Shown: positions 1 to 64,000 of the stretch, piece after piece
How positions within the stretch are numbered: the stretch's first letter is position 1
Layout: every line of letters begins with the position of its first letter
Assembly: GCA_937877455.1 (NCBI GenBank)
Contig: CALFIU010000189.1
Location: 28,852 to 92,851 of the forward strand
Origin: an uncultured Bacteroidales bacterium
Lineage (GTDB): Bacteria > Bacteroidota > Bacteroidia > Bacteroidales > UBA3824
DNA: 64,000 nt
Direction: 5' to 3'
Program-made: the position numbers and the translations under genes
The notes under the pieces: model-generated
Seen by the model: the letters and a program-made list of their open reading frames with translations, nothing else
The model's database searches: none
Told to the model about the DNA's origin: nothing

Positions 1-2
1 AA

Positions 3-653
3 CTTACCTTCCGGGAATTCTCCCTCGAACTTCTTTTGACAGAAGCAAGGGGCCGTAATGAACGACGCAGGAAGAGGAACTATGCTGCAGCACACTTTCC
101 ACCAGATATCCGTTCCATCGATGAATTCGATATCTCCGAACTGGAATCCGGCATAACAGAGGGACAAATCAAGCGCCTTAAAGAACTGAACTGGATCGAC
201 ACCCATGGAAACATCATCTTCGCTGGTCCTCCCGGTCTTGGGAAGACCATGCTTGCCTGCGGGCTTGGGCTGGAGGCTATCAATAACGGCTATACCGTCT
301 GCTTTGAACGCATGGCCAACTTTGTGTCAATCATGGATAAAGCCGCTGCGGGCGACCGATCCTCCGGTTTCCGCTTGAAGAATATCCTGAAAGCCCAGCT
401 GGTTCTGATAGACGAGATTGGGTATACACCCATCTCCCGCAGCCAGGCCAACCGCTTCTTTACATTCATCAGCAACTGCTACCGTACCACCTCCGTGATC
501 TTCACTACCAACAAACAGGTTTCTGAATGGGCAGAGGTTATGGGCGACGCGGACTTGACAGGCGCTATGCTTGACCGGATCCTCAGCCATGCGGCGTGCT
601 TTTCACTGAAGGGCGATTCCTACCGACTAAAGCACCCTGAACTCTTCATTTAA
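3..653 (+). CDS. istB: IS21-family helper ATPase IstB (5' end outside window)
   Basis: Frame open from position 3. Walker A GPPGLGKT, Walker B LVLIDEIGY, and TTNK...EW...DRIL motifs typical of IstB/DnaC-like ATPases. Confidence 0.9.
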   Translation, partial: LTFREFSLELLLTEARGRNERRRKRNYAAAHFPPDIRSIDEFDISELESGITEGQIKRLKELNWIDTHGNIIFAGPPGLGKTMLACGLGLEAINNGYTVCFERMANFVSIMDKAAAGDRSSGFRLKNILKAQLVLIDEIGYTPISRSQANRFFTFISNCYRTTSVIFTTNKQVSEWAEVMGDADLTGAMLDRILSHAACFSLKGDSYRLKHPELFI

Positions 654-680
654 GCTATCTATAACCACTCGGTTGTGAAT

Positions 681-840
681 GGAAAATCTTCTTACCGTAA
701 ACCAGGAAAAAGTCCTTACCGAGATAGTGGAAAAAGTCCTTACCGTGTAATAGGAAAATTTGCTTACCAGGATTATGGAAAACTCCTTACCGGACAAATA
801 GAAAAACTCCTTACCTTACCACTGGAAAAAGTGCTTGACA
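681..840 (+). repeat. Seven direct repeats GGAAAAnnnCTTACC at ~24-bp phasing (IS21-type multiple transposase-binding sites)
   Basis: Copies start at 681, 705, 729, 753, 777, ~800 and 825. The last copy runs into the terminal ...TGACA. Confidence 0.8.
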
Positions 841-1873
841 TTCACAAGAAATAACCATATATGAACGAGGAAAGCCACGGATTATAACGCCAATCCATAT
901 TAAAGACAGGGTTATTCAAAAAGTATTATGCGACTATGCGCTTGTGCCAATATTATCTAAAACTTTGATATATGATAATGGAGCAAGTCTTGAAGGAAAA
1001 GGTGTTTTATTTTCAAGAAATCGAATGCTTCAACACCTTAGAAATGCGGTGAAAGAATATGGAACTGATTTTTATGTTCTCTCGTTTGATTTCAAAAGTT
1101 TCTTTGACAGCATACCGCATAAAACATGCAGAATGATGCTTAATAGATATATCTGCGATCAAGAAATAATTGCTTTGACAATGGATATTATCAAAGCGCC
1201 ATATCGTGTAAAAATAAATAAAATAAAAGATAAAGAAGAAAAACAAAAACAACTTAAACTTCTTGATAATGATGAGTTATGCGGAATTTGTCTTGGCAGT
1301 CAGGTATCTCAAATAATGGCTCTTGTTATTGCTAACGACATTGACCACTACATCAAAGATATTAAGAAATGTAAATATTATACAAGATATATGGATGATG
1401 GAAATATTTTCCTTAAAACTAAAGAGGAATTGAATGATCTTCTTTGCGGCATGAAAGAGATAGCAGAAAATCTCGGATTACACTTCAACTTGACTAAAAC
1501 TCATATTACGAAGATTAGTAAAGGATTTACATTTTTAAAGGTACACTATTCTGTCACGGACACGGGAAAAATAGTCAAAGTATTAGTACGATCTGGAACT
1601 GTAAGAATGAGAAGAAAGTTAAAGAAGTTTGAAAATAAAATTCAAGATGGGAAAATGACGATTGATAATGTCTATGATTCAATTCAATCATGGGTCGCGC
1701 ATTCAAAAGTTGCCAATTCTTATACGACAGTTAGAAGTATGTTGAAATTATATAATGAAAAGTATAATGGATACAAAATTACAAAGAAATGGGAACATGT
1801 TAAAGGAGGAAAGAACAGTGAGTTATTACAAACTGATAAGTGGGCAGAATATCGTTGGGGTCGTGTCACTTGA
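839..1873 (+). pseudogene. Reverse transcriptase, 5'-truncated by the IS21 insertion (DGR-like or retron-like RT core)
   Basis: Frame reads HSQEITIYERGKPRIITPIHIKDRVIQKVL from 839 and is closed by TGA at 836-838 at the IS end. RT motifs present: SFDFKSFFDSIPH, LGSQVSQ, YTRYMDDG. Confidence 0.75.
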
Positions 1874-2573
1874 CAACTTTAGGCGATATCAGGCTAAACA
1901 CGGTATAGTTCTGTTCTCAGATATAGACACGGCGCAATACGTGGAATTTAGGGGAGTCTATTATAGGGATGACTGGCTGAAGGCTACAACAACTGACAGA
2001 ATCCAATATGAAGATGTCTCTATAATATCTATTGACGAGACAGAATATAATGCGCTAATTGAAGCGTTTGAAACAAATGATGAAATTGAAATCGAGCCAA
2101 CTGAAGAGCCGATTGACAATACAATACCACAAGATGAAAACGAGCAAGTAACTTTAGAATTTGTTCGCGATGCAAAAATTGCTCAAATGAGCAAAATATG
2201 TCATGATACGATAGTAAACGGAATAGACGTTGTTTTGAGTGATGGTGAAAGCCATCATTTTTCTTTGGAAATCGAAGATCAAATTAAAATACAGGCATTG
2301 GCTCTGAAGGCGCAGAATGGAGAAAGTACGCTTTTCTGGCACGAAGATGATATGCCGTGTAAATTTTATTCTGCAAATGATATTTTAGCTATATACACAG
2401 CGCTTGAGAAAATACAGACTATAGAAACGACATGGTTTAATTCATTAAAGATGTATATCATGTCTATGGAAACAATCGAACAAATAAGCGCAGTTACATA
2501 TAGAACAGAAATACCAGAGGAATATCAAAGTGAGGTTTTAAAATATTTACTTAGCCAACAGGATGGTGAGTAA
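1818..2573 (+). CDS. Phage tail-fibre-associated protein (DUF4376-like C-terminal region)
   Basis: GTG start 8 nt after AAAGGAGGAAAG. The C-terminal half resembles DUF4376 proteins of prophage tail modules (recalled similarity only). Confidence 0.5.
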   Translation: MSYYKLISGQNIVGVVSLDNFRRYQAKHGIVLFSDIDTAQYVEFRGVYYRDDWLKATTTDRIQYEDVSIISIDETEYNALIEAFETNDEIEIEPTEEPIDNTIPQDENEQVTLEFVRDAKIAQMSKICHDTIVNGIDVVLSDGESHHFSLEIEDQIKIQALALKAQNGESTLFWHEDDMPCKFYSANDILAIYTALEKIQTIETTWFNSLKMYIMSMETIEQISAVTYRTEIPEEYQSEVLKYLLSQQDGE

Positions 2574-3063
2574 CATGAAAAACATGATTTTGAAAAACTT
2601 AGTTTTATTCTTATCTGGATTTTGTCTATATATGACGATAGAGTGCCTTTTTCGTGGGTACTCTTTTCCGTTGATGGGTTGTTGCGGCGGATTATGTGTT
2701 GTCATACTTGATAAGATTAACGATTACATTTCGTGGGATGTTGACTTATTTTGGCAAGCCTTATGCGGTGCTTTATTAGTGACAATAATGGAACTTGTCA
2801 TAGGAACTATTGCAAAATATACTGACTTACTTCCTGTTATGTGGGATTACTCTTCTCTTCCGTTGAATTTTAACGGAATAGTATGCGTACCATTTTTTAT
2901 AGCATGGCTATTTTTAAGTGTAGTAGCAATCTTTTTAGCTGATGCAATAAATTATTACATTTTTGAAGATACTGTTGTTCCGCACTATGTATTATTTGGT
3001 GGGTTGTTTGTAATTGTCTTTCATAAAAAGAAATGTGATATAGAGGTGAGAACAAATGAATAA
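2563..3063 (+). CDS. Multi-pass membrane protein (PF06541 / putative ABC-transporter type IV-like)
   Basis: 4-5 hydrophobic segments and a WDYSSLPLNFNG motif. Start overlaps the preceding stop. Confidence 0.5.
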   Translation: MVSNMKNMILKNLVLFLSGFCLYMTIECLFRGYSFPLMGCCGGLCVVILDKINDYISWDVDLFWQALCGALLVTIMELVIGTIAKYTDLLPVMWDYSSLPLNFNGIVCVPFFIAWLFLSVVAIFLADAINYYIFEDTVVPHYVLFGGLFVIVFHKKKCDIEVRTNE

Positions 3064-3349
3064 TGTTATTGTTGAATATAATGATTTTTCAAAAGAAAAC
3101 TCAAATGTAGAAAAGATTACTTTTGATTTGCTACCAAATGTATCTCTTACTTTTTCACAAGGAACAAGTGCGGATACAGACGGAAACGATGAAACAGAGA
3201 ACACTGATACAGAAACTAATGAAGGTGTGCTTTCAATATCAATGGTTGACAAGCAAACTGATGAAACTGAAATAACAGGGGCGATTGACATTGAAACGCT
3301 TAATGCATTAATCAGGAGCTTAATTATTTTCAGAGGGCAGATATCATAA
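3056..3349 (+). CDS. Hypothetical acidic protein
   Basis: Co-oriented ORF with start overlapping the upstream stop. D/E/T-rich. Confidence 0.4.
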   Translation: MNNVIVEYNDFSKENSNVEKITFDLLPNVSLTFSQGTSADTDGNDETENTDTETNEGVLSISMVDKQTDETEITGAIDIETLNALIRSLIIFRGQIS

Positions 3350-3801
3350 TGGCAAAGAAAGATAAGAGATTATTTGCAATCCTTATTATGACACTTGTTA
3401 TTCTTATGTGTATACTTTTATCTATTGGTTTTAAGAAATCTAATAAAAGTGGAATTTTATTGGAGAGTAAAGGTCGAGAAAAGGTGCTAAATCAGTCAAT
3501 TTCGATTTTCGGATTTTCTGAATTACACATGAAATCTGGCGAATTAGAACAATCATTCGATTTTCGCAATCCAAAAACAAATAATTGCTATATGAATATA
3601 GAATTACTATTATCAGACGGATCGCAACTATTCGAGATAAAGAGAATCGAACCCGGATATGGGATAAAGGAAGTACAATTAAATAAAGTTTTGGAAAACG
3701 GTGATTATTTGAATTGCCTTTTTAACATTAAATGCTTTTCATTGAACGATAATGCGCAGCTTAACGGTGCGTCAATGTCTGTCAATCTATATGTGAGGTA
3801 G
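3349..3801 (+). CDS. Hypothetical protein with N-terminal transmembrane anchor
   Basis: ATGA stop/start overlap with the upstream ORF. Hydrophobic N-terminus LFAILIMTLVILMCILLSIGF. Confidence 0.45.
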   Translation: MAKKDKRLFAILIMTLVILMCILLSIGFKKSNKSGILLESKGREKVLNQSISIFGFSELHMKSGELEQSFDFRNPKTNNCYMNIELLLSDGSQLFEIKRIEPGYGIKEVQLNKVLENGDYLNCLFNIKCFSLNDNAQLNGASMSVNLYVR

Positions 3802-3807
3802 AGATAG

Positions 3808-4257
3808 ATGAAGAAAATATTTTGTACAATCATATCAATTATAATGCTGATCGCTAATCCAGTTTACGCATCGGAACAAACGGCGCAAGCAACAATTACC
3901 TATACTTGTGATGATAGTTTTTATATTGAAATACCATCGACAATAAATGTCGGCGAAGAATGTTATATCAATGCCGTAGAAGTAAATATATCTCCAACAA
4001 AAAATGTATATGTGGATTTAGGACATCCAGAAGGATACGTCAGGTTATATAACGAAGGAAATGAAAACGAATATATAGATACATATTTTCAAGATGGCAG
4101 CGGAAATACATTAACCGTTACAAACCTAAACCTTGCAATGTTTTCTTCTGGTTCTTCTGGTTCAAGCCAATCATTCACAACATATGTAGAAGATACAACT
4201 GGAAAAACTGCTGGTCAGTATACTGGCGTTGCTATGTTTTGGATTCATTGTGATTAA
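3808..4257 (+). CDS. Secreted hypothetical protein (signal peptide)
   Basis: MKKIFCTIISIIMLIANPVYA/SEQ signal-like N-terminus. GAGG-type RBS upstream. Confidence 0.5.
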   Translation: MKKIFCTIISIIMLIANPVYASEQTAQATITYTCDDSFYIEIPSTINVGEECYINAVEVNISPTKNVYVDLGHPEGYVRLYNEGNENEYIDTYFQDGSGNTLTVTNLNLAMFSSGSSGSSQSFTTYVEDTTGKTAGQYTGVAMFWIHCD

Positions 4258-4262
4258 AAATA

Positions 4263-4299
4263 AGGGTATAAGATGCTACGTCTTATACCCTAATCTTTT
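4263..4299 (+). terminator. Rho-independent terminator closing the plus-strand gene block
   Basis: 11-bp stem AGGGTATAAGA/TCTTATACCCT with a 7-nt loop, followed by AATCTTTT. Confidence 0.7.
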
Positions 4300-4311
4300 C
4301 CTTCCTCTTTT

Positions 4312-4345
4312 CTTGAGATACTATACGTGTGTAAATTGAATACTG
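4312..4345. repeat. Left copy of the 34-bp inverted repeat bracketing the integrase/attP segment
   Basis: CTTGAGATACTATACGTGTGTAAATTGAATACTG matches the reverse complement of 5967-6000 at 31 of 34 positions. Confidence 0.9.
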
Positions 4346-4349
4346 TTAA

Positions 4350-4710
4350 GGTATTTGCGTAAACTTAGCCGAAGGAAATCGGTTTTTATTTTACGCATTT
4401 TTATACGCAAATCTTACGCATAACTTGCTGATAATTTGCGATAAAACACGATAGTTTATGATACTTTACTCAACAGCGTCAATTGACTTCTCAATGTGCT
4501 GAAACCCTTATAAATCAAGGCTATACAGGACTTCTTGATTAAGACTTAGCCGAGGTACTTAGCGCCCCATCTGAAATGCTACCTTTGTTCCAAAACAGGC
4601 TTAAATACTGCATTCCCAAAACGCTCTACGCAACTTTTACGCAACATCACGCAGATTTCAAAATCACATTTGCAAGATATTGTTACGCATCGCCTTAATT
4701 CTACGCACTT
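4350..4710. other. attP-like region: two clusters of TACGCA arm-type repeats flanking a ~200-bp central segment
   Basis: TACGCA at 4404, 4415, 4627, 4638, 4684, 4702, within TTACGCA at 4391, and inverted at 4356. CACGCA at 4648. ACTTAGCCGARG appears twice (about 4364 and 4543). Confidence 0.55.
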
Positions 4711-4735
4711 TTAAAATAATGTCAATCTTCAATTT

Positions 4736-5935
4736 TCAAAGAAACTTGCCGACTTTCGTGACCTCTTCTTTGGTTTTATCTTCTAATATATGTGTGTAAG
4801 AGAGTGTGGTGCTGTAATTCGCATGTCCCATGATACTCTGAACAACAACAGGGTCTAACCCTTTTTCAAAACACCTTGTCGCAAATGTGTGTCTAAAACA
4901 ATGTGGATGAAGATGCCCGAATTCACGAGGTTTTCTTCCTTCACGATAAGCACGATTGCTTTCTTTCAGGATGATATTTGTCTCAACCTTCTTCAAATCA
5001 TGCACTATATTATATCTCGTGATAGGTGATCCCATCGTGGTTGTGAAAACCAAATCACCAAACTTTTCATCTGAACGCCAACGACTGCCGAGCTTCTGCC
5101 TGTATAAATCCTGCTTATTCTTCCATACTTTGAAGAGGTTTTCCGTATCATCAAAGAACGGAATAGAACGATACGAATTTGCTGTCTTTGGCGTAGTAAG
5201 CTCCATTATCTTTTTGCCATCCAGATAGGCAGTCATCATTGATCGTCTAATGTGAATGACTTTCTTTTCAAAATCTATATCATCCCACTGTAAACCAGAA
5301 AACTCACCAATCCTCATGCCAGTAACCAGAAGTATTCTATAAGGTTCATTATAATAACTGTCATTTACTTCTTCAAGAAAAACATCCTGTTCCCAATGGT
5401 TAAGAACTCTCCGCTCTTTCGCCATTTCGTTTCCTTCATGAACAGTAACGCCTCTGCATGGATTTACAGAAAGAATTTTGTTCACAATGGCAATGTCGAG
5501 ACACTCTCTGAGAACACTTAATGCTTCTTTTATACTTCTTGCATTATAATGTTCTACTTCATATAATTGAGTGGCAGCATCTTGAATATTCATCTGCGTG
5601 ACTTCTTCAATCCGCTTATCGCCCAATATCCTTATAAACGTGTTTCTGAGTTTCCTGTCATATGTTTTTCTGCTGACATCTGATTTCAGCTGCGGTGATT
5701 TACATTTTTCAAACCATTCATTGTACCATTCTTTTAGTTTTAAGTTTGGTCTAATACCCTTTTCATCTCTTAACACTCTTGCCTTTTCCATTTCAAAAGT
5801 TTTCTTTAGATTTGGAAGAGACATATCATAGATGTCGATTTTAACGCCGTTGATTTTCGCCCTTGCTTCATACCTCCCATCCGGGCGCTGACTAAATCCT
5901 TTTCCTAATTCTTTTCCTTTTAAGTCTTTTCCCAT
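4736..5935 (-). CDS. int: Tyrosine recombinase / phage integrase
   Basis: N-terminal SAM-like domain. Catalytic region contains LLVTGMRIGE ... HCFRHTFATRCFEKG ... MGHANYSTTLSYTH (R..HxxR..Y). AAGGAG RBS. Confidence 0.9.
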   Translation of the reverse strand: MGKDLKGKELGKGFSQRPDGRYEARAKINGVKIDIYDMSLPNLKKTFEMEKARVLRDEKGIRPNLKLKEWYNEWFEKCKSPQLKSDVSRKTYDRKLRNTFIRILGDKRIEEVTQMNIQDAATQLYEVEHYNARSIKEALSVLRECLDIAIVNKILSVNPCRGVTVHEGNEMAKERRVLNHWEQDVFLEEVNDSYYNEPYRILLVTGMRIGEFSGLQWDDIDFEKKVIHIRRSMMTAYLDGKKIMELTTPKTANSYRSIPFFDDTENLFKVWKNKQDLYRQKLGSRWRSDEKFGDLVFTTTMGSPITRYNIVHDLKKVETNIILKESNRAYREGRKPREFGHLHPHCFRHTFATRCFEKGLDPVVVQSIMGHANYSTTLSYTHILEDKTKEEVTKVGKFL

Positions 5936-5966
5936 AATTCATATCTCCTTTCGGGGAAACAAATTA

Positions 5967-6000
5967 CAGTATTCAACTTACACACATATAGTAACTCAAG
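5967..6000. repeat. Right copy of the 34-bp inverted repeat bracketing the integrase/attP segment
   Basis: Its reverse complement CTTGAGTTACTATATGTGTGTAAGTTGAATACTG pairs with 4312-4345. Confidence 0.9.
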
Positions 6001-6016
6001 TACAAATAAATGTCAA
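5988..6016 (-). promoter_or_regulatory. Sigma-A type promoter for int (TTGACA-N17-TACTAT), with its -10 inside the inverted repeat
   Basis: The minus strand reads TTGACATTTATTTGTACTTGAGTTACTAT. Confidence 0.6.
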
Positions 6017-6036
6017 TAAAAGATTAAACAAAATAA

Positions 6037-6423
6037 TTATTGATTACCGTTTATAATATCGTTTAGGCTTGCTATTCTTTCTATTGTTTGATCTGGCGTA
6101 TGACCATCCCATTCAGGTGCATTTGTTAATTCTGTAACATCAAATAAATCCCAACAATCAAGATGATAATGATATGTAGCCTGACCTTTTGGCGTTTGAA
6201 TTCCGACAATAAACATATCGTCATACATTGGTTCTTTTTCTTCATCATGATGTCTCTTTGATTTCCAAGCTACTGCCTTAAACATATTAAAAACCACGGA
6301 TGATAAAATAGCTCTGTGATGATATAATTCTTCAAATGTATGATTGCCATCAGAAAAATTTTTAAAAGAACCTTCCGATACACACTTATTAAATAATGCG
6401 AGTTTTTCAAAATAATTATCCAT
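6037..6423 (-). CDS. Hypothetical protein (conserved EWDGH motif)
   Basis: Co-oriented ORF, 8-nt overlap with the upstream gene. Confidence 0.5.
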   Translation of the reverse strand: MDNYFEKLALFNKCVSEGSFKNFSDGNHTFEELYHHRAILSSVVFNMFKAVAWKSKRHHDEEKEPMYDDMFIVGIQTPKGQATYHYHLDCWDLFDVTELTNAPEWDGHTPDQTIERIASLNDIINGNQ

Positions 6424-6871
6424 CGTTTTCTATTCCTTTGTTATTATTGAATGTGGCAATTTCTAACATGGCTATCATATTACCAGCTATCGTCCTGATA
6501 GTTTCATTTTGCTCCATTCCATTTTTATACGCATATGCACATATCTCATGGATGATATGTTTCAAAAATTCAGTGTCAGCCTCAAAATCTTCTGTAGAAA
6601 TATCTACAGGCGGTTCGTCTATTGTACTCGATATTTTATGTGTATCGTTATCAAACAGACAAAGTGTTATATTTCCACCATCTTTTTTATTATAAACATA
6701 ACCAGCAAAACCATTATTTTTCTGATAGTCCGGCATACTCATAATGTGTTGAATCACAGCATTCAGCGCGTCATCAGTCATTTCAACTCTGCCAGACAAA
6801 GACATCTTTCCATCTTTAAGTATATTCGCATAATAAATATTGCCAAAACTTCCACAAACTAATTTCTTCAT
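6416..6871 (-). CDS. Hypothetical protein
   Basis: Co-oriented ORF in a tightly packed operon. Confidence 0.5.
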   Translation of the reverse strand: MKKLVCGSFGNIYYANILKDGKMSLSGRVEMTDDALNAVIQHIMSMPDYQKNNGFAGYVYNKKDGGNITLCLFDNDTHKISSTIDEPPVDISTEDFEADTEFLKHIIHEICAYAYKNGMEQNETIRTIAGNMIAMLEIATFNNNKGIENDG

Positions 6872-6872
6872 T

Positions 6873-7061
6873 TTATATACCTATTTGATATTTTATGCAG
6901 CTGTCGAGATAATCATCAAATTTCTTTTTATCTATGTAGTACCTGTTTCCCATTTTTACCGTGAACACACTGTCTTTTCTTTTTACGATTTCCCTTACTT
7001 TCGTTTCTCCCCATCCTGTATATTCACAGATTTCTTTAATTGTTAAAAATTTCTTATCCAT
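6873..7061 (-). CDS. xis: Excisionase-family helix-turn-helix DNA-binding protein
   Basis: 62 aa. LTIKEICEYTGWGETKVREIV is a typical Xis/MerR-like HTH, and the gene lies close to int. Confidence 0.6.
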   Translation of the reverse strand: MDKKFLTIKEICEYTGWGETKVREIVKRKDSVFTVKMGNRYYIDKKKFDDYLDSCIKYQIGI

Positions 7062-7068
7062 ATTTCCA

Positions 7069-7359
7069 CTAATAATTCATTAGCTCTCGCGTTGTTATTT
7101 CAAGTGCTTGTATACCGCCGCAAGAATCAACTATATACCCAAGGCTAAAATGATCGCGGAGCTTTTCTACACATTTTGCAACTCTTTCATGTAAAGTTCC
7201 GTAATAAGGATCGTCTTTCATAGAAATAATTTTTGTTTTTGCTACCTCATAGATGCAATGGTCAACAGGTCTTTCAATTTTTACATCGCCATTTCTTTCT
7301 ATTTTTATAAAACAGTCTTTTAAATTCCAATCATCAGGTACATCAAATATATACTTCAT
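7069..7359 (-). CDS. Hypothetical protein
   Basis: Co-oriented ORF with stop/start overlap to its neighbour. Confidence 0.45.
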   Translation of the reverse strand: MKYIFDVPDDWNLKDCFIKIERNGDVKIERPVDHCIYEVAKTKIISMKDDPYYGTLHERVAKCVEKLRDHFSLGYIVDSCGGIQALEITTRELMNY

Positions 7360-7670
7360 CTTAATTCTATCTCCCCATAATCAAGGGTTGGATCAGAAAA
7401 TACTTTGTATCCTTTATATTTACCAACCATACCAGTACAGTTATTTCTCGTGCTTTGCCCTATAAAACGTTCACATTCATTTAGTCTTGGCATACGCGCA
7501 AGTGTCTCTGGCGACATCAAGATAACTGGATCATATGATATGTCGGGATTATAGAAACTACTATGAAAACTATCTAAACCATTATCAAGTTTTTGTAAAT
7601 CAAGAGCTTGCGCAATATTAAATTTTTTCATCATATCAATATTCGACCTCGACAAAATTTTTATGACCAA
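7356..7670 (-). CDS. Hypothetical protein
   Basis: Co-oriented ORF with overlapping junctions. Confidence 0.45.
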   Translation of the reverse strand: MVIKILSRSNIDMMKKFNIAQALDLQKLDNGLDSFHSSFYNPDISYDPVILMSPETLARMPRLNECERFIGQSTRNNCTGMVGKYKGYKVFSDPTLDYGEIELR

Positions 7671-7971
7671 TAAGAGGTCTTATCACAGCATTAATTATTT
7701 CATCGCCGACTGCCGATTCGACGAATGCTTTATCAATACAAATTCCTCTTGCCTTTTCATTGGCATCATAAGCAGTAATTCTTGTTCCGTCTTTGAGTTC
7801 TATCATAAATGGATGAACACCATTCTTTACAAATCTTAGAATGCACGAATGGTCTATTTTGCTGATAAAATCATTAAACCATTGTTCAGCCCATTCCCTA
7901 TGTTTAAAGAAAACACCTACCATCAGTCCGTTATATTTCATTTGTATATTCCTATTATAAGTAGCAAACAA
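7636..7971 (-). CDS. Hypothetical protein
   Basis: Co-oriented ORF. Confidence 0.45.
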   Translation of the reverse strand: MFATYNRNIQMKYNGLMVGVFFKHREWAEQWFNDFISKIDHSCILRFVKNGVHPFMIELKDGTRITAYDANEKARGICIDKAFVESAVGDEIINAVIRPLIGHKNFVEVEY

Positions 7972-8407
7972 CTATGTTAATCTGTGTATCTTTGAACACA
8001 TCTTTAATAAGCGTGCTTACATCTAACCAGTCCAACTTATCAAGTCCGCATCCTATTTTTGGCATAGCAACTTTTTTAATATTATATTTTTCACATCCAT
8101 TTTTCATTTTCTCTAATGCTCTTCTCATAGAATATAAAGTTGGTTTATGCCAATATCTTGTTTTAGTTATCAAGTCAATTATTCTTTTCTTACCATGTAA
8201 AAAAGCATCACCCGGAAGTTTCTCATCATATTCCAAATACCATTTAGAACCAAAAGCATATAGCAAATCTTCACGCAAATTAAATCTTCTTTCAAATTCT
8301 CTGGCTATTCCAGCGCCAAGTTTGAAGTCGGCGCTAATGCAATGAACCAGATGATAGCCTTTATCATGGTATTTAAAAAGATCGTCATTTATCTCTAAGT
8401 AATTCAT
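7955..8407 (-). CDS. Macrodomain protein, TARG1/OARD1/DarG-like ADP-ribose hydrolase
   Basis: HCISADFKLGAGIA, LITKTRYWHKPT and MPKIGCGLDKLDW..V motifs align with the TARG1-type macrodomain signature. Confidence 0.85.
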   Translation of the reverse strand: MNYLEINDDLFKYHDKGYHLVHCISADFKLGAGIAREFERRFNLREDLLYAFGSKWYLEYDEKLPGDAFLHGKKRIIDLITKTRYWHKPTLYSMRRALEKMKNGCEKYNIKKVAMPKIGCGLDKLDWLDVSTLIKDVFKDTQINIVVCYL

Positions 8408-8630
8408 TATCTATTGCCTTATTAAATAATGTAACCGTGTCATCACAACTTACAGGAATTGTCTCTCCCAATCCTCTATATGTAATAGATGGTATCTTAG
8501 GCTCATTCTTTCCTTTTTCGTATCCTTCGTTATATCCGCTATAATAAGCATCACTAATATATTTCTTAAAATCTTCTGTTTTTAAAGTGATCGTTTCTTT
8601 CTCTTCAGGAATAATAATAATTGGACTCAT
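8385..8630 (-). CDS. Hypothetical protein
   Basis: Co-oriented ORF. Confidence 0.4.
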   Translation of the reverse strand: MSPIIIIPEEKETITLKTEDFKKYISDAYYSGYNEGYEKGKNEPKIPSITYRGLGETIPVSCDDTVTLFNKAIDNELLRDK

Positions 8631-8809
8631 TTACCATCATCCTCCGCACGCTTTTGAAAATCTAATAATTCAGTTGCCTTTGCCGTATCCACAATAGAAA
8701 GACCTTCTTTCTTTAATGTTTCAACAATGTTTTCGCAATCTTTAGAAAACCATTTTGTTCTTTTATATAAATCATTTTTGTTAAAAATCTTCATATTTTT
8801 AAATCCCAT
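8627..8809 (-). CDS. Hypothetical protein
   Basis: First ORF downstream of the 8.8-9.07 kb regulatory region. Confidence 0.4.
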   Translation of the reverse strand: MGFKNMKIFNKNDLYKRTKWFSKDCENIVETLKKEGLSIVDTAKATELLDFQKRAEDDGK

Positions 8810-8828
8810 TATTTATGGCAAATGCACA

Positions 8829-8873
8829 CACCATCTATAAATAGACAATGGATTTCTCACCAACTATAAATAG
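8829..8873. repeat. Two direct repeats CACCAnCTATAAATAG spaced 29 bp (candidate operator pair)
   Basis: Copies at 8829-8844 and 8858-8873, in the leader of the leftward operon. Confidence 0.6.
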
Positions 8874-8942
8874 CCAACGTGCATTCACCAGATGTTTATA
8901 TTACTTTACCCATTATAGAATATGTGAATATTATATTTATAA

Positions 8943-9064
8943 CAAGGGCAACTATATGTTGTATTATCAGTTCATGTATTATTTTGTAACGCTTATTATA
9001 TATTTGTTTTAAATTGCATTGTCAATAGCTACACTTAATCTATTCAAAAATATAGTTGCCCTTG
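8943..9064. repeat. Perfect 15-bp inverted repeat (CAAGGGCAACTATAT) enclosing a 92-bp promoter-bearing spacer
   Basis: 8943-8957 is the exact reverse complement of 9050-9064. Confidence 0.85.
8997..9025 (-). promoter_or_regulatory. Sigma-A type promoter TTGACA-N17-TATATA(AT)
   Basis: The minus strand reads TTGACAATGCAATTTAAAACAAATATATAAT. Confidence 0.6.
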
Positions 9065-9069
9065 GAATT

Positions 9070-9450
9070 TTATATTGCGATTGCTTTTTCTGCCTGTTCT
9101 TTATTAAAGAAAACACGCTCTCTTAATCCTTTTTCGCTCGCTAAAACTAAATCTGGAGTTGGCGTATTAAAACGATTTGCGTTCAAATTTCGGCTGAAAC
9201 AATATGATTTTCTTGTCTTGATTGTTATTTTATAAAGGCGCATTTCTTCTATATATGGAAGATATTTATCGCCGTTATGATACATGACTACGAAATAATT
9301 GTTACCAACAATAATTAAATCATCTATTCCTTCTTGAACAATATCTATTGCTTCTAATATTCCCGCAATATAACCTTCTTTCCATTCTTTAGTTTTTCCG
9401 AGAGGATTGATTAGTAGTTTTCTGTTAAGTTTATCTATAGCTTCTCTCAT
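9070..9450 (-). CDS. Hypothetical protein
   Basis: Co-oriented ORF, 4-nt overlap with dut. Confidence 0.45.
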   Translation of the reverse strand: MREAIDKLNRKLLINPLGKTKEWKEGYIAGILEAIDIVQEGIDDLIIVGNNYFVVMYHNGDKYLPYIEEMRLYKITIKTRKSYCFSRNLNANRFNTPTPDLVLASEKGLRERVFFNKEQAEKAIAI

Positions 9451-10016
9451 TTAGTTGTACTTCCAAATCCACCGTTTCTTATTCCTTCTGCTTTATCATC
9501 TATTGTGATACCATACTGTACAAAAATCCCTTGCATATAGCCATCACCAGATTTAATGTCTATCGTCTTTTCTTCCGTTCCATCATTCGTCAGCTTCGCC
9601 ATGATATGTCCTTCATTATCGCTGTTATAATAATCGCTGTCGATGATGCCAACAGTATTATCTAACTGCATACGATATTTAAATCCAAGACCAGATCGAG
9701 GATAACACTGAAGCACCCATCCATCATCAATCTTTACACGAATGCCTGTAGGCATTTTAATTGTTTTTCCGGGTTCAAGATGAATTTTAAACGACGCATA
9801 AAAATCGTATCCTGCGCTGCCAATAGTGGCTCTTTCAGGTATTTTGATATTGTCGTAAATCTCTCTAATTTTTGTTTCTACAACAGAACCGTCTGGATCG
9901 TTGAAACTAAAAGGAAGTTCATCTATATAGACAAGAAACCAACTGCCTAATGTATTCATAAAATCTTTTTTGAATTGCTCAAATGATACCTTTTCAAATT
10001 TCGCTATCTTTTGCAT
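9447..10016 (-). CDS. dut: dUTP diphosphatase (trimeric dUTPase) with N-terminal extension
   Basis: Motifs GSAGYDF, PRSGLG, IDSDY and GGFGSTTK. Confidence 0.9.
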   Translation of the reverse strand: MQKIAKFEKVSFEQFKKDFMNTLGSWFLVYIDELPFSFNDPDGSVVETKIREIYDNIKIPERATIGSAGYDFYASFKIHLEPGKTIKMPTGIRVKIDDGWVLQCYPRSGLGFKYRMQLDNTVGIIDSDYYNSDNEGHIMAKLTNDGTEEKTIDIKSGDGYMQGIFVQYGITIDDKAEGIRNGGFGSTTK

Positions 10017-10554
10017 ATAAAACTATCTGCTCCTTTTCTAAAGATTTCTTTGCGTCAATAACCTTCTGATTTGAACTTCCTCTAAGAGGAAGAGTAATAT
10101 TACGAAGTTCCTTGACAAACTTGCCATCAATAAGAATATCTGTGTTACTAATTATCTTGTATAATTTATCACAATCGGTAACGCTGAGAACGTTGTTTTC
10201 GGCATTCACAGAATACATTAAATCTTCCCATGAATAGCCAGTCCAGATAAAAATCTTGATATTTGGATACTTCTCTTTTACTTTCATAATTAAACCAAAA
10301 GTAAATGCAAGATTTTGATTGCATAACGGTTCGCCACCAAGAATAGATAAATTTCTTTGAATACCATTTTTATGTATCATATCTATAATGTGGTTTACAA
10401 CTTCCTGATCGTCACCGTCTATACCGCCTTTGTAGTCCCATGTGTTTGGATTATGGCATCCGGGGCATCTGTGAGGACACCCCTGACTCCAAAAGCTAAC
10501 ACATACTCCCTGACCATTTACAACATCATTGTTGATTATTCCTGCATATTTCAT
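9994..10554 (-). CDS. nrdG: Anaerobic ribonucleotide reductase activating protein (radical SAM)
   Basis: GCPHRCPGCHN cluster. Lies immediately downstream of nrdD. Confidence 0.9.
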   Translation of the reverse strand: MKYAGIINNDVVNGQGVCVSFWSQGCPHRCPGCHNPNTWDYKGGIDGDDQEVVNHIIDMIHKNGIQRNLSILGGEPLCNQNLAFTFGLIMKVKEKYPNIKIFIWTGYSWEDLMYSVNAENNVLSVTDCDKLYKIISNTDILIDGKFVKELRNITLPLRGSSNQKVIDAKKSLEKEQIVLYAKDSEI

Positions 10555-12788
10555 TGATGCTTCACCCTCATCTCGACTTCCTGTTGTTTACCTTTATTAA
10601 ATGCGGTAGTGTAATTACCTGTTAAATATCCAGTCACACGGCGCAAACGCTGAATGTTATCACTTCCACATACAGGGCAAACATCATTGAATTCACCAGT
10701 AAAGCCACAATCCATACAAGTATCATTCGGAACATTAACGGCAAAATATGGTATATCTTTGTCCATTGCATAATTGACGATTTGTTCAAGTGCGTCAATG
10801 TTATGCTTTACGCCGCCTTCAAGCTCAACATAAGTGATGCATCCTGCACTACTATATCCTGTAAGTTGTGACTCAATATCAATCTTATCAAAAGGTGAAA
10901 TTTCTTCCCAAACAGGAACATGCATACTATTCGTAAAGAAATCTCTGTCAGAAACATTAGGAATAATACCAAACCGATCCTTGAATTTCTGCATAGCTGT
11001 ATAGCAAAGATTTTCAGCTGGCGTATAATAGACACCAAAGTTTAACTTATATTCCTGTTTAAATTCTGCGCATCTTTTCTTAAACAGTCCCTCGATTTTC
11101 TTTGCAAGCTCCATTCCTTTTTCTGTAGTATGATTGCAACCTATAAGAATTTGAAGCGCTTCTGCAAGTCCAAGCTGACCAATTACTATAGTTCCATGTT
11201 TTAATGCAGATGAAATATCTTTACCATCGTATCCAGCCATCACATTGTTTTCATACATGAATTTTGCCGAGTCTGCCGATTGCGAACAAATGAATTCAAA
11301 CCGTTCAAGAAGCATATCTTTTGCTTCGTGAATCTTTTCATCCAACAAATCCATAAAAGCATCAAGTAAAACTTCTTCTCCGTTTTCACCGTCAATCAAA
11401 TGATGACTTTCGCCATACTTTCTGCACATCATAGCAAGAGTAGGAAGTATAATAGTAACAGGACAAATATTTCCTCTGCCATCTTTCAACTGACCAAAAC
11501 CATTTACATCCCATCCATTCGCTGTCCGACATCCCATTGTCGAGAAGTATGTGCGCGGATCGTTAATGTCGTATCCTTCATTACCAGACCAATCCACATT
11601 AGCATAATTTGGATAGAGCCTTGTTGCCGTTGACTGTAATGCTAATCTAAATAAGTCATAATTTGGTTCGCCCTTCTTTCTGTTTACGCCTTTCATACAT
11701 TGGAAAATACCGCAAGGGAAAATAGGAGTCTTATGCAACTTCCCGATACCTTTTATAGATACATCAAGTACAGCTTTTGTAACCATTCTTCCTTCTGGTG
11801 TTGTACAAGTACCATAGTTAATTGATGTAAAAGGAAGTTGATTCCCGGATCGTGACTGCAATGTGTTAAGATTATGGTACATTCCTTCGACTGCCTGATA
11901 TACTTCTTTCACAGTCATATCAAACGCATATTTATATGCTTTTGGAAAACAATCTTTATACCAATCATCTTCTATAGATAACTCTTCTGGTTTGCAATCA
12001 ATATGTAATTCTTCTGTAGCGCCCTCAATATACTTTGCGCCATCTTTGTAATGTTTCCAAAAACTTTTCCTGATATATGGCATCATTGTCCAGTCAAGAT
12101 GCGTTGCACTTACGCCGCCGAATTGCTGAAGGCTTTGAAGCTGAAACAAAACAGCAAGAAGCTGAAACGCCGTATTAACTGATTGCGCTGGTCTAACATC
12201 TGTTTGTCTCGTATTGAAACCATTTGCAAGTAAATCATCAAAAGGAATTGACATGCAGTTATGATCTCCGACAGGATAATGGTCTAAATCATGAACATAA
12301 ATCATATTCTCTTTGTGGTTTTTAACTGCCATTTCGGACATGCAATAATTCATTGCATAATCCTTCATTACCTCGCTTGTTGCAGCTCCAATTCTTCCAC
12401 CAAAAGATTTCTCGTCAACATTTGCGTTCTGGTTTTGCACATTGGATGCTTCAAGTTTTTCAGATATGCTTTTTATTAATTTTGCGTTTCTTTCTCTTAC
12501 CTTTGTTCTTTCATTACGGTATAAGATATATAGTTTTGCAACATCTTTTCGTTTGCTGTTCATCAACTTTTTCTCAACAATATCCTGAATTTCTTCTACA
12601 TTCATCTCGGACTTATTGAGATTTGATATTTCTTCTACAATGCGATTTATGCACTCATAGTCATTCTGCTTTAAATTTCCTGTTTCATTAAATGCTTTCA
12701 AGATAGCGTTATATATTTTGTTGCTGTCAAATTCCACGATGCGCCCATCGCGTTTAATAATTTTATCAATCAAATTGCCAACCTCCAC
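10551..12788 (-). CDS. nrdD: Anaerobic ribonucleoside-triphosphate reductase
   Basis: N-terminal ATP-cone, C-terminal Zn ribbon CMDCG...CPVCG, and glycyl-radical motif RRVTGYL. Confidence 0.95.
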   Translation of the reverse strand: MEVGNLIDKIIKRDGRIVEFDSNKIYNAILKAFNETGNLKQNDYECINRIVEEISNLNKSEMNVEEIQDIVEKKLMNSKRKDVAKLYILYRNERTKVRERNAKLIKSISEKLEASNVQNQNANVDEKSFGGRIGAATSEVMKDYAMNYCMSEMAVKNHKENMIYVHDLDHYPVGDHNCMSIPFDDLLANGFNTRQTDVRPAQSVNTAFQLLAVLFQLQSLQQFGGVSATHLDWTMMPYIRKSFWKHYKDGAKYIEGATEELHIDCKPEELSIEDDWYKDCFPKAYKYAFDMTVKEVYQAVEGMYHNLNTLQSRSGNQLPFTSINYGTCTTPEGRMVTKAVLDVSIKGIGKLHKTPIFPCGIFQCMKGVNRKKGEPNYDLFRLALQSTATRLYPNYANVDWSGNEGYDINDPRTYFSTMGCRTANGWDVNGFGQLKDGRGNICPVTIILPTLAMMCRKYGESHHLIDGENGEEVLLDAFMDLLDEKIHEAKDMLLERFEFICSQSADSAKFMYENNVMAGYDGKDISSALKHGTIVIGQLGLAEALQILIGCNHTTEKGMELAKKIEGLFKKRCAEFKQEYKLNFGVYYTPAENLCYTAMQKFKDRFGIIPNVSDRDFFTNSMHVPVWEEISPFDKIDIESQLTGYSSAGCITYVELEGGVKHNIDALEQIVNYAMDKDIPYFAVNVPNDTCMDCGFTGEFNDVCPVCGSDNIQRLRRVTGYLTGNYTTAFNKGKQQEVEMRVKHQ

Positions 12789-13231
12789 TATATAAGTAGA
12801 TATTCAATTATATATTGTGAAGCATCAGAATAATTATCTTCTATTCTGTTGCAAGTTTCTTTAATCCAAGGATGAAGATTATTTTCTTCCCCAATACCAA
12901 CGACATATATGTATTTATCGCCAAAACGATTTATACCTTGAACAGCACCAAGTTCCATATGCGATCCAATAGTTGAATCAATACCTTTAAGATTAACAAC
13001 AACGATGTCGCAGTCATGCAGTTGCATCATTTCCCAATCAAGGATTTCGCGCTCCGTCTTATGCATCATGTGTTCATAATTAAAGTAAAGTGGGGGATGA
13101 ATGAATTTAATTTTGTCAGAACCATCGTATTTATCTCGAACAAATGTTTCTAATGTTTTTCTCCATTGCATCTGCTGTTCGAATGGTATCCCGCTCATTT
13201 TGCCACAAGTATAAATTTTGTATTCCTTCAT
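12788..13231 (-). CDS. Nucleoside 2-deoxyribosyltransferase-like protein
   Basis: The pattern KIYTCGKMSG ... DIVVVNL ... STIGSHMELG resembles the NDT-like fold family (recalled). Confidence 0.5.
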   Translation of the reverse strand: MKEYKIYTCGKMSGIPFEQQMQWRKTLETFVRDKYDGSDKIKFIHPPLYFNYEHMMHKTEREILDWEMMQLHDCDIVVVNLKGIDSTIGSHMELGAVQGINRFGDKYIYVVGIGEENNLHPWIKETCNRIEDNYSDASQYIIEYLLI

Positions 13232-13755
13232 GAATTCATTTCCTCGATAATCGCGTCTGCAATTACTTCAACACCGCACAGATATTTATCATTTTTAACA
13301 ACCAAATCTACTTCGTCAGAAATCCCATCAAACTGTCCAACATCACTTAGGCTTCTTCGATATGCTTCTTCTATGTTGTCGCCTCGTTCTAAACACTTGA
13401 TAAGCCTATCTCTCCTCGGAACATCAATATAAACAGCGAAGATATTGTCAATTCCAGATCTTTTAATAGACCTTAATCCTCTTGGCGTAAGGACGATAAC
13501 ACAATCATCTTTATAATCTTCTTTTGCACTTCCATAGCTCCATCCATTATATGTTGCTGTTTCAGCGAAGAAACCTTGATCTTCGAGTGTTTTAAAATGT
13601 TGCTGATTTATATAGAAATAATCAACGCCATCCTGCTCTCCTTCTCTTGGTTGTCTTGTGGTATAAGTCACAATTCGTTTATATCCGTAATGCTCCATTA
13701 GATATTTTGCAACAGAGCTTTTACCGCAAGCACTCTCACCAACGATTACAATCAT
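13228..13755 (-). CDS. Guanylate kinase-like nucleoside monophosphate kinase
   Basis: P-loop GESACGKSS and TTRQPREGEQDGVDYFY, typical of Gmk. Confidence 0.75.
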   Translation of the reverse strand: MIVIVGESACGKSSVAKYLMEHYGYKRIVTYTTRQPREGEQDGVDYFYINQQHFKTLEDQGFFAETATYNGWSYGSAKEDYKDDCVIVLTPRGLRSIKRSGIDNIFAVYIDVPRRDRLIKCLERGDNIEEAYRRSLSDVGQFDGISDEVDLVVKNDKYLCGVEVIADAIIEEMNS

Positions 13756-13767
13756 TCTTATCTCCTA

Positions 13768-14163
13768 TCAAATTTCTAAAATCCCATCGTCTATCATTTT
13801 ATTAAGCCATCGAATAGTATTGACTTGAATATTCATGTCGTATTTGTTTTCAATGTCACAAGCTTTATAGAATTCATTGAAACGATAGTGACACATTCCA
13901 CCATATGATGTGAAGTGACAATCTATCTTGTTATTGGCTTCATTAAATCCAATCCAGAATTCATCTTCGTCATCATAATCGCCGTTAAGATTACTTCCTT
14001 CAAGGTGACACCACCAATTACCAGACAGCATTGCATCGTTATGCCATGTTCTCTTCTTTAATCTTTCCCAATCAAGTATTTTTAATTTCTTGATATTCTT
14101 TGGCGTTAGATTGTATTTATTCGGGTACTTTTTTATTAAATCAAAATCAATATATTTGTTCAT
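13768..14163 (-). CDS. Hypothetical protein
   Basis: Co-oriented ORF, 4-nt overlap with the upstream gene. Confidence 0.45.
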   Translation of the reverse strand: MNKYIDFDLIKKYPNKYNLTPKNIKKLKILDWERLKKRTWHNDAMLSGNWWCHLEGSNLNGDYDDEDEFWIGFNEANNKIDCHFTSYGGMCHYRFNEFYKACDIENKYDMNIQVNTIRWLNKMIDDGILEI

Positions 14164-14951
14164 TTTTTTACAACCGATTGTATTAGTTCCCTAACTTTTA
14201 CTTTCGATGGATATATGCCACACGACATCCTTCCTTCTGGACACCACATCAGATGGACGCAATGGGGAACAAGTTCATTTGCAAAATCTTCATTTATTTC
14301 TTTCACGGCTTGTTTCATTGCGATTGCAAGTTTCTGAATTTCTGGCTGCGCACGATTGCATAGCCTCTTATGCATAAACCGTATCAATGCCTCTGGCGTA
14401 AAACCAATTGTCAATGTTGAATTTGTTGCCCTTGGCAAAACAAAATTAATACATTCATTAACACGTTTAGTATCAACATCATTATTGTCAAGAATATCTT
14501 TTAATTCACTTCTTGCCGTATTTATAGAACACATTAACGTGTCGTAAATAAGTTTGGCTCTTTGGTTATTTTCAATCTCTTTTGGGGTTGTATATGTGAA
14601 ACCATCTTTATCAATGTAGCGAAAACTCCCCATGTTCTTAACGATTTGGTCAGGGCTTACATCAATAACCTTCTCTGAATATTCATCAAACGTATAATTA
14701 TCCATGTCCTCGAACGGAAATGAAACTCCGATTTCATGTCTCATACACTGTTCTGCTGTACCGCGATCAACATCTGTAATTCTAAACTTGATGTATTCAC
14801 ATCTACTTCCGCTCATGTGTCCACTTTTTTCACATGACTTTCCTACTCTTTCTGCATACTTTTCAGGCGTGTCATAACATGTACATGCAAATACACCATG
14901 ATTTTTGTACAGATTTTTTAATTCTTCTGGATTGATAATCTCGACTTTCAT
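14160..14951 (-). CDS. thyX: ThyX-like flavin-dependent thymidylate synthase
   Basis: Size and the R..CNRAQPEIQ motif fit ThyX. The RHR motif is divergent (MRHE). RBS is GGAGAG. Confidence 0.65.
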   Translation of the reverse strand: MKVEIINPEELKNLYKNHGVFACTCYDTPEKYAERVGKSCEKSGHMSGSRCEYIKFRITDVDRGTAEQCMRHEIGVSFPFEDMDNYTFDEYSEKVIDVSPDQIVKNMGSFRYIDKDGFTYTTPKEIENNQRAKLIYDTLMCSINTARSELKDILDNNDVDTKRVNECINFVLPRATNSTLTIGFTPEALIRFMHKRLCNRAQPEIQKLAIAMKQAVKEINEDFANELVPHCVHLMWCPEGRMSCGIYPSKVKVRELIQSVVKK

Positions 14952-15025
14952 TCACTCTCCGAATTATCTTGCATTATTTATCTGTCAATATTGATGTGAT
15001 AGCCTTCTCGAACTACCACACCAAT

Positions 15026-15054
15026 ATAGTACCATATATAATCCGCATTGTCAA
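15026..15054 (-). promoter_or_regulatory. Sigma-A type promoter TTGACA-N17-TACTAT (TG-extended)
   Basis: The minus strand reads TTGACAATGCGGATTATATATGGTACTAT, preceded by GCAAAATAATAA. Confidence 0.55.
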
Positions 15055-15305
15055 TTATTATTTTGCAATGCTTTTAAATTTGTGAGCATCCATACCAACG
15101 GCTGAACGGATTCGCTAATAGAATATTCTTTGCCTCTTAATTCAATGGCAAATCCACCATCGCCAAATACATTATCAGATGTGAAAGAGCCAATAAATCT
15201 TGTTGTTCCTAATAATAATGTCAATGCACATTCAGCGCTTTCCGCTTCAGATATATATATAAACACTTCATGTTCACTGAACTTAATGACAATGTACTTT
15301 TTCAT
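15051..15305 (-). CDS. Hypothetical protein
   Basis: Co-oriented ORF. Confidence 0.4.
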   Translation of the reverse strand: MKKYIVIKFSEHEVFIYISEAESAECALTLLLGTTRFIGSFTSDNVFGDGGFAIELRGKEYSISESVQPLVWMLTNLKALQNNN

Positions 15306-15306
15306 C

Positions 15307-15516
15307 TTATCCCCTTGTGTACCTTACTTTACTGCCATCATCAAATTCGACTATCACATTGTCAGGTATGCCATCTTTTGCCGATGTATAAGGTCTGTAT
15401 TTCGCCGAAATCGTCTTGATAATTTTTCTATGTGCATGTTCACATTCTTTTGCTTTCTTTTCATCGTTAAACGAAGTACCGCATACCTCACATTGATATA
15501 ATTTTAATTCTTTCAT
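15307..15516 (-). CDS. Small zinc-ribbon protein
   Basis: CEVCG ... CEHAH metal-binding pattern, 69 aa. Confidence 0.45.
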   Translation of the reverse strand: MKELKLYQCEVCGTSFNDEKKAKECEHAHRKIIKTISAKYRPYTSAKDGIPDNVIVEFDDGSKVRYTRG

Positions 15517-18500
15517 ATGTTGTTAATCCTTTTATATGATGTGATCCAGAGTTCGCTTGTGCCTTCAACTGGAACGAATTCGCCATCTTCATTCCTTTTC
15601 ATCTTTGGTTTATTACGACATCCCGAAATCATAACAATGTCGCCCTCTTTGAGTTTATTCTTATTGAATGTTTTCCTGTCGATTTTGCAATCAAGTGTAT
15701 TGCCATGTTTTAAAGAATACATTTTTAACTTCGGAGCATATTTGGTGTCAAGTGATACCACGCAAGCCATACCACTATATCTATCGTCAATGATATCGAC
15801 ATATCCAAGATGGTCTATCTGCGCTTGAACTTTATCTTTTAATGTTCTCTTCGGACAATGAATTTCGTTTGCAACCAACTGTAATAGTTTTCTGCTATTT
15901 AGTTTTGTGAACATCTTTAGTGATTCTTTTTCTGCACAGCTTCTAATTAAATCCATATTAAATCCTTCTCTTTCGAGAATATCTTTTTTAATTTGAAGTC
16001 TGCCATTAAAATAATCAAAGTATTCATATAGTTTCATCAAGTAATTGGCATCACCAAATTCATTGAAGAAATCAAGCTCAATAAGGATTTTTAATTGTCT
16101 CGAATTCAAAGTTGTCTTGTTAGTCAAATCGTAAAGCAAATCAATAAATGAATTATATTTATTATTTCTAAGTTCATACATTTCATCTGCTACTTGCGTA
16201 TTCATATATTTGATAGAAGATATACCTTTGAATATTTCATTGGTTTCTTTTGAAATGCTATATTTCGCCGAAGAATGCCTAAACTTAATTGGCTTTAATG
16301 CAATTTTGAAAAACTTTAATTCATTGGTTAATTTTAGTGTTCTTTCATTATCGTCTGCGTAATAGTTAAGGACAGTTGTATAATACTCAAGCGGATAATG
16401 CGATTTCAAATACGCACCATATAAACTATCATATGCATAAGATAGCGAATGCGATGCATTGAAAGAATATCGTGCAGCCTGTTCAACAACAGTCCACGTT
16501 TCAATAAATCCGTCCTCTGTGCCTACACGTTTCATCCACCCATGTAATAGTCTATCTTTCAGGTCTGCAAGTTCCTTTTCTTTAAATTTCTTTTTAGCTA
16601 TCTTCTTAATGATATCGTATGATCCTGTTTCCTCTATACCAAGCCAAATCAAATATTTCATAATTAGTTCCTGATAAATCATTCTGTGTTTCCCTTCGAC
16701 AAGAATGTTATCAAGCTCCTCAATGCCTGTAGTGTATGGCTTTCTGTCTATGAAATCATCAAGCAAGCTTGCGCATCCGGGGCGAATAATGGCTACAAAT
16801 GCAGACATTTCAGATACGCTTTGCGGTTTATATTTTTTCACAAGCCCTGTCGCAAAATCACTATCAGCCTGATTGATTGTACATGTTAATCCGTTCGCAT
16901 AGATATCGAATGTTTTGTCATCAAGAAGTTTATCAATCTCTCGGATAGTAGGAATTGGTATCCCAGCAAGCTCACAGGTATCTTTTATTATCGCCCATAC
17001 AGTGACTGATAAATAATCGTTCTTTAAATATTTATATTTATCACAGTTGTATCCATCTAAAAGACAGCATATTTTTTCTTTCGTATGTATGAGTCCAAGT
17101 TCTTTTCGAATTGGTTTGTTATATAACAACATGCTACATGGACTCTCGGATATGCTTTCAACAACGCCGACAAATCTTTGACTTTCCTCGATGAGTTTCT
17201 TCCATTTTGGATTATCACGATAACTATCTAAGTCTTTGGCTACATCGTCATATTCCGATATATTCTTGCCAATACCTTTACAATAAACCCTGAACGCAGA
17301 TGAGTCTTGTAATGGTTTCCAAGCTATCATCCATGCGCAGTTTTCAGCGCCAAGCAAATCTTCTGTGGCTTTGATAAATGGCGTTCTATCGGCGGTATTA
17401 AGATCAATGTCTGGAAGGCTGCGCGTACCAAGTATTCTTTCAACAGACATAAATCTTGTCGGAAATAATGTTATTGGAGCATCAACACGATCTATATCTG
17501 TTAATCCAAGCATCTTTGTAATATAGAAACTCGGCGCTGAACCTCTTCCAGTGTTGGTTAATTTGCCACCATACTTCTCTTGACCATCTTTTACCACGTT
17601 ATAGTCAATTAAGAAATAGTTTGCCATGTTGGTTTTCTCTACGATGTCAACCTCATATCGGATTGCATCGAGATATTTACCCCATTCATGTTTTGGAATA
17701 TTTCTTCTTTCCTCTAACCATTTATTATTGATTATGTCCTTTAAATCCTTTATCGGATTTTGTGATACAGATGGAAGTTTAATGTCATCATTTATAATTG
17801 TAATTTCAGAGCAATCGTCAAATACAAGAGTGTTGTATAGTAGTTCTTCTGCTTGCTTTCTGTTGAATATTCCTTGCTTTACATATCGGTTGATTATTGT
17901 TTTATCATCAGGATAATCCAATATCATCCCATCTTCTTCTGGATATTTTCTATCTTTTCCTTTAAGAAAAATATCTCTATATTTTGCATCATCTGGAAGA
18001 ATGTAATGGCTGTCATTAGCATGAATCATGGCAATTCCCGATGCCTTGCTGAACTCATACATTGCAGTATTTACTTGTTTTTGAAAATCCGTATTATGTG
18101 CTTGCATTTCAAGAAAGAAATGTTTTCCAAAATGCCGATTTAATGCAAGAAGAAGCTCTCTGTCCTGCCAAATTCCTGCAACACAAGCTGAAGTTACTAT
18201 GAAATTATTTGGATTAAGCGAAAATAACAGTTCATCGTCTATCCTTGGGCGATAATAAAAACCAGTATCATGAGCTTCAGACATGATATCATTCAGTTGC
18301 ATTACACCGTCATTATTCAGCGCAATAATGATGATATGTCTATTACTTCTATCCCTTCCATATACAGGATTGCCATCTTTATCTTCACCAGTTTGAATTT
18401 TAGCTATACGGTCATGAACATAATATGCTTCTGTACCATAAATCATTTTCAAGCCGTATCGTTTTGAGCAGTCAAGCCAAGTGAATATATCACCTTGCAC

Positions 18501-18635
18501 ACCATGATTTGTTGTAAAGACAGTTGTATGCCCCAATTCAACGGCTCTTTTGCAATAATCTTCTTCTTTGACTACTACATCAAGACTCCACGGATTCCCT
18601 TTATGGTCATGTTTGTGATAGTTATTATATCTCAT
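15513..18635 (-). CDS. dnaE: DNA polymerase III alpha subunit (DnaE-type, PHP domain)
   Basis: 1040 aa with an N-terminal PHP motif (HKHDHKG...TNHG). Overall C-family polymerase architecture with a C-terminal OB-like region. Confidence 0.9.
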   Translation of the reverse strand: MRYNNYHKHDHKGNPWSLDVVVKEEDYCKRAVELGHTTVFTTNHGVQGDIFTWLDCSKRYGLKMIYGTEAYYVHDRIAKIQTGEDKDGNPVYGRDRSNRHIIIIALNNDGVMQLNDIMSEAHDTGFYYRPRIDDELLFSLNPNNFIVTSACVAGIWQDRELLLALNRHFGKHFFLEMQAHNTDFQKQVNTAMYEFSKASGIAMIHANDSHYILPDDAKYRDIFLKGKDRKYPEEDGMILDYPDDKTIINRYVKQGIFNRKQAEELLYNTLVFDDCSEITIINDDIKLPSVSQNPIKDLKDIINNKWLEERRNIPKHEWGKYLDAIRYEVDIVEKTNMANYFLIDYNVVKDGQEKYGGKLTNTGRGSAPSFYITKMLGLTDIDRVDAPITLFPTRFMSVERILGTRSLPDIDLNTADRTPFIKATEDLLGAENCAWMIAWKPLQDSSAFRVYCKGIGKNISEYDDVAKDLDSYRDNPKWKKLIEESQRFVGVVESISESPCSMLLYNKPIRKELGLIHTKEKICCLLDGYNCDKYKYLKNDYLSVTVWAIIKDTCELAGIPIPTIREIDKLLDDKTFDIYANGLTCTINQADSDFATGLVKKYKPQSVSEMSAFVAIIRPGCASLLDDFIDRKPYTTGIEELDNILVEGKHRMIYQELIMKYLIWLGIEETGSYDIIKKIAKKKFKEKELADLKDRLLHGWMKRVGTEDGFIETWTVVEQAARYSFNASHSLSYAYDSLYGAYLKSHYPLEYYTTVLNYYADDNERTLKLTNELKFFKIALKPIKFRHSSAKYSISKETNEIFKGISSIKYMNTQVADEMYELRNNKYNSFIDLLYDLTNKTTLNSRQLKILIELDFFNEFGDANYLMKLYEYFDYFNGRLQIKKDILEREGFNMDLIRSCAEKESLKMFTKLNSRKLLQLVANEIHCPKRTLKDKVQAQIDHLGYVDIIDDRYSGMACVVSLDTKYAPKLKMYSLKHGNTLDCKIDRKTFNKNKLKEGDIVMISGCRNKPKMKRNEDGEFVPVEGTSELWITSYKRINNI

Positions 18636-19436
18636 TTACTCATCCTGATTTGCGTATTCGCATGACGAACGGAAATCGCACAACTGCGTGCAATAAAAGA
18701 ATTCTAAGTTCGCGTCAAAAGTTTCATCATTTTCAATCTTTTTTATTTCGTCAGAAAACCATTTTAATGCTTCATCATAATCTCTTTTCACAAAAGGTAT
18801 TCTTGCTATCTTCTGATCCTTAAAGTGATTCCATATTATCCATTTAGGATACACGCCATATTCATCAAAAACAGCTTTACAATATAGATACATCTGTTTT
18901 TTGTACTTTGAAAAATCTTCTTCCGATTTCTTTAAAACAGATTTGCCATCTTTTTTAAAAGGGTATCCAGAGCTTTTATGGTCTATTACCGATATCTCAT
19001 TGGTTTCTTTATTTCTTATAAGAAGGTCTATGTAGCCAATAAATCTATATCCGTTCAAATCGATATCAAGTTCTTTTTCAACGCCAAGTATTTCATAGTG
19101 ATTAAGCCAGTCAAAATCAACTGATGCGAAGTAATCAGCACAAGCCTCATACGCTTTGTCCATAGCACTTTGCCTTGTCGTATAAAATACATTGTCATCA
19201 AAATGATCTACATAATATTGTGACGCATCTTCCACTTTTAACTCGCCGTTAAAAATCATTTCTAATATCGAATGAACATAACTCCCGACTTCGGCATAAT
19301 AGTTTCCTTCGGCTAAATATTGTGTATCATCATCTATTATGTATTTAAGATAAAAACTATATGGACAATGGTTATAACAAGTTATTCTTGAATATGACCA
19401 CTTCATTTTGTCTATCTTGTCTTTATACTCGTTCAT
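18636..19436 (-). CDS. PD-(D/E)XK nuclease, Cas4/AddB-like with Fe-S cysteines
   Basis: N-terminal C (YNHCPY), IDLL...VIDHKS nuclease core, and C-terminal CTQLCDFRSSC. Confidence 0.75.
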   Translation of the reverse strand: MNEYKDKIDKMKWSYSRITCYNHCPYSFYLKYIIDDDTQYLAEGNYYAEVGSYVHSILEMIFNGELKVEDASQYYVDHFDDNVFYTTRQSAMDKAYEACADYFASVDFDWLNHYEILGVEKELDIDLNGYRFIGYIDLLIRNKETNEISVIDHKSSGYPFKKDGKSVLKKSEEDFSKYKKQMYLYCKAVFDEYGVYPKWIIWNHFKDQKIARIPFVKRDYDEALKWFSDEIKKIENDETFDANLEFFYCTQLCDFRSSCEYANQDE

Positions 19437-20437
19437 TACGTTACCTTTGTTTTATTAAAATATAGTTGCTCCCATATTTCTCTTGATAAATCTACGGGTG
19501 CATTTTTAGCATCCTTGCCTCCAAGTAATCCTTTCCTATCGTATATGACATATACATTTGTTATTCTTTTTAAAACATCTATAGTCTTTTTGATATCTTT
19601 GTCTGAATAGCTTATGTCTGAATCGAACGCAAAGACAATATTTACGCGCAATCTAACAAGGAGTTTTAATTGTTCATCAGTAATCGTATGCTTTTCTGCC
19701 GATGCACTATTTTTATATCCCCAACCATAAGCCTTCATTACAGATTTTACGGATTCAAATATAATCATTTCATTCTGATCTTTGATGAACGGCAACGTTA
19801 CATTTAACCCCTGAAAATAATCCATCGTTCCTATAGGATAATAGTTGATGTACTTAGGTATTCTCAATTCTTTAAAATTTTTATATCTCGTTCTTCCTTT
19901 AATATTGATTAAGTTCCCATCTATATCATAAACAGGATATACAATCCTATTGTCGCGATCATTTATTCTTACATCGAACAAATCCATAACTTCCTGAAGT
20001 ATCCCCTCATCTATCCATTCTGGAATATCTTCGTAACTATATTTATTCAATTCATTACTATTCAATATCTCATGGACTACTTGTTCTTTTTCGCGCATTA
20101 GATTTTTTGTTTTTTTTAGAAACGTTATTGTTTGCGATTTGCACATTTTAGACAAATCCATATTGCCAAGCTTCGCAGCTTTATCAACTGCATCATCAAA
20201 TCGCAAATGTTCATAGTCCATCAAGTAACCAATAATGCCACCTGATCTACCACATGAAAAACAATAATAAGAATTCTTACTTGGTGTAATCGAAAAAGAG
20301 GGAGTATTATCTATGTGTAGTGGACAATGCCCAAAGTAATCTCTCCCCTTCTTTTCCATCTCTATAGATTGGCTAACATACTCTAATAAATCAACGCTTG
20401 CATTTATTTCCTGAAGCATTTCATCATCGTATGTCAT
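19436..20437 (-). CDS. DNA primase (DnaG-like, CHC2 zinc finger plus Toprim)
   Basis: Contains CPLHIDNTPSFSI...YYCFSCGRSG. Confidence 0.85.
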   Translation of the reverse strand: MTYDDEMLQEINASVDLLEYVSQSIEMEKKGRDYFGHCPLHIDNTPSFSITPSKNSYYCFSCGRSGGIIGYLMDYEHLRFDDAVDKAAKLGNMDLSKMCKSQTITFLKKTKNLMREKEQVVHEILNSNELNKYSYEDIPEWIDEGILQEVMDLFDVRINDRDNRIVYPVYDIDGNLINIKGRTRYKNFKELRIPKYINYYPIGTMDYFQGLNVTLPFIKDQNEMIIFESVKSVMKAYGWGYKNSASAEKHTITDEQLKLLVRLRVNIVFAFDSDISYSDKDIKKTIDVLKRITNVYVIYDRKGLLGGKDAKNAPVDLSREIWEQLYFNKTKVT

Positions 20438-20449
20438 GCCTAATCCTCC

Positions 20450-21796
20450 TTAAAAGTTATTTTGTTTACTATGTTGTTTCACTTCTGAAATTGTCATTTT
20501 ATCACCATCGAAATACAAGTCGATATAATCATCCTCGTCATCTTCACGCATCTGCTTGCCAAGACGATTAACATATATCTTTGCATATGCATTTCCACAT
20601 TCAGCGCCATCTTTAACCATCTGCTCCTGTGTTTTCTGCCCATATTTAATACCAACAGAGAGATAACGATTGATCTTTATACTGTCGGCTACTTCACCTT
20701 GTCTGTTTAACTGGCAAGCTGCAAGTACAGCAAGGTTTAATTCTCCTGCGATCTTGTTTTTCAGAAAGTCACACTTCGCGCCAAGTACATTGTAGTTAGT
20801 GCCTGTTTCTGACTCATTGCTTTTCAGATAGTCAAACACAAGAAATCTGATTCCAATTTTGTTAATCCATAACTTGCAAGTAGTATATAATTCATTATCG
20901 GATATTTCTGGTTTATAGATATGTTTAAACTTTTGCTTCTTTATCCAAGCGATACTGTCTTTAATACGCTGTTCTTCTTCAGCATTGTATCTACCGTTCT
21001 TCACTTTTTCTATATCTACGGCTGATAAATGTGCAAGAAGTCTTTCGACATATAACCTTGTCTGCATTTCAGTATCAACAACCAAAACAGGAACACCATT
21101 CTTTAACTTATGTACAACTTCATTCATAAGTATGATTGATTTTCCCTCTTTGTATTTGGCTTGAACAACTACCAATTCGCCTGTTTCATATGTAAAATGC
21201 TTATTAAAACTCTTGAATTTTGATGGGATGCCGTACATTCCATCTGATGTTCTTCTACTTTCTATTTCGTGCCAGATATCATCTATCTCATCGCCAAGCA
21301 GTTTCACATCAGAACCGCAAATAAATTCTGCCGTAACATCATCTAATTCGCCATAAACATCGCCACTCAAATCATCAAGCGTAAGATTTTTATCAAAACA
21401 TTTGCCAGATAGACCAACGAGCTTTTTATAGAGATCTCTTTTAAATGCAAGCTCCGTCACATTTTTTGCAAGCATCAAATATTCTTCTAATGTATGCCGT
21501 GCAAGTTCTTTGTATAATTCAACAAACTCTTGAACAGATGGAAGGTTATATTTTTCAATTGTATGCTTCACCCCTGTATTGCTGTTGAGTTTATTTGATA
21601 AATTCAACGCATCAATATTATTGATACCTTCTTCTATCAATTCTTGAATAGCCCAATAAACGCATCCGTTTTCAACGTTATAGAAATGTCCAGCCTTTAA
21701 GAAAGTATCAGAGTGAAGTATATATTCTGGATGAAATATCAATGTGCCGATAACGCCACTCTCAGATTGGATATCTGATAATTCTGATATATCCAT
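20450..21796 (-). CDS. dnaB: Replicative DNA helicase (DnaB family)
   Basis: DnaB N-terminal domain signature SESGVIGTLIF and a RecA-like C-terminal domain. Confidence 0.85.
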   Translation of the reverse strand: MDISELSDIQSESGVIGTLIFHPEYILHSDTFLKAGHFYNVENGCVYWAIQELIEEGINNIDALNLSNKLNSNTGVKHTIEKYNLPSVQEFVELYKELARHTLEEYLMLAKNVTELAFKRDLYKKLVGLSGKCFDKNLTLDDLSGDVYGELDDVTAEFICGSDVKLLGDEIDDIWHEIESRRTSDGMYGIPSKFKSFNKHFTYETGELVVVQAKYKEGKSIILMNEVVHKLKNGVPVLVVDTEMQTRLYVERLLAHLSAVDIEKVKNGRYNAEEEQRIKDSIAWIKKQKFKHIYKPEISDNELYTTCKLWINKIGIRFLVFDYLKSNESETGTNYNVLGAKCDFLKNKIAGELNLAVLAACQLNRQGEVADSIKINRYLSVGIKYGQKTQEQMVKDGAECGNAYAKIYVNRLGKQMREDDEDDYIDLYFDGDKMTISEVKQHSKQNNF

Positions 21797-22279
21797 TTAC
21801 TTTCCCCCGAAAATATCTCCAAATTTCTTTTTACTGTCAGTTTCGTTATAAGTGAACGAAGGTTCATTGTCTGATTTGGTTTCTATCTTTGTTTTACTTT
21901 CATTAAACGCTTTAAGTTTTTTCTCAAAATCCCATTCTTTTTTAAGTTGTTTGTCTTTTGCAACATATACAAGTCCGGGTGGATGATTAAGAAATTTTGC
22001 TTTCTTTTTAAGCGCCCATAACAAGTAGTCACAATCAACAGACTCTTTATAAATCAAGCGATCAACAATCCTTACAAGCTGATTGAAGATAACATCTTCA
22101 TCAATATACTTATACCAATAGTCAATTATCTCTGCTCTTGTATCCTTCTCGTGTTTGCAGTCTGCATGATAATATCTACCGTTTTCTTCTGCGTATTTAT
22201 CAGTCTCTATAGAGATAATTTTGTCATCATGTTTACAATGGCTATATTGACATTTTCTAAAATCAGCTTTTTTTGCCAT
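21797..22279 (-). CDS. Hypothetical protein (Cys/His-rich N-terminus)
   Basis: Contains CQYSHCKH...YHADCKHE. Abuts the dnaB start. Confidence 0.45.
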   Translation of the reverse strand: MAKKADFRKCQYSHCKHDDKIISIETDKYAEENGRYYHADCKHEKDTRAEIIDYWYKYIDEDVIFNQLVRIVDRLIYKESVDCDYLLWALKKKAKFLNHPPGLVYVAKDKQLKKEWDFEKKLKAFNESKTKIETKSDNEPSFTYNETDSKKKFGDIFGGK

Positions 22280-22916
22280 TTTCCACCTCTAAAATATGTG
22301 TTGCCTCCATGTCTGCCTGATGAAGTGCAAGAGCCAATGGATACTTTTCATAAGCCTGTCCAAGCTCTGTCCACTGCGAACTATCGCAATAAGCTCCCAT
22401 ATGATAGGTAATTGCCGTGATCTCTTCCATTGACAGTTTCATGTACTGAAGAATAAAGACAACGCTTTTACTTCCATGACCAAGAGGATATTTGTTATCC
22501 ACCGTATAGCATGGTACAGTTTCCCAAATATAATCGCCTTTTGCATCGTGCTTTACTTCACGAGCGTTCGAAGAAGCAACCTTATTAGCATCATATGTCT
22601 TTTGGTTTTTGTAATCGGTCACGTAATAATATGTTTTGCAAAGATCATGCAGAAGTGAAACAATCAGAACCGTATCTCTGGAAACATCTTTGAGAACATC
22701 TTTCCAAATAGGTGCATCAAGCTTTGCATTGAGGCATTCATATACATGTAAGCTATGTTTTAATAATCCACCTTCTTCAGAAAGATGAAATCTTGTACTT
22801 GCTGGTGCAGTATAGAAATCTGACTTGCGGATAAAGCCGAGAAGGTTTTCTACGCCTTCTCGCTTTACCTCACTCAGCAGCTCTTCAAATTTAACAATGT
22901 TTGAATTTTCTGCCAT
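22263..22916 (-). CDS. HD-domain phosphohydrolase
   Basis: Contains H...LLHDLCK and a downstream D. Confidence 0.7.
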   Translation of the reverse strand: MAENSNIVKFEELLSEVKREGVENLLGFIRKSDFYTAPASTRFHLSEEGGLLKHSLHVYECLNAKLDAPIWKDVLKDVSRDTVLIVSLLHDLCKTYYYVTDYKNQKTYDANKVASSNAREVKHDAKGDYIWETVPCYTVDNKYPLGHGSKSVVFILQYMKLSMEEITAITYHMGAYCDSSQWTELGQAYEKYPLALALHQADMEATHILEVENGKKS

Positions 22917-23011
22917 GTGATAATCCTTTCAATAAAATGTCGGTTTTATTAGTTACTTTATACAATATATAGTGTTCATTATAAATTCAACATACTATAT
23001 ATTGTGTACGT

Positions 23012-23428
23012 TTAGTTAAATGGTAACTCGTCATCAACGCCATCAGGGATATTCATAAATTCATCCGAGCCGCTGTTTGTATTAGCGGAATTGACGTTAT
23101 TTCCTTTGTTATTTGTGTTTCCGTCCTGAATTTCAAGTCCGAAAATCGTATAATGAGGCGTGTATGACACTTTGCCATCTGGAGCAGTATAAACATTTGT
23201 TACTTCGCAAGATGAAATTTTAATCGACAGACCTTTCTTTTCATCAATCTGTACACTCTGAAGTGCCGTGTGCGCCTGTCCGACCAGTCTTACAAAACCA
23301 TCCTGAAAATCTGTATTGTATGTACCTGTGTTTTTGTCTTTACGACTGATTGAAACTCTGGCTGTAGAATAATTTCCTTTTTCTTCTACTGCCCATACTC
23401 TTGCATATGCGTCCTGTCTAAAACCCAT
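23012..23428 (-). CDS. ssb: Single-stranded DNA-binding protein
   Basis: OB-fold N-terminus, N/G-rich linker, and an acidic tail DDELPFN. Confidence 0.85.
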   Translation of the reverse strand: MGFRQDAYARVWAVEEKGNYSTARVSISRKDKNTGTYNTDFQDGFVRLVGQAHTALQSVQIDEKKGLSIKISSCEVTNVYTAPDGKVSYTPHYTIFGLEIQDGNTNNKGNNVNSANTNSGSDEFMNIPDGVDDELPFN

Positions 23429-23462
23429 ACTTTTCTTTTCCTTTCTTTTTATCTTGTATTAT

Positions 23463-24092
23463 TTATTTGCGAACTGTCATAAGCTGTTTCTTTAATTCCG
23501 ACAAAACTTCGATGTCCTCAATAAGTCTCGGATCTCCGTTTGCGTTTTCATCCGCAGCTTTGCAGATTTCACCAACTTTTTCTTTTGCCTTTTCAGAAAG
23601 ATTGCATTTCTTTTTAATCAATTCCATACACTCATTCTGAAGTTTAACTACGTTTGCAAGTTCATCAGGTAATTCTTCTCCTTCATAAATATAGAGTCCG
23701 ATTCCACTTGCGATTGCTAACGCCTTGCATAAACAACGCTTAATGCTTTTATTCGCATCAACAGATGTAATTTGATCTGCGCTGATTGACTGGTTTTTGA
23801 AATTCATGATTGCAAGCATTTCTTTAGCCTCACAAATCTCACCATCATCAGCTTCAATCTTTACATTAACTTCAACCCACCCACTCTTTCCATCATCATG
23901 CCAAGGTCTTGTATTGCCTTTATCATCTACGATTTGTGGAATAACCTCAAATGTTGTTTTTGGATAAATGCCCTTCACAATCTGGATTGCAGAACTCCAA
24001 GGGAGATACTTTAATCCATTTTTTTCCTTAACTTTATCTGTAGTATTGATAGAGCTTAATGTTGCAAAAATTCCTTTCTTCTTCTCTGCCAT
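23463..24092 (-). CDS. Single-strand annealing protein, Sak3/DUF1071 (Rad52-like) family
   Basis: KYLPWSSAI ... KRCLCKALAIASGIGLYIYEGEELP matches the DUF1071 signature (recalled). Confidence 0.65.
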   Translation of the reverse strand: MAEKKKGIFATLSSINTTDKVKEKNGLKYLPWSSAIQIVKGIYPKTTFEVIPQIVDDKGNTRPWHDDGKSGWVEVNVKIEADDGEICEAKEMLAIMNFKNQSISADQITSVDANKSIKRCLCKALAIASGIGLYIYEGEELPDELANVVKLQNECMELIKKKCNLSEKAKEKVGEICKAADENANGDPRLIEDIEVLSELKKQLMTVRK

Positions 24093-24110
24093 AATTCTCC
24101 TTTTGTAAAT

Positions 24111-24641
24111 TCAGACCGTATACCAGTCACGAGCCAGTAAATCAGTCTGACTTGCAAGCCACGGAATAACCGTACCATCAACAGTTTTCATAGCAATATA
24201 TGCACCATATGGAACTAACCCATCATCATTTGTACAATATTTTGCAGCCGCTTTTGTGCAAGGCGCGTAATTGCCTTTTGGAACAAAGTAAATAAACATG
24301 TTTTTCCCGTTCCATCCTTTACGCGCAACTCGTTTACCCCTCTGGATAAGCTGCAACGCCGCATCGAAACCAAATTCTAAAATCTTATCAGATGAAAATT
24401 CAGCGCCAACAATATAAATATCTTTGTTATTCTTATGTGCCAGATTTTCATCGTATGTCTTATCAACGTATTTAACTTTGGTATGACCGCGAGAATTAAA
24501 GATAATCTCAATGCTATCATCGGGCATATGAATATGTAAATTTACAGCAAGGTTTTCTGAATCCTTATATCTCTCGTACTGGTTCATAAATTCATCTTTT
24601 GTCATGCGTGGAATTTCTGGAATATTAACTGTTTTCTCCAT
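24111..24641 (-). CDS. DUF2829 (Tad2-like) domain protein with N-terminal extension
   Basis: The C-terminal half RGKRVARKGWNGKNMFIYFV ... IPWLASQTDLLARDWYTV matches the DUF2829 pattern. Confidence 0.65.
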   Translation of the reverse strand: MEKTVNIPEIPRMTKDEFMNQYERYKDSENLAVNLHIHMPDDSIEIIFNSRGHTKVKYVDKTYDENLAHKNNKDIYIVGAEFSSDKILEFGFDAALQLIQRGKRVARKGWNGKNMFIYFVPKGNYAPCTKAAAKYCTNDDGLVPYGAYIAMKTVDGTVIPWLASQTDLLARDWYTV

Positions 24642-24828
24642 TATGTAATCCTTTCTCGCAAAATTCTTTTATTTCATCTAATTTTTCTTTATCTGTCTTT
24701 TCTTTGTTGCACATATCCAATACGACACTTAATGCCGATTTCATGCCAGTAACAATAGCATCGTTTCTAACTCTGGTCATTTCTGTTTTGATTTGTTTCG
24801 TTAGTTTCTCTTCTTGCTCTTTGTTCAT
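24625..24828 (-). CDS. Hypothetical protein
   Basis: Co-oriented ORF overlapping its neighbours. Confidence 0.4.
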   Translation of the reverse strand: MNKEQEEKLTKQIKTEMTRVRNDAIVTGMKSALSVVLDMCNKEKTDKEKLDEIKEFCEKGLHNGENS

Positions 24829-25018
24829 TATCTTGTCCTTTCGGTTTTCTATCCTTACCAGTCTCGCAACGAAGAATACTTACATCAGTTTCATATGGCT
24901 GATAACCTACAAGAGGGCAATCTTCACATTGATGTGTTCTGCAAAGTTCATTCGCATATTGAAACCAATAGTTAATTCTCTCCATTTCTGGACTATTAAC
25001 ACCAAAATTTATTCTCAT
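24767..25018 (-). CDS. Hypothetical Cys-containing protein
   Basis: Co-oriented ORF whose 3' end overlaps the next ORF by 62 nt. Confidence 0.4.
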   Translation of the reverse strand: MRINFGVNSPEMERINYWFQYANELCRTHQCEDCPLVGYQPYETDVSILRCETGKDRKPKGQDNEQRARRETNETNQNRNDQS

Positions 25019-25023
25019 ATCTT

Positions 25024-25965
25024 TTAATGCGCATATTCGTCTGCTTCATGCAAAGCAACAACTTCATTAAATACTTTATCGCCAAGCTGTATCTTTAATC
25101 TCTTTTCGACACTCTTGCTCATCTTCCATTCACGATAAGGATGCATATGGAAATAAATCAAAGTCGCAACATGGATAATATCATCAACATGATAATCCAT
25201 ATTGTAAAGATAAAAGATTGAGTCATAAGCTCCTACACAATGATGTTGATAGTAATGGCAATTTCCATCTCTTTCACCTTTAGAATTTACAGCAGTCATT
25301 GTGAATATCTTTCCTTCATCGTGCAAAAGCGCCGCCAAATGAAGCAACTCATTTTTGGGATATTTCTCAAGGATATATTTTCCTGCTTTTCTACAATGCT
25401 CGCCAAGCGTTAAACTATGATGATGATTTCCCTGATCCATATAATCAATGCCTGTTGCGTGGTTATAAAGTGTTGCTAATGTATAATCGGCAAAATCTTC
25501 TCTCTGGCAACTAAACATGATATCTACATCATCCCATCCTTCAGTTTTGTGCGGAGGCTGAAAATTCATGTACATGCGCTTGATTACACTATCAGGAACT
25601 TTTCTTTCCCTTTTCTGATTATTAAGCAAACACACATAGTATGGTGCTACAACTAAAACACACGATTTATGGCAAGGAATATTTTTAAGTTCCTGAAGAA
25701 ACCCCATGCGCCTTTTTCTATTGAGATTTGTGGCATCGTAAATGACATCTTTACCATTCCTTAAATCTTCTTTGATGCGCCTATGTAATTCAGTGAAAAG
25801 CTGCGCGTTTGCTTCTTTTGAATTTTCATTTACATCACCAAACATTTCTTCACGAAGATCATCAGAAGAATGAAGCTGATAATATTTACTCAACGTTCTT
25901 GCATATGTAGACTTACCACTTCCGGGCAAACCTACAAGCATCATTAAAGTTGGTATATTGTTCAT
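25024..25965 (-). CDS. Polynucleotide kinase (P-loop) fused to an HD phosphohydrolase domain
   Basis: N-terminus LVGLPGSGKST...YDATNL (T4 Pnk / AAA_33-like kinase). C-terminus HHHS...LLHDEGK (HD). Confidence 0.75.
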   Translation of the reverse strand: MNNIPTLMMLVGLPGSGKSTYARTLSKYYQLHSSDDLREEMFGDVNENSKEANAQLFTELHRRIKEDLRNGKDVIYDATNLNRKRRMGFLQELKNIPCHKSCVLVVAPYYVCLLNNQKRERKVPDSVIKRMYMNFQPPHKTEGWDDVDIMFSCQREDFADYTLATLYNHATGIDYMDQGNHHHSLTLGEHCRKAGKYILEKYPKNELLHLAALLHDEGKIFTMTAVNSKGERDGNCHYYQHHCVGAYDSIFYLYNMDYHVDDIIHVATLIYFHMHPYREWKMSKSVEKRLKIQLGDKVFNEVVALHEADEYAH

Positions 25966-27332
25966 ATGGCATCCTCCACGATCAATTCTTCCGCTTCTTC
26001 CATGTCTGGCATGTCAGATGTATCTTTGATAATTCCTTCAAGACATTTAAAACTGAAGTTTTTATGTTTGTAAGCTGTAAAACTCGGTCTGTTATCAATT
26101 CTGATAACAACGCCTTCGCGAACATGTGTCTTACCAATCGGGTCTGCGCCATCATAGTATTTTTCGACACGCGCCATAAGATCATCCCATGTAGTAAAGA
26201 TAAACTTTTCAAATGTAGGAACACACTTAGCGCCCATCTTTTCGGCTTCAATTTGTACCTGTTCCCAAGGAAGTTCAACCATAATGCCATCTTCATTCAT
26301 CATTATCATGCGATAAACATATGCATCATTTTCTCCGACTTCACATCCGTAAGAGAACACGGTTTCTTTCCCGTACTGCTTCTGGAAATCTTTATCTTTC
26401 ACGAGCTTATTTGAACATTTGCCCATGATAGTCTGATTTCCTTCTGTATAGCCAACGACCTCATAGAACACTTCGCATCCTTTAGGAAGTTTGTCTTTGA
26501 AGAAATCATGATATTTCTGTCTGAATTTGTTACTTCCGTAGTAGCCACCGTCATACTCGCGCAATGTGGTTCTTCTTGTGCCAGTGATGTATTGATACTT
26601 TCTTGTCTGTTTATCGCGAAGTTTAAACAGTTTTTTCAGAATTGGGTTTCTTCTCTTCTTTGTAATCTGAAGTGTGTTGGCTGTCCTCTGGCTCGTGCCA
26701 TGCATCTTTAATGTGATGTAGCACGTATCGCCTTCTCTAAATGCGTTCTGATTAAATGCAAGCTGCTGTGTATCAATATGCTCAACGAATAAAGGATAAC
26801 TAACCGTTTCTTTTAATTCTTTCTTGTTTACCTTGTACTTGCTACCGCCAGAAGAATTGTTTCTCTTTCTCTTCGGAATATACTTTCTGCAAATCTCGTG
26901 ACCGTCAATTACAGAAATCATATCGCCATCTCTCAGTGTAGTTACATCGACATACTTTGAAAGCGTTTCAATCGGTAAAACTAATCCGTCAGACTTTTCG
27001 CCACGAAGTTTTAATGCCGTGATATTTCTTTTCTCGGCATCCATGTATCCACCGACATTTATAACATCAACGCCATCTTTCTGAATAATTTGCTTTCCTT
27101 CAATCTGTGCATCGTCAAGTTCGGAAACAGGAACGTATTTCTTGACAAGATTATTGTCTGTTGCAAATTCTTCACTCAGCTGCCCATCGACAGGGAAATA
27201 AATAACGCGCTGTCCTTCATGATAATTCAAATCAACAATAACATTATTCCCAAACACGCTCGTTGTGAGGAGTCTGTCTGCATTCGAGTGTTTATGTAAT
27301 TCCTTTAACGTAGTGACATATGCGAAATACAT
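25962..27332 (-). CDS. RNA ligase, DRB0094/DraRnl-like (N-terminal OB domain plus adenylyltransferase)
   Basis: N-terminus HSNADRLLTTSVFGNNVIV (OB module). Motif I is ITLKMHGTS (KxHG, as in the Rnl2/Rnl5 clade). Confidence 0.75.
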   Translation of the reverse strand: MYFAYVTTLKELHKHSNADRLLTTSVFGNNVIVDLNYHEGQRVIYFPVDGQLSEEFATDNNLVKKYVPVSELDDAQIEGKQIIQKDGVDVINVGGYMDAEKRNITALKLRGEKSDGLVLPIETLSKYVDVTTLRDGDMISVIDGHEICRKYIPKRKRNNSSGGSKYKVNKKELKETVSYPLFVEHIDTQQLAFNQNAFREGDTCYITLKMHGTSQRTANTLQITKKRRNPILKKLFKLRDKQTRKYQYITGTRRTTLREYDGGYYGSNKFRQKYHDFFKDKLPKGCEVFYEVVGYTEGNQTIMGKCSNKLVKDKDFQKQYGKETVFSYGCEVGENDAYVYRMIMMNEDGIMVELPWEQVQIEAEKMGAKCVPTFEKFIFTTWDDLMARVEKYYDGADPIGKTHVREGVVIRIDNRPSFTAYKHKNFSFKCLEGIIKDTSDMPDMEEAEELIVEDAI

Positions 27333-27589
27333 TATTTCTTCTTTCCTTTCTTCTGCTTCTTCCTATTTGGTTTCTTTTTAGGCTTTTCATTAACCTTTTT
27401 AACTTTCTCTTTCTTGTTGTGTTTCGTGTTATCTTGCATTATTTCAATATTGTCAATCTTCAGTCTTTTTGGTTTCGTTTCAAAATAACAATTCTTGCAA
27501 ATATCTAATTCGCAGTTTCTATCAGTTGTAAATCTGTAAACATGACTCATAACATTATAGCATTTTGGACAAATCATCATTTTGCACAT
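27332..27589 (-). CDS. Zinc-ribbon protein with lysine-rich tail
   Basis: CPKC...CKNC followed by a KKKPNRKKQKKGKKK tail. Confidence 0.5.
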   Translation of the reverse strand: MCKMMICPKCYNVMSHVYRFTTDRNCELDICKNCYFETKPKRLKIDNIEIMQDNTKHNKKEKVKKVNEKPKKKPNRKKQKKGKKK

Positions 27590-27604
27590 ACCTCCTTACT
27601 GAAT

Positions 27605-27653
27605 ATTATAACACATTTATGGAATTATGCAAGAGTTATTTTGTATTATTTCT
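27605..27653 (-). promoter_or_regulatory. Promoter TTGCAT-N16-TATAAT (TG-extended) preceded by the AATAATACAAAATAA motif
   Basis: The minus strand reads GAAATAATACAAAATAACTCTTGCATAATTCCATAAATGTGTTATAAT. Confidence 0.6.
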
Positions 27654-28354
27654 AAATTATCCTTATGTATGTACAGTTTTTCTGTAGACTTAAACTGATT
27701 GTTCTTATTAACATCAAGTATTCGTCTTATTTCTTTCTGCCATATACATACGAAATCATCTGGAGCATTCAGTTCTGAAATATATACCACATGATCTTTG
27801 CTTATCTGCCTCATATATTCCCAAAATTGTGCAGTATTAAAATCGCCATTAGCATATTTTGTCGTATTCTCATATGGTGGATCGGCATAAACAGCGCATC
27901 CGTCTGGAAGTAAAACATCTCTATAATCCAAACAAGTAAACTCTGCGTCCATTAGCGTCCTCATTTTGGACGCAAGCGACCGTTTACCTCTTAGTGCATA
28001 ATTAACTTGTGCCTTATCTCTTGCATAACCACCAAACCATTTACCACCAAAACTACATGCAAATCCGACAAATCCTGTTAGCGCAGGATCATCGTCTTTA
28101 TGTTCTTTTATGTAATGATATTGTTCTTCCGTAACTGTTTCAGGTAAATCATATCCGTTCTGTAATGCCTGAAATAAAGCAATCAAATACGGCTGATTAT
28201 CGTTGCATATAATCCTATCAAACCCTTTAACCTTTGCTTCTATGTTGCAAGCCCCACAAAAGAGGGAAACCAAGGTTCTACTTAGTGATACCCCCCCCTC
28301 TACGTGCAAGGCAATATCCTTTGCAATCCTTGATTTTCCACCTTGATACCTCAT
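27617..28354 (-). CDS. dam: DNA adenine methyltransferase (Dam-like, D12 class)
   Basis: N-terminal YQGGKSRIAK, FCGACN (FxGxG-like), and catalytic YADPPY. Confidence 0.85.
   Translation of the reverse strand: MRYQGGKSRIAKDIALHVEGGVSLSRTLVSLFCGACNIEAKVKGFDRIICNDNQPYLIALFQALQNGYDLPETVTEEQYHYIKEHKDDDPALTGFVGFACSFGGKWFGGYARDKAQVNYALRGKRSLASKMRTLMDAEFTCLDYRDVLLPDGCAVYADPPYENTTKYANGDFNTAQFWEYMRQISKDHVVYISELNAPDDFVCIWQKEIRRILDVNKNNQFKSTEKLYIHKDNLEIIQNNSCIIP
28291..28298 (-). repeat. G8 homopolymer (coding strand) inside dam, codons 20-22
   Basis: C8 on the plus strand. Encodes part of HVEGGVS. Confidence 0.95.
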
Positions 28355-28358
28355 TGTA

Positions 28359-28366
28359 CCCCCCCC
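28359..28366 (-). repeat. G8 homopolymer 4 nt upstream of the dam ATG (RBS position)
   Basis: The minus strand reads AGTAGGGGGGGGTACAATG. Confidence 0.95.
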
Positions 28367-28426
28367 TACTAATGATGCTTGCTATATTAGATGATATAAT
28401 GTACTTGCCACCTTGGTACTGCATAT

Positions 28427-28867
28427 TCACTCTCCGTCTATCTTTGTTTGTTTAGCTTCGCCATCTAAGCTATCATATGTTCCCATAGCTTCGCGTTGCG
28501 CCAACATTTTCCTGTTTTTCAAATCTTCAAAAAATTGTTCTTTTGGATTGATAAATACATATGCCAGTTCATTTCCAAAGAAAACGCCATAGATAACATC
28601 ATCGCAATCGCGCCATTTTCTTTTATCATCGTCTGTATAAACTCGCCAACGCATTTCAATTACGGTTGTATATTCATCCGTGAGAGCCTGTCCAGCAAAA
28701 CCACTTTTCAAATTAAATCCTGTCGCAGTATCAGCCCATGTTTGTATGAAAACATCAGCCCTGAATGTCGGGAAACAAGTATTCTTTAATATTCCCTCAC
28801 CTTCACTAAACACAAATTGTTTAAATTTATATTCAATCAATTCTAAATTAGGATACCTTGCTTTCAT
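28427..28867 (-). CDS. Hypothetical protein
   Basis: Co-oriented ORF. Confidence 0.45.
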   Translation of the reverse strand: MKARYPNLELIEYKFKQFVFSEGEGILKNTCFPTFRADVFIQTWADTATGFNLKSGFAGQALTDEYTTVIEMRWRVYTDDDKRKWRDCDDVIYGVFFGNELAYVFINPKEQFFEDLKNRKMLAQREAMGTYDSLDGEAKQTKIDGE

Positions 28868-29018
28868 CTTTGCACTCCATTTTTAAAAAGTTTCTGATTT
28901 GGTTGTAACGAATAATATTTATAACATCATCGGTTTTATAATCATCCCAAAACTGGTTGCATAGCCAATCAGCCAACTCATCATCATTCATAGTTCTTAC
29001 TTTGTCGCCGACAGTCAT
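28848..29018 (-). CDS. Small hypothetical protein (56 aa, below the ORF-track cutoff)
   Basis: TAATG stop/start overlap with the upstream ORF, and its 3' end overlaps the next start. Reads MTVGDKVRTMNDDELADWLCNQFWDDY... Confidence 0.45.
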   Translation of the reverse strand: MTVGDKVRTMNDDELADWLCNQFWDDYKTDDVINIIRYNQIRNFLKMECKDESKVS

Positions 29019-29404
29019 TATTTCATTTCCTCTACATCACCATATTTATGTATATCCCATGACCCATCGCTGTAAACCTTCATTTTGTAATTGCCTACTG
29101 CGAGTTCGTTCATTAAGGCGCTTGGTGTTCTTTCAACTTTTTCAAATAAATCACTTTTGGCAAATTGATAATGAAATATAACTGTACCTCCACAAATGTT
29201 GTTAGCGCAACTTCCATCTGGAGTCCAACAATTTTTCAGACATCCATCAGATACACTTCCATAAACATTATCATCTGGATCGTGATAGAAAATTGTACCA
29301 GCTTTCATAAAACCTAAATTTTTAGTCAACATATAATAGTCATAACATGGATTTTCAAACGCTCTTACCGCACCTACCATTTTGTTTCCTCTTCTTATAC
29401 ACAA
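29018..29404 (-). CDS. Hypothetical protein
   Basis: Co-oriented ORF. Confidence 0.45.
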   Translation of the reverse strand: MCIRRGNKMVGAVRAFENPCYDYYMLTKNLGFMKAGTIFYHDPDDNVYGSVSDGCLKNCWTPDGSCANNICGGTVIFHYQFAKSDLFEKVERTPSALMNELAVGNYKMKVYSDGSWDIHKYGDVEEMK

Positions 29405-29738
29405 GATTTAATTGTTTCTCAAAACTTTTCTTTTCCATTGGATTTTTAGAATGTTTGATTCTTTTCTTTAAGGCTTTTATATCATTTTCAAGTAAATGTT
29501 CTGGATCAGATGGTGTAACAATCTCGGCGCTTGTTGGATAATATTTGGACTTATCTATTTTTAAAATATAGCCATCTTTTGTAACCCAAGCATAATTACC
29601 CTCTTCATTATTCGCAATTAAATATCCGAGAGTTTCATCATCCTTTTTTAAATCACCATTGATTTTTTTAATTCTTTCAATTATTTCTTTCAACGCTGTT
29701 TCGTTAAAAGAATTTGTAAGCGTTGGTTCTATATTCAT
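29355..29738 (-). CDS. Hypothetical protein
   Basis: Co-oriented ORF. Confidence 0.45.
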   Translation of the reverse strand: MNIEPTLTNSFNETALKEIIERIKKINGDLKKDDETLGYLIANNEEGNYAWVTKDGYILKIDKSKYYPTSAEIVTPSDPEHLLENDIKALKKRIKHSKNPMEKKSFEKQLNLVYKKRKQNGRCGKSV

Positions 29739-29744
29739 TTTTTT

Positions 29745-29951
29745 TCACCAACAATCCTCGTCATCATCATCTTCACCATCAAAACAATCACCGTCAAAAT
29801 ATTCATCTTTGCGACTTGAATAGTATTCATCTTGTCTTGCTTCGTACTGCGTATGACTCTTATATTCTTCGTAAGTAATTGCGTCACATTTCAAACCACT
29901 ATATATACTTATATCTTCCTCTATAATCACGAAAAATACAGATGCACGCAC
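29745..29951 (-). CDS. Small highly acidic protein
   Basis: C-terminus DGDCFDGEDDDDEDCW. Confidence 0.4.
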   Translation of the reverse strand: MRASVFFVIIEEDISIYSGLKCDAITYEEYKSHTQYEARQDEYYSSRKDEYFDGDCFDGEDDDDEDCW

Positions 29952-29991
29952 TAACAGTTAAAGTCAACGTGCATCTGTTGTCAAAAGATAA

Positions 29992-30537
29992 TTAGTTCAA
30001 TTTTACCCATTCATCGACAGGTTTTCCAAGCTTTCGCTCAACGTCTGTGCAGTAAGCTACACCACCAGCCATCTGGCAATCTGCAAATACTTCTTTTGCA
30101 ATATCCTGATACAGTGTGCTTAACACGCCATGCGGATCGTTCAGGTTGTCATTAAAAAACTGAACAACACAGTTTTTGAAAACAACATATGTAAACGGCA
30201 CATACCAATAATCTTCTGTTGACACGACATAGGCAAATGCAGGATTACCACTGAAAGCAGTTTCAAATAGTTCTTTCGGATTTACAAAAGCCATGTTGCT
30301 AATAGTATGACAATCTACTCCGATTTTTAATGTGACATTTCCGAATGTCTTTTCGGAAGGAAGAAGTTTTAAAAGTGCAGCTGCTTTATCGGGGTTATTA
30401 GTTGCAAGTACGATTGACGGATTCGTGCCATCCACATTTACATTACACGCAATCTGCGGATCGCCATCAAAAAGCGCCTCGATTTCATTGATAAAAGTTG
30501 ACCAAGGTGGAAGAATTCTAAGTCTTACATCTGCCAT
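29992..30537 (-). CDS. Hypothetical protein
   Basis: Co-oriented ORF. Confidence 0.45.
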   Translation of the reverse strand: MADVRLRILPPWSTFINEIEALFDGDPQIACNVNVDGTNPSIVLATNNPDKAAALLKLLPSEKTFGNVTLKIGVDCHTISNMAFVNPKELFETAFSGNPAFAYVVSTEDYWYVPFTYVVFKNCVVQFFNDNLNDPHGVLSTLYQDIAKEVFADCQMAGGVAYCTDVERKLGKPVDEWVKLN

Positions 30538-30563
30538 AATTATTTCTCCTTTTGTGAATTGTA

Positions 30564-32066
30564 TTATTTTGGATTATTTATTTTTAATCCGATTTCGTTA
30601 TATAATTCATCTACTGCACTTTTCTTTCGCTGTAGACAATCATATATCTTCTCATCAATAGTTTCACGAGCTTGCAAAATAATGTATGTACATTTATTTG
30701 TTTGCCCTATTCTATGTATTCTGTCCTGACTCTGTTTAAATTCTTCATAGCTGAAAGACAATGAATAATAAACATTGTATGTACAGTTTACAAACGTTAA
30801 TCCTTTTCCAAGTAATTGAGGATGCGTAAATAAATATTTGATCTTACCATTCCTGAAATCTCTGATAATATCATCTCTGCCTTTGGTTTTTGATGTAAGT
30901 CCTACACCGCCAAACTGCTCGGCAAGTGAATCTATTTCATATTGGAACTGACACCAGATGATTACCTGTTTATCGCCGATTTCGTTTAACACTTCCGATA
31001 AAATTGCTGTTTTATTGGAGAGCATTTTGACTATTTCTGCCCCTTTATTGACTTTCGGATAAACGAAACCAGACACAATTTCTCGCAGTTTCATCAATTT
31101 CGCGGTAAACTCGAATTTTGACCACTCGTTGATGTGAGATTGGATGTCATTTATCATTTCATCATAGTATTTGCGCTGTTCTTTTGAAAGATCAAATCTT
31201 CTTACTTGGAAAATCTTATCTGGCAAGTCAACACAATCTTCTTTCTTTAAAAAGATAGACTGTTCACCGAGGCGCAGATTATATCTTTCTTTATCTTCGT
31301 CAGTCTGAAACCAAACATGAGGATTAGCCATATCCTGATGGAAATATCGCGCAAGAAAACCATAATAGTTATTGCCGAATATCTCGTTGTTTACGAACTT
31401 CATCTGCGGAAAAATCTCACCATTAAAATTTGGACATGGACATCCAGAAAGAACAAATCTATGCGGAATAATAGAAATCATTTCAAGTACCATACTTGTT
31501 ATCTGACTACCCATGTTCTTCATGCAAGAGCTTTCATCTACAATCATGCAATCAAATCCAGCTACACGAATTTCATTCTTCAAAATTTTGTAGCTTTCAT
31601 AATTCATAACGTAAATATCTACATCTTCATTCAGCGCATCAATGCGTCCATCGCGAGAATTTGACCAACAGTTAATGATTTTCTTTTCAGGATAAAACTT
31701 ATTGCAGTCATCAACCCACGCAGTCTCAATAACACTTAGCGGACAAAGAACAAGCGTCTTGTTATAATGCGATGCAACCTCTAACCCCATCACGGTTTTT
31801 CCTGTACCAGTATCGGCAAAGATACCATAGCATCCTGTGTTGAGTGCTTCGTTTACAATATCTTTTTGATAACCGCGAAGAAAGGATGAAAGTTCATATT
31901 CGATTTTCTTTGGTTTTTCAATACTTACATTTTCTGCGACCAGTCCATATTTCTGAAGTGTCGGAAGGGCATGGTCAGGGAAAATCCATTTGCCATCCTT
32001 AAACTTGCGTCCTTCTATCGTTCTTATGTATGGTATCTGTTCAACAGGGATTGTCAGTTCGATCAA
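30564..32066 (-). CDS. SNF2-family helicase/ATPase
   Basis: Motifs ADTGTGKT (I), DESS (II) and QSQDRIHRIGQ (VI). Confidence 0.85.
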   Translation of the reverse strand: MIELTIPVEQIPYIRTIEGRKFKDGKWIFPDHALPTLQKYGLVAENVSIEKPKKIEYELSSFLRGYQKDIVNEALNTGCYGIFADTGTGKTVMGLEVASHYNKTLVLCPLSVIETAWVDDCNKFYPEKKIINCWSNSRDGRIDALNEDVDIYVMNYESYKILKNEIRVAGFDCMIVDESSCMKNMGSQITSMVLEMISIIPHRFVLSGCPCPNFNGEIFPQMKFVNNEIFGNNYYGFLARYFHQDMANPHVWFQTDEDKERYNLRLGEQSIFLKKEDCVDLPDKIFQVRRFDLSKEQRKYYDEMINDIQSHINEWSKFEFTAKLMKLREIVSGFVYPKVNKGAEIVKMLSNKTAILSEVLNEIGDKQVIIWCQFQYEIDSLAEQFGGVGLTSKTKGRDDIIRDFRNGKIKYLFTHPQLLGKGLTFVNCTYNVYYSLSFSYEEFKQSQDRIHRIGQTNKCTYIILQARETIDEKIYDCLQRKKSAVDELYNEIGLKINNPK

Positions 32067-32238
32067 ATTCTTTCATCCTTTCTTTTATGGCTATCTCTTT
32101 TACAAGATATTTATGTTTTCTGTTTTCTTCACACCATTCACAACCGCCGTGATTTCTACAGGTTTTATCTATCGCTTTTGAACCACAATATTCTTTTCTG
32201 TGTTCTTTGCCGTGTTCTATGGCTTTATTAAGGCTCAT
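32041..32238 (-). CDS. Small Cys-rich protein
   Basis: Contains CRNHGGCEWCEENRKH. Confidence 0.4.
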   Translation of the reverse strand: MSLNKAIEHGKEHRKEYCGSKAIDKTCRNHGGCEWCEENRKHKYLVKEIAIKERMKEFDRTDNPC

Positions 32239-32576
32239 GATATCGGATCGCCATTCATATCAAAATGTGATGCCATTTCGACATTCATTTGATATTCCTG
32301 TTCTTCGTACCAGTCTGCGATTTCTTTCTCAACCAGAAAATATATTGAATGTTCTGTCGTGATAATCAATCCATCATCTGCTTGCGCAACGCCTTTGACA
32401 AAAGAAGTAATGATTGACTTGTACCATCCGGGGTCTGTACATGTCATGTACAGGCGATTGTCAATCTTTATATCTTTTATATCAAGGTCAATAATGCGTC
32501 CAATGCGAGCCACAACTTCATCATCTGTCTTATCTTTCCCATCCAAATCAGTTATTTTAACAAGTTTGTAAAGCAT
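32235..32576 (-). CDS. Hypothetical protein
   Basis: Co-oriented ORF with 4-nt overlaps. Confidence 0.45.
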   Translation of the reverse strand: MLYKLVKITDLDGKDKTDDEVVARIGRIIDLDIKDIKIDNRLYMTCTDPGWYKSIITSFVKGVAQADDGLIITTEHSIYFLVEKEIADWYEEQEYQMNVEMASHFDMNGDPIS

Positions 32577-33309
32577 CTTTTACACCTAACCTTTCTTCCG
32601 CAATGCGCAGATATTCTTTATCAAGTTCTATTCCTAAAAATCTTCTGTTTGTATTTATACACGCAACACCTGTACTTCCAGAGCCACAACAGTTATCAAG
32701 AACTAAATCTCCTTCATTTGAATATGTTTTAATCAGCCATTCAAGAAGTGCAATCGGCTTTTGTGTTGGATGTAATCTACTGCTGTCACGAGGAAACGAT
32801 AGAATACTTAAAGGATTTCTTCTGCCATCTTCACTTTCAGAAAATGCTTCGTTTCTAAATCCATAATTTGTTGATAGGCTACTATTCTTTGTTCTCTTAT
32901 ACGGCTCTGAATACCAAAATTGTTTATTATATGTAGGTTTCTTTTTGTAAAATACTGCTATATCTTCATGGCATTTTAATGGTTTAACATTTGCGTTTAG
33001 GAAATCACATCCTCTTTGTTTATCCCATACAAGATTGTATCTCCACATTTTAGGATTTGATAAAAGCAATTTCGCCGTAAACATACCATCGCAAAATAGA
33101 ATTATTGCGCCATTATCTTTGATTATTCTTTTGTAATGCACCCATAATTCATCAAACGGTATCAAACAATCCCATGTGTTTCTTGTGGAAGAATATGGTA
33201 AATCACATAAAACCAAATCAATGCTTTTATCGGGGAGATTACCCATCAGAGATAGGCAATCCCCCCCCCACAAAGATATTTGTTTATTATTATTATTATT
33301 ATCTTGCAT
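32557..33309 (-). CDS. DNA methyltransferase (N6_N4 type, beta class)
   Basis: CDLPY catalytic motif and HPTQKP...VLDNCCGSGST SAM motif. Contains a G9 tract. Confidence 0.85.
   Translation of the reverse strand: MQDNNNNNKQISLWGGDCLSLMGNLPDKSIDLVLCDLPYSSTRNTWDCLIPFDELWVHYKRIIKDNGAIILFCDGMFTAKLLLSNPKMWRYNLVWDKQRGCDFLNANVKPLKCHEDIAVFYKKKPTYNKQFWYSEPYKRTKNSSLSTNYGFRNEAFSESEDGRRNPLSILSFPRDSSRLHPTQKPIALLEWLIKTYSNEGDLVLDNCCGSGSTGVACINTNRRFLGIELDKEYLRIAEERLGVKDALQTC
33261..33269 (-). repeat. G9 homopolymer (coding strand) at codons 14-16 of methyltransferase 32557-33309
   Basis: C9 on the plus strand. Encodes SLWGGDC and follows an (AAT)n asparagine run. Confidence 0.95.
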
Positions 33310-34328
33310 TATTCATTATCCATGACTGCATTATCTTTGATTTCCTTAATTTCTTTTGCCTTCAGTCCAAGAGCTTTTAACTGTGCTTCAAGTTCTTTAA
33401 TTTCCGCACGAACATCTTTCTTCTTCTGCTGAAGCCGCTTCTGCTCTTCTTTCACAGCTTTAGCATTTGTACTCTGCTCTTTTCCTTTTTCAAGTTCGAC
33501 ATTGAAACGTTCTTTCATAGCTTCAATACCATCATCTGTTTCAAAAATACTATCGTCCCACTTGCTAAATCTTTCATTAATTGCCAAATCATAGAAATCT
33601 TTATTGAGTTCAATGCCGATTGCACTTCTATGGTTTTCGATAGCAACCTTATTTACCGTGCCAGCACCAGCGAAAGGATCAAGTATTACATCACCCGGAC
33701 AAGACCATAGTCTAATACATCTCTCAACAAGTGCTTCAGCGAACGGAGTTGTATGTCCGATGCCTGAATTTCCTATATTCCATACACCATCAGCCCAATC
33801 AGCCCATTCAGCAAGTGTAATATCAGATGCCTTAATCAGTTCGCAATCGCCAGATTTTTTATAGACATATACGAAGCCGACATTGGCAGCGAGGATTGTA
33901 TCTCTGGCTTTCATATTCCTATAATAGAGATTGCCCTGTGCTAACATTGCTCTCTGCGCGGAATACTTGCGCCAAAATGCCTTAGTCCATAACTGGAAAT
34001 TGTTTTCAAGCATAATCCTGTTAATATCGCCAGTAATAGATTCCTGCCCCATCTTGTTATCTCTGCCGAGTGTGTAATTGTAATCTTCAAACTGCATGAT
34101 AAATTTACCACCGGGTTTAAGAACACGTTCACACTCAGCGATAACAAGACCAAGCATATAATAATATTCTTCGTAGCTTTCACAATTAGATAGATCGTGT
34201 GGATCGTTCGAGTAAACTCGAAGATTGTGATAAGGGGGGCTTGTCATAATCATATCAACGCTTTCAGCGTCAAGTTTCTTTAGTTCGGTAAGACAGTCAC
34301 CATTGATCCATTTGTTTGTTAATCTCAT
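33309..34328 (-). CDS. DNA methyltransferase (N4-C/N6-A type, SPPY) with C-terminal coiled coil
   Basis: Contains TSPPY and DPFAGAGTV. K/E-rich C-terminal tail. Confidence 0.85.
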   Translation of the reverse strand: MRLTNKWINGDCLTELKKLDAESVDMIMTSPPYHNLRVYSNDPHDLSNCESYEEYYYMLGLVIAECERVLKPGGKFIMQFEDYNYTLGRDNKMGQESITGDINRIMLENNFQLWTKAFWRKYSAQRAMLAQGNLYYRNMKARDTILAANVGFVYVYKKSGDCELIKASDITLAEWADWADGVWNIGNSGIGHTTPFAEALVERCIRLWSCPGDVILDPFAGAGTVNKVAIENHRSAIGIELNKDFYDLAINERFSKWDDSIFETDDGIEAMKERFNVELEKGKEQSTNAKAVKEEQKRLQQKKKDVRAEIKELEAQLKALGLKAKEIKEIKDNAVMDNE

Positions 34329-34348
34329 GTTATGCTTTCCTTTCTTTA

Positions 34349-34414
34349 TTATCTTGCATTATCTATTATACCAAACATAAGATAGCTTGTCAATTACTAT
34401 CTTGTATTATTTCT
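34349..34414 (-). promoter_or_regulatory. Motif-bracketed promoter: AATAATACAAGATAG-N3-TTGACA-N17-TATAAT-N7-GCAAGATAA
   Basis: The minus strand reads GAAATAATACAAGATAGTAATTGACAAGCTATCTTATGTTTGGTATAATAGATAATGCAAGATAA. Confidence 0.7.
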
Positions 34415-35697
34415 TGATCTTCTTTCAGTTCTTGCGCCCAAGTTACAAGCCATTTATTTTTATTCTTGAATGGATCTCTCATCACTTCATCCAAAAGTAA
34501 ATGAAGTACATCGCCGATTTCCTTGCTTGGTTCATATCCAATTTCTATCAAATCATCGCCAGAAATATCCAACTTATCCAAGCTACAACAATCATTATTG
34601 CCGATAATGATTCCTGCGTCAACCTTCATCTGATTTATAAGTTTTAAAAACTTGAATTTATTGATTGGACTTGCGACCGTTGCTTTCGCCATCCAGTAAT
34701 CACACAGATTTTTCGTGTTTCTAAAACCTATCTCACTAATCAGTTTTCGTACTTCATATTTACGATCATCATACTTGAAGCTGATATGTTTATAATCTTC
34801 TTTATGCTTTAGAATATCGCAAATAAGTTTACTTCTTTGGTTATCCATGCGCATATCAGTCAAGATTTCTTTTGGATTATCCGTAAACTGTAGCAACAAT
34901 GCCATTCTTACAGCAAGTTCATCATCTTTATTTGTCGCCATCAAAGACTCGATAACTTCATGATGTTCAAATAAAGTTCCTGCGTTTTTCACGCTATCGT
35001 TAAAATATGGAGTAATACAGTAGAATAAATCAAGGCAATTATAAAGTGTCCTAAATGCACTCGGAAACTGTGTACTCATTATCTTACATGTTTCGGCGCA
35101 AATTCTTTCTTTGGATATGTTGCCAAGCAATTCACGATTATATTGCATAGACCAGAGAGTTTGATTTTCAATTCTAAATCCAAGTGTAATCGCAAATCTT
35201 AACCCACGCATTATGCGCAATCCATCTTCTTTAAACCTATCATCTGGATTACCAACGCACCGAATAACACCGTCTTGAATATCTTCTAATCCGTGGAATA
35301 AATCAACGATGCCTACATCTGGATTATACGCCATAGCATTGATCGTGAAGTCGCGCCTCTTCAAATCTTCTTCGAGTCTGTCAGTGAAATTTACGTCATC
35401 AGGATGCCGACCATCGCTATACGTTCCGTCTATTCTAAATGTCGTGATTTCATATGGTTTATCTTCTATCACTACAGTGACAGTACCATGTTTAATCCCT
35501 GTTTCAACTACTTTGTAATCCTGAAAAACTTTTTCTACAACTTCAGGTAATAATGCTGTGCATATATCCCAATCGTCAGGCTCTTTTCCGAGTATGTAAT
35601 CGCGAACGCAGCCACCAACCACATAGCCAATACTACCGTAGTCATTCAGTTTTTCTAATATAAATTCTACATTTTCAGGAAGGTGTATAATTCCCAT
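34390..35697 (-). CDS. cca: tRNA nucleotidyltransferase (CCA-adding enzyme / poly(A) polymerase family)
   Basis: Head-domain motif VGGCVRDYILG...DWDI and RDFTINA. Confidence 0.85.
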   Translation of the reverse strand: MGIIHLPENVEFILEKLNDYGSIGYVVGGCVRDYILGKEPDDWDICTALLPEVVEKVFQDYKVVETGIKHGTVTVVIEDKPYEITTFRIDGTYSDGRHPDDVNFTDRLEEDLKRRDFTINAMAYNPDVGIVDLFHGLEDIQDGVIRCVGNPDDRFKEDGLRIMRGLRFAITLGFRIENQTLWSMQYNRELLGNISKERICAETCKIMSTQFPSAFRTLYNCLDLFYCITPYFNDSVKNAGTLFEHHEVIESLMATNKDDELAVRMALLLQFTDNPKEILTDMRMDNQRSKLICDILKHKEDYKHISFKYDDRKYEVRKLISEIGFRNTKNLCDYWMAKATVASPINKFKFLKLINQMKVDAGIIIGNNDCCSLDKLDISGDDLIEIGYEPSKEIGDVLHLLLDEVMRDPFKNKNKWLVTWAQELKEDQEIIQDSN

Positions 35698-36721
35698 TTA
35701 ACACACTCCAATTCGCATCTGCGAGAAACTTGTTAATTCTATCGTAATCTGGATTAGGCGGTAAATCAGTATGTTCTTTTAAGTAATTCATTTTTGCTTC
35801 TAACTCATCTACCATTTCATAAAATTCTTTCGTTGGTTGTCTGTTATCATCAAGATACTTTCCGTTCCTGATATCCATAAGAAAATCGTGATCTTTAGCA
35901 CGATAAGTAATAATTTCACCACGCTCAAGAATATCGAAACACATCAAATAAAGTCGAACCAAATGCATCATGTGCTTTGATAATTTGTCGTGTTCTATAG
36001 CATGTTGATTGCGCTTTCCAAGTTTTGAATAATCCTTGACAATATTATTCATCTCAGACCACATGCATTTATAATCACGAAGCGGATAATGCTTTAATGA
36101 CACATCCATAAAAATTTCTGTATCATAGTCCTCTTGTTCTGACTTATCAATATACAGTCTAATTGCGTCCTCTGGATAATTGAAGTATTTTTCTGGATAA
36201 GAATATCGTGTGTTTTCAATACTTCCAAGAATATGTTCTTCACGTTTTGATTGTTCAACAAGTCTAACCGCCTTGTTATCGAGCCTTCGCGCTTGGGAAA
36301 CCGCATAACCTCCGAAAGAATGAACCGCCCTTTTTGAAAGAAACATATCCCTGTTATCAATCAACGCCTGACCAATATCGGAAACATACAAATACTGCCA
36401 CGGTTCTAATCCAAGGATCTCAATCGTATTGGGATTACAATTCGATAGCAAATTGATAATCTTTTCAAGAGAATATACCGTTGTATCAGTAGCTTCATTA
36501 ACAACCTGATCGAAACCTTTTCTTGTCAGAATATCTACTGCCGAATGTGTAGCGATTCCACGCACATCAAGATCGCTATTCTCGTTATTCGTGCCATATG
36601 CATGACTGCCGCCCAATCCAAGAAGAATAATATTCTCGCCTAACGGCTTTTCTCTCAGGAAACTATATTCATCCGATTCTACTTTGCGCTTAATCTCATC
36701 AATCGTCATACTTGTATTCAC
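35675..36721 (-). CDS. Pol-beta-fold nucleotidyltransferase, RlaP-like (RNA-repair-pathway family)
   Basis: LGLGGSHAYGTNNENSDLDVRG is an NTase motif, with a long helical C-terminus (recalled PF10127 pattern). Confidence 0.6.
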   Translation of the reverse strand: MNTSMTIDEIKRKVESDEYSFLREKPLGENIILLGLGGSHAYGTNNENSDLDVRGIATHSAVDILTRKGFDQVVNEATDTTVYSLEKIINLLSNCNPNTIEILGLEPWQYLYVSDIGQALIDNRDMFLSKRAVHSFGGYAVSQARRLDNKAVRLVEQSKREEHILGSIENTRYSYPEKYFNYPEDAIRLYIDKSEQEDYDTEIFMDVSLKHYPLRDYKCMWSEMNNIVKDYSKLGKRNQHAIEHDKLSKHMMHLVRLYLMCFDILERGEIITYRAKDHDFLMDIRNGKYLDDNRQPTKEFYEMVDELEAKMNYLKEHTDLPPNPDYDRINKFLADANWSVLNGNYTPS

Positions 36722-36944
36722 TCATTTCTTCATTAAATCTACGCACAACATCAATTTTATTACTGTGGATATGAACACTCAGAGGCTTAGTTAAATCAAA
36801 AGAAAATATTCCCATGATTGATTTCGCGTCAATAATATATCTACCACTACTTAAATCAATATCTTCTTCATAGTTATCGCAGATTTTTACAAATCGTTTC
36901 ACACGATCAATCGTATTAAGCTGCACAAGAAATTCATTCTTCAT
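36699..36944 (-). CDS. HPr-like small protein (start reassigned to MKNEF)
   Basis: IIDAKSIMGIFSFDLTKPLSV resembles the HPr fold signature. An AAAGGAAG RBS precedes the internal ATG. Confidence 0.45.
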   Translation of the reverse strand: MKNEFLVQLNTIDRVKRFVKICDNYEEDIDLSSGRYIIDAKSIMGIFSFDLTKPLSVHIHSNKIDVVRRFNEEMSEYKYDD

Positions 36945-37095
36945 TTTGACTTCCTTTCTTTCCTTTTGGTTTCTTATCGGCGTTCTTTTTCTGCTCGGCA
37001 GCTTGCTTTCTAAGTTCGTTATCAAGTTTTGCCATAATGCTTTCCCACTTTGCATATTCAGTTCTCTTTCCGCGCTTGCCTTTATTCTTTCCCAT
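36934..37095 (-). CDS. Small basic protein (53 aa, below the ORF-track cutoff)
   Basis: GGAG RBS. Reads MGKNKGKRGKRTEYAKWESIMAKLDNELRKQAAEQKK... and ends overlapping the next start. Confidence 0.35.
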   Translation of the reverse strand: MGKNKGKRGKRTEYAKWESIMAKLDNELRKQAAEQKKNADKKPKGKKGSQNEE

Positions 37096-37264
37096 GTTAC
37101 ACTCCGTATCTGCTTCTTATATATTGTCTAAACTCTTTTGCTGTTATGGATTGAAAAATATCTTTATAATCTTTTTCTATTTCATACATAATCCTTTCTA
37201 CAGATTCGTATATCAAGTACAATGAAATATCAATTTTATCTAATTCTGCAAAATTATTATTCAT

Positions 37265-37888
37265 CTAATCCCATCCGTACTTGTTACCGAAATCTATGAA
37301 GTCTTTATAACGCCTTACCTCGTCTGGAACATCTAACTCTTTCCACATTTCTATGAAATCATTTATAACTTCGTTCTTATTTGTAAAATCGTACTTGATT
37401 GTTGGTTGATTTCCGTATGTATGTGTAGTGATTTCTTTATGATGTCCACGAACTTGTATACCATTTGCGTTTACATCGCAGAAATCTATACCGAGAAAAT
37501 TCGGATAATCTTTCAATCCTTCATTTATAAGTTTTTCAATCCTGACCATTTCACCCTTGAATTTTTCAAGAGTTTCCCTTTTCACATATGGCTTGCGCCA
37601 AAATCCTTTTGTATATAGTTTATTGATATGCTTAACTTGCTTATCAGCTTCTTCCCATCCATCATATAAATCTTCCCATCTGGCGAAAGCGCTATATTTC
37701 TGCAAACACATTTCATCATCAAAGTAGACAACTATCGGATGTTCTTCATTCCATTCGTGAGTCTTTGACAAAACGCATGGTTTTAAATTTGGCTCTATGT
37801 TCTTACCGCCAGTTACATGATAGAAAACTCGCTGACTAAACAATTCTAATAACTGTTTTTGTGTAGCACCCTTACATGGTCTTACCAT
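37265..37888 (-). CDS. Hypothetical protein
   Basis: Co-oriented ORF. Confidence 0.45.
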   Translation of the reverse strand: MVRPCKGATQKQLLELFSQRVFYHVTGGKNIEPNLKPCVLSKTHEWNEEHPIVVYFDDEMCLQKYSAFARWEDLYDGWEEADKQVKHINKLYTKGFWRKPYVKRETLEKFKGEMVRIEKLINEGLKDYPNFLGIDFCDVNANGIQVRGHHKEITTHTYGNQPTIKYDFTNKNEVINDFIEMWKELDVPDEVRRYKDFIDFGNKYGWD

Positions 37889-38054
37889 CCTTTCTTAGCT
37901 CCTTAAATTCACAAGGTACATACTGACCGTAAATATAATCTTTGTCCTTTGCATCACAGTGGAACTTTAATGTAATATTCTTTACATCTAAGTTGCTGTG
38001 AATACATTCTGAACATTCACTCGTGCAAATCATACTTCCACTTTTACGCGCCAT
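37872..38054 (-). CDS. Small Cys-rich protein
   Basis: Contains CTSECSECIH...CDAKD...C. Confidence 0.4.
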   Translation of the reverse strand: MARKSGSMICTSECSECIHSNLDVKNITLKFHCDAKDKDYIYGQYVPCEFKELRKDGKTM

Positions 38055-38468
38055 TATGTACCTCCTGTATTAAATCTTTCCTGTATTTATATCTATGTAA
38101 AGCCTATCTAATCCTGACTCAAATGCGCCTATTCCTGAAAAGAAACTGCTCAATTTAAGGTCATCGAATAGATAAGGCATAACTTTATATAATTGTTTAT
38201 ATATATGATATAAAACATCTACTACTATACTATTTCCAGCCTGTTTATATAACTGACTGTTACTTATTCCTGCTGCTTCTGCTTTGTTAAAATCTTCATC
38301 AGAAAATCCCATTAGTCTAAAGCACTCTTTTGGAGTCAGCTTTCGTATTCTATATTCTTCTAATTCGTCACTTTCACATACTGTTATCGTATCGCTATCA
38401 TCTTCGAGATAACCTTTTGGGAAATAAATAACGCCTTCTCGTTTTTCATATTCTACCACTCGTTTCGC

Positions 38469-38476
38469 CCCCCCCG
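38469..38476 (-). repeat. G8 homopolymer in the C-terminal C5-MTase fragment (codons 29-31)
   Basis: C8 on the plus strand. Encodes IDSGGAK. Confidence 0.95.
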
Positions 38477-38675
38477 AATCGATAGTCCGTATCGCACCAA
38501 TAGTATTATCCTTAAAGGTTCTCAATCCTTCGTCATATCTTCTTTCGCACACAATCTTCATTTACCTTTTCTATCCTCAATATCATGTTTGATGTTTGAA
38601 GTGTCGGACAAGTCCATCCATTGTCTTGAACTCTTCCACGTTTTAATTTGCTTTTGGGGTAACTTGCATTAAATA

Positions 38676-38684
38676 CCCCCCCCC
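38676..38684 (-). repeat. G9 homopolymer at a frame junction between TRD-like segments
   Basis: The minus strand reads GATGCGGGGGGGGGTATTTAA. A G8 tract would read on into VFNASYPKSKLKRGRVQDNGWTCPTLQT. Confidence 0.95.
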
Positions 38685-39030
38685 GCATCACAGAGTATAT
38701 AACCCTTTTTAGTTGCCTGTCTTATTCTTATTTTGTCCATTTATTTTCACCAATACTTTTGGTTCATGCCCCCCACCTTGGCAAGTATTAAGTGTTGGAC
38801 ATAAACCATAGACGGAATAAACTCTTCCCACTTGTGGATTTTTAAAATTGTTTTCTTTTTGAATGTTTCCAAGCAAAATTATATCTTTTGTTTTATCTTG
38901 CATTATTTATATTCTATAATACCACTTTTCTCTTTTCTTCTGTTTCCGATTCCAGAATCATATCTTGCCGTAATGCAGCAAGCCACATCAACAACTCCTG
39001 CACCATTCACACACAAGTCAATACCTTGCC

Positions 39031-39075
39031 TCTTGTCTTGTCTTGTCTTGTCTTGTCTTGTCTTGTCTTGTCTTG
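39031..39075 (-). repeat. Pentanucleotide repeat (TCTTG)9, GACAA on the coding strand, inside the C5-MTase after motif VIII
   Basis: Nine perfect copies. It is translated as (DKTRQ)3 and followed by a stop in the present frame. Confidence 0.95.
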
Positions 39076-39941
39076 TCGGCTTCTAAGACACCATCGTGTA
39101 GTAAATCTCTTATAAGACTTCTTGCTTTTTCTGTGTTGATGTAATACTTTTCATCAACTTCATCTTCGAGCATGTCTAATAAACACTTCCCATCTGATAT
39201 CGGTTCTGGAAATTTAAATTGTCCGTTATCCATTTCCTTCTTGATTATGATTAGATATAATCTTTCTCTGTTTTGAGGTATGCCATAATTCTTAGCATTT
39301 AATACTTGCCAATAACAGTTATATCCATATTCGCCAAGTTCAGATATGAATAAATCAAAAGTAGGTTTAAATCTCTTGCTTACAATATTCTTTACATTCT
39401 CGTATATTCCCCAAGTAGGTTTATTTTCTTTTATGATACGCAACCATTCAACAAGTAGTGAAGATCGTGTTTTGTCAAGGTTCTGGCTACCGCAATTAGG
39501 GCATTTATTTCTTTTTGAATAATGAACTGTTAATGGATTATACTCGCATCCGCAATCGGAGCATTGCCATCTGCTGCCTTTCTGTTTTCCAGCTATTGAA
39601 AAATCCTGACATGGACTCCCACCGCAAATCATTGTAAATGGAAAAAGATTGTGTTCATCAACTTTTGTTATATCACCGAGATTTAAACTCTCATCTACTC
39701 CGTGAATTGCGCAGAAGCTTTTTGTTGCAAACTTATCAAATTCGCAGAAGTTTACAAGTTCATAACCTCGATCCGATAAAACAATCTTTTTATCGTTACT
39801 ATCTTCCATAAACTACCTATTTTAGCGCACTTTGAAAACCGTAACGCTTCACCTTTCTTGATTTTGTCGGCAAGCGAAAAATCTTTTTGACTATTTTAGC
39901 GAGTTTATTTTCACTGAAACGTTAATAAAAAGATTGTTTCT

Positions 39942-40007
39942 TTATCTTGCCTTATTTATTGTACTATATTAACACAATTTAGTCAAGTGTTATTTTGCAT
40001 TATCAAT
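39942..40007 (-). promoter_or_regulatory. Motif-bracketed promoter: GATAATGCAAAATAA-N3-TTGACT-N17-TACAAT-N7-GCAAGATAA
   Basis: The minus strand reads TTGATAATGCAAAATAACACTTGACTAAATTGTGTTAATATAGTACAATAAATAAGGCAAGATAA. Confidence 0.7.
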
Positions 40008-40404
40008 TATGTTTATTTAAAATGCCATGCAGTATGGCCTCTAAATCGACTACACTTTTATCAACCTTAGATGCTATATCATCAATTTTCAAAGTTTCGA
40101 CAAGTCCACTTGAATATATAACATGATATATTACATTATGAATTGTATCTGCTGTATCATAATCTTCTATATAAGTGATAAGACACGGCAACCCAACTTT
40201 AGTTAAAACAATATCGCCAATTTCATATACTCCGTAATAGGATAAGACAGCTTCAGTAACATCATCAAAATCCATCTTATCTAATTTTCGGCTGCTAAAA
40301 CTTTCGTCAGGAAAGAAGCATCTCCATTTTCCGTTTGTGCTTGGATAATCCTTTTTTGCCCTCTCGACTTCTTGAATAATCCATTTAGCTTCGTTATAAG
40401 TCAT
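40003..40404 (-). CDS. Hypothetical protein
   Basis: Co-oriented ORF. Confidence 0.45.
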   Translation of the reverse strand: MTYNEAKWIIQEVERAKKDYPSTNGKWRCFFPDESFSSRKLDKMDFDDVTEAVLSYYGVYEIGDIVLTKVGLPCLITYIEDYDTADTIHNVIYHVIYSSGLVETLKIDDIASKVDKSVVDLEAILHGILNKHN

Positions 40405-40742
40405 TTATATTCCTCTTTCACTGGTATGCATGTTTGTTCTTTTATTTTCCCAAGTTCCCAATCATCAAACAACATTCTTAATGCTTTCTCTACAACATCT
40501 TTTTCTGCTTGATACATAAGCATCGGACACTCAACATCACGAATAACATTCAAAACCATTTCAGCCCAATGTGCATCTTTGTCCGTTACTTCAAATCTGC
40601 TTCTGTACGGTTTTAGTTCTCTTATTCTGCTCTGCGTTGTTAGTGCGCCTGTCTCTGCTGTAATATCCAACACTTCTTTAATACTTACTGGATAATCTTG
40701 TTCAATGCCAACATAGCCCATCTTATAGTCCTTTATTTTCAA
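40401..40742 (-). CDS. Hypothetical protein
   Basis: Co-oriented ORF with 4-nt overlaps. Confidence 0.45.
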   Translation of the reverse strand: MKIKDYKMGYVGIEQDYPVSIKEVLDITAETGALTTQSRIRELKPYRSRFEVTDKDAHWAEMVLNVIRDVECPMLMYQAEKDVVEKALRMLFDDWELGKIKEQTCIPVKEEYK

Positions 40743-41167
40743 TAACTGGAATGTTCTAAAAATGCATCATTAAATATTAACCTATGTGTTCCAATCTCAT
40801 AAATAAAAGTTTCTGAAATAATTGGTTTTAAATGTTTAATAAATCTTATAACGATTTTTTTATTATCTTTAACTACAATTATCTTTTGTTTGCCTCTGTA
40901 AAAATAATGAATACCATTTTCCACATCACTAAGCTTCACATTTTTAATTTGTTTAATACTATTTGTATATTCATATTCTTTGAATGAATTTACCAAGTAT
41001 GATAAGCCATCATTTATGTTGCTTATAAACTTTTCGTACTGTTCAAGTGTTAAATAATCTAATATGATATTCTTACCATTTAATGTTAAGATATAATAAT
41101 CTCCATCAATATTCTTATCTTCGCTGTGTTTATAAAGAAGCATATTAAATAATCTTTTTATATACAT
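40739..41167 (-). CDS. Hypothetical protein
   Basis: Co-oriented ORF. Confidence 0.45.
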   Translation of the reverse strand: MYIKRLFNMLLYKHSEDKNIDGDYYILTLNGKNIILDYLTLEQYEKFISNINDGLSYLVNSFKEYEYTNSIKQIKNVKLSDVENGIHYFYRGKQKIIVVKDNKKIVIRFIKHLKPIISETFIYEIGTHRLIFNDAFLEHSSY

Positions 41168-41185
41168 ATTTAATCTAGATCACCA

Positions 41186-41986
41186 TCACACATTTTCTAA
41201 ACTCTTAAATGTTTCATATACATTGATTATATTTTCGTAGATTAGTAAGTTTGATTGAAGTTTATCTTTTTCTTTGTCGTCAAATGTAGTACAAATTGAA
41301 GTTTTTATTTCTTCTATTTTTTCTTTTATATATTTTTTAAACATATCCTCTAAATCATCCCTCAATTGTGTTCTATTCTTTAAAGCAACGGATACAAACT
41401 GATATATTTTTGTGCTTTCACTAATAGAACCACCGTGTTGACCACATTTTGTTAGTGTATCAAGATTATCAAATATCGGTATTTTAATTCCATGAACATT
41501 TCGTAAAATATCTGTTGCTTCTTTTATTATATTAATTGGTATTAACCAACCTGAATCTTTATTTGTTCTATAGTCATATATATATGAAAGAAACATTCTA
41601 TAATCCGAAATATCAGGGCTATTTTTATGGCATTGTTCGCATATTAAAAATAAGTTTTCAGGCTTATCTTCTCCTCCAAGCATTTTAGGTTTAATATGCG
41701 CTCTATTTAAGTAGTGTTTTGATGTTTTCGAATCCCAAATTCTTTTTAAACCTTTATCTGAATTGTCTGAAATCCACTCATCATATTTCTCTTCTTTTTC
41801 TACTGGAATTACTTTTCTACAACACCAACATTCTGGCTCGCCCCAATCAGTAACCACTTCAATAGTCTTGTCATAATATTCTGGAATATTAGGGTATACA
41901 TTTCCGAATTTATCTATGCATTTATCCTTCCAATAATCAAATATTTTTGAGTGTGGTATCGTAGTACCAGATTTATAATCGCTCAT
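41186..41986 (-). CDS. HNH endonuclease domain protein
   Basis: Contains CWCCRK ... NRAHIKPKMLGGEDKPENLFLICEQCH. Confidence 0.65.
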   Translation of the reverse strand: MSDYKSGTTIPHSKIFDYWKDKCIDKFGNVYPNIPEYYDKTIEVVTDWGEPECWCCRKVIPVEKEEKYDEWISDNSDKGLKRIWDSKTSKHYLNRAHIKPKMLGGEDKPENLFLICEQCHKNSPDISDYRMFLSYIYDYRTNKDSGWLIPINIIKEATDILRNVHGIKIPIFDNLDTLTKCGQHGGSISESTKIYQFVSVALKNRTQLRDDLEDMFKKYIKEKIEEIKTSICTTFDDKEKDKLQSNLLIYENIINVYETFKSLENV

Positions 41987-42047
41987 AAAGTCCTTTCTAC
42001 TTTTTTTATGCGCCGCGCCAAAACACGGCTCAATGAATTATTCTGCA

Positions 42048-43314
42048 TTATTTATTGATTGTTAAATATTTTTGTGTTTTTTCGTTGCCATACTCTTTTT
42101 CATACTTGTCATAATTCGGAATATACATTTTCGTGTTCCCATGCATATTTATGTATTGCATCACAAACCAATATCCAAGACCTTTATTTGACGGTTTCCA
42201 CAAACCATTTTCATCAAATGCGCCGCCTCTTAAAATGTAATCCTGAATCTTCGGATTTGATAATTCTTCAATTAGTTCTAACCGATTAGGACGTTTTTCT
42301 AAATGCAGTCCGAACCCACACATGCAGCATCCAGTCCTTGAACATCCTGTTGTTTTTAAGCATGGTCTATCTAATTCAAATATTCCTTTATCCTCATATC
42401 CCACAACGTCAAATTTAGAACCATCATCGGCTACAATATCACCATATACGGGGCATAATTTTATATCATGTAGAAGTGCATACAAAAGAATATCTTGCTC
42501 AAACCAGAATGACATCGGATTACTGATGGGATTTTTAGCATCAAACATATTACATCCGTGTTGAAGCCATTTCTGCGTTCTAAGCCTACTTTCACTTGCC
42601 ATTTGTGCAGTGATACCTTTTCTTCCTGTCTGCTTCGTATATGTGTGCATTGGTGATTTTTTCATTACATTGCAACACTTATTTGATATTTCAAAAGGAG
42701 CTTCAAGTAAAAACTGCCATTTTACTTGCGTAAATTGTGACTTATCTTTTTCAGGGATATTCGCCTTTATCTGTTGATCCTTCGTCAGCATCCCCAACAT
42801 TTGAGCGAGTCTCTGATTGTTGCCTCCTTTGTGGTTTTTCATTCTGTAATTTAGTATATTCGCCAATTCCTCGGAGTTTGCGATATTTGTTATCGTACCC
42901 CCCCTCGACATTGAAATCAGGCATTGTCTCTTCTTCTATCAGCTTTGTCAAATATTTTCTTGCACCAGATACACATTCCGATACTTCTTTTGATACGAAT
43001 GGATAACCATATTTTTCTATCGTTTGTTTAAATCCCATTTTAGGTTTAATCCAATCAACGTTATCAAAAGTCTTTACAAAACTTCTAATCTCTGGATATT
43101 CCAAACCAGTATCAGAATAGACTGCTTTAATATTTGGATACATTTCTCGTGCAATATGTAAAAGAACCGTACTGTCTTTGCCTCCACTGAACGAAACAAA
43201 CACACCATCTTCTCCATATTCATTTACCCATTGTCTAATTCTGTTCTGCGTCATGCGAACTTTTATATCAAGAGGTAATGCTTGCATTTGTTGTAAGTCT
43301 TGCCGTGTTCTCAT
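42048..43314 (-). pseudogene. PAPS-reductase/DndC-like PP-loop enzyme, split by a frameshift at a G7 tract
   Basis: The upstream ORF has the FSGGKDS PP-loop and the downstream ORF has the Cys-rich C-terminus (CSRTGCCMCG). The two frames overlap, and removing one G at 42898-42904 gives ...FNVEGGTITNIANSEE... Confidence 0.75.
42898..42904 (-). repeat. G7 homopolymer at the PAPS-reductase-like frame junction
   Basis: C7 on the plus strand. Confidence 0.95.
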
Positions 43315-44119
43315 ATATTTTTATTTTAACCTCACTATGATTCTTAATTTTCGAACAAATTTTTTGCAACGCTTCTTTGTCCGACATATAAAAATGATCT
43401 TCGCCTAATATATTTACAACAGCCTGACCAAATCTAATCATCGGATACTGACTATGATAATCAAGCATCGCCTGAACGATGTTATCAAAATCATCTTCCT
43501 CTACTGCGTCACGGCTATACTTTGCCTTTGGATTGTAATGATCGACAATGTATTGTAATGTTCTCGGCGCATAATCTATGTACGGATACATGCATCCAAC
43601 GTTATAAATCTCGCACGGAAATCCTTGACGATTTAACATAGCGGTGAGCCTACGTTCCATCTCGCTCTCAGCCGAATTGTGCGAATGACCATGAAGCATA
43701 ATAGCATTTCTGTAATGGTGGTTGTAAAATGGTATATAATAATGCGATAAAATTACTCTTTTATTAGCACCATTTACTTCATCATTGACCTCTTTATATG
43801 GAACAACTTCCTCGAATAGTTTTTTAAAACGATCATTTACAAATTTGTCGTGATTGCCAAGTATAAGATGCTTATTTCCATTCAGATTATTCAATAGTTC
43901 TTTGTAATAATCGAAATTCTGGTTGCTTACTTTCCACGCTATATCACCAAGGCAATACACATGATCTGCATTGGTTACGACAGCATTCCATTTCTTAGTT
44001 ATAGTATCATGCATTTCATCCAAATCTTTGAAACCACGATTATCAAAATCTTTTCCTGCTTTAGTCACGTTTATATGCCCTAAATGCAAGTCAGAAATAT
44101 ATAGTTTACGTTCACCCAT
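43268..44119 (-). CDS. Calcineurin-like metallophosphoesterase
   Basis: Motifs DLHLGH, GDIAW, GNHD and GHSH. Confidence 0.75.
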   Translation of the reverse strand: MGERKLYISDLHLGHINVTKAGKDFDNRGFKDLDEMHDTITKKWNAVVTNADHVYCLGDIAWKVSNQNFDYYKELLNNLNGNKHLILGNHDKFVNDRFKKLFEEVVPYKEVNDEVNGANKRVILSHYYIPFYNHHYRNAIMLHGHSHNSAESEMERRLTAMLNRQGFPCEIYNVGCMYPYIDYAPRTLQYIVDHYNPKAKYSRDAVEEDDFDNIVQAMLDYHSQYPMIRFGQAVVNILGEDHFYMSDKEALQKICSKIKNHSEVKIKIYENTARLTTNASITS

Positions 44120-44453
44120 TCATGTCTACCATCCCATGTGTATATTGATTCCAAACATAGTCTATAAAGATGTCCCAATTTAATCTAACTTGACTAAACA
44201 CATCGACCTTCTCTTTTTTAAACTTCTTGCTTTCAGGAAAATCTGAAAGAATAATCTCCCATTCACATTTTGACCAGAAGTAATACATCAATTCTGCGTA
44301 AACATCTTTTTCGAATTTTTCAAAATTATTTTTACACTCAATCCACGCTTTGTCGCATCCTTTTTTAAAACTTGCGTGATCGAAAATGTTATAGATTTCT
44401 ATTCGTCTACGGTTTATACTATCGACATAGACATTCCATTTTAATTCCTTCAT
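44112..44453 (-). CDS. Hypothetical protein
   Basis: Co-oriented ORF. Confidence 0.45.
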   Translation of the reverse strand: MKELKWNVYVDSINRRRIEIYNIFDHASFKKGCDKAWIECKNNFEKFEKDVYAELMYYFWSKCEWEIILSDFPESKKFKKEKVDVFSQVRLNWDIFIDYVWNQYTHGMVDMNG

Positions 44454-44701
44454 ATATCACCAACAAAACTTAATTGTTCAAGCTGTACATTATTGTTATC
44501 GTGTTTTCTTGTATTATTTCTTGGTTGGTATTTGCGACCTGTTACAACATCGCCCAAATCTGACATTACAAAATTCTTACAATGGGTTTCTCTTTTGATC
44601 TGTTCTTCAGTCCAATGTGGCTGTTTGCCTTTTGGATGATTACTACATCTATAATCGTCAGCTTCGAAACAGAACGCGCAATATCTGCAATATTGTTTCA
44701 T
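44450..44701 (-). CDS. Small Cys-rich protein
   Basis: Contains CRYCAFCFEADDYRC. Confidence 0.4.
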   Translation of the reverse strand: MKQYCRYCAFCFEADDYRCSNHPKGKQPHWTEEQIKRETHCKNFVMSDLGDVVTGRKYQPRNNTRKHDNNNVQLEQLSFVGDI

Positions 44702-44718
44702 TTTTCAAAACCCCGATT

Positions 44719-45477
44719 TTATGCTATCTGGATTATCTGTTCATATAAAAGAATGAATTTTCCCATGATTTGTTTATTATCATGATAATGCGCGAAAAAC
44801 CACTTGTTAAACTTCAACCCATCCCATAACAACTCATTAAAATACCATGTTAGTTTATCTCTATCAGTGAAACCAATTACAGAAGATACTTCTTGTGGCG
44901 CACAATGGCTAATCACAAAATCAACTTCATTATTCACGGCTTTCAATGATTGTCGCCCACGCTCCATTTCTTCATCGCTCGGCATTTCCTGTTCCCACCA
45001 TGAAACGCCTTTAACCCTGAAGAATGCTCCACGTTTTCTAAGACTTTCATATACGTTTCTGAACTCACCCGGACGATCAATATAATCATCGGGGTCTAAA
45101 ATGCCATCTTGAATGTCGTGTGAACTTGCGCCACCAAACGCAAAAAACTTTTTATCGCAAATATCAAATACATAGCCACGCATTAAATGATAGATATTAT
45201 CTGCTATCTTGTGCGCCTTGCCACCGTGAAAATCTACGACAGGATATGTATATAACAAATCAAAATTTTCGTGATTACCATCAATAAAAACTGTTGTGAA
45301 TGGTTTATCGTTTAGCCATTTCAACCAATACTTTTCCTCTTTTGAGTGCGACCATACCAGACCAAAATCTCCCAAGATAATAACGCAATCATCTTGCGTC
45401 ATTTCTTTTTGTTCTGGAAAATTATCAACACTGAATCGGCGCGGATCTCCATGTATATCACCTGTCACGAAAATCAT
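44719..45477 (-). CDS. Metallophosphoesterase (lambda-type Ser/Thr phosphatase-like)
   Basis: Motifs GDIHGD, LGDFG and GNHENF. Confidence 0.75.
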   Translation of the reverse strand: MIFVTGDIHGDPRRFSVDNFPEQKEMTQDDCVIILGDFGLVWSHSKEEKYWLKWLNDKPFTTVFIDGNHENFDLLYTYPVVDFHGGKAHKIADNIYHLMRGYVFDICDKKFFAFGGASSHDIQDGILDPDDYIDRPGEFRNVYESLRKRGAFFRVKGVSWWEQEMPSDEEMERGRQSLKAVNNEVDFVISHCAPQEVSSVIGFTDRDKLTWYFNELLWDGLKFNKWFFAHYHDNKQIMGKFILLYEQIIQIA

Positions 45478-46100
45478 TCATCATACCTCTCTAATTTCTG
45501 TTCTTTTGTTTGCAATATAAACGATCTGTAATTTTCATAATCTGCGAATGTAATATACTTACCATTGATTACATCGAAACAGTTTTCATTTCTTGCTAAT
45601 TCATATCCATTCGCGCTGATTATAAAGTAAACATCTTTATTCTCTTCTGTTTCTATAACCAATGGAATAAGACTTTCTTTTATATCAATTACATTGTCAA
45701 TACTTAATCCGCTGTCAATAGCATCAAACAAGAACCATAGTTCTTTAGCATCTGGATTTTCCTGTGACATGCGCCCCATTTTTCTGGCTATATTTTCAAG
45801 AACGTTTACAATGTTTTCGCCTTCGCTACTCATCATTGTTCTTGCTACGATATCAAAACTTCCATAAAACGCAGCCTTACTTCTTAACTCTCTCTCGCCA
45901 TTCTGCATATTGCTATGAAACAGCACAGGAATATCTTTGTTTTTCAAACTTTGATTTATTTGCTTGAGCATCGTTGTTTTTCCTGCACCATTACATCCGA
46001 CAAGAACGGTTAATCCGGGGTTTATCTTTATCTGTTTCTTTTTGAAGATGGCGCAATCATCACCATACCAGTCATTAGATAATCTAAACTGTCTGCTCAT
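45474..46100 (-). CDS. Compact ABC-type ATPase
   Basis: Walker A GCNGAGKTT, signature-like SSEGE, and Walker B LFDAIDSG. Confidence 0.6.
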   Translation of the reverse strand: MSRQFRLSNDWYGDDCAIFKKKQIKINPGLTVLVGCNGAGKTTMLKQINQSLKNKDIPVLFHSNMQNGERELRSKAAFYGSFDIVARTMMSSEGENIVNVLENIARKMGRMSQENPDAKELWFLFDAIDSGLSIDNVIDIKESLIPLVIETEENKDVYFIISANGYELARNENCFDVINGKYITFADYENYRSFILQTKEQKLERYDE

Positions 46101-46552
46101 ACCAATATACCATCAAGAATACTGCTTACAAGTTTGCCATCTGCTTTACCTTTAACCTTCGGCATAAGCTCTTTCATAATGATACCTTTACTTTTCTTTG
46201 TTGCTGGATTATCAGAAGTAAAGCCAAGAGATAACATGACCTCTTCAATAACGGCTCTGATCTGTGTTTCATCCATCAATTCAGGAGCAAACTTCTTTAG
46301 TATTTCTATCCTTCTCTTGCATTGTTCGATAATATCCGTCCTATCTTCGGGACACATGTCTAACGTTTCCTGTGTCTGTCTGATTTCCTTATAGACAACA
46401 GCATTCTCTTCATCTTCCGTAAGCTCACGTTGTTTATCAATTTCCGCATTCTTTAACGCAGAAAGAAGCAATGAAAGCGTATCTTTTGTTTCTTGGTCAT
46501 GAGCTTTCATTGCGTCAATCATGCACATTCTTACATAATCTTCTTTCTTCAT
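46097..46552 (-). CDS. GatB/YqeY-domain protein
   Basis: AMKAHDQETKDTLSLLLSALKNAEI ... KGKADGKLVSSIL matches the YqeY pattern. Confidence 0.8.
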   Translation of the reverse strand: MKKEDYVRMCMIDAMKAHDQETKDTLSLLLSALKNAEIDKQRELTEDEENAVVYKEIRQTQETLDMCPEDRTDIIEQCKRRIEILKKFAPELMDETQIRAVIEEVMLSLGFTSDNPATKKSKGIIMKELMPKVKGKADGKLVSSILDGILV

Positions 46553-46566
46553 CTGGTTTCCTTTCT

Positions 46567-46599
46567 AAAAATGGCGCAATATATTTCAACTGCGCCATT
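46567..46599 (-). terminator. Hairpin plus U-run between the conserved motif and the yqeY-like gene RBS
   Basis: The minus strand reads AATGGCGCAGTTGAAATATATTGCGCCATTTTT. Confidence 0.55.
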
Positions 46600-46611
46600 A
46601 TCTTGCATTAT

Positions 46612-47268
46612 TTATTCATCCTTCTTCTCAGCTTTTTCTAATTCATCAAGAAGTCCTTTGAAAGACGCTTCAAGTTCTGTTGATGCTTGTTTTGAAACAT
46701 CATTGATTGCACGTTTATACGCTTCTGTCATTTCACGGATACGATCTTCACGCTTTTTGTTTTCAATACGCCGTGTCTCTTGCTTAATAGATGCAAGTTT
46801 CATTCTTTCTTCTTTAACTTTCTTTAGTTCTTCTTCTCTCTTTTTCTTTGTCGCGTCAACCTTTGTAAGTGCATATTTGATAATTTTGTTGTAAACAGAT
46901 GATCCAGTTCCGATAATATCCATATCTGCAAACATCTTCTTAACAACACAAATCAGAATACCAGTTTCAAGACTGAATACATCACCTTCATTCAGATGCG
47001 CAACTTCTTTCGTTCCGTCTGCAAACTCTACGAATACTGTTTTGTCATTCGGATTAGACACGTTGATAATGTCTGGCATTAAATTTGTATGACCGATAAT
47101 GCCGTTATCCTTATTAAGATATCCAAGGAATAGATCACCATCGTCCGCGAATAGCGTGCTGCCGACAGTATTTTGTTCCATCATGTTACGGAGAAATTCA
47201 ATGAAATCATTTTCATTTTTACCGTTGTAAAGCCCACATTCAACTACACTTAGTTCATTTTCGCCCAT
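46612..47268 (-). CDS. Hypothetical protein with C-terminal coiled coil
   Basis: Co-oriented ORF with a K/E-rich tail. Confidence 0.45.
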   Translation of the reverse strand: MGENELSVVECGLYNGKNENDFIEFLRNMMEQNTVGSTLFADDGDLFLGYLNKDNGIIGHTNLMPDIINVSNPNDKTVFVEFADGTKEVAHLNEGDVFSLETGILICVVKKMFADMDIIGTGSSVYNKIIKYALTKVDATKKKREEELKKVKEERMKLASIKQETRRIENKKREDRIREMTEAYKRAINDVSKQASTELEASFKGLLDELEKAEKKDE

Positions 47269-47303
47269 GATTTTTCCTCCATGTTCTTTGTTTTTAGTGG
47301 CAG

Positions 47304-47384
47304 TGCGGATGAAGGGATTCGAACCCTTACGCCTTTCGACATTAGTTCCTAAGACTAACGTGGCTGCCGTTACACCACATCCGC
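47304..47384 (-). tRNA. tRNA-Leu (anticodon TAG), class II
   Basis: Folds by hand as GCGGATG/CATCCGC acceptor, anticodon arm TTAGT-CTTAGGA-ACTAA, a 13-nt variable arm, and T arm AAGGG-TTCGAAT-CCCTT. Confidence 0.85.
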
Positions 47385-47389
47385 ATTTA

Positions 47390-47483
47390 CAAGGCGCATT
47401 TGTTGTTTGGTGTCCTTGTCGGACAAAAAGATAATTCCCATAATCATCGCTTGTTAAACATTTACGATTGCTGTATGCGCCTT
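47390..47483 (-). ncRNA. ACAGCAA-box structured RNA, stand-alone copy (closing helix AAGGCGCAT/ATGCGCCTT)
   Basis: The 9-bp closing helix encloses AU-ACAGCAAU, an ATCG...CGAT hairpin and a GTCC-GACAA-GGAC hairpin. Confidence 0.6.
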
Positions 47484-47515
47484 TCGTGCTATAATAACAA
47501 CCCTTTACAGGGTAA

Positions 47516-47588
47516 TAGAAGGAGAAGGAGTCGAACCTTCCGCAGCTGCTTTATAAGAACAGCCCCATCGCCGCTTGGGTATCCTTCC
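47516..47588 (-). tRNA. tRNA-Ile (anticodon TAT)
   Basis: GGAAGGA/TCCTTCT acceptor (G1-U72), anticodon arm CTGTT-CTTATAA-AGCAG, and T arm GAAGG-TTCGACT-CCTTC. Confidence 0.75.
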
Positions 47589-47936
47589 AAACATAATCAA
47601 TACCAATTCTCCTCGTCAATAATTACTCAATCACCGAAACACTGTTAGTTGGTTTGCGTTGCCTTCTTCACCGAATGGCTACTTAATCCACATCCACGCC
47701 TCATTATCGGCGATTTGAATTGATATTGATTTGTCCGTATTGACTCGTCCTGTTTTCAGCCCCAACAGTCAGACCACCATCACGCACGATAGGCAGAACC
47801 AATCAACCGATACTCGTACACTGTTGCGTTTTATAGTATATTAGTAAATCTGGTGCGTCAGTCATCATAAGTGAATAAGTATATATCATTTCAACTTATT
47901 CCATCCTTGTCTACGGATGTTTTACTTATTTCTGAT
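47589..47936 (-). ncRNA. ORF-free, relatively GC-richer ~350-nt segment inside the tRNA array; candidate large structured RNA
   Basis: No minus-strand ORF. Several local and long-range complementarities, including CATCC..GGATG, GAATAAGT..ACTTATTC and CAACAGT..ACTGTTG. Confidence 0.3.
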
Positions 47937-48017
47937 TGCGGTGATTAGGATTCGAACCTATACCTCGCCCACGTTTCCCATGTCTACAGGCGTATGCTGC
48001 CTCTTACAACACACCGC
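47937..48017 (-). tRNA. Aberrant tRNA-like gene (normal acceptor and T arm, enlarged ~15-nt anticodon loop)
   Basis: GCGGTGT/TCACCGC acceptor and T arm ATAGG-TTCGAAT-CCTAA. The stem CGCC(TG)/(TG)GGCG closes the loop TAGACATGGGAAACG. Confidence 0.45.
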
Positions 48018-48151
48018 TTTTCAGTTATTCCATACCTTTGCATTTGTCCTATGGTTAGCTACACCATCGCCACCCTCACACTATTGCTAATCTTTCCCTC
48101 GATGCTATTCTTTGGATAACCTTTCTGAATTATTCGCGATATAATTCATAG

Positions 48152-48233
48152 TGCGGATAAAGGGATTTGCACCCTTACGCCATTCGGCATGGAATTTTAA
48201 GTTCCACATGTCTGCTTGTTCCATCATATCCGC
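48152..48233 (-). tRNA. tRNA-Leu (anticodon TAA), class II
   Basis: GCGGATA/TATCCGC acceptor, anticodon arm TGGAA-CTTAAAA-TTCCA, a long variable arm, and T arm AAGGG-TGCAAAT-CCCTT. Confidence 0.85.
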
Positions 48234-49004
48234 TTATATGGTGTTCCATTCATAGTCTGATATTCTTTTTATTTCAGAAGAATGATATGGCAAGTTATAT
48301 GATTTGCACCATTTTCTTATAGAATTGTCACTAACACCATAATTTTTCCCAATTTGTAAAAATGAATGATGTCTAATCATGTGCTTTAAGACATCTCTTT
48401 CTGGCTTTTTGCTTATGGCACTATATCTCTTTTTAACTTCACACGATTTACATCTTTTTGCATGTCTACTTATTTCTTTTCCACAATCGGCACAATAATT
48501 TTTAGAATCAATTTTATTTCCTATATGACTATCATGATTCGTAACGACATGTTCATATTTTCTTTTTGCACGACCACGATAGTTATCTGTTAACGCGTGG
48601 CAATTTGGACACAAAACCTTTAAGTTGCTCAAATTATTATTAAAATGATTTCCGTCTACATGATGGAGTTCAAGAGGAATCTGAACACCTTGCCAATATT
48701 CTAAACCGCAATTTTCACATTTCATATTTTTGATACCTTCTTTAATCAATCTATTTTTTAATGAAAGTGATTTAATTGGTTTTTCGTTATTCAAGAAAAT
48801 TTCAATTGGCAATTGTTTCCTATTACAACTATAACCTTTATGTGATTTATTTCCTTCATAATTAATACCAAGCACATTTAAATACTTGTTTAATGTCGTT
48901 GATTTACATGAAAGCTCTCTGCAAATATATTGTTTAGACCTATTTTCTGAAATCCATTTTAAAATATCATCTTTTCTTTCTAATATATCCTTTCTTTGTT
49001 TCAT
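48234..49004 (-). CDS. HNH homing endonuclease embedded in the tRNA array
   Basis: CENCG...LELHHVDGNHFNNNLSNLKVLCPNCH plus C-terminal HTH-like repeats. Its stop codon abuts the tRNA-Leu(TAA) 5' end. Confidence 0.8.
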   Translation of the reverse strand: MKQRKDILERKDDILKWISENRSKQYICRELSCKSTTLNKYLNVLGINYEGNKSHKGYSCNRKQLPIEIFLNNEKPIKSLSLKNRLIKEGIKNMKCENCGLEYWQGVQIPLELHHVDGNHFNNNLSNLKVLCPNCHALTDNYRGRAKRKYEHVVTNHDSHIGNKIDSKNYCADCGKEISRHAKRCKSCEVKKRYSAISKKPERDVLKHMIRHHSFLQIGKNYGVSDNSIRKWCKSYNLPYHSSEIKRISDYEWNTI

Positions 49005-49194
49005 TAAATATTCACTGACGAGTTAATATATTTTTTTTTAAAGTGTAAAGACCTTTACAATAAACTTTACACGTATTTTGTTTAGCGCTTAAAAGTAAAC
49101 CAAATGACAACATACACACTGAAACACAAAGCACAAATCTATCTTTAGGAGGAGATACACCATGTAGCGCTAAATCAGGTTTTAGAAGTTTGAA

Positions 49195-49320
49195 CGGCGA
49201 GGACAGGACTCGAACCTGCGACCTACGGCGTTTAAGGCATAATATTAAAATTGCTGTGTGTATCTTAACAAGATACGTTGTTTGTTTTTACGTTGCTCTA
49301 ACCGACTGGGCTACCTCGCC
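49195..49320 (-). tRNA. tRNA body (Asn-like GTT stem-loop) with extra sequence on both sides of the anticodon hairpin
   Basis: Has the GGCGAGG/CCTCGCC acceptor, U8A9, D arm GCCC-AGTCGGTTA-GAGC and T arm GCAGG-TTCGAGT-CCTGT. The centre is A/C-rich linker, then GTATC-TTGTTAA-GATAC, then ACACAGCAAU plus 26 nt. Confidence 0.6.
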
Positions 49321-49387
49321 GACATAGTGGATATGGCATGGAATAATCCAAGGTAAGAACCCATATCCACTTTACATATGAGTGTTC

Positions 49388-49438
49388 TAAGCGCTTATAC
49401 CCTTATCTGCTAATGGTTATAATTGCTGTTGGCGCTTA
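49388..49438 (-). ncRNA. ACAGCAA-box structured RNA, stand-alone copy (helix TAAGCGC/GCGCTTA)
   Basis: The closing helix, the CA-ACAGCAA box and a second helix TTATAACC/GGGTATAA with a 12-nt loop. Confidence 0.55.
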
Positions 49439-49447
49439 AATTTATAT

Positions 49448-50947
49448 TTACAGTAATCCTTCTACAGCTTCTCTTACTTTCGCATAGCGTTCTCCATTCA
49501 GCGTTTCAAGAAGAACTTTGTAAGGATCGACCTGATTGCTCATGAACATCTTCAGAATTTGAACCGAAAATCCACTGCAAAGAATAAGTCCCATGTCATT
49601 CTGTTGCATCGGAATTGTTCCGTTTAATCTACCACTTAAATTCCAGAAACAAATCCTCGGAAGTTTATATCCTGCATCCTCAAACTCCTGCGCAATTTCG
49701 TCAAACAGGCTCTTGTTAAGATTATGAGAATGACCGTCAAACTGCATGTCAGAACAAATCACAATCATCTTTGGCATATCTTCCGCAGAAGTATGATTTC
49801 TTTTTGCTGTTTTCAGGATTAGCATCATAGTCTTATAGATGTCTGTATTTGAACAATCTGACTCGCGCAAGGAAAGATCGATTTTATCTGCAAGCGAATA
49901 ACAATTCGACAGATCGACAATCTTCGGATTGGACGAAAAAGTGACGAACTTATTTTTCCAATCACCTGTATTATGTTCGGACATATAGATTGCAAGCGCG
50001 GTTGCTACATCCAAAGGTGTACCACTTCCTGCAAAACTTCCCCATGTCATAGAACCAGAACCATCACGAACAATCAGTGTGTTCTCTACAGACAAGTCAG
50101 GAAGAGCTTTCCATAGTGCTTCGAGCGTTGCGTCATTTCTGCATCTATTCTGGCGATACTTCAGGCAGATCTCGTGAGGATTAAGTGTACTTGCGTTAAT
50201 CTTTACAGTTCCTTTTTCAAGTGATGCAAGATATTCGCGTCTACGATCTTCATCGTTACGGAGAAACGCGCCGTTGTATATCAGATTAGCCTTAGAAGGC
50301 ACAGACTCGTAATTGATTTTATCCCACTTTTTAGCACTCATCTTGACTTCGACAACATCAAGATATTTTCTAAGTTTGGACAAAGTCTTTCTGTACTTCT
50401 TTTCTGTCCATCCAAGTTCACGGCAAATCAGTTTTGCTCTATCAACTGTTATCTTGGATGATGCATTAACACTCGGCATCCACTTCGCGCACAACGAAAT
50501 CGACTTGCCTTCTTTCATGTTCGCTTTATCTTCTTTCAGCTGCGCCTTGATTAAAGCGATTGCCTTTCCTCTCGTTCTTTCATCATCGAGCATAACCATG
50601 ACGCTATCCCAACGATTATAGAACGGAATAAGATCAACAATAGCTTTTGCAATTTTCGGCTGTTTCTCTGCAAGATAACTTAAACCAGCTCTGAAAGCTT
50701 TTCTCTCGCCAAGCCCTTCACGGACATCGCCAAGATAGAAAAGATATTCAAGTGCAGTCAGCTTATCCTCGAAGAAAACCTTCATGAAATCTTCCTTGAT
50801 TGCTTCGGGAAATCTGTTTCGCATAGCGGATACGCCAAAGTTGAAATCAAGAAGTTTCTTTCCTGCTGTCGCATAAGCGATCGCGCCGTTTGTGGTTACT
50901 GATTTTTGAGTGTTCAATTCATTTTGCATTTCATCGAAGAAACTCAT
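49448..50947 (-). CDS. Ro60-like TROVE/vWA protein (DUF2828-type)
   Basis: N-terminus TTNGAIAYATAG..LLDF...LFYLGDVREGLGERKAF (TROVE/DUF2828-like). C-terminal vWA MIDAS motif RDGSGSM. Confidence 0.65.
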   Translation of the reverse strand: MSFFDEMQNELNTQKSVTTNGAIAYATAGKKLLDFNFGVSAMRNRFPEAIKEDFMKVFFEDKLTALEYLFYLGDVREGLGERKAFRAGLSYLAEKQPKIAKAIVDLIPFYNRWDSVMVMLDDERTRGKAIALIKAQLKEDKANMKEGKSISLCAKWMPSVNASSKITVDRAKLICRELGWTEKKYRKTLSKLRKYLDVVEVKMSAKKWDKINYESVPSKANLIYNGAFLRNDEDRRREYLASLEKGTVKINASTLNPHEICLKYRQNRCRNDATLEALWKALPDLSVENTLIVRDGSGSMTWGSFAGSGTPLDVATALAIYMSEHNTGDWKNKFVTFSSNPKIVDLSNCYSLADKIDLSLRESDCSNTDIYKTMMLILKTAKRNHTSAEDMPKMIVICSDMQFDGHSHNLNKSLFDEIAQEFEDAGYKLPRICFWNLSGRLNGTIPMQQNDMGLILCSGFSVQILKMFMSNQVDPYKVLLETLNGERYAKVREAVEGLL

Positions 50948-50987
50948 AATTGCTTTACCTCTCTCTTCTTAGTTTGTGGTTGCAATT

Positions 50988-51053
50988 CAAGGCACTGGTT
51001 TTGGTTGTAAGATTAAAAGTCTTATCCATAATTGTGGTTGCTGTATGTGCCTT
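50988..51053 (-). ncRNA. T-arm-less mini tRNA-like RNA displaying a Lys(UUU) anticodon stem-loop (ACAGCAA-box family)
   Basis: Reads AAGGCAC-AU-ACAGCAACCACAATTATGGA-[TAAGA-CTTTTAA-TCTTA]-CAACCAAAACCA-GTGCCTT-G. Confidence 0.6.
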
Positions 51054-51061
51054 AAATATAT

Positions 51062-51178
51062 AGCGCACGATTGGATTCGAACCAATGACACGATTTTTTG
51101 TTTGTTTAATTGCTGATTGCGATTATCACTAACCACGTTTAACAAGTTAAATTGCACTACCAACTGTGCTACGTGCGC
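51062..51178 (-). tRNA. tRNA body with ~50-nt insertion in the anticodon loop region
   Basis: Has the GCGCACG/CGTGCGC acceptor, U8A9, D arm GCAC-AGTTGGTA-GTGC and T arm ATTGG-TTCGAAT-CCAAT. The insert carries AU-CAGCAAU. Confidence 0.6.
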
Positions 51179-51193
51179 CATCCCTTTCGGGAA

Positions 51194-51349
51194 AAGCAGC
51201 GACAGGAATCGAACCTATGACTGCGGCTTGCCTCGGTAAATTTGCTGTATGTTTCTTTAATTCCCCAACTCTAACTCGTCTGTGCGGTTACTCTTGGTGG
51301 TAACAAGAAACATTTTTATGCCGCCGTGATCCCACTTCACTACGCCACT
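51194..51349 (-). tRNA. tRNA body with ~85-nt insertion inside the anticodon loop
   Basis: Reads AGTGGCG-UA-GTGA-AGTGGGA-TCAC-G-GCGGC[92 nt]GCCGC-AGTC-ATAGG-TTCGATT-CCTGT-CGCTGCT-T. The insert holds the GTTTCTT...AAGAAAC helix and AU-ACAGCAA. Confidence 0.7.
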
Positions 51350-51352
51350 TCG

Positions 51353-51476
51353 CCCATCGTGAAGGATTCGAACCTTCCCCTCAAGTTTTCCAGACTTGTA
51401 ATTGATATGTAATATTGCTGCAAGCGCTTCACTAAACGCACAATCAAAAGATGTGCTACCGCTACACCAACGATGG
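51353..51476 (-). tRNA. tRNA body with ~53-nt insertion between the D arm and the anticodon arm
   Basis: Has the CCATCGT/ACGATGG acceptor, D arm GTGT-AGCGGTA-GCAC, anticodon arm CAAGT-CTGGAAA-ACTTG and T arm GAAGG-TTCGAAT-CCTTC. The insert holds the hairpin GCGTTT-AGTG-AAGCGC followed by UU-GCAGCAAU. Confidence 0.6.
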
Positions 51477-51491
51477 GATATTTAATTTTTA

Positions 51492-51558
51492 CAAGACACT
51501 GAAATGGTAATATAAGTTAACAGCTTATTCCTCTTTCATTTATTGCTGTTTGTGTCTT
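51492..51558 (-). ncRNA. T-arm-less mini tRNA-like RNA displaying an Asn(GUU) anticodon stem-loop (ACAGCAA-box family)
   Basis: Reads AAGACAC-AA-ACAGCAATAAATGAAAGAGGA-[ATAAG-CTGTTAA-CTTAT]-ATTACCATTTCA-GTGTCTT-G. Confidence 0.6.
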
Positions 51559-51570
51559 TCATTTTTAACA

Positions 51571-51661
51571 CAAGGCACTTTATTTTGATGGACTTGAACC
51601 ATCTCGCAAAGACTTACAATGTATTTACTTTATCCGATGTTAAGTTTGCTGTATGTGCCTT
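51571..51661 (-). ncRNA. ACAGCAA-box RNA with a canonical T arm (Y-RNA/tRNA-like hybrid)
   Basis: Reads AAGGCAC-AU-ACAGCAA..., then TAAAG[16-nt loop]CTTTG, then GATGG-TTCAAGT-CCATC, then AAAATAAA-GTGCCTT-G. Confidence 0.55.
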
Positions 51662-51666
51662 TCTTG

Positions 51667-51732
51667 TTATCTTGCAATACCTATTATAGCATGCCGTTTA
51701 TGGTTTTGCAAGTGTTATTTTGTATTATTTCT
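51667..51732 (-). promoter_or_regulatory. Motif-bracketed promoter inside the RNA array: AATAATACAAAATAA-N3-TTGCAA-N17-TATAAT-N7-GCAAGATAA
   Basis: The minus strand reads GAAATAATACAAAATAACACTTGCAAAACCATAAACGGCATGCTATAATAGGTATTGCAAGATAA. Confidence 0.7.
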
Positions 51733-51765
51733 AATACTTTTTGAATGTCAACAACAACGGCAACG

Positions 51766-51838
51766 TGCGCCAGATGGGATTTGAACCCATGACTTTTCGA
51801 TTAAAAGTCGAATACTCTACCATCTGAGTTACTGGCGC
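51766..51838 (-). tRNA. tRNA-Lys (anticodon TTT)
   Basis: GCGCCAG/CTGGCGC acceptor, D arm ACTC-AGATGGTA-GAGT, anticodon arm TTCGA-CTTTTAA-TCGAA, and T arm ATGGG-TTCAAAT-CCCAT. Confidence 0.9.
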
Positions 51839-51842
51839 TTAA

Positions 51843-51913
51843 CAACCCCTGATGGAGTCGAACCATCACATACAGGGTCAAAGCCTGTTTCGCTACCGTT
51901 ACGATAAGGGGCT
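51843..51913 (-). tRNA. tRNA-Gln (anticodon TTG)
   Basis: AGCCCCT/AGGGGTT acceptor, anticodon arm ACAGG-CTTTGAC-CCTGT, and T arm GATGG-TTCGACT-CCATC. Confidence 0.8.
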
Positions 51914-52042
51914 AAAAAGTATTGCGTTTGTCGAAAGTTTATGTTATCATATATGAGCCATCATTAGTTTGATGTGCTTTGTGTATGTGGTAGGGAGTTG
52001 GCTTTAAGCCTTCTCCCTATCTTTATTTCCTTCAACTCTTAT

Positions 52043-52092
52043 AGTGTACCACACGCGCAAATATTCGTCAAGCGTTTTTTTGCATTATTTTT
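52043..52092 (-). promoter_or_regulatory. Promoter of the tRNA/RNA array: AATAATGCAAAAAAA-N3-TTGACG-N17-TACACT (TG-extended)
   Basis: The minus strand reads AAAAATAATGCAAAAAAACGCTTGACGAATATTTGCGCGTGTGGTACACT. Confidence 0.65.
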
Positions 52093-52095
52093 AAT

Positions 52096-52470
52096 TTAAT
52101 CACAGTACCCTGTTATAAGCTCGATCCCATATTTATTAAGAACCTTTTCAACTGCATCCCAATAGTATCTTCCACAATCTTCGTTATCTATAACGAATAC
52201 GTTCTCATATTTCTTATCATTTGTATTAACAGTCCAATAACACACTTCGTAAGGTTCATCTACATATTCTTTAATTCTGAAGTGACCGATTCCGTCGCCG
52301 CTAACATCAGACCAGTCATATTCATCATAATCGTCATCGCGCCAATGTTTAGCTTCTTCGTTCGCCATTTCCAGAAGAATATCGAGTAACCGTCCGTGTG
52401 TCACTTTATCTCTGGAAATAATGAAACTACTTGAGCTACTATTCGTCACAAAATCTTTTCTAATTTTCAT
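52096..52470 (-). CDS. Ser-tract family paralog C (start reassigned to MKIRKDFVTNSSSSSF)
   Basis: Shares the invariant N-terminus with 53096-53563 and 53560-53991. Confidence 0.55.
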   Translation of the reverse strand: MKIRKDFVTNSSSSSFIISRDKVTHGRLLDILLEMANEEAKHWRDDDYDEYDWSDVSGDGIGHFRIKEYVDEPYEVCYWTVNTNDKKYENVFVIDNEDCGRYYWDAVEKVLNKYGIELITGYCD

Positions 52471-53083
52471 TCTTTTCCACCATAGTATCAATAATATAAT
52501 AAAACGATTGATATATAAGTATCCCCCCAATAGCATTAAATAAAATATTTAACAGTAAATATCTAAGTACATTCAAATTGAATAATCCAGCAACAGAAAA
52601 ATAAAACACGTTTGCTATGCAATGTTCAAATCCGCAAAATACGAAGATAGAAGTTGCCATCCATAGAATAATTGTTCTAAATATATGCGAAACATTCTCG
52701 TTCTTAAATGTATCAACGGCAATAAAGAGCAAGACATTACACATAATAGCAAGAGGAATAATTTCCCATCCCTCGGTGAGTTTGCTTCTGCAAATTTCCA
52801 TCGCACTAACAATTAGTGTTGGCTTGGCATATCCGAAAACAATTCCCATAAGTGTTGCACCAACAATATTTCCAAAAAGAATTAAAATCAATTTTGGTAT
52901 GCCAGATATCCCGGCGATATATGGCGCTTTTCCTGTAAACAAATTTAAATGATACGCGCAAACAATCAGTAATCCTATAGGGAATAATAAAGCTTGTTTA
53001 GTACACAGGTAAGCTATTGCTCCGATAGATATTGCCACTCCTGCCCATATAGAACTTATAAATATTTCTAGTTTATCTTTCAT
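52460..53083 (-). CDS. Formate/nitrite transporter (FNT)-like membrane protein
   Basis: Six hydrophobic segments. CGFEHCIANVFYF resembles the FNT signature GFEHSIANM. Confidence 0.5.
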   Translation of the reverse strand: MKDKLEIFISSIWAGVAISIGAIAYLCTKQALLFPIGLLIVCAYHLNLFTGKAPYIAGISGIPKLILILFGNIVGATLMGIVFGYAKPTLIVSAMEICRSKLTEGWEIIPLAIMCNVLLFIAVDTFKNENVSHIFRTIILWMATSIFVFCGFEHCIANVFYFSVAGLFNLNVLRYLLLNILFNAIGGILIYQSFYYIIDTMVEKNEN

Positions 53084-53095
53084 TAAACCCCTCCA

Positions 53096-53563
53096 TTAAT
53101 GATGGCTGAACCGTTGGATAGTGCAATCAAGCCTCGGCATAACTTCATGCTCAAGATCTCCGTCTACATGATCGCTATATTCAACCAAAGAAAGATATTC
53201 TAAACCTTCTATCTTCTGTTTAAATTCCGAAAACCATACATTTACCCTTTCTTTCACAGCGTTTTCAAATGCGGTTTTGTTTTCTGGCGCTTCAATCCAA
53301 TTATAAAATTCGCGCCATCCGAGTTTTCTTTCATATTCACGTTCAATAATAAATCGCGCATCCCAATACATTTCATCCTTAAATATATGCAGCGCTTCAT
53401 CTTTTGAAATATGGTTTTTCAAAATATCTTTAAGAACACGGTCGAAATTTCTACCGATATATAATTCGTTGCCGAGTTGTTCTTTTACATCATCTTTTGA
53501 TTTAAACCCTACGATGAAGCTACTGCTGCTTGAATTGGTCACATAATCCGTTCTGATTCTCAT
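53096..53563 (-). CDS. Ser-tract family paralog B (MRIRTDYVTNSSSSSF...)
   Basis: Conserved N-terminal 16-mer. 4-nt overlap with paralog A. Confidence 0.55.
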   Translation of the reverse strand: MRIRTDYVTNSSSSSFIVGFKSKDDVKEQLGNELYIGRNFDRVLKDILKNHISKDEALHIFKDEMYWDARFIIEREYERKLGWREFYNWIEAPENKTAFENAVKERVNVWFSEFKQKIEGLEYLSLVEYSDHVDGDLEHEVMPRLDCTIQRFSHH

Positions 53564-53991
53564 TCATGTTCTCCTAACAATACGACAAAATCATCTGACT
53601 CTAACTCATAAAATAAATCTTCTCGATAGTCACCATATCCCACATTTTTAGTTAAAATTTTATATCCTTCTTCCATCTTTTTAACGCACTTTTTGTAAAT
53701 ACTTCTAACCCAAGAATCCTCTTTGCATAATTCTTCAAATGTTCTGTAGCCATATCCATAACTCTCGAATAAATGTCGGCGCAAATCTATCAAGTTTTCA
53801 AAAACTTCTGTTTCTGTTGTTTCATATGACGCGCTATTATTTCCAAAAATTGCATCCTTCACAATTTTCTGATAAGATTCAAGAAATGGATATTTTGTTA
53901 TTGTGTCCTCATCAATATTAGGTAATCCTTTGAACGCAATAACAAAACTGCTACTACTCGAATTAGTTACAAAGTCATTTCTGATTTTCAT
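53560..53991 (-). CDS. Ser-tract family paralog A (MKIRNDFVTNSSSSSF...)
   Basis: Conserved N-terminal 16-mer. Confidence 0.55.
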   Translation of the reverse strand: MKIRNDFVTNSSSSSFVIAFKGLPNIDEDTITKYPFLESYQKIVKDAIFGNNSASYETTETEVFENLIDLRRHLFESYGYGYRTFEELCKEDSWVRSIYKKCVKKMEEGYKILTKNVGYGDYREDLFYELESDDFVVLLGEHE

Positions 53992-54089
53992 CTAAATTCC
54001 TCCATTATCTCATGTGCTGTTAAAACTAACATCACGGCATTAACGCATAAAACACATCCGCAGACTATTATTAAAATCAAAGCAATCAT
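53988..54089 (-). CDS. Small hydrophobic peptide (33 aa, below the ORF-track cutoff)
   Basis: Reads MIALILIIVCGCVLCVNAVMLVLTAHEIMEEFR. Its stop overlaps the next ATG. Confidence 0.3.
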   Translation of the reverse strand: MIALILIIVCGCVLCVNAVMLVLTAHEIMEEFR

Positions 54090-54094
54090 ACAAA

Positions 54095-54379
54095 TCACCT
54101 TTTTATAATATGTTTTCCATTACTATTTCTATATACTTTGTATCCCATTTGTTTGATATTATTTAATAAACTATAATATGCCTGAACATTTCCATGCACC
54201 CAATAATCATCAAGTTTTTTAACCTGTGTTTCTGGCATATTCATACTAAACACATTTCCGAATAATTCATCTAATGTATCATCTCCAAACATTCCCATGT
54301 CAGATACCTTCGTATGGCTCTGGCAAATATCGCCAAGCAACCACGCATAATCCTTTATTTTTGTTAATCGAAAACCCAA
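54095..54379 (-). CDS. Hypothetical protein (TTG start; possibly the 3' part of a frameshifted gene)
   Basis: Overlaps 54300-54626 by 80 nt in another frame. Confidence 0.35.
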   Translation of the reverse strand: MGFRLTKIKDYAWLLGDICQSHTKVSDMGMFGDDTLDELFGNVFSMNMPETQVKKLDDYWVHGNVQAYYSLLNNIKQMGYKVYRNSNGKHIIKR

Positions 54380-54626
54380 ATATATCTTTTGGATTATATG
54401 TGTCTTGCGTTACATATCTATGATTTGTTGTTTTATCGTTCACTGTTACTTCATAAACATTTTCATATCTCGGATCTCCATCTGTTTCAACGGATCTCCA
54501 TTCATTATCCTCGTATTTTCCAAGTTTATTTCGTAAAGCATATATTTCTTGCCATTCATTTTCCCAATCTACAGCAGAACCATAATCACCCATACTGCTT
54601 CTGTATGTATATCTTTTGTTAGCCAA
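54300..54626 (-). CDS. Hypothetical protein
   Basis: TTG start after a GAGGTGG RBS. Confidence 0.45.
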   Translation of the reverse strand: MANKRYTYRSSMGDYGSAVDWENEWQEIYALRNKLGKYEDNEWRSVETDGDPRYENVYEVTVNDKTTNHRYVTQDTYNPKDIFGFSINKNKGLCVVAWRYLPEPYEGI

Positions 54627-54640
54627 TATTCCACCTCAAT

Positions 54641-54778
54641 TTACCCTCTAAGGAATAACCATTTCAACCAATTTGGAAGATCGCTACCCACTATCAAATC
54701 AAAATACCATTTATTCAACGCAATAACTGCCACGAGTATGACAGCTACCGCAATAACAATTAAAATTTTCTTTCCCAT
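54641..54778 (-). CDS. Small membrane protein (45 aa, below the ORF-track cutoff)
   Basis: Reads MGKKILIVIAVAVILVAVIALNKWYFDLIVG... Confidence 0.35.
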   Translation of the reverse strand: MGKKILIVIAVAVILVAVIALNKWYFDLIVGSDLPNWLKWLFLRG

Positions 54779-54781
54779 CAA

Positions 54782-55114
54782 CTAATCCCACACATAAAGA
54801 AATTCATGTTCATTTGGTTTACTATACTTTACAAAATCTTTTTCATCTTCTTCCATCTTTGCGAACCGCTTCTTATCGCTATGTTTATAATTATTTTTTC
54901 CGTACCAGTTACTATTAGTTTTGTCATTGTCTGTTCTGGTTTCAAGATGTTTACATTTCTTAAATCGCCCAACTTCACCTACAAATTCTTCAGATGATAC
55001 TCTTGCCACCATTTCATACACTTTTGCATGTCTTTTTGCTTTATTAAACGTTTTCTTGCGTCTTTCGCCTCTATCACACATATTGACCCCCAATAAAGGT
55101 ACTAAAATAGTCAA
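54782..55114 (-). CDS. Hypothetical basic protein
   Basis: Co-oriented ORF. Confidence 0.4.
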   Translation of the reverse strand: MTILVPLLGVNMCDRGERRKKTFNKAKRHAKVYEMVARVSSEEFVGEVGRFKKCKHLETRTDNDKTNSNWYGKNNYKHSDKKRFAKMEEDEKDFVKYSKPNEHEFLYVWD

Positions 55115-55151
55115 AAACTTTCCAATAAAATCCGTCTTTTATTGGAGTTAT

Positions 55152-55886
55152 TTACTTGTCTGCGAGATAGCACATTATTCCACAATCGGGGAAGATTTCT
55201 GTATTCATATTGCCCCGATTAGGATCAAGTTCATCTAAATAACAATCTCTAAGAATAGAATATCCTACTTTTCTTTCAAGTATAGAACGAGCTTCAAACA
55301 CTTCAGGAAAATCTTTTCTAATCCTGTTCCAATATCCCATTCCACCTTTAACGCATCCGATACAATTATTATTCGGGTATCCCAAGTCATACATTAAAGG
55401 TCTTTTGAAGTCGAATGTTCGTTCAAATAGTCCATGCACTTCTTCTTTAGATAAATTCTTATCTATCAGTGGAAATTCATGTTTAGCTTGCGGATTTGCT
55501 TCAATAGTTCTTTCCGCTCTGTTCTTTTCCTTCAGGTCAAATCCCCATACATACGTAAGATCATAATCTTGATGCTCTGATTCCCACTTTTTACGCACCC
55601 TTTTCTTTAACCAATTTGTACATGGCGCGAAACTATTATAAGGATTTCTAAAACCGCCAAAACTTAATACACATTCTTCAACCGTTTTATATTGTTCAGA
55701 TCGCAGAATTTCTACATTCTTTCCTATTGCTTTTTCAATATCCTTAATAAACCTCATGCTATCTTTGTGTTGATCGTCTATGTCAATGTAAATCCATTCA
55801 TCAACATCTCCTGCAAGCCATCCAGCCATAAAGCTACTAACTCCTGCGCTTACCCAACACACTTTTAATTCTTTCATACCGACCAC
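55152..55886 (-). CDS. PAPS-reductase-like adenine nucleotide alpha-hydrolase superfamily protein
   Basis: N-terminal WVSAGVSS (PP-loop-like), APCTNWLKKR, and C-terminal NNCIGCVKGG. Confidence 0.45.
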   Translation of the reverse strand: MVGMKELKVCWVSAGVSSFMAGWLAGDVDEWIYIDIDDQHKDSMRFIKDIEKAIGKNVEILRSEQYKTVEECVLSFGGFRNPYNSFAPCTNWLKKRVRKKWESEHQDYDLTYVWGFDLKEKNRAERTIEANPQAKHEFPLIDKNLSKEEVHGLFERTFDFKRPLMYDLGYPNNNCIGCVKGGMGYWNRIRKDFPEVFEARSILERKVGYSILRDCYLDELDPNRGNMNTEIFPDCGIMCYLADK

Positions 55887-56087
55887 TTACACTATCCGTG
55901 TTCGCGGTCAATATTTATTGCCCTCCCATGCTACTCACATTATTCTGTTTTCACGCAGTTAATCAAATATTTTACTCATGTGTTAATCAGCCCCACATGA
56001 AACCCGATTTCATCGGGATAGGTATTACTCCTTTTCTTTATTTTTTAAAATTAAATTATTTTGCATTATTTATATACCAACACTTAT

Positions 56088-56396
56088 TTAGTAAAACATA
56101 GGATTGTCTTTACACAGCTTTCCGTTCTGCGCCCAAATCAAATATTTCATAGCATGATAACAATCTATAGCATGGCAAATAAGTAAATCCGTGTTTGTTT
56201 CAACCATGAACTTATCTTTATTATCTTGAAGATAAGCACTTAATTCTTTATCGTCCACTCTCCAACAAATACAAGCATACAAAGCATCAAATAGATTCCC
56301 ATCTTCTTCGCAATTCATTCTTCCAGAAAACTCATGCATCCATTTGTTTAATTTATTTTTTACATCATCATTAAAAAATGAAATCATTTTAATCAA
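56088..56396 (-). CDS. Hypothetical protein
   Basis: Co-oriented ORF. Confidence 0.45.
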   Translation of the reverse strand: MIKMISFFNDDVKNKLNKWMHEFSGRMNCEEDGNLFDALYACICWRVDDKELSAYLQDNKDKFMVETNTDLLICHAIDCYHAMKYLIWAQNGKLCKDNPMFY

Positions 56397-57069
56397 CCAC
56401 CCTATAATATAAAGTATTACCTCTTGTTTTCCACGCCATTGCTACTCTATAGTTTAACATTTTTTTATCGCTTCTATTGCTATAAAATATACCGCGTGGT
56501 TCATCTGGTTTATTTGTCTCTTCTGGTCTGTTTTTAATATAAAAATCAAATCGTAAACTATCATTTACAGTATAAAGTCTTTTTCTGCAAATCATTTTTC
56601 CATCAATGTCAAACGCAAGACTGTAATAATTTATTGACTTACCATCTTTATATTCATCAAGAATTTGGTTAAAACTTTTTGGATTGTCTTTATCAAAATT
56701 ATATAAATTCTTGCACTGTTCAAGATTAGTTTCTAAAGATATATAGCTCTCTCTATTTATATTGAGTTTCTTCCAATGCAAATCACCGTCTAAACTTGGA
56801 AGTATTACACAATCGGATTTTTTATACGCTTTATTATATTTTGGTTGGTATGTATTAATCATTACTTCTTCAAACTTATTCATGTCAGATTCTTTATTAA
56901 AATCAACATAATAAATATCGGATAATGACAATTCATACCATCCATCTTCACATATATTATCTCCACTTTTAAGATGTTGGTTAATTCTATCTTCAATATC
57001 TTGAATTGTTTTCCCGACATATAAAATAGAATTATCTATTCCAAGAACATATTTATATATCCTATACAT
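56389..57069 (-). CDS. GIY-YIG nuclease domain protein
   Basis: N-terminus IYKYV...ILYVGKT...R..QH. Confidence 0.6.
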   Translation of the reverse strand: MYRIYKYVLGIDNSILYVGKTIQDIEDRINQHLKSGDNICEDGWYELSLSDIYYVDFNKESDMNKFEEVMINTYQPKYNKAYKKSDCVILPSLDGDLHWKKLNINRESYISLETNLEQCKNLYNFDKDNPKSFNQILDEYKDGKSINYYSLAFDIDGKMICRKRLYTVNDSLRFDFYIKNRPEETNKPDEPRGIFYSNRSDKKMLNYRVAMAWKTRGNTLYYRVVD

Positions 57070-58124
57070 TATTCAAACGCCTTTCCACATAAAACAATCT
57101 CGTTTCTAATTGGACATCCACCCATACATTCTCTTCTTCTTTCGCAATTCGGACACGAATTTCTAAAATGATTTCTAAAATCCTCAAACACTTTACTGTC
57201 CCATGCGTTCTGAATAGTATCATTTGAAATGTCATACGCCCATTTCATATCCTGATTGTCAAAGCTGCACGGCAGAGCTTTCATGTCTGATGTAATATAC
57301 ATCGACCATCTGCCTCCTTCACACGTATCAAAACTGTCTGGATTGATTTTTTCCGTGAAATTAATCAACGCTGGCACTGTGCAGCTATCAAATCCGATCT
57401 TATGTTTTCCGTTAAAATTATCGACTGCCCTGAAAAAATCTATCACTCTCGGATCGTTGGCGTTAATAACGTTCTCTATTCTTCCAAGTCCTACAGGCTT
57501 ATATAAAAGAAATACAATTGCATTTATTCCGTCCTTAAATCCGTCAAGCATAAGTTTAACTGTCGCATCCTGTATTGTTCTGCTACTTAATACATAATGG
57601 ATATTGGTTTTAACTCCTGCTTCAAGAAGCATATCAATTGCCCTATTTGTATAAGGCGCAAAATGTTCTGATACTGCTACAGCACCGCAATATTCTTTAC
57701 ATATTTCAGCCTTTTCTTTTGTCATGGCAATTCCAGAAGTCGTAAAGTTAGGAACAATATCATATTCTCTGCATAGACTTAAAATCTCTTCAAAGTTCTC
57801 GTGCGTGTCAACATCTCCAGCACCACCAAGAGCAAACTGAAAACACTTCCCTTTACACTCTTCAAGTATTCTTTTAAAGTTTTCCACGCTCATGTTTTCG
57901 CCAGTGCGGTCAATCGCCTTTTGATAACAATCGACATTGCACTGTTTGGCGCACACACATGTCTGCATAATTCCTACATCTATCAGTTCGGGGAATGAAC
58001 TCATGAACGGATCAACACCTGTATCTTTCCCGTGTTCGTCAAGAATACCTGTGCGCATGTAGTATCCTGTGTCTGGATTGAACATAGAAATGTATCTGTT
58101 CTTCTTGTCGTATTTGCGAATCAT
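57069..58124 (-). CDS. Radical SAM / SPASM-domain protein
   Basis: N-terminal Cys cluster CVCAKQCNVDCY, GGAGD, and C-terminal CPNCERRRECMGGCPIRN. Confidence 0.6.
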   Translation of the reverse strand: MIRKYDKKNRYISMFNPDTGYYMRTGILDEHGKDTGVDPFMSSFPELIDVGIMQTCVCAKQCNVDCYQKAIDRTGENMSVENFKRILEECKGKCFQFALGGAGDVDTHENFEEILSLCREYDIVPNFTTSGIAMTKEKAEICKEYCGAVAVSEHFAPYTNRAIDMLLEAGVKTNIHYVLSSRTIQDATVKLMLDGFKDGINAIVFLLYKPVGLGRIENVINANDPRVIDFFRAVDNFNGKHKIGFDSCTVPALINFTEKINPDSFDTCEGGRWSMYITSDMKALPCSFDNQDMKWAYDISNDTIQNAWDSKVFEDFRNHFRNSCPNCERRRECMGGCPIRNEIVLCGKAFE

Positions 58125-58139
58125 ATTTCCCTTTCTGGC

Positions 58140-58892
58140 TTAAAGTCCAGTCTGCGCCGTGATAAACTGGATCTCTTCGCCTGTATCAGTATTAACGCCT
58201 TCGCCTTCAACGCGAACTTCATAATTCCACGTATCGAATTTTATCTTATCACGTTCTTCGTCAAGACATACAATCTTAAACCTGACTTTGCCTTTAAAGT
58301 TTTTGATTATTGTTCTGCACCATTCACCGTATTCGTCTATGAAATCTGGTTTGCGTTTAAGAATATTTTCCAGCGTGTCAATACATACCATTCCTGCATC
58401 CGCGCAAAAGTTTCCGATTGGTTCTTTTGTTTTCTTATCATATGTCGTGCAACTCCAGTCTCCATAAATCGTATTTCTGCATAACGGCAACAAATCGGGC
58501 TTGAATCCTTCACACCATTTATCTGTTGTATAACACGGATCAGTGATTACAATATCGCCTTCAATGTCAACCCATTCACTGTCAAGTAATCCTTTGATGG
58601 CTGTTAGCATGGATTTACAATTTCGCAAAGTTTCAAAACCCAATTCAGAGTTAACATACTTTTCGTTGTCGAAAATATTCTCGTCCTGATTTACGCACTT
58701 TATTCCATAGATGAGCCATTGAAAATCGTTTGCAGTAGCGTCCTGACAAGTCCTGACTTTTTCAATCAGATATTTCTTATCAACGCTCTGAAAGTTATTA
58801 TCTTGTTCGATTAACTTACAAGTTAACTGAATGGCAACTCCTATATCATGGAGTGCTTCTTCTTTCTTTCGTTCATACCATTTGTTGTCCAT
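58140..58892 (-). CDS. Hypothetical protein
   Basis: Co-oriented ORF. Confidence 0.45.
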   Translation of the reverse strand: MDNKWYERKKEEALHDIGVAIQLTCKLIEQDNNFQSVDKKYLIEKVRTCQDATANDFQWLIYGIKCVNQDENIFDNEKYVNSELGFETLRNCKSMLTAIKGLLDSEWVDIEGDIVITDPCYTTDKWCEGFKPDLLPLCRNTIYGDWSCTTYDKKTKEPIGNFCADAGMVCIDTLENILKRKPDFIDEYGEWCRTIIKNFKGKVRFKIVCLDEERDKIKFDTWNYEVRVEGEGVNTDTGEEIQFITAQTGL

Positions 58893-58958
58893 CCTTAATA
58901 CCTTTTGTCTTGAATGATAGGGGCGGTCTTACGCCGCCCGATATATAGTGAGTTTTAT

Positions 58959-59684
58959 TTAGAATGTTTCACCGTTATAGATACGGATTGAGAAGCCCGG
59001 CACAACCCCAATGACGTAGCTCGCGTAGCTGTTGTTGCCCACGTTGCCGCTGTTGCCGACATAAATGAAGTACGTAGTGTTGCTCAGACTCGGAGAGCAA
59101 ATCCAATACCAGTCTGTTTCTCCTTTATAATTTTTGCATCTTTCTGCTTCTGTCTGCAAACCATCGAACAGAATATCATCTTTTCCTGAATAATAATCTG
59201 TCTTTATTAGATTAGCCAAAGAGAGGATATTTACTTTTCTGCACGACTTAAACACTTCGCCATCTACCATCGCAATATGCTCGATGAACTTCATCCTGTC
59301 AACAAGCTCAATCGGCATCTTATCAGTCAGATCATCAAGGTATTCGTCCATTTCCTTCATACTTGATTTTCCAATTATATCTTTTGCGACAAAATAAACA
59401 TCATCATATTCATTTGTATGATTGATGTGTTCAACCACAAAGGTAATAACTTTATCTCCAACAGGAATATCAAGTGTTTCCTTCAACCTGTAAGTGTCCT
59501 TGATAACATCGCCGATTTTGCGATCCTCGTATGATATGTATCCATGCTTGTATGTAAAATCTTCAGCGCCGATTTCTTCAAGTTCCAAATCATTATCATT
59601 GACAGCCTCAAGCACAATACCATTTTCAAGTTTCACATATTTCTTTCCTGTGCGCTTGTCGCAAAATCTCTTTACGCCTTCCAT
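58959..59684 (-). CDS. Hypothetical protein
   Basis: Co-oriented ORF with an AGGAGG RBS downstream of the bracketed promoter. Confidence 0.5.
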   Translation of the reverse strand: MEGVKRFCDKRTGKKYVKLENGIVLEAVNDNDLELEEIGAEDFTYKHGYISYEDRKIGDVIKDTYRLKETLDIPVGDKVITFVVEHINHTNEYDDVYFVAKDIIGKSSMKEMDEYLDDLTDKMPIELVDRMKFIEHIAMVDGEVFKSCRKVNILSLANLIKTDYYSGKDDILFDGLQTEAERCKNYKGETDWYWICSPSLSNTTYFIYVGNSGNVGNNSYASYVIGVVPGFSIRIYNGETF

Positions 59685-59705
59685 AAATATTCCTCCTATA
59701 TTGAA

Positions 59706-59773
59706 TTATCTTGCATTTCTTATATTATAACATTGTCACTTTGGTATGTCAATATTTATCTTGTATTATCTAT
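59706..59773 (-). promoter_or_regulatory. Motif-bracketed promoter: GATAATACAAGATAA-N3-TTGACA-N17-TATAAT-N9-GCAAGATAA
   Basis: The minus strand reads ATAGATAATACAAGATAAATATTGACATACCAAAGTGACAATGTTATAATATAAGAAATGCAAGATAA. Confidence 0.7.
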
Positions 59774-60027
59774 TCAATGTTATCAATTACCTTTTCCAAT
59801 GCTTCTAATGCCACTTCTGTATTTATACAGTAACCAAAATCATCATTGTAAAAAACATATGGTGCATCAATATCTAATACTTTTTCAAATTCATGTTTAA
59901 TTGCTTTCGTTAAATTCTTATCCTTTAATTTCATAAGCGATGAGCATCTCCTGTAAAAATCCAGTTTAGAAAATGCATGATTATCTGCTGTTTTTCGTTT
60001 TTTAAAATTTTTCTTTTCTGCCACCAA
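59770..60027 (-). CDS. Hypothetical protein
   Basis: Co-oriented ORF. Confidence 0.4.
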   Translation of the reverse strand: MVAEKKNFKKRKTADNHAFSKLDFYRRCSSLMKLKDKNLTKAIKHEFEKVLDIDAPYVFYNDDFGYCINTEVALEALEKVIDNIE

Positions 60028-60031
60028 TACC

Positions 60032-60253
60032 TCAATTTACACTGTTCAAATAGAACACATCATCTTCTATTTTATTATTGATCGTGACAGACACAGGATT
60101 GAAATAATGCTTTCCGAAGCGTTTCACTGTTTTCGAATTACAAATTAAACATCTTACATGTTCGTATCCTTCGCAGATCTCGCGCATATCATCATTGCAG
60201 CTCATGTCTGTCAGTATGTATCTATTCTTCTTAGTTTCATCTTTAATTATCAT
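60032..60253 (-). CDS. Small Cys-containing protein
   Basis: Co-oriented ORF. Confidence 0.4.
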   Translation of the reverse strand: MIIKDETKKNRYILTDMSCNDDMREICEGYEHVRCLICNSKTVKRFGKHYFNPVSVTINNKIEDDVFYLNSVN

Positions 60254-60353
60254 TTGTTCATCCTCGGAATTATGAACTCTCTATCCATCCATTTAACCAG
60301 AAGGACATCGCGACAAACATAAACCCTTGGTTTTATATACCATACAAACTTTT

Positions 60354-60833
60354 CTATTGCTCTCTTGACTTTTGATAACATTCTCTTACCTTCCTTACTG
60401 GCGTATCCACTGGTGGAGTATCAAGAACTTCAATCTTTTCAACAGTGATTCTTTTATCTCCATGTTTTGTTGCTACCTGAACTCGATTGCCGACAGCCAA
60501 TCTTTCAGGATGTTTTGTTTTCCTTGTCATGCGCCAGACATACGTTTTTCCGTCTGGTTTATGCTTTCCGAAAACATACTTTGTCGGCATGTTTTTATAG
60601 TGAACTTTGTTTAATATAGTGACTTCGGCGCGTTCGACACCGCGATGAACCAAAACAAGATAGCGAATATACCCATCAATAAGCTCACCAGCTGTATTAA
60701 CTACAATCTCTTTCGCAATATCTTCGCCGTTATCATAGTCGATATTAACATTCGCAATTTTATAATCGTTTGGAATTGACTGTCTGAACTTATCGGGAAT
60801 GATAATATCCTTCAGATTTAACTCTATTGTCAT
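60354..60833 (-). CDS. Hypothetical protein (possible ParB/Srx-like N-terminal domain)
   Basis: The weak pattern LKDIIIPDKF...ELIDGYIRYLV...G. Confidence 0.35.
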   Translation of the reverse strand: MTIELNLKDIIIPDKFRQSIPNDYKIANVNIDYDNGEDIAKEIVVNTAGELIDGYIRYLVLVHRGVERAEVTILNKVHYKNMPTKYVFGKHKPDGKTYVWRMTRKTKHPERLAVGNRVQVATKHGDKRITVEKIEVLDTPPVDTPVRKVRECYQKSREQ

Positions 60834-60915
60834 TTATTTCATCCTTTCTTAGTTTTCCAATATGTAGATTTTCTGTTTTTCTGATTCAAAAATTTCCAAT
60901 TCTTAAAAACTATGT

Positions 60916-61542
60916 TTAATTGAAAAGACTTGTCAGAACCCTCGGAACATATGTTTTGTTATCAAGATCGGAAATCACTGTCAATAGATCACCGAACATG
61001 GACGCATCCATCTTGCACTCGCCAAGCTGCCGAAGAACAGATAATTCATTCTTGATTTGTCTCCTATTCTTCAGGCGTGTTTTTAGCATATCATATGTAG
61101 ATGCAATATCATCACCATCAATGTCGCTAAACTCTATGTAATGCTGAATGTCGGTTATTTCCTTGTCAGTATTGCTAAGAAGATCGGATAACTCACTTCG
61201 CCTGTTTTCGGCATCGTCAATAAATTTCTTTACTCCTTCTATCTTTTTCCGAAGATCATCAATCTGCGGAGATACCGTCAGCCGTTCAGGATTTACTTCT
61301 GCTTTTGGATTTTCCAGATGATCCTGTTCTGGCTTTTTAACCACTGTGAAACCAACATCTTCCTCTACAACACGATATAACTTTCGTTTCTTTGGTGTTA
61401 AATTATTCTTCAGCACCTTCTCAGCTTTCCATTTTTCCAGAAACTCATCAGCCAAGGCTCGGCTTCTGGCAGCTACATACTTTCCGTCTATATCTCTCCT
61501 GATATAATTTTTGTTTCCATCAGTGATAACATAGAGAGCCAT
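60916..61542 (-). CDS. Hypothetical protein
   Basis: Co-oriented ORF with an AAGGAGG RBS. Confidence 0.5.
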   Translation of the reverse strand: MALYVITDGNKNYIRRDIDGKYVAARSRALADEFLEKWKAEKVLKNNLTPKKRKLYRVVEEDVGFTVVKKPEQDHLENPKAEVNPERLTVSPQIDDLRKKIEGVKKFIDDAENRRSELSDLLSNTDKEITDIQHYIEFSDIDGDDIASTYDMLKTRLKNRRQIKNELSVLRQLGECKMDASMFGDLLTVISDLDNKTYVPRVLTSLFN

Positions 61543-61637
61543 GTTGATACCTCCTTATTTTCTTGTATTATTTATTATTTATAATGGAAGTTGCGCCGTG
61601 AAACGCAACCCCATCTTGAATATGTAAATAATGTTAT

Positions 61638-61937
61638 TTATGAAATGATAGCCATGCACCCGAATCCACTGTCATATGTAGGCGTTTTTCCTTTAATTAA
61701 GTGGACGATCTTTTCTTCCGCGATCCTCTTGCATTCTGGATGCACCATCTTCTCTTCTTTCACATATTCATCTCGCTCATTTGAAGTGTCAAACACAAGA
61801 ACGGTATTTGTTCCATGATACAGCGCATAAAATTTTCTTCCCATTTGTGATACTCCTTTTAAAATTTGATGTATGCGCGAAATTCCATCCGAACGAACAT
61901 GTTTATAGTAAATAAATTTTCCGCATTTAACAATCAT
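61638..61937 (-). CDS. Hypothetical protein
   Basis: Co-oriented ORF. Confidence 0.45.
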   Translation of the reverse strand: MIVKCGKFIYYKHVRSDGISRIHQILKGVSQMGRKFYALYHGTNTVLVFDTSNERDEYVKEEKMVHPECKRIAEEKIVHLIKGKTPTYDSGFGCMAIIS

Positions 61938-61974
61938 ATTTTGTTTTATCTTGTATTAGTTATATGTAATTATC

Positions 61975-61990
61975 AAAACCGCCGAAGCGG
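61975..61990 (-). terminator. Rho-independent terminator (CCGC-TTCG-GCGG plus UUUU)
   Basis: The minus strand reads ACCGCTTCGGCGGTTTTGA, directly followed by a copy of the conserved motif. Confidence 0.65.
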
Positions 61991-62005
61991 TAATGATAAT
62001 TTAAA

Positions 62006-63001
62006 TTAAGATGCGGACACAAAAGGCATAAGAACCTTTTTCAATGTGGTTACATTCTGCTCGACAACGCCATATTGTTCCGCGAGAGCCATAATCTTTT
62101 TCGTATCTTCTGAATTCCTAACAGACATAATAAGCCTATCTGTTTCTTCCTGACCGACTTCTCTGACTACAAAATCATAAAACCCACGGAGATAAAGTGT
62201 CCTCGCGTTGATGTTAATATCAAGCTTATTCTTTATGTCACGATTAAAAATTCTACTGATATGTCCAGCCCAATACTCTGGTGGTCTTTCGTTAAATTCC
62301 TTTTCAAACTTCGCCCTTGTTGGAAATTTGAAATACGATCCACGATAGCTCATCATTAGATAACTGCCACGATGCGCAGGATATTCTTCCATGTGGTTTA
62401 TCTTGACCATCAATTCATATAATCTGTCTGATAATCGTATCTCGCGCCCTCTGACAATAGTAGTTTTCTTTTTGTGATTAACATCTCCTTCTTTAAGATT
62501 AACTATGTCTATAGCTTCAGGAAATCCCTCATAGAACATGCGGATAATCGCTTCTTGATAATCCGCGTACTCGTCTATCTGGCTATTCCTAATTCTTTCT
62601 ATGGCTTCTTCCATAGCATTTTTGTCAAATATCTGATCGCCATCAACAAATAAAGACATAACATTTCTGCCTTTAATTCTTTTATCATTACAAGGATTTT
62701 TAATCACCTCATAATTATCAATGTACCAGTTGAAAAAGTCACGAAGGATAGATAATAAAGTATCATATGTGCGATAGGAGATTTTGTATACTTTATTTGA
62801 ATAAGTTTTATTGCTGAATGTCTTTATCATTTCAGTGATCTCTTGTGATTCCATATCAACAAGAGGTTTTCCTATCTTTTGCTCGTAAGCGTATAATTCA
62901 GGTCTATCTATTTGACCGCGAATTTTTCGTGCCGTTGTTTCGGGTCTTGTCTTAAAATATTCATCCAATAATCGATCTGTATCGAATGTTCCCCTTGCCA
63001 T
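62006..63001 (-). CDS. Hypothetical protein (start reassigned to MARGTFD)
   Basis: An AAGGAGG RBS lies 9 nt upstream of the internal ATG. Confidence 0.5.
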   Translation of the reverse strand: MARGTFDTDRLLDEYFKTRPETTARKIRGQIDRPELYAYEQKIGKPLVDMESQEITEMIKTFSNKTYSNKVYKISYRTYDTLLSILRDFFNWYIDNYEVIKNPCNDKRIKGRNVMSLFVDGDQIFDKNAMEEAIERIRNSQIDEYADYQEAIIRMFYEGFPEAIDIVNLKEGDVNHKKKTTIVRGREIRLSDRLYELMVKINHMEEYPAHRGSYLMMSYRGSYFKFPTRAKFEKEFNERPPEYWAGHISRIFNRDIKNKLDININARTLYLRGFYDFVVREVGQEETDRLIMSVRNSEDTKKIMALAEQYGVVEQNVTTLKKVLMPFVSAS

Positions 63002-63022
63002 ACATAACACCTCCTTTATATA

Positions 63023-63078
63023 TATGTACCATAAATTCATGAAGATGTCAATGTATATAATTATCTTGTGTTATTTCA
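63023..63078 (-). promoter_or_regulatory. Promoter TTGACA-N17-TACATA (TG-extended) with an upstream AATAACACAAGATAA motif
   Basis: The minus strand reads GAAATAACACAAGATAATTATATACATTGACATCTTCATGAATTTATGGTACATA. Confidence 0.6.
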
Positions 63079-63546
63079 AGTGTCAAGAACAGGAAACTGC
63101 GACTGCATAGCACGACAAATTCTCATCAACATGTCAACGTCCTTAATCTCGCCCATATAATACCTTAAATTTTCCTTCTGCATTGTGGTCAATTGCTCAA
63201 TGAGTAACGTACTCGGAGCAGTTAACCCATACTTTTTATGATCCCAAATTTCCACATGGCAAGGCAGATTTCTTTTGTTCATCTTTGTTGTCATGGGAAT
63301 GACATTAAGTGTTGTGCTATACTGATTGTTCTTGTCATTAGAAATGACAAACACAGGTCTATGACCACTCTGTATACTGCCGTTTCCTTCAAGATTTGCC
63401 ATCCAGATATCACCACATTTAACAGTGCGACTTTCAGCGCCAATGAACTCGACATTGTTCTGTTCATATTTAATGAAGAATGTCATAGGCTGCGCAGATT
63501 TTCCATATTGTTTTGTCATTGTCCTTCTGCTTGTTGCCGTGTTCAT
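63076..63546 (-). CDS. MazF/PemK-family endoribonuclease toxin-like protein with N-terminal extension
   Basis: Contains GDIWMANLEGNGSIQSGHRPVFVISND...LNVIPMTTK. Confidence 0.7.
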   Translation of the reverse strand: MNTATSRRTMTKQYGKSAQPMTFFIKYEQNNVEFIGAESRTVKCGDIWMANLEGNGSIQSGHRPVFVISNDKNNQYSTTLNVIPMTTKMNKRNLPCHVEIWDHKKYGLTAPSTLLIEQLTTMQKENLRYYMGEIKDVDMLMRICRAMQSQFPVLDT

Positions 63547-63570
63547 TGAGCGCCTCCAGTCTACGTGCTA

Positions 63571-63873
63571 TTAAAAATCAGTTATCGGTTGTGTTATCCC
63601 ATCTTTAGGTTTTCTTTTCACAAAGAAATCGTATCCCGGTTTAATCAACACAAGTTTTCCGCAATTCGGGAGATCATAACCAAAATAAGGTTTATTTTTG
63701 TTTTTGTTTAGCTTAATTCTCATCATTCTGCCAACGGCATTGACGATTTCAAACGTGCGATCATCAGATTTATTAGTGTATTTGATTGTGCCATCCTTCT
63801 TCAAATCGCCAGTGCCGATAAATAAACCGTTTGTTACGTGGTTTATTCCTATATAGTATCTTTTCCAGTTCAT
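63571..63873 (-). CDS. Hypothetical protein
   Basis: Co-oriented ORF. Confidence 0.45.
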   Translation of the reverse strand: MNWKRYYIGINHVTNGLFIGTGDLKKDGTIKYTNKSDDRTFEIVNAVGRMMRIKLNKNKNKPYFGYDLPNCGKLVLIKPGYDFFVKRKPKDGITQPITDF

Positions 63874-63927
63874 TATTTACCTCTTATGAATGTGTACCAC
63901 TTTTACGGCGGTACACTTCATCTTGTA

Positions 63928-63999
63928 TTACATATCTGCTTCTTCAGGCTCGTTCATGAAGTCAGAAGGAATGCCATCATATTTTTCAATATCGGATTT
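63928..63999 (-). CDS. 3' end of an ORF entering from beyond the window
   Basis: Open frame ...KSDIEKYDGIPSDFMNEPEEADM ending at TAA (63928-63930). Confidence 0.4.
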   Translation of the reverse strand, partial: KSDIEKYDGIPSDFMNEPEEADM

Positions 64000-64000
64000 T

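Follow-up and report, generated by a model that had tools for sequence, protein, structure and literature searches.

We found that a family of small structured RNAs, which is real, widespread and apparently unannotated, flanks a gene encoding a predicted Ro60-like protein. In the window, by which we mean the whole 64-kb stretch of DNA analysed, the minus strand carries nine copies between positions 47390 and 51661, plus one degenerate copy, and these lie on both sides of the gene (Table 1). We consider it likely, with a probability of about 0.7, that the copies are Y-RNA-like non-coding RNAs partnering the protein encoded among them, and that they represent a new subclass of Y RNA.

Copies in the window

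The nine copies present their handle in the same order: a 7-bp covarying helix (P1), then NN, then an [A/G/U]CAGCAA box. In the five stand-alone modules (A, B, F, G and I), P1 pairs the 5' end with the 3' end, while in the four tRNA-embedded copies (C, D, E and H) it forms a hairpin within the anticodon arm of a tRNA-like body of ordinary, not permuted, topology. This arrangement agrees with the original prediction, which had placed the partner strand downstream in the former and upstream in the latter. All the minus-strand copies listed there exist, and their description as a selected, structured RNA family survived alignment and controls.

Three details had to be revised. The copy in 51062-51178 (copy E), described as having no obvious partner, does have one, in the hairpin GUGGUUA-GUGA-UAAUCGC-AA-UCAGCAA (51136-51110); it pairs over 7 bp with two G-U pairs and is present in the minimum-free-energy fold. 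At the related locus L002, a U-to-C change in the 5' arm (GCGGUUA) turns one of these wobbles into a C-G pair. The ACAGCAA box, thought to be invariant, is so in its CAGCAA core, but its first base varies (GCAGCAA in C, UCAGCAA in E). Finally, the degenerate copy near 49100 keeps a covarying 9-bp helix, compensated as an 11-bp helix at the equivalent site of L002, but lacks the box; its family membership is doubtful and it may be a different element. The Ro60-like neighbour, the likeness to Y RNAs and the partner of copy E had all escaped the first reading of the sequence.

Table 1. Features of the copy-bearing region, in window coordinates
Feature	Coordinates	Strand	Remarks
Tandem sigma-70-like promoter matches	51683..51751	-	Consensus matches only; just 5' of module A
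Module A, stand-alone	51571..51661	-	P1 AAGGCAC/GUGCCUU-G, box ACAGCAA
Module B, stand-alone	51492..51558	-	P1 AAGACAC/GUGUCUU-G
tRNA-like body C	51353..51477	-	Acceptor stem, D-arm, T-arm, long variable arm
tRNA-like body D	51196..51352	-	P1 closes 46-nt loop
tRNA-like body E	51062..51178	-	Hairpin replaces or interrupts anticodon arm
Module F, stand-alone	50988..51053	-	3' end 40 nt ahead of start codon of ORF 50947-49448
Presumed protein-partner gene, 499 aa	49448..50947	-	Pfam DUF2828 + DUF7788/vWA
Module G, stand-alone	49387..49438	-	Begins 9 nt past stop codon of ORF 50947-49448
tRNA-like body H	49195..49320	-	Hairpin inserted in 5' strand of anticodon stem
Degenerate copy (membership doubtful)	49074..49174	-	9-bp helix UUUAGCGCU/AGCGCUAAA, then CAAAAUA in place of box
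Hairpin + U-run, intrinsic-terminator-like	49031..49072	-	Sequence reading
Module I, stand-alone	47390..47483	-	Between tRNA-Ile and tRNA-Leu; 9-bp P1 AAGGCGCAT/ATGCGCCTT-G

The copies are structured RNAs. The strict pattern AAGNNNCNNACAGCAA was seen six times against 1.19 expected, a number reached in none of 100 shuffles, with all six matches on the same strand within 4.2 kb, and P1 is present in the minimum-free-energy folds of all ten units. At 84 related viral loci, a perfect 7-bp partner accompanies 232 of 325 unique ACAGCAA contexts, whereas swapping the 7-mers among boxes yields a mean of 77 and a maximum of 91; these loci contain 105 distinct P1 sequences. In an 84-sequence alignment both sides change at every P1 pair, and the covariation score is 0.511, compared with 0.172 after shuffling and at most 0.126 with the partners slid. 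The covariance-model check proposed at the outset was likewise positive: model R1, built from relatives, recovered the five stand-alone copies at E <= 2e-6 and nothing else at E <= 0.01 in the entire 64 kb, and it also detected copies in independent cultured organisms.

The stand-alone modules differ in their cargo. Module A (R1 score 38.6 bits, E 6e-7) includes a T-arm, GAUGG-UUCAAGU-CCAUC, and compensatory changes affect both P1 and the T-stem of its L002 orthologue. Modules B (55.2 bits, E 5.5e-11) and F (53.2 bits, E 1.6e-10) carry anticodon-stem-loop mimics, AUAAG-CUGUUAA-CUUAU (anticodon GUU) and UAAGA-CUUUUAA-UCUUA (anticodon UUU), the latter atop a UGG/CCA mini-helix. Module G (P1 UAAGCGC/GCGCUUA-G; 38.2 bits, E 8e-7) carries a small hairpin whose loop reads UAAGGGU, and module I (P1 AAGGCGCAU/AUGCGCCUU-G; 36.6 bits, E 1.9e-6) carries two hairpins, one with a UAUGGGAAU loop.

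Among the tRNA-like bodies, C holds the hairpin GCGUUU-AGUG-AAGCGC-UU-GCAGCAA (51439-51415) in its anticodon arm, its 3' part gives a weak Rfam tRNA match (25 bits), and an orthologue is present in L002. In D, GUUUCUU-G (51311-51304) pairs with AAGAAAC (51257-51251), followed by AT and the box ACAGCAA (51248-51242). Body H contains GUAUCUU-GUU-AAGAUAC-AC-ACAGCAA (49276-49251), with a candidate anticodon loop, CUUAAAC, downstream. The Rfam tRNA scores (RF00005) of E (45.8 bits) and H (44.4 bits) pass the gathering score only by skipping anticodon-arm insertions of 46 and 63 nt, respectively. ARAGORN called no tRNA for C, D, E or H, and we rejected ordinary tRNAs, defined by a cloverleaf whose 5-bp anticodon stem is contiguous and bears a 7-nt loop, for these four bodies. 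Group I tRNA introns were also rejected: the inserts measure 29-77 nt against a core of at least 200 nt, and they have no Rfam match.

A single transcript, started at the tandem promoter-like sites (TTGACA-16-AATAAT; TTGCAA-17-TATAAT with extended TG), would cover A, B, C, D, E and F, then the gene, then G and H, and stop at the terminator-like hairpin. The latter is absent from the output of a consensus terminator scan; from its sequence, it is probably the end of the A-to-H transcription unit.

A predicted Ro60-like protein encoded among the copies

The product of ORF 50947-49448 carries a DGSGS MIDAS motif in its DUF7788/vWA part. Its AlphaFold2 model (pLDDT 80.6, 32-sequence alignment) predicts helical repeats arranged in a ring, together with a vWA domain, as in Ro60. 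The top five Foldseek matches in the PDB are all full-length Ro60 (1yvr, E 2e-8; 9l5y; 2nvo; 9nep; 9nfa), from Xenopus, Deinococcus and Thermus phage phiLo, with TM about 0.5 and E values of 2e-8 to 5e-6; they alone span the model from end to end, and the remaining matches cover the vWA domain only. PHROG 850 annotates the protein as 'RNA-binding protein'. At the sequence level, the DUF2828 protein did not match Pfam TROVE even at E <= 10, nor any PDB chain, and it is by predicted fold alone that we call it Ro60-like.

Modules are linked to this gene. At 146 of 164 homologous loci, taken from phage contigs (78/84) or bacterial genomes (68/80), a module lies on the same strand within 400 nt of it, with a median gap of 70 nt upstream and 55 nt downstream. 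Because modules still flank the gene at the 58 of about 80 bacterial loci that have no tRNA gene within 3 kb, such as those of Veillonella atypica and Treponema ruminis, the linkage is to the gene and not to tRNA arrays. In the reverse test, the gene was present in the available stretch for 24 of 69 viral-contig pattern matches with a P1 partner and for none of 55 chance matches without one. Counting against the Y-RNA reading, some module-rich stretches, L122 among them, contain no homologue in the roughly 10 kb of sequence at hand. Unannotated modules also occur in a Listeria phage, a mycobacteriophage and the E. coli Felixounavirus phage heid, whose tRNA array contains four.

Orientation is constrained as well: across 86 viral loci, the gene strand has 475 occurrences of ACAGCAA and the opposite strand 30, or 327 versus 3 when a P1 partner is required. 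This strict bias speaks against a DNA-level feature, whether a miniature mobile element or a hairpin recognised by the nearby HNH endonuclease or by a transposase. Such a feature would fit the varied insertion positions in tRNA genes and the HNH genes within the same islands, but the G-U-containing compensatory changes work only as RNA of that strand, copies within one genome have only the handle in common, insertion cannot produce permuted and enclosing topologies, and many loci lack an HNH gene; we regard it as very improbable.

We also find it unlikely that the modules are cis elements of polycistronic tRNA and mRNA transcripts, which could admit or block an RNase, stabilise the transcript or serve the adjacent gene as a translational operator, and not stable trans-acting RNAs. 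Modules do adjoin the start and stop of the gene, some sit between tRNAs in long arrays, and in KVP40 an ACAGCAA without detectable P1 partner stands in the 5' leader, about 30 nt ahead of the AUG. However, the order in Veillonella atypica is promoter, two modules, terminator, then ribosome-binding site and gene, which from the sequence makes the modules their own transcription unit. Moreover, long members are complete YrlA-like RNAs, and the cargo covaries as independent structures. Autoregulation via the same handle is compatible with the Y-RNA reading, and the two are not mutually exclusive.

Family architecture

Across the family, the handle is built on a 7-bp helix in which 5'-N-A-G-r-y-r-C pairs with G-y-r-y-C-U-N'. 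A G at the 3' end stays unpaired, as does the NN-[A]CAGCAA segment of the 5' strand; the box reads [A/U/G/C]CAGCAA, and about seven nucleotides are conserved. Cargo may be absent, or it may mimic an anticodon stem-loop, provide a T-arm, form a circularly permuted tRNA of the YrlA kind or comprise a whole tRNA; where the handle is embedded in a tRNA, it closes into a hairpin branching off the anticodon arm. The smallest members (31-35 nt) have no more than the stem and a loop rich in A. A motif scan found T- plus D-arm motifs in 32 of 456 unique closed modules. Permuted-tRNA members occur at loci L122, L115, L252, L261 and L281 and in phages heid and Archie.

Small self-cleaving tRNA-associated ribozymes (theta/HDV-like, or in the manner of twister) are an explanation to which we give hardly any credence. 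The modules adjoin phage tRNAs and have a 7-bp helix, and a sub-threshold twister-P1 match elsewhere in L115 indicates that such elements occur in these arrays. Yet the HDV-like/theta, twister, hammerhead, pistol and hatchet models are all unmatched at E <= 10 in 46800-52300, the smallest members could not accommodate a catalytic core, and conservation is limited to those seven or so nucleotides.

Likeness to Y RNAs

Published Y RNAs have a 5'-3' stem beside an internal bulge, with a conserved motif touched mainly on the 5' strand, and the Ro-binding motif of Y RNA and YrlA is GNCGAA/CGAA, as set out in PMC4201824 and PMC12135203. In our family, too, the 5' and 3' ends form a stem, and the conserved motif next to it is unpaired and on the 5' strand; GNCGAA/CGAA is absent from the modules, which have the CAGCAA-type box instead. 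As YrlA is with Ro60, the RNAs are same-strand neighbours of a gene, here for a protein of predicted Ro60 fold, often with RtcB, and several occur per locus. A subset of modules, the long members, has the tRNA-like domain of YrlA, a permuted tRNA made up of T-arm, closed acceptor hairpin and D-arm.

These long members are similar to YrlA by model comparison. At related loci, Rfam YrlA (RF02553) matches them with 31.7-44.3 bits (E 1e-6 to 5e-3), significant but below the gathering score of 69, and matches of permuted-tRNA members span the full model length, with limits that coincide with the module boundaries. The best score in the window, 23.3 bits at 51240-51126, is also below that gathering score. 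The two YrlA model alignments put the box in differing registers, and the model did not match the modules of phage heid, Archie or the Listeria phage. No Rfam family reached threshold for the modules in the window or in cultured-phage loci, so the earlier view that no named family fits stands. Unlike YrlA, the family has the motif CAGCAA, scores 23-44 bits against 69, and accompanies a DUF2828 and not a TROVE protein. Most members are 31-70 nt long with an anticodon-stem-loop mimic or small hairpin only, some are an ordinary tRNA from which the handle branches sideways or a whole tRNA inside the handle, and canonical anticodon loops are often kept.

Two phage systems are close to ours. Thermus phage phiLo encodes Ro60 with Yrl1/Yrl2 just upstream, for which counter-defence by hijacking host RNA enzymes was proposed (PMC12135203). 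It resembles our family, whose protein has a predicted Ro60 fold, in pairing a phage-encoded protein of that fold with Y-like RNAs nearby; it differs in that its protein is called a Ro60 homologue by the authors, that there are two RNAs only, with a CGAA bulge, and that the relevant passages describe no tRNA-part cargo (PMC12135203). In phage Bas63, gp130 is reported to be Ro60-like by structure, to lie upstream of a tRNA array and to counter Ppl defence; the preprint identified no RNA, and its authors guessed that some of the array 'tRNAs' are Y RNAs (PMC11482910). Felixounavirus homologues of our protein, including that of the Bas63-related phage heid, are encoded directly upstream of the tRNA array, as is gp130. 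By analogy of genus and gene order, gp130 probably belongs to the same protein family, and the heid modules supply candidates for its partner.

RNA-repair context and possible excision

The modules occur among RNA-repair genes. RtcB lies directly 5' of the gene in 14 of 80 bacterial loci, with modules between both genes, an adjacency that resembles the Salmonella rsr-yrlBA-rtcBA operon, and it is also present in the Listeria phage locus. The window further encodes an RNA ligase, a polynucleotide kinase, a CCA-adding enzyme and RlaP.

Simple protein docking leaves intact anticodon loops beside the handle unexplained, which counts against the Y-RNA reading. The handle could instead be an excisable element, either a new protein-dependent tRNA intron or a processing signal, chaperoned by the Ro60-like protein; cleavage at the handle and rejoining by RtcB or the phage RNA ligase would then turn embedded and permuted forms into functional tRNAs. 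In favour of this decidedly unlikely scenario, ligase genes co-occur with the modules, and in several cases a canonical anticodon arm reappears once the insert is taken out, among them L001 tRNA-Thr(UGU), with the insert at 28/29, L001 tRNA-Ile(UAU) and window H. Permuted forms retain a canonical 7-nt anticodon loop, with the anticodon stem split at the same place, and their topology and nearby RtcB-type ligase may be compared with the permuted tRNA genes of Cyanidioschyzon. As in archaeal and eukaryotic tRNA introns, the inserts occupy the anticodon arm or its vicinity, and both canonical and non-canonical sites are used.

Unlike such introns, most modules lie outside any tRNA, and most have as cargo just an anticodon stem-loop or another small hairpin, or none, and are unable to yield a tRNA, yet their position is conserved. 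The inserts sit at differing positions (28/29, 29/30, 31/32, 38/39), and the spacing between handle and junction is variable as well. An archaeal-type intron junction has two 3-nt bulges separated by a 4-bp helix; we saw no bulge-helix-bulge motif by eye at four junctions, nor any symmetry of that kind at the inserts, and no splicing endonuclease gene among the Pfam-scanned ORFs. A brute-force ARAGORN deletion test on the window copies gave many conflicting solutions.

In a related proposal, which we hold to be a long shot, the handle marks RNAs for cutting and rejoining, amounting to protein-dependent splicing of interrupted or permuted tRNA genes with the Ro60-like protein as scaffold. If true, protein-dependent tRNA splicing and permuted tRNA genes would exist in bacteria and their phages, a putative nuclease together with RtcB or the phage RNA ligase would yield working tRNAs, and the short anticodon-stem-loop modules would be decoys or substrates for host anticodon nucleases.

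Under the Y-RNA reading that we favour, the handle (P1/CAGCAA) would dock on the ring of the Ro60-like protein in the way that Y RNAs dock on Ro60 with their stem and bulge. The analysis shows the structure of the RNAs, their linkage to the gene, the predicted fold of its product, the likeness to YrlA and the RNA-repair genes nearby. We infer the physical binding, as well as the processing of the RNAs, with RNase P and RNase Z cutting out the tRNA-like bodies, and the role of the cargo: the docked RNA would display its tRNA-like part to factors that recognise tRNA, such as RNA-repair enzymes, nucleases or host anticodon nucleases. The outcome would be a phage ribonucleoprotein for RNA repair or counter-defence.

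Modules of the RNA island

Within the phage-like genome, the RNA island contains five ordinary tRNAs according to ARAGORN and Rfam (Gln, Lys, Leu-UAA, Ile-UAU and Leu-UAG), and two further Rfam 'tRNAs' with insertions of 46 and 63 nt in the anticodon arm. We found nine instances of the recurring block reported in the original prediction, hereafter modules A to I. Five of them (A, B, F, G and I) stand alone: a helix of 7-9 bp (P1) joins their first and last nucleotides. After P1, the 5' strand continues with two variable bases and ACAGCAA (the box), and the 3' strand with an unpaired G. The other four (C, D, E and H) lie within tRNA-like bodies that retain the acceptor stem, D-arm and T-arm. 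In these embedded copies the two P1 strands are adjacent as a hairpin and the box comes after it; in copy D, P1 is not a simple hairpin but the stem closing a 46-nt loop.

P1 is present in the minimum-free-energy fold of every unit, and the strict pattern is enriched in the window (6 observed vs 1.2 expected). Copy E, described before as having no obvious partner, does pair (GUGGUUA/UAAUCGC), and in a relative its 5' arm reads GCGGUUA, so that one G-U wobble becomes a C-G pair. The box had been called invariant, which holds for its core CAGCAA but not for its first base, since C has GCAGCAA and E has UCAGCAA. As for the 'degenerate copy' near 49100, its compensated helix is kept but the box is absent, and for this reason it may be another element.

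Other features of the island are located in the table. Module G and tRNA-like body H are separated by a long, perfectly paired hairpin (AGUGGAUAUGG...CCAUAUCCACU), which might act as an attenuator or mark a site of processing; in L002, a locus carrying orthologues of the window copies, the hairpin at the matching position has a changed sequence. About 560 nt without ORFs lie between tRNA-Leu(UAA) and tRNA-Ile(UAU), including a weak tRNA-like match with a long insert (20 bits); the L002 segment with which they have blocks in common holds an ARAGORN tRNA that might suppress UGA, its anticodon being UCA. HNH genes similar to the one inserted in the island also occur in the tRNA arrays of relatives (e.g. 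L002, phage heid).

Location of the features discussed, in the window and in fetched loci (L-numbers)
Sequence	Coordinates	Strand	Feature
Window	51920-47300	minus	Non-coding RNA island
Window	50947-49448		Ro60-like ORF
Window	49325-49375	minus	Long perfect hairpin
L002	~7607-7640		Corresponding hairpin
Window	48234-49004	minus	HNH homing-endonuclease gene
Window	47590-48150	minus	ORF-free segment
Window	48017-47937		Weak tRNA-like match
L002	8000-8490		Segment with blocks in common with window 47590-48150
Window	42080-42019		Rejected covariance-model match
Window	25024-27332 and 34390-36721	minus	RNA repair toolkit
Window	52096-53991	minus	Three paralogous ORFs
Window	53083-52460	minus	Formate/nitrite-transporter-like gene
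Window, left end	944-1873 and 4736-5935	plus and minus	Reverse transcriptase ORF (RVT_1), tyrosine integrase
L122; L290	5852-6477 and 187-276; 965-1516		ROOL and OLE-model matches
L003	7581-7663		CUA-anticodon tRNA
L122	8880-8954	reverse	CUA-anticodon tRNA
L001	~2288-3070		HNH-like ORF with in-frame TAG codons
L289 (Vibrio phage KVP40)	2440-2490		ACAGCAA in 5' leader
L115	2327-2377		Twister-P1 ribozyme match

Covariation across viral relatives

A blastn search of the island against cultured phages returned tRNA and HNH fragments only, and relatives were instead reached through the protein encoded between the copies, giving 84 non-redundant viral loci. In all 86 viral loci fetched, ACAGCAA is 16 times commoner on the gene strand (475 vs 30); boxes with a perfect 7-bp partner number 327 on this strand and 3 on the opposite one, and a G directly follows the partner in 284 of the 327. 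A control independent of alignment and selection consisted of swapping heptamers among boxes: the partner, present in 232 of 325 unique contexts (105 different P1 sequences), was then found in 77 contexts on average and in no more than 91. We aligned 84 modules of 52-70 nt with MAFFT. Each of the seven P1 pairs varies on both of its sides, and so does each of the five pairs of an inner hairpin that had played no part in selection. The covariation score, 0.511, falls to 0.172 after shuffling and to 0.126 or less on sliding the partners.

From this alignment we built a covariance model, R1. In the whole 64 kb it finds all five stand-alone copies (A, B, F, G and I; E <= 2e-6) and nothing else up to E = 0.01, and it also detects copies in cultured-organism loci outside its training set. 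One further R1 match (19 bits, boxless, inside an A-rich spacer) was rejected. Strand bias, swap control, alignment and covariance model thus bear out the covariation that had been proposed. The strand bias and the G-U compensation, which is specific to RNA, also speak, together with the minimal size of some modules and the lack of Rfam matches, against a ribozyme or a DNA-level element, which we disfavour; we rejected a theta/HDV-like ribozyme on the architecture and the absence of Rfam matches.

A Ro60-like gene accompanies the modules

The protein encoded by the ORF between the copies matches Pfam DUF2828 and DUF7788/vWA. Neither its single sequence nor a profile found anything in the PDB, and there was no sequence-level match to Pfam TROVE. 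A single-sequence AlphaFold model was discarded (pLDDT 38.6), and the prediction was redone with an alignment of 32 homologues (AlphaFold2, pLDDT 80.6). The five best PDB matches of the latter model, and the sole whole-chain ones, are Ro60 structures (E 2e-8 to 5e-6), among them Xenopus Ro60, alone and with misfolded pre-5S rRNA, the Ro60 of Thermus phage phiLo and Deinococcus Rsr; TM is about 0.5 except for Rsr (0.37). PHROGs labels the family 'RNA-binding protein', and mycobacteriophage annotations name homologues 'Ro-like RNA binding protein'. One search gave at least 5,600 DUF2828/DUF7788 homologues; the family occurs in 711 cultured phage genomes, including Felixounavirus (E. coli, Salmonella), P100-like Listeria phage (Pecentumvirus), KVP40 and mycobacteriophages.

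Counting as a module any CAGCAA box with a perfect P1, a module lies within 400 nt of the gene in 78 of 84 viral loci and in 68 of 80 bacterial-genome loci, and the gap has a median of 70 nt on the upstream and 55 nt on the downstream side. Where ACAGCAA is absent, in a few loci, its place in an unchanged arrangement is taken by UCAGCAA, CCAGCAA, GCAGCAA or ACAGCAC. No tRNA gene is found within 3 kb in 58 of about 80 bacterial loci, and in such loci the gene is still flanked by modules. In the reverse direction, a 14-base pattern was scanned in viral contigs, where about 45% of matches are due to chance, and filtered by requiring a P1 partner. The gene lay within the short available stretch for 24 of the 69 matches with a partner, and beside none of the 55 partner-less chance matches.

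In Treponema ruminis, single modules separate a WYL-type regulator from RtcB and RtcB from the Ro60-like gene, after which come two more modules. There are 14 bacterial loci in which RtcB is the immediate upstream neighbour of the Ro60-like gene, and a Listeria phage locus carries RtcB too; this mirrors the Salmonella rsr-yrlBA-rtcBA operon. The latter is listed in PMC7790460. In Veillonella atypica KON the order is consensus promoter, two modules, terminator and ribosome-binding site of the gene. A purely cis-acting role would agree with the position of modules at the ends of the gene, but the Veillonella modules form a separate promoter-terminator unit, and the YrlA-like members described below do not fit such a role either.

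The 5' leader of the KVP40 homologue contains ACAGCAA, directly after a promoter-like site and some 30 nt ahead of the start codon; no P1 partner was detected for it. This might be the handle, as we call P1 plus box, in a reduced form with a regulatory role only.

Diversity of module architecture

We surveyed the forms of 456 unique closed modules. The smallest (31-35 nt) are a bare stem with a loop of about 17-20 nt starting NN-ACAGCAA. A large class of about 60 nt, to which window modules F (UUU) and B (GUU) belong, mimics an anticodon stem-loop, with a 5-bp stem, a 7-nt loop, U33, a purine at 37 and varying anticodons (UUU 19, GUU 11, GCU 6, others). Other modules carry a T-arm (A in the window) or hairpins with GGGA-type loops (G and I). 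Long members are permuted tRNAs, consisting of T-arm, loop-closed acceptor stem and D-arm, and in many of them an intact anticodon stem-loop forms a side branch. In some members, from L203 and L115, the handle surrounds a complete tRNA of ordinary topology. The window copies set in tRNA-like bodies share this general design, except that their ends have moved to the acceptor stem.

Permuted members align with the Rfam YrlA model (RF02553) over its full length, scoring 32-44 bits at E 1e-6 to 5e-3 and falling short of the gathering score (69); the match coordinates coincide with the module ends. Cultured-phage members gave no YrlA match at all. We considered that the box might equal the GNCGAA motif of YrlA, but a second alignment used a different register.

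The most interesting alternative is splicing, with the handle marking an excisable segment. Several embedded tRNAs regain a canonical anticodon arm once the insert is removed, and the anticodon stem of permuted forms is split at that same place. However, neither the junction positions nor the distances from handle to junction are constant, four junctions inspected by eye showed no bulge-helix-bulge motif, and the majority of modules could never give a tRNA. Running ARAGORN on every possible segment deletion from C, D, E and H does not decide intron status, because it yields many mutually incompatible solutions.

Further elements were noted nearby. The window also has three small tandem paralogous ORFs without Pfam or PHROG match, whose products have R-x-D-[FY]-VTNSSSSSF in common as N-terminal motif; next to these ORFs lies a formate/nitrite-transporter-like gene, unusual for a phage. 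The reverse transcriptase and integrase genes suggest a temperate phage or prophage with a retroelement. Among the modules and tRNAs of a viral contig we found a ROOL RNA (323 bits); Listeria phage LP-083-2 has a sub-threshold ROOL match (87 bits) upstream of the Ro60-like gene, and L122 a short OLE-model fragment match (52.9 bits, gathering score 50). CUA-anticodon tRNAs, possible amber suppressors, occur in the same islands, in L003 directly 3' of the Ro60-like gene, and the in-frame TAG codons of the HNH-like L001 ORF are a hint that some of these phages recode stop codons. A sub-threshold twister-P1 match (41 bits, E 1e-5) sits inside the module-containing phage tRNA array of L115.

Discussion

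Y RNAs, as portrayed in PMC4201824 and PMC12135203, have a 5'-3' stem flanking an internal bulge with a conserved motif, are contacted by Ro60 mainly on the 5' strand, and are encoded beside Ro60, the bacterial ones with a tRNA-like domain. The module family reproduces the same logic of stem, conserved motif, gene adjacency and tRNA-like part, but it differs in its motif, CAGCAA, and in its protein, which is divergent and Ro60-like. By analogy, since the family follows this logic, P1 and CAGCAA would be a protein-binding handle and the rest of the RNA a displayed tRNA-like cargo.

On these comparisons, we classify the modules as a putative new subclass of Y RNAs with a new candidate binding motif, and the protein, judging by its model, as a new subfamily serving as their presumed partner. 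New as well are the minimal, anticodon-stem-loop-only, tRNA-embedded and tRNA-enclosing topologies, which have not been described for Y RNAs. Our literature search (DUF2828, ACAGCAA, Ro60-like) found no description of the module RNA and no reported function for DUF2828. The Ro-likeness of the protein has been noted in annotations and one preprint.

In the window phage, an RNA ligase gene adjoins a polynucleotide-kinase-like gene, and a CCA-adding enzyme gene adjoins an RlaP nucleotidyltransferase gene. Given these genes, the modules may plausibly act in tRNA damage and repair or in counter-defence. The anticodons most commonly displayed, Lys-UUU and Asn-GUU, are classic anticodon-nuclease targets; that the modules act as anticodon-nuclease decoys is speculative.

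Bas63 gp130 is reported to be Ro60-like by structure, to be encoded just upstream of a tRNA array and to counter the Ppl defence, and the authors of that study guessed that some 'tRNAs' of the array are Y RNAs (preprint PMC11482910). In the corresponding array of the related E. coli phage heid we found four unannotated modules, one of them a permuted tRNA. The region is conserved among 260 genomes of related phages, most of them Felixounavirus, where its annotations are limited to tRNA, tRNA-OTHER and hypothetical protein. The gene is also flanked by modules in mycobacteriophage Archie and Listeria phage LP-083-2. The heid modules are thus candidates for the 'missing Y RNAs' suspected beside this anti-defence gene, and the setting makes modules testable, genetically and biochemically, in phages of E. 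coli K-12. More generally, many 'tRNA-OTHER', pseudo-tRNA and 'hypothetical protein' entries in phage tRNA arrays may be modules.

The large and uncharacterised DUF2828/DUF7788 family thereby gains a concrete candidate RNA partner and a testable function, that of a Ro60-type ribonucleoprotein. The modular design is unusual, with one short putative protein-binding handle combined with pieces of tRNA in every possible topology, and it points to Ro60-type particles linked with tRNA damage and repair and with the phage-host arms race.

Follow-up and report, generated by a model that had tools for sequence, protein, structure and literature searches.

A candidate family of phage RNAs, partly tRNA-shaped, beside a gene for a DUF2828 protein of predicted Ro60-like fold

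In the window, the whole 64,000-nt stretch of DNA analysed here, nine copies of a small RNA module flank a gene for a DUF2828 protein. All of them lie on the strand of that gene and no more than 2.1 kb away from it, and the RNAs that carry them sit inside a phage tRNA gene array. The surrounding genes and signals are as follows.

51842-51914, minus strand: canonical tRNA-Gln(UUG), directly upstream of the cluster
51765-51838, minus strand: canonical tRNA-Lys(UUU), directly upstream of the cluster
51683..51751, minus strand: two sigma-70-like promoter matches, just upstream of S-type RNA 1
49448..50947, minus strand: gene for a 499-aa protein with DUF2828 and DUF7788/vWA domains (Pfam)
48151-48233, 47515-47589 and 47303-47384: other canonical tRNAs
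35675-36721, minus strand: RlaP-family nucleotidyltransferase
34390-35697, minus strand: CCA-adding enzyme (PolyA_pol head plus tRNA_NucTran2_2)
25962-27332, minus strand: RNA ligase (PF09414), from domain search
25024-25965, minus strand: protein with kinase (AAA_33/KTI12) and HD-type domains, from domain search

The last four enzymes had been named in an earlier, sequence-only reading of this DNA (as PNK-HD, RNA ligase, CCA-adding enzyme and RlaP-like nucleotidyltransferase), and this gene context is confirmed; we infer that they are associated with the RNAs described below. CCA is not encoded in the 3' flank of any tRNA or tRNA-like gene examined. The promoter matches (TTGACA-16-AATAAT, 11/12; TTGCAA-17-TATAAT with TG, 10/12) are suggestive only by position and quality, since the promoter total in the region does not rise above that of shuffles, and no terminator-like sites were found between the RNA genes and the DUF2828 gene.

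Four module copies are embedded in tRNA-shaped genes (H-type), which have in common a perfect 7-bp acceptor stem, a D arm, a TTCGAnT T arm and an insert of 50-90 nt with A-CAGCAA.

49195..49320, minus strand: class A; Rfam tRNA 44.4 bits, covariance model 99.5 bits; acceptor GGCGAGG/CCTCGCC, D arm, short ACG/CGT stem replacing the anticodon stem, A-rich linker; module 49251-49276 (minus), hairpin GTATCTT-gtt-AAGATAC plus ACA-CAGCAA; T arm GCAGG-TTCGAGT-CCTGT, discriminator G, CCA not encoded; orthologs L004 5645-5771 and L006 5557-5684
51062..51178, minus strand: class B; Rfam tRNA 45.8 bits, covariance model 103 bits; acceptor GCGCACG/CGTGCGC, D arm, T arm ATTGG-TTCGAAT-CCAAT, discriminator T; module 51110-51136 (minus), hairpin GTGGTTA-gtga-TAATCGC plus AAT-CAGCAA; orthologs L002 2790-2905, L004 3772-3889 and L006 3819-3925
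51194..51349, minus strand: class C; covariance model 61.7 bits; acceptor AGTGGCG/CGCTGCT, D arm, 5-bp anticodon-stem equivalent GCGGC/GCCGC, T arm; module 51242-51312 (minus), helix GTTTCTT/AAGAAAC with a structured arm (about 47 nt) enlarging its loop, followed by ATA-CAGCAA; ortholog L004 3599-3755
51353..51476, minus strand: class D; covariance model 86.4 bits; acceptor CCATCGT/ACGATGG, D arm, extra arm after position 26 (TTGAT...ATCAA helix with hairpin GCGTTT-agtg-AAGCGC plus TTG-CAGCAA, module 51415-51439), anticodon-arm-like hairpin CAAGT-CTGGAAA-ACTTG, 4-nt variable loop, T arm; orthologs L004 3470-3595 and L002 2662-2785

These loci had been described as interrupted tRNA-shaped genes, and the description holds to the base on the minus strand: all four were returned by an independent boundary finder, which required the CAGCAA box along with a D arm, an acceptor stem paired at 7/7 positions and a T stem of 5 bp whose loop is of the TTCGA type. 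The ACAGCAA-box module claimed for every insert is there, as a CAGCAA box after a hairpin, and inspection bore out both the GCGGC/GCCGC stem around about 92 nt in class C and the insert after position 26 beside an intact anticodon arm in class D. The Rfam tRNA model (RF00005) matches classes A and B over their full length with a large insertion within the anticodon arm and class D only partially, below threshold; default ARAGORN detects 0/4. The four loci are more than chance. Under a covariance model trained on 18 H-type elements from relatives, the class C locus being outside the training set, they score 61.7-103 bits, whereas ordinary tRNAs score 25-45 bits.

Among the canonical features of tRNA, the H-type elements possess the 7-bp acceptor stem, the D arm, the T arm and the conserved tertiary nucleotides; U8, A14, G18, A21 and GTTCGA vary little or not at all, and covariation is seen in the D and T stems. 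A 5-bp anticodon stem and 7-nt loop with an anticodon conserved among orthologs is absent from classes A-C, and in class D the loop varies (CTGGAAA in the window, CTACAAA in L004, CATTAATAAA in L002), so no anticodon is conserved. Standard pairs are formed in 97.8% of the cells across 27 H-type elements, as compared with 64.9% in shuffles and at most 48.8% in slid controls. In an alignment that had been fitted to the covariance model's own structure, 21 of 22 pairs were changed on both sides and the covariation score was 0.938 versus 0.266, with support for all four helices, the module hairpin included. In the class C ortholog the acceptor is GGCAGTG/CACTGCT and the anticodon-stem equivalent GCAGT/GCTGC, both changes being compensatory.

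The module consists of a covarying helix of 6-7 bp followed by single-stranded NNA-CAGCAA. Its five further copies in the window are free-standing RNAs of 51-93 nt (S-type), in which the helix closes the ends of the RNA, and circular permutation of this free-standing form gives the tRNA-embedded one.

51572..51661, minus strand: S-type RNA 1; AAGGCAC-ATA-CAGCAA ... GTGCCTT; T-arm mimic GATGG-TTCAAGT-CCATC in the variable region
51493..51558, minus strand: S-type RNA 2; AAGACAC-AAA-CAGCAA ... GTGTCTT; anticodon stem-loop mimic ATAAG-CTGTTAA-CTTAT (GUU, Asn-type loop) in the variable region
50989..51053, minus strand: S-type RNA 3; AAGGCAC-ATA-CAGCAA ... GTGCCTT; ends 42 nt upstream of the DUF2828 start codon; anticodon stem-loop mimic TAAGA-CTTTTAA-TCTTA, with the loop of the phage's tRNA-Lys(UUU)
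49388..49438, minus strand: S-type RNA 4; TAAGCGC-CAA-CAGCAA ... GCGCTTA; begins 10 nt downstream of the DUF2828 stop codon
47391..47483, minus strand: S-type RNA 5; AAGGCGC-ATA-CAGCAA ... GCGCCTT; between tRNA-Ile and tRNA-Leu

The mimic stem of S-type RNA 2 covaries, because its L002 ortholog has ATAGT-CTGTTAA-ACTAT. S-type RNA 3 has a minimum free energy of -15 kcal/mol (z -3.8), and its loop recurs on differing stems in L001, L004, L009, L044 and L139. Anticodon stem-loop mimics occur in about 17 of 86 free-standing copies, Lys UUU being the commonest (6 occurrences, with covarying stems); more broadly, 23 of the 86 S-type RNAs contain a 5-bp/7-nt hairpin with a YU-NNN-R loop, as against 1.5 +/- 1.2 in shuffles. 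A permuted tRNA domain resembling that of YrlA (39.3 bits) lies within an S-type RNA of mycobacteriophage Snenia. The sequence-only reading had made no connection between the inserts and the DUF2828 reading frame, the five free-standing copies or the circular permutation.

ACAGCAA occurs 20 times in the window, where 10.3 +/- 3.2 are expected. A strict descriptor (7-bp helix, 3-nt spacer, CAGCAA) finds 11 modules in the whole window, of which seven belong to the minus-strand cluster at 47.4-51.7 kb; the four elsewhere are probable chance hits. Across loci, the same descriptor fits 77 of the 109 boxes that lie on the gene's strand but not within the gene, compared with 5 of 47 boxes elsewhere and 30 of 529 in shuffles, and these modules comprise more than 40 distinct helix sequences. 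No Rfam family matches the module. Between the window and its syntenic relative L004, H-type RNAs are 75-96% identical (class B 96%) and S-type RNAs 65-83%, against 54% at the third codon positions of the gene, and all nine elements stand in the same order.

The module accompanies the DUF2828 family in phages of many bacterial phyla. It adjoins the DUF2828 gene in 18 of 19 loci examined, among them phages of Enterococcus, Bacillus, Mycobacterium, Escherichia, Listeria, Campylobacter, Staphylococcus, Vibrio, Aeromonas and Fusobacterium, whose proteins share only 29-38% identity with that of the window; no module lies near the highly divergent homolog of a Lak phage. In the sampled cultured phages the module is free-standing, and the covariance model found no tRNA-embedded form there. 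When the search was reversed and made with the RNA motif alone, five of ten full modules had a DUF2828 gene on the same strand within 460 nt, as compared with 1 of 110 chance-like hits; the fetched loci of the other five contained no DUF2828 gene, two of these loci being shorter than 1.7 kb.

A Pfam search of the DUF2828 protein returns DUF2828, DUF7788 and a weak VWA_2 only, with no match to TROVE, and neither phmmer nor a 35-sequence profile found a relative among PDB sequences. It does match phrog_850, 'RNA-binding protein'. The AF2 model (pLDDT 79.3, pTM 0.73) places an alpha-helical repeat region before a C-terminal vWA domain, which is the arrangement of Ro60. The best six Foldseek matches of the model in the PDB are all Ro60/TROVE structures (E 4e-8 to 5e-6, 511-573 aligned columns), covering the full length with TM 0.50-0.55 at an rmsd of about 9 A; isolated vWA domains follow at E > 2e-3. 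In the vWA domain the MIDAS motif DxSxS (D295, S297, S299) is invariant across 35 homologs. The protein is thus predicted to be Ro60-like, an identification made through predicted structure only.

Most likely the module binds this Ro60-like DUF2828 protein, and therefore the module RNAs are most likely an undescribed, widespread phage RNA family and not split tRNA genes. We consider it probable that the four H-type loci are unspliced, Y-RNA-like partners of the protein that display parts of tRNA. They would yield stable chimeric RNAs with a tRNA-shaped body and the universal elbow nucleotides, in which the module takes the place of the anticodon loop or, in class D, stands beside the anticodon arm. 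The module would be the docking site for the DUF2828/vWA protein, in particles analogous to those of Ro60 and Y RNA. The RNAs and the DUF2828 gene are probably co-transcribed from promoters just downstream of tRNA-Lys, and the tRNA-shaped members could be freed by tRNA-processing enzymes, that is, by RNase P, by 3' trimming and by the phage's CCA-adding enzyme. In its variable part each RNA would show a piece of tRNA, be it a T arm, a lone anticodon stem-loop or the whole body minus the anticodon loop, and the displayed parts might either tether the protein to factors that bind tRNA, much as Y RNA tethers Ro60 to PNPase, or serve as decoys for such factors. The most plausible setting would be one in which host defences cleave tRNA and the phage has RNA-repair enzymes of its own. 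On the other hand, the module may be bound by a different factor, for instance a processing nuclease, because ACAGCAA differs from every known Ro60 motif (GGUCCGA / GNCGAA).

The explanation put forward from the sequence alone was that these are interrupted tRNA genes, whose introns are cut by an endonuclease and whose exons are rejoined by the kinase/HD enzyme and the RNA ligase into decoding tRNAs. Canonical tRNA bodies and the presence in the phage of all four enzymes listed above speak for this, as do seven anticodon-loop-like nucleotides after a clear 5-bp stem in three of seven elements (for example AUAAAAA in class C and AUUAUAA in L001 2729-2848). However, U33 and R37 follow the anticodon-stem equivalent in only three of the seven cases, and class B has no such equivalent at all. 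An intron model can be forced onto 26 of 27 H-type elements by ARAGORN in its intron-permissive mode (-i), but neither anticodon nor intron position is consistent among orthologs: class B orthologs with identical arms are called Ala, Stop, Asp and Phe with differing intron positions, class D His, Val and Ile, class C Ala and Val, and class A Leu, Cys and Phe. The insert, moreover, is the most conserved, covarying part and exists also as independent RNAs. Rfam shows no intron in 46500-52500 at E <= 10, the inserts being 50-90 nt long, and no splicing endonuclease family was seen among 30 ORFs scanned. Phage kinase/ligase pairs already have an explanation as tRNA-repair enzymes (PMC7824862). Splicing is therefore a very improbable account, and the other option of the sequence-only reading, stable tRNA/Y-RNA chimeras that are never spliced, is favoured, considering that the adjacent reading frame has a Ro60-like predicted fold and that the module also travels with the DUF2828 family across phages. 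Functional decoding tRNAs with an extra protein-binding arm would concern chiefly class D, where a 5-bp/7-nt hairpin with C32, U33, A37 and A38 is followed by a 4-nt variable loop and a T arm. We hold this, too, to be very unlikely: the 'anticodon' is GGA in the window but ACA in L004, whose protein is 83% identical, and the loop is 10 nt long in L002. A Ser-type GGA anticodon is normally accompanied by a long variable arm, which class D lacks, and an anticodon loop is missing from classes A, B and C.

Alternatively, the module could be a cis-acting signal rather than a component of stable trans-acting RNAs, either an operator by which the DUF2828 protein regulates its own mRNA or a recognition site for a nuclease processing the tRNA array. 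Copies stand 42 nt before the start codon and 10 nt past the stop codon, within one probable transcription unit that has no internal terminator, and there is precedent in the well-known autoregulation of ribosomal-protein type, which works through mimicry of the natural RNA ligand. Nevertheless this is unlikely as the explanation of the module, given nine copies per genome, some of them 2 kb off behind tRNAs and another ORF, and conserved mimics of tRNA parts in the variable regions, which an operator would not need. Four copies, furthermore, lie inside complete, covarying tRNA bodies, whose own acceptor ends imply release as discrete RNAs. Cis- and trans-acting roles are not mutually exclusive and could coexist. 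It could also be supposed that the loci are decaying tRNA pseudogenes, broken by a small element, repeated or mobile, with terminal inverted repeats that form the 7-bp 'stem'; the free-standing copies are indeed short, repeated and bounded by inverted repeats, and they are scattered in a tRNA array, a frequent site of rearrangement. Yet the inverted repeats covary as more than 40 different helices without conservation of sequence, every copy has the strand and orientation of the gene, the tRNA arms retain their pairing with compensatory changes, and the embedded form is permuted, with a loop-closed helix that insertion could not produce. The sequence-only reading had itself allowed for decaying loci without conservation in related phages; the elements are conserved far beyond synonymous sites and in perfect synteny, and this last reading is strongly disfavoured, being extremely improbable.

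The closest parallels to the proposed unspliced chimeras are the bacterial YrlA Y RNAs (Rfam RF02553; Chen et al. 2014, PMC4201824), whose tRNA-like domains are recognised by RNase P, the CCA-adding enzyme, TruB and DusA (PMC4201824). Both are small noncoding RNAs beside a gene of Ro60 type, often in several copies, and both combine one helix region, protein-binding in YrlA and presumably so here, with a conserved recognition sequence on or next to its 5' strand, and a variable effector region in which the T arm, D arm and acceptor stem of tRNA are mimicked. They differ in the motif, which is GNCGAA / GGUCCGA in YrlA and NNA-CAGCAA beside a covarying helix here, an element absent from the YrlA consensus, and in the partner, which here is DUF2828 and not a Pfam TROVE protein. 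The RF02553 gathering score of 69 bits is not reached by any copy (23-39 bits); the best matches have 23.3 bits (window 51126-51240), 33.7 bits (L006) and 39.3 bits (L012 4064-4172), those in the window and L006 arising only from the T arm of one gene and the D arm of the next. In YrlA both ends of the RNA are found at the stem that binds Ro, and the acceptor stem is closed, whereas the four window loci have the opposite topology, with natural tRNA order, an open acceptor end and a loop-closed, presumed protein-binding helix. Display of a lone anticodon stem-loop, found in some module RNAs, is unreported for Y RNAs.

Among phage proteins, the Ro60 of Thermus phage phiLo (PDB 9KOP) binds phage Y-like RNAs and host PNPase (PMC12135203). 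It resembles the present case as a phage protein of Ro60 fold with Yrl1/Yrl2 just upstream of its gene, and 9KOP is the best structural match to the predicted model of the DUF2828 protein; unlike it, phiLo has a recognisable Ro60 homolog and RNAs with a CGAA motif in a 5'-3' stem-bulge-stem, and a tRNA-embedded form is not described. In Escherichia phage Bas63, deletion of the Ro60-like gp130 sensitises the phage to the Ppl defence system (PhageMaP preprint, PMC11482910). This Felixounavirus protein has structural similarity to Ro60 and adjoins a tRNA gene array; the study identified no partner RNA, and its authors speculate that there may be Y RNAs among the annotated tRNAs. The related Felixounavirus LinBro has a DUF2828 homolog and four module RNAs, and the candidate RNAs proposed here lie between the annotated tRNAs rather than among them, with tiny 'hypothetical' ORFs annotated over parts of them.

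Intron-containing and permuted tRNA genes (archaeal/eukaryal bulge-helix-bulge introns, bacterial group I introns in tRNA, red-algal permuted genes) are similar in that the anticodon region is interrupted and that circular permutation links two forms of one RNA. There is, however, no conserved exon junction or anticodon here and no Rfam match to an intron core, and the inserts are conserved and common to free-standing RNAs; permuted tRNA genes rejoin tRNA halves, whereas the permutation described here is that of a presumed protein-binding helix relative to a tRNA-like domain. Finally, anti-defence tRNAs and repair enzymes of phages (T4 Pnk/Rnl1 against PrrC; T5 tRNAs against PARIS AriB, PMC11464382 and PMC12409363) share with this locus the position in a tRNA array and the co-occurrence of a kinase/HD protein, an RNA ligase and a CCA-adding enzyme. 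Unlike phage rescue tRNAs, module RNAs cannot decode and are therefore no simple substitute for tRNAs that have been cleaved; that they act as decoys or tethers is offered here only as a hypothesis. The targets of AriB include Lys(UUU) and Asn(GUU), both mimicked by S-type loops, and the Lys mimics retain U-A-A-U-C around the AriB cleavage site.

The four tRNA-like intervals, which the sequence-only reading had taken for tRNA genes interrupted in the anticodon region and perhaps cut and rejoined (or else for unspliced tRNA/Y-RNA chimeras), are real: a boundary finder demanding a CAGCAA box, a TTCGA-type T-loop arm, a 7/7 acceptor stem and a D arm reproduced the four pairs of coordinates exactly, on the minus strand. 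They flank the gene of a DUF2828/vWA protein, together with small RNAs that carry the same module:

51572-51661, minus strand: S-type RNA (free-standing, its own two ends forming the module helix), with a T-loop mimic
51493-51558, minus strand: S-type RNA with an anticodon-loop signature
51353-51476, minus strand: H-type element (module inside a tRNA-shaped body), class D
51194-51349, minus strand: H-type element, class C
51062-51178, minus strand: H-type element, class B
50989-51053, minus strand: S-type RNA with an anticodon-loop signature
49448-50947, minus strand: DUF2828/vWA protein gene
49388-49438, minus strand: S-type RNA
49328-49371, minus strand: strong 11-bp hairpin, GTGGATATGGG...CCATATCCAC
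49195-49320, minus strand: H-type element, class A
47391-47483, minus strand: S-type RNA

Default ARAGORN found five ordinary tRNAs in the window and none of the four candidate loci (0/4). Classes B and A match the Rfam tRNA model from end to end (45.8 and 44.4 bits), each with a big insertion in the anticodon arm, and the repair-type genes claimed alongside the interrupted tRNAs (a kinase+HD protein, an RNA ligase, a CCA-adding enzyme and an RlaP-family protein) are also present. With introns allowed, ARAGORN called 26 of 27 H-type elements as tRNAs; orthologs with identical arms nevertheless received differing anticodons and intron positions, those of class B being read as Ala, Stop, Asp and Phe. 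Most H-type elements have an anticodon-stem equivalent of 3-6 bp (class B is without one; that of class C is GCGGC/GCCGC, replaced by GCAGT/GCTGC in an ortholog), which bears an A-rich linker and then the hairpin, the box and the return strand. When the 7 nt following this stem were scored, U33 and R37 were present in only 3/7 cases, and the anticodon-like loop of class D reads CTGGAAA, CTACAAA and CATTAATAAA in three orthologs. There is no conserved anticodon among the H-type orthologs, and no Rfam intron family matches within 46500-52500 (E <= 10). On the shifting anticodons, the junction loops and this absence of intron matches, the reading of the H-type loci as spliced tRNAs was rejected. 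The decoding-tRNA and pseudogene/MITE readings were rejected too. The element order S-S-D-C-B-S-gene-S-A is the same in the window and in a syntenic relative (L004), and identity between the two is 75-96% for H-type and 65-83% for S-type elements, above the 54% at third codon positions of the gene; these loci are not decaying pseudogenes. A practical warning is that intron-permissive tRNA finders will label such loci as tRNAs with introns, with arbitrary anticodons.

When all CAGCAA contexts were listed, the recurring unit proved to be a helix of 6-7 bp (consensus AAGRCRC...GYGYCTT), a 3-nt spacer ending in A, and CAGCAA. In the five S-type copies of the window, the two ends of a 51-93 nt unit pair to form the helix. 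In the H-type, the two helix strands follow one another, with a closing loop between them (GYRYCTT-G-loop-AAGRYRC-NNA-CAGCAA), the unit sits within the tRNA body, and the RNA ends are those of the acceptor stem; the H-type is a circular permutation of the S-type. The insert of class C reaches 92 nt because its hairpin loop is enlarged by a further structured arm. Pairing of ACAGCAA to the upstream strand was seen in class B only, and the box is therefore treated as single-stranded. The 11-bp hairpin lies between an S-type RNA and class A, gives z = -3.98 when folded together with that S-type RNA, and has a similar sequence after the equivalent module in a related locus (L002); it may serve in processing, terminate transcription or belong to an RNA.

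Selection on the H-type structure was assessed with a covariance model trained on 18 elements, whose alignment was used because the MAFFT alignment mis-registered the class D hairpin. Outside its training set the model recovered class C of the window (61.7 bits) and copies in L002, L044, L054, L063 and L099, and it found one H-type copy at 71.5 bits in Aeromonas phage LAh_6 (NC_048774.1, about 82731-82847, minus strand), a phage that also has several S-type copies; the range for ordinary tRNAs is 25-45 bits. In the resulting alignment of 27 sequences, which is fitted to the model's own structure and whose pairing and covariation figures should be read with that caveat, 97.8% of cells hold standard pairs (64.9% in shuffles, at most 48.8% in slid controls), 21/22 pairs change on both sides (17.1 in shuffles, at most 14 in slid controls), and the covariation score is 0.938 against 0.266 in shuffles. 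All four helices are supported.

The variable region of the S-type RNAs displays parts of tRNAs. A hairpin of 5 bp and 7 nt occurs in 41 of 86 distinct S-type RNAs, against 14.7 +/- 3.3 in shuffles, and 23 of those 41 have YU-NNN-R loops (1.5 +/- 1.2 in shuffles, maximum 6). About 17 of the 86 carry the anticodon-loop signature C-U-NNN-A-A, far above the level in shuffles, and the stems of these mimic hairpins covary. Beside the two window copies, S-type loci with such signatures are found in L001, L002, L004, L009, L044, L139, L012 and L015. Lys UUU is the commonest type, ahead of Asn GUU, Thr GGU, Ser UGA and Ser GCU. The Lys UUU loop CTTTTAA was seen six times, on four different stems (window 50989-51053, L001, L004, L009, L044 and LAh_6), and CTGTTAA (Asn GUU) twice, once in window 51493-51558. 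T-loop mimics are present in about six S-type RNAs, and one S-type RNA of mycobacteriophage Snenia has a permuted, YrlA-like tRNA domain inside it (39.3 bits). From the types of mimic found, it follows that one handle can carry a bodiless anticodon stem-loop, a body that lacks such a stem-loop, or a permuted body. The PARIS nuclease AriB targets Lys(UUU), Thr(UGU) and Asn(GUU) (PMC12409363), and the overlap with the displayed loops is only a lead.

These RNAs are strictly co-located with the protein gene. Nine related metagenomic/viral loci, with proteins 53-83% identical to that of the window, carry both types on the gene strand, at most about 700 nt upstream and about 400 nt downstream of the gene. 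Eleven cultured phages from all along the homolog ranking were also examined, with hosts in Enterococcus, Bacillus, Mycobacterium, Escherichia, Listeria, Campylobacter, Fusobacterium, Staphylococcus, Vibrio, Aeromonas and Prevotella (phage Lak); all have S-type modules in unannotated gaps beside the gene except Lak, the most divergent (25% protein identity), where no module was found beside it. Phages with S-type copies include Felixounavirus members (LinBro and presumably Bas63), Listeria LMTA-34/A511-like phages and Staphylococcus S-CoN_Ph6. A strict descriptor (7-bp helix, fixed register, shuffle control) was adopted because a loose scanner (6-bp stem, spacer 2-4) yielded many chance matches, about 0.4 chance partners being expected per box. 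Under the strict rule, a 7-bp partner in perfect register accompanies 77/109 of the boxes that lie on the gene strand but outside the gene, against 5/47 boxes elsewhere and 30/529 in shuffles, and the modules use more than 40 distinct helix sequences. In the whole window, 7 of 11 strict matches lie within the cluster; classes B and D fail solely because of G-U pairs or a 6-bp helix. In the reverse direction, IMG/VR was scanned with the loose RNA pattern ACAGCAA-N28-58-GTGCCTTG, whose matches, mostly due to chance, served as an internal control: a DUF2828 gene lies within 460 nt on the same strand for 5/10 full-module matches and for 1/110 chance-like ones. At the DNA level, the canonical tRNA-Lys alone matched cultured phages, so the region has no close cultured relative.

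Module RNAs of cultured phages are overlain in the GenBank records by tiny ORFs labelled 'hypothetical protein', which are probably annotation artefacts:

L010 2362-2478: module RNA under a tiny ORF
L013 4364-4465 and 4849-4998: module RNAs under tiny ORFs
L137 4013-4102 and 4232-4360: module RNAs under tiny ORFs

Other features were observed in these neighbourhoods. Listeria phage LMTA-34 (KJ586794.1) has a ROOL-like RNA at L014 961-1512 (88.5 bits; gathering score 99.1 bits); its three module RNAs follow after about 650 nt and the DUF2828 gene after 1 kb, with an RtcB RNA ligase gene 1.3 kb downstream of the latter. L004, the closest long-contig relative of the window phage, has a tmRNA (2671-2980, 101.7 bits) within its array of tRNAs and module RNAs. 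Suppressor-type tRNAs (TCA called SeC, CTA called Pyl) occur at L002 5118-5190 and at L003 4581-4663 and 2283-2361, in a set that includes a tRNA with a 4-base anticodon call (gtga), a hint that this phage group reassigns or suppresses stop codons. A tyrosine-integrase-family gene (window 4736-5935, minus strand) suggests that the element may be temperate or integrative. An ORF of about 200 aa of the formate/nitrite-transporter family, unusual for a phage, is kept near the cluster in this lineage:

window 52460-53083, minus strand: transporter-family ORF
L004 1770-2378: transporter-family ORF
L006 511-1074: transporter-family ORF
L009 7721-8326: transporter-family ORF

The protein gene is an ORF of 499 aa with Pfam DUF2828, DUF7788 and a weak vWA match, labelled 'RNA-binding protein' in PHROGs. 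Single-sequence and profile searches gave no match to solved structures, and the protein fails TROVE family membership at the sequence level. An AlphaFold2 model built from 35 homologs (pLDDT 79, pTM 0.73) has Ro60/TROVE structures as its six best PDB matches (9KOP, 1YVR, 1YVP, 9NEP and 9NFA; 511-573 aligned columns, E 4e-8 to 5e-6, TM about 0.52), followed by isolated vWA domains, and the DxSxS MIDAS residues are invariant in the 35 homologs. The protein thus appears Ro60-like, the predicted fold being its sole tie to Ro60. Homologs occur in at least 711 phage records, including Felixounavirus, Listeria, Staphylococcus, Campylobacter and mycobacteriophage groups; in mycobacteriophage annotation the name 'Ro-like RNA binding protein' is already in use for them.

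The elements are spaced by 3-15 nt, resembling a tRNA operon. The stretch separating tRNA-Lys from the first S-type RNA holds two good sigma-70-like promoters, in a region where the promoter count is at chance level, and no terminator-like site was found ahead of the protein gene. An encoded CCA is absent from the tRNA and tRNA-like genes examined, and the phage has its CCA-adding enzyme. The H-type RNAs would be freed and CCA-tailed via tRNA-processing enzymes, the helix-plus-ACAGCAA module would be bound by the DUF2828 protein, and the tRNA-like parts would tether this protein to tRNA-binding factors or decoy such factors. This scheme has precedents: Ro60 is tethered to PNPase by Y RNA, and YrlA has a tRNA-like domain (PMC4201824); phage Y-like RNAs are bound by phage Ro60 (PMC12135203); and an anti-defence phenotype is on record for a Ro60-like protein of a Felixounavirus (PMC11482910).

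A wider proposal, which we put forward tentatively and consider rather doubtful, is that in many phage lineages a Ro60-like protein and mimics of tRNA parts (lone anticodon stem-loops of Lys, Asn, Thr and Ser types, T-arm/elbow domains and tRNA bodies lacking an anticodon loop), held on a common docking module, form a particle that lures away, soaks up or provides a platform to capture the host's tRNA-targeting immune nucleases or toxins, or that passes damaged tRNAs to the phage kinase, ligase and CCA repair enzymes. If true, phages would possess an RNA-based anti-defence strategy of a new kind, and the Ro60-Y RNA system would gain a further branch that uses a recognition code of its own, helix plus ACAGCAA. 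The DUF2828/vWA proteins, for which no RNA partner was described in the searchable literature, now have a candidate one, a short helix and ACAGCAA in 1-9 copies beside the gene, showing tRNA parts in three different topologies. If the binding is true, the Ro60-Y RNA paradigm would reach a second protein family with a different recognition code, there would be an explanation for the gaps left without annotation in many phage tRNA arrays and for the tiny, probably spurious ORFs in them, and tRNA mimicry would be tied to the phage contest with tRNA-cleaving bacterial defences.

At gathering and permissive thresholds, no Rfam family covers the module in the window and 16 loci, and all YrlA matches there are sub-threshold. 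Those at 51126-51240 (minus strand) and L006 3750-3871 span two neighbouring tRNA-like genes, joining the T arm of the first to the D arm of the second, and were rejected; Chen et al. 2014 warned of such tandem-tRNA false positives (PMC4201824). The module RNAs are undescribed in Rfam 15 and in the literature searchable under DUF2828, Ro-like phage ncRNA and Ro60 anti-defence, where the nearest published statement speculates that Y RNAs may be among the tRNA genes adjoining Bas63 gp130 (PMC11482910). The system, known here from sequence and a predicted fold, is likened in its working to Ro60-Y RNA. Its RNAs differ from YrlA in score and motif and, for the H-type, also in topology, and what is new in it is the recognition code, together with a tRNA topology that is not permuted and the display of anticodon stem-loops.

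Follow-up and report, generated by a model that had tools for sequence, protein, structure and literature searches.

The window, by which we mean the whole 64,000-nucleotide stretch analysed here, encodes on its minus strand (49448..50947) a 499-residue protein with an ATG start and a predicted Ro60 fold, in which an N-terminal helical-repeat DUF2828 region precedes a C-terminal DUF7788 domain of the vWA type with a MIDAS. The open reading frame is genuine, and VTTNGAIAYATAG, GDVREGLGERKAF and RDGSGSM are present in it as the initial annotation had quoted them. A Pfam search of the protein returned DUF7788 (PF25043) at residues 290–473 (E 1e-40, 139.9 bits against a cut-off of 27.1) and DUF2828 (PF11443; E 3e-35, 122.2 bits against a cut-off of 29), with VWA_2 matching only weakly, and both DUF domains were matched by 31/31 aligned homologues. 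The protein also matches PHROG 850, 'RNA-binding protein', with an E-value of 8e-123; judged by sequence, it is a member of the Pfam DUF2828 plus DUF7788 / PHROG 850 family, with the domains in that order. The vWA MIDAS that had been read from the letters was confirmed as intact within DUF7788, its residues D295, S297, S299, T368 and D400 (DxSxS...T...D) being invariant in the 31 homologues. Also invariant are T18, N20, D74, R76, E81, R82, K155, W156, R186 and R235–R236. DUF2828/DUF7788 proteins are encoded by 711 of the roughly 50,700 phage genomes on deposit, metagenomic members fall into about 6,500 clusters at 50% identity, and DUF2828-fold proteins are found in giant viruses (Pithovirus, Marseillevirus and Mimiviridae).

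The N-terminus had originally been described as TROVE/DUF2828-like, of which the DUF2828 part stands on the strong match above and the TROVE part does not: Pfam TROVE (PF05731) gave no match at E≤10 for the 499-residue protein or for any of the 31 homologues. Likewise, no PDB sequence was matched by phmmer with the protein or with a family profile, and NCBIfam returned no match for the protein. At the level of structure, an AF2 model of the protein (pLDDT 81, pTM 0.73) was compared with the PDB using Foldseek, and the five best matches (9kop, 2i91, 9nep, 9nf8 and 1yvp) were all full-length Ro60/TROVE structures (E 2e-8 to 3e-6, TM 0.52–0.56 over 500–577 columns), followed in the ranking by vWA domains only. 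The best of these, 9kop ('Trove domain'), may, we presume, be the phage protein phiRo60. Identity between the family and its PDB fold matches is 16% or less, and the kinship with Ro60 is drawn from the fold search because every sequence-level search was null. The predicted architecture is a ring of helical repeats closed by the C-terminal vWA/MIDAS domain, as in Ro60/TROVE, and the sequence comparisons place the protein in a separate family remotely related to Ro60, which is neither Pfam TROVE nor a Ro60 orthologue.

As the initial annotation had proposed, the gene lies within an RNA array, made up of tRNAs called by ARAGORN and nine box RNAs, two of which (T5 and T8 below) are over-long Rfam tRNA matches. 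An NCAGCAA box with a conserved upstream AAGRCRC occurs in nine copies on the minus strand (47468–51652), outside coding sequence and within 4.3 kb; the exact ACAGCAA is found 20 times in the 64-kb window compared to 10.3 ± 3.2 times in shuffles. The nine RNAs surround the gene on its own strand and comprise five free hairpin RNAs with paired ends (E-type) and four tRNA-shaped RNAs (T-type). At the head of the array are ordinary tRNA-Gln(UUG) and tRNA-Lys(UUU) genes (51765..51914; 51842–51914 and 51765–51838; ARAGORN, Rfam), followed by two putative sigma-70-like promoters assigned by match to the consensus: TTGACA-16-AATAAT (51724..51751), upstream of the RNA array, and TTGCAA-17-TG-TATAAT with an extended -10 (51683..51711), directly upstream of E1.

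E1 (51572..51661) has the closing stem AAGGCAC/GUGCCUU and the box AUACAGCAA, scores 39.6 bits (E 3e-5) with the covariance model R1 described below, and holds in its interior a T-arm-like hairpin, GAUGG-UUCAAGU-CCAUC. E2 (51493..51558; 38.7 bits) has the stem AAGACAC/GUGUCUU, compensated to AAGACGC/GCGUCUU in its orthologue at locus L004, and an internal hairpin with the anticodon-like loop CUGUUAA. Three tRNA-shaped RNAs follow. T3 (51352..51477), with acceptor, D arm and T arm and a partial tRNA match of 25 bits, carries the hairpin GCGUUU-AGUG-AAGCGC and then GCAGCAA in place of an anticodon arm; T4 (51194..51349, coordinates assigned by reading the sequence) has a long hairpin, AUGUUUCUU...AAGAAACAU, and then ACAGCAA between the strands of a GCGGC/GCCGC stem; and in T5 (51062..51178; Rfam tRNA 45.8 bits with a 46-nt insert) a hairpin and UCAGCAA replace the anticodon arm. 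E6 (50985..51057; 11-bp stem, internal hairpin loop CUUUUAA, R1 42.1 bits, E 9e-6) ends 38 nt before the start codon of the gene.

Beyond the gene, E7 (49386..49440) begins 8 nt past the stop codon and scores 40.0 bits with R1, of which it is a training sequence. T8 (49195..49320; Rfam tRNA 44.4 bits with a 63-nt insert) has the hairpin GUAUCUU-GUUA-AAGAUAC and then ACACAGCAA in place of the anticodon arm, and shares GAGCAACGUAAAA with its counterpart in cyanophage B23. The tail of the array (47303..48233) consists of tRNA-Leu(UAA) (48151–48233), tRNA-Ile(UAU) (47515–47589) and tRNA-Leu(UAG) (47303–47384), called by ARAGORN and Rfam, with E9 (47391..47483; stem AAGGCGCAU/AUGCGCCUU, R1 35.9 bits, E 1.5e-4) between tRNA-Ile and tRNA-Leu; all these features are on the minus strand. 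A homing HNH endonuclease gene is also located in the array. The layout initially described for the flanking RNAs, paired ends with tRNA-like arms inside, thus applies in part: the five E-type RNAs do have paired ends, with at most the T-arm-like hairpin of E1 inside, and the four T-type RNAs are built like ordinary tRNAs except that the box module takes the place of the anticodon arm. The RNA repair genes of the window lie 13–24 kb from the gene, and on the basis of that presence the Ro60-like system may be tied to them. The phage enzyme for CCA addition is encoded at 34390–35697.

The element common to all these RNAs is a covarying helix of 7–11 bp, one strand of which, AAGRCRC, leads into a single-stranded ACAGCAA. 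The outer end of the helix is conserved, with AAG paired with CUU and then G, and the purine-rich strand is separated by 1–3 nt from ACAGCAA. R1, trained solely on relatives of the window, scored the five E-type elements at 35.9–42.1 bits against 17.6 bits for the next match in the 64 kb. RNAalifold of 16 positional orthologues of E7 gave a 7-bp stem with compensatory changes in 7/7 pairs and none broken, the elements in this count having been picked by a descriptor that requires pairing. The T-type consensus consists of acceptor, D, box-hairpin and T helices, with 21/23 pairs compensated, and the alignment contains no anticodon arm. None of T3–T8 was called as a tRNA by ARAGORN, and T5 and T8 exceed the gathering score of the Rfam tRNA model (RF00005) only by skipping 46–63 nt; the T-type RNAs do not form the cloverleaf with anticodon stem-loop of RF00005. 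Rfam 15 has no entry for the module, none of the Rfam models matched an E-type element, and a text search with the box sequence yielded primer sequences only. One further descriptor match (62649–62828, minus strand) was left out, as it was unsupported by the covariance model.

The large inserts with which T5 and T8 pass the Rfam tRNA threshold, the inverted repeats at the ends of the E-types and the HNH endonuclease gene would all suit a reading of the T-types as intron-containing or decayed tRNA genes and of the E-types as miniature inverted-repeat mobile elements. We regard this as exceedingly improbable and rejected it, as the conserved module of the free elements recurs in the insert, the stems are not duplicates of a single repeat but differ between copies and orthologues by compensatory changes, and no anticodon stem-loop is recoverable. 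The strict strand bias and the conservation of the elements from cyanophage to Firmicutes phages speak against it as well.

The co-occurrence of module and gene was then examined across phages. In 30/30 independent loci, from very different phages, the stem+ACAGCAA module adjoins a homologous gene, with at least one element on the gene strand; the hosts of these phages belong to Firmicutes, Proteobacteria, Actinobacteria, Cyanobacteria, Campylobacter and Fusobacterium, and the elements of two loci (L014 and L031) were checked by eye. Within 2 kb of the gene, the module is matched 101 times on the gene strand and 4 times on the opposite one. Untrained on them, R1 finds the module in Bacillus, Enterococcus, Listeria, Campylobacter, E. 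coli and Fusobacterium phages, in 17/17 cases on the gene strand. Because phages of at least six bacterial phyla show this pairing of gene and RNA, the box RNAs are, on comparative grounds, probably the previously undescribed partners of the Ro60-like protein. The proposal of a Ro60/Y-RNA-type system with a new RNA class had been staked on a TROVE/DUF2828 match and on co-occurrence of protein and RNA; both were examined and the proposal survived, and from this comparative genomic support we infer that the protein binds the RNA.

In most loci one element ends 13–50 nt before the ATG and another begins 8–50 nt past the stop codon. This bracketing of the coding sequence within tens of nucleotides would fit a module that is mainly a cis-acting operator, bound by the protein to autoregulate its own mRNA and perhaps to direct precursor maturation, with no stable trans-acting particles of the Y-RNA kind. 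So would Vibrio phage R10Z, in which the stem overlaps the start codon with its 3' strand and the Shine-Dalgarno sequence lies in the loop. We nevertheless consider such a mainly regulatory module quite improbable: a locus can contain up to 9–10 copies, many at a distance from the gene, four of those in the window are inside tRNA-shaped RNAs with their own acceptor ends, and an operator would have no need of tRNA-like effector domains.

The reverse search, over loci of 7–13 kb, led from an exact box with a closing stem to a DUF2828 gene in 19/44 cases, always on the same strand, and from a stem-less exact box in 2/79. Large viral tRNA arrays for which the 7–13 kb examined contain no DUF2828 gene, among them that of an NCLDV (giant-virus) contig, carry many box elements, several per array and interleaved with the tRNAs, so the RNA could go with the tRNA arrays and not with the protein. 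Read in this way, the elements would punctuate viral tRNA operons as processing, stability or folding signals recognised by a host RNase or another phage factor, and the DUF2828 protein would be a frequent passenger of tRNA clusters acting alone, for example as a vWA/MIDAS inhibitor of a host defence protein. We judge this somewhat unlikely. The gene-less loci are 7–13 kb pieces of contigs of 100–195 kb, elsewhere on which the gene may be located, and an element is found at the start and/or stop of the gene even where no tRNA is nearby; elements without a tRNA array occur in the Fusobacterium locus L015, in L031, in a Vibrio 5' UTR and in Staphylococcus. In addition, the 7-nt single strand stays invariant among hosts whose sets of RNases differ greatly, and a YrlA-like architecture, detailed below, is present in three lineages. 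The tRNA region of phage T5, where no DUF2828 gene is annotated, holds no box element (best score 12.4 bits, on the wrong strand).

Two members of the family have been studied before. Bas63 (Felixounavirus) gp130, which is 34% identical to the window protein over 477 residues (E 2e-79), was described as Ro60-like and as countering the Ppl defence, and it does so alone, on a plasmid or inserted in T7 (PMC11482910). At least this anti-Ppl activity therefore needs no phage RNA, a point in favour of a protein acting independently of the elements. The same study guessed that some annotated tRNA genes might be Y RNAs (PMC11482910); the gp130 gene is directly upstream of a tRNA stretch in which we find four box elements between the tRNAs, one of them YrlA-like, that are undescribed in that report. 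The Listeria protein CKA15_055, whose best HHpred match is Rsr, was found downstream of abundant non-coding RNAs proposed to be Y RNAs (PMC12282133). It belongs to the same family, as judged from Listeria Pecentumvirus matches, and in cka15 three box elements take up the unannotated stretch immediately before its gene. The most abundant non-coding RNAs of cka15, CKA15_059–061, were considered as box elements and rejected, as they lack the box and lie 1.2–1.5 kb upstream of CKA15_055. Y-RNA partners have thus been guessed for two members of the family, the RNAs being undefined in both cases (PMC11482910, PMC12282133).

Taken together, we hold with moderate confidence that the locus encodes a Ro60-like ring and a co-transcribed array of RNAs that dock through the module and display tRNA-like parts. 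The gene would be transcribed together with the small RNAs, and the protein would bind the stem+ACAGCAA module much as Ro60/Rsr binds the conserved stem of Y RNAs, leaving the remainder of each RNA as the displayed part. T-type RNAs would present a tRNA body without an anticodon arm, and E-type RNAs one or more small hairpins, some copying an anticodon loop, so that the particle would show tRNA-like surfaces to tRNA-recognising proteins. Candidate clients are exonucleases (PNPase, for instance), the processing and repair enzymes of phage or host, and host defence nucleases that target tRNA; a system presenting such surfaces would serve tRNA surveillance or anti-defence. Module copies abutting the start and stop codons may, in addition, let the protein regulate its own mRNA.

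A more specific version of this docking and display would make the array a set of tRNA decoys, held on the Ro-like ring, that sponge or misdirect host tRNA-targeting nucleases or tRNA-modifying enzymes, from phages to giant viruses. There would be two baits, both docked through the same ACAGCAA module: the acceptor/T/D body, displayed by T-type and YrlA-type RNAs, and an anticodon stem-loop, displayed by a subclass of E-type RNAs. Exact canonical anticodon loops are indeed found in this subclass (CU-GUU-AA for Asn, CU-UUU-AA for Lys, CU-GCU-AA and CU-UGA-AA for Ser); as a whole, we consider the decoy proposal unlikely.

The family is common and includes one proven counter-defence protein, and its RNA partners, if any, have so far only been guessed. 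The module is sharply defined, easily searchable and travels with the gene across phyla, which makes the earlier Y-RNA guess directly testable. If the docking reading is true, it would constitute a second, independent protein–RNA recognition code in the Ro60/Y-RNA world, and it suggests a possible role for part of the 'stable RNAs of unknown function' that phage tRNA clusters have long been known to contain. Among these are RNA1, RNA2, RNA3 and others of phage T5 (NC_005859), small stable RNAs that, like the present ones, alternate with phage tRNAs and include tRNA-like members, and that differ in that the T5 region has neither a box-model match nor an annotated DUF2828 gene.

The bacterial Ro60 protein Rsr with its RNAs YrlA and YrlB (Chen et al. 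2014, PMC4201824; RF02553) has in common with our system the ring of helical repeats with a vWA/MIDAS domain, small RNAs beside the gene on the same strand, 5' and 3' ends that form a stem carrying a conserved motif, one long RNA with a tRNA-like domain next to shorter RNAs, and RNA repair and tRNA genes in the vicinity. It differs in that the DUF2828 family has no sequence-level TROVE signal, in that up to 9–10 RNAs are present per locus, and in the conserved motif, which is AAGRCRC-N-ACAGCAA here and the Ro60-binding GNCGAA/GGUCCGA in Y RNAs. As the box is unlike the Ro60-binding motif, the Y-RNA analogy rests on fold and gene order. Furthermore, the normal topology of a tRNA is retained in the tRNA-like RNAs of the window, whose docking module occupies the place of the anticodon arm, whereas YrlA is permuted; the T-types have open acceptor ends, and the E-types have paired ends without a tRNA body. 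Over the T4/T5 junction of the window the Rfam YrlA model scores 23.3 bits, its gathering threshold being 69.

A layout closer to YrlA is found elsewhere in the family, where one element per phage encloses a permuted T arm, a closed acceptor and a D arm (Tsamsa, Felixounavirus LinBro/Bas63 and mycobacteriophage Snenia; L002 2236–2358, L009 6391–6516, L010 5539–5666 and L034 8782–8910). The Rfam YrlA model gives no match to the Tsamsa element and 39.3 bits for the Snenia element, covering the tRNA-like part only, with the stem columns mismatched. The canonical phage Ro60, phiRo60 of Thermus phage phiLo, binds the adjacent Y-like RNAs Yrl1 and Yrl2 together with host PNPase in a ternary complex (PMC12135203). 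The present locus resembles this one in that a phage encodes a Ro60-fold protein beside small RNAs, which the protein described here would bind. Compared to phiRo60, a canonical Ro60 homologue whose RNAs were located through the CGAA motif (PMC12135203), the present family is accompanied by a different RNA module.

The 499-aa protein is encoded by an ORF at 49448–50947 (−) with an ATG start and an upstream GAGAGG ribosome-binding site, and its translation contains all three peptide motifs quoted in the initial annotation. Pfam places DUF2828 over the N-terminal two thirds of the protein (E 3e-35) and DUF7788, a vWA-type domain, at residues 290–473 (E 1e-40), with a weak match to VWA_2, and all 31 aligned homologues retain the MIDAS residues D295, S297, S299, T368 and D400. 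The proposed TROVE/DUF2828-like N terminus with a vWA MIDAS motif thus stands for DUF2828, vWA and MIDAS, but not for TROVE, which gave no Pfam match at E ≤ 10 in this protein or any of the 31 homologues. Neither phmmer nor the family profile matched any PDB chain, and no NCBIfam model matches the protein; PHROGs assigns it to phrog_850, 'RNA-binding protein' (E 8e-123). The family comprises 711 phage records across many host genera and 6,458 clusters at 50% identity, and mycobacteriophage annotators already call it 'Ro-like RNA binding protein'.

The structure prediction suggested in the initial annotation was carried out with AlphaFold2 from the homologue alignment (pLDDT 81, pTM 0.73). The five best PDB matches of the model are full-length Ro60/TROVE structures (9kop, 2i91_A, 9nep_A, 9nf8_A and 1yvp_B; E 2e-8 to 3e-6, TM 0.52–0.56, 500–577 aligned columns), and matches beyond these cover the vWA domain alone. 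The model indicates that the protein very probably adopts a Ro60-like fold and, because this fold matches Ro60/TROVE while the sequence does not, we regard it as a Ro60-fold protein from a family of its own rather than as a Ro60 orthologue.

True tRNAs flank the surrounding RNA cluster on both ends, and between them lie nine elements on the gene strand in which AAGRCRC is followed, after 1–3 nt, by the box, (A/G/U)CAGCAA. In the E-type elements (E1, E2, E6, E7 and E9), base pairing of AAGRCRC with GYGYCUU further downstream closes a 55–93-nt RNA, with the box single-stranded immediately inside the closing helix. The T-type elements (T3, T4, T5 and T8) have a tRNA outline, made up of an acceptor stem of 7 bp, a D arm and a T arm containing GGUUCGAAUCC, in which a hairpin, GNNNCUU-GNNA-AAGNNNC, replaces the anticodon arm and is directly followed by the box. 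The earlier description of these RNAs as having paired ends with tRNA-like arms inside is therefore correct for the paired ends of the E-type, but the T-type has ordinary tRNA topology. The helix is common to both types: a tetraloop caps it in the T-type, and in the E-type it is open at that loop, accounting for the conserved A that precedes AAG and the conserved G that follows CUU.

Across 16 T-type RNAs from eleven loci, the RNAalifold consensus comprises the acceptor, D and T helices along with the box hairpin, 21 of 23 pairs showing compensatory changes, and has no anticodon arm. For the E-type, we built a covariance model (R1) from 16 elements lying just 3′ of the stop codon at related loci; it scores E6, E7, E1, E2 and E9 at 35.9–42.1 bits (E 9e-6 to 1.5e-4), only E7 among these five being in the training set, and the runner-up across the 64 kb reaches 17.6 bits. 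The 7-bp stem shows a compensatory change at every pair and no broken pair in 16 positional orthologues, which were chosen by a descriptor that itself requires pairing; slid-partner controls gave only 24–52% pairing. Predicted sigma-70-like promoters occur only upstream of E1, so the RNAs and the gene probably form one transcription unit.

E2 (51493–51558), E6 (50985–51057) and elements of many related loci contain an internal 4–5-bp hairpin with a 7-nt loop, and in this E-type subclass loops reproduce canonical anticodon loops exactly (CUGUUAA, CUUUUAA, CUGCUAA, CUUGAAA). U33 plus purine-37 is matched by 52 of the 156 loops of 7 nt, compared to 19.8 ± 4.3 in shuffles, and the stems of these hairpins covary between loci.

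Co-occurrence of the RNA elements with the gene was assessed in 30 independent loci encoding a homologue, comprising close and middle-distance relatives drawn from metagenomes and IMG/VR, and deposited phages of Enterococcus, Bacillus, Synechococcus, E. coli, Mycobacterium, Listeria, Campylobacter, Staphylococcus, Vibrio and Fusobacterium. A descriptor (a closing stem ≥7 bp long, with CAGCAA 1–4 nt after its 5′ strand) scored directly in 28 loci, and in the remaining two, Vibrio phage R10Z and locus L031, a 5′ leader element was identified by eye, so that the expected co-occurrence was borne out in 30/30 loci. Descriptor elements numbered 110 on the gene strand versus 15 on the opposite strand, or 101 versus 4 within 2 kb of the gene. 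At most loci, one element ends 13–50 nt upstream of the start codon and a second starts 8–50 nt downstream of the stop codon. Elements are also present where the gene has no nearby tRNA (Fusobacterium Fnu1, L031, the Vibrio leader and Staphylococcus). R1, trained on the window's relatives only, was also run on ten distant loci outside its training set, where its 17 matches at E ≤ 1 all fall on the gene strand. The box elements are very likely genuine structured RNAs with a genetic link to the gene.

In the reverse direction, IMG/VR was scanned with the exact pattern AAGACACNNACAGCAA. Stretches in which the pattern was accompanied by the closing GUGUCUU contained a DUF2828 homologue in 19/44 cases, always on the same strand, compared to 2/79 for stem-less matches. 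The stem-bearing matches without the gene lie mostly inside arrays of at least 20 tRNA genes or in truncated loci; these calls, the main weakness of the comparison, cover 7–13 kb of contigs of 100–195 kb and do not denote genome-wide absence. Five of six such loci inspected in detail contain 4–7 further R1 matches on the tRNA strand; the sixth, L040, has only 4 tRNAs. As a negative control, 20 kb of the tRNA region of phage T5 were searched; this DNA has no annotated DUF2828 gene, carries 25 tRNAs together with eight 'stable RNAs of unknown function', and yielded no box elements (nothing above 12.4 bits).

L040 (1–800), an IMG/VR GVMAG contig, carries three box elements (R1, 34.6–37.7 bits) alternating with tRNA genes and encodes an NCLDV major capsid protein; no DUF2828 gene lies within the part of the contig covered. 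Giant viruses encode close structural relatives, and DUF2828-fold proteins are present in Pithovirus, Marseillevirus, CroV and Mimiviridae. The system is widespread in phages and, given the box elements on this NCLDV contig and the DUF2828-fold proteins, may possibly extend to giant viruses of eukaryotes.

Elsewhere in the window lie two gene pairs related to RNA repair or to the maturation of tRNAs. One comprises a Pnk-like kinase (25024–25965, −) and an RNA ligase (25962–27332, −), the other a CCA-adding enzyme (34390–35697, −) adjoining an RlaP nucleotidyltransferase (35675–36721, −). A YqeY protein is encoded at 46097–46552, no CCA is encoded in the window's tRNAs or T-type RNAs, and the homologue in Listeria phage LMTA-34 is followed 1.3 kb downstream by an RtcB gene. 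These features are compatible with, though no proof of, a setting of tRNA repair or surveillance.

Additionally, the array contains an HNH endonuclease ORF (48234–49004, −) between T8 and tRNA-Leu, which looks like a recent homing-endonuclease insertion because in L004, an 83%-identical relative, T8 runs to tRNA-Leu without it. An 11-bp hairpin between E7 and T8 (49325–49371, −; GUGGAUAUGGG...CCAUAUCCAC, −20 kcal/mol) lacks the box and is kept with changes in L004. Between tRNA-Ile and the next element, ~330 nt of non-coding sequence (47600–48080, −) are conserved in L004 (7230–7630); the adjoining element has a perfect T arm and an unclear acceptor stem (weak tRNA match, 47937–48017, 20 bits), and the region or this element may be another structured RNA. 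A descriptor match at 62649–62828 (−), with an 11-bp stem (GAUAAAGACAU/AUGUCUUUAUC...) then UCAGCAA in a 180-nt span, lacks R1 support and may be a chance match or a divergent long element. Three paralogous small ORFs (52096–52536, 53096–53563 and 53560–53991, −) share the N-terminal motif (R/K)xD(F/Y)VTNSSSSSF. L004 holds a tmRNA inside the same array (3671–3980, 101.7 bits), of which there is none in this window, and another relative, L017, holds a 'drum' RNA (7121–7230, RF02958, 78.5 bits). A tyrosine integrase gene (4736–5935, −; Phage_integrase E 3e-26) sits in a genome otherwise resembling a large virulent-type phage (PolIII alpha, DnaB/DnaG, NrdD).

In the searchable literature the term 'DUF2828' occurs in five papers, all on subjects other than phages, and the helix-plus-ACAGCAA module is undefined in the three papers considered here. 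Bas63 gp130, described as Ro60-like and encoded upstream of tRNA genes in a 2024 preprint, counters the Ppl defence system, also when expressed alone or moved into T7, and its authors speculated that Y RNAs lie among the annotated tRNAs (PMC11482910). We confirmed that it is a member of the same family as the 499-aa protein (34% identity, E 2e-79) and found four box elements between the Bas63 tRNAs, one of them YrlA-like. Since gp130 alone defeats Ppl, at least one of its activities is independent of box RNAs. In a 2025 study of Listeria phage CKA15, Rsr was the top HHpred match of CKA15_055 and the protein was detected in virions; its authors proposed abundant nearby ncRNAs, CKA15_059–061, at up to 67% of phage transcripts, as Y RNAs (PMC12282133). 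Three box elements fill the unannotated gap directly upstream of CKA15_055; the CKA15_059–061 RNAs (L155 1470–1780) lie farther upstream, behind a strong TTGACA-17-TATAGT promoter, without the box or any R1 match, and are a different abundant ncRNA near the same gene.

The fold, the order of the genes and the precedent of Y RNAs make it rather probable that the helix-plus-ACAGCAA module is where the protein docks. The RNAs could then act as tRNA-like baits shown to repair enzymes, PNPase or defence nucleases, and module copies abutting the coding sequence could possibly mediate autoregulation. The 5′ leader of the R10Z DUF2828 mRNA consists of the box element (L014 3964–4006), whose loop holds the Shine-Dalgarno sequence and whose 3′ strand includes the start codon, a layout that suggests translational autoregulation.

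Fold and co-occurrence together support, with the corrections made here, the initial proposal of a phage Ro60/Y-RNA-type system with a new class of RNA partner. The canonical Ro60 of Thermus phage phiLo binds neighbouring CGAA-motif RNAs and host PNPase (PMC12135203). Tsamsa (Bacillus phage), the Felixounaviruses LinBro and Bas63, and mycobacteriophage Snenia each carry one element that encloses, between box and 3′ strand, a T arm, a loop-closed acceptor-like stem and a D arm in permuted order, which is the architecture of YrlA (Chen et al., PMC4201824); the remaining elements of these loci are short and YrlB-like. The window and cyanophage B23 have the parts of this permuted architecture arranged in ordinary tRNA topology instead. 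The Rfam YrlA model finds no match on the Tsamsa element and scores that of Snenia at 39.3 bits (gathering score 69), through the tRNA-like part and with mismatched Rsr-binding stem columns; in the window it reaches 23.3 bits, spanning the T4/T5 junction. Rfam 15 has no family for the helix-plus-ACAGCAA module, and where the YrlA consensus stem is of the GNCGAA type, phage box elements carry ACAGCAA instead. In its effector half, whether shared or convergent, the RNA thus resembles YrlA; its docking half is different, matching a protein with the Ro60 fold but not the Ro60 sequence, and the system is best filed as a Ro60/Y-RNA variant, in which a divergent ring protein has its own RNA recognition module.
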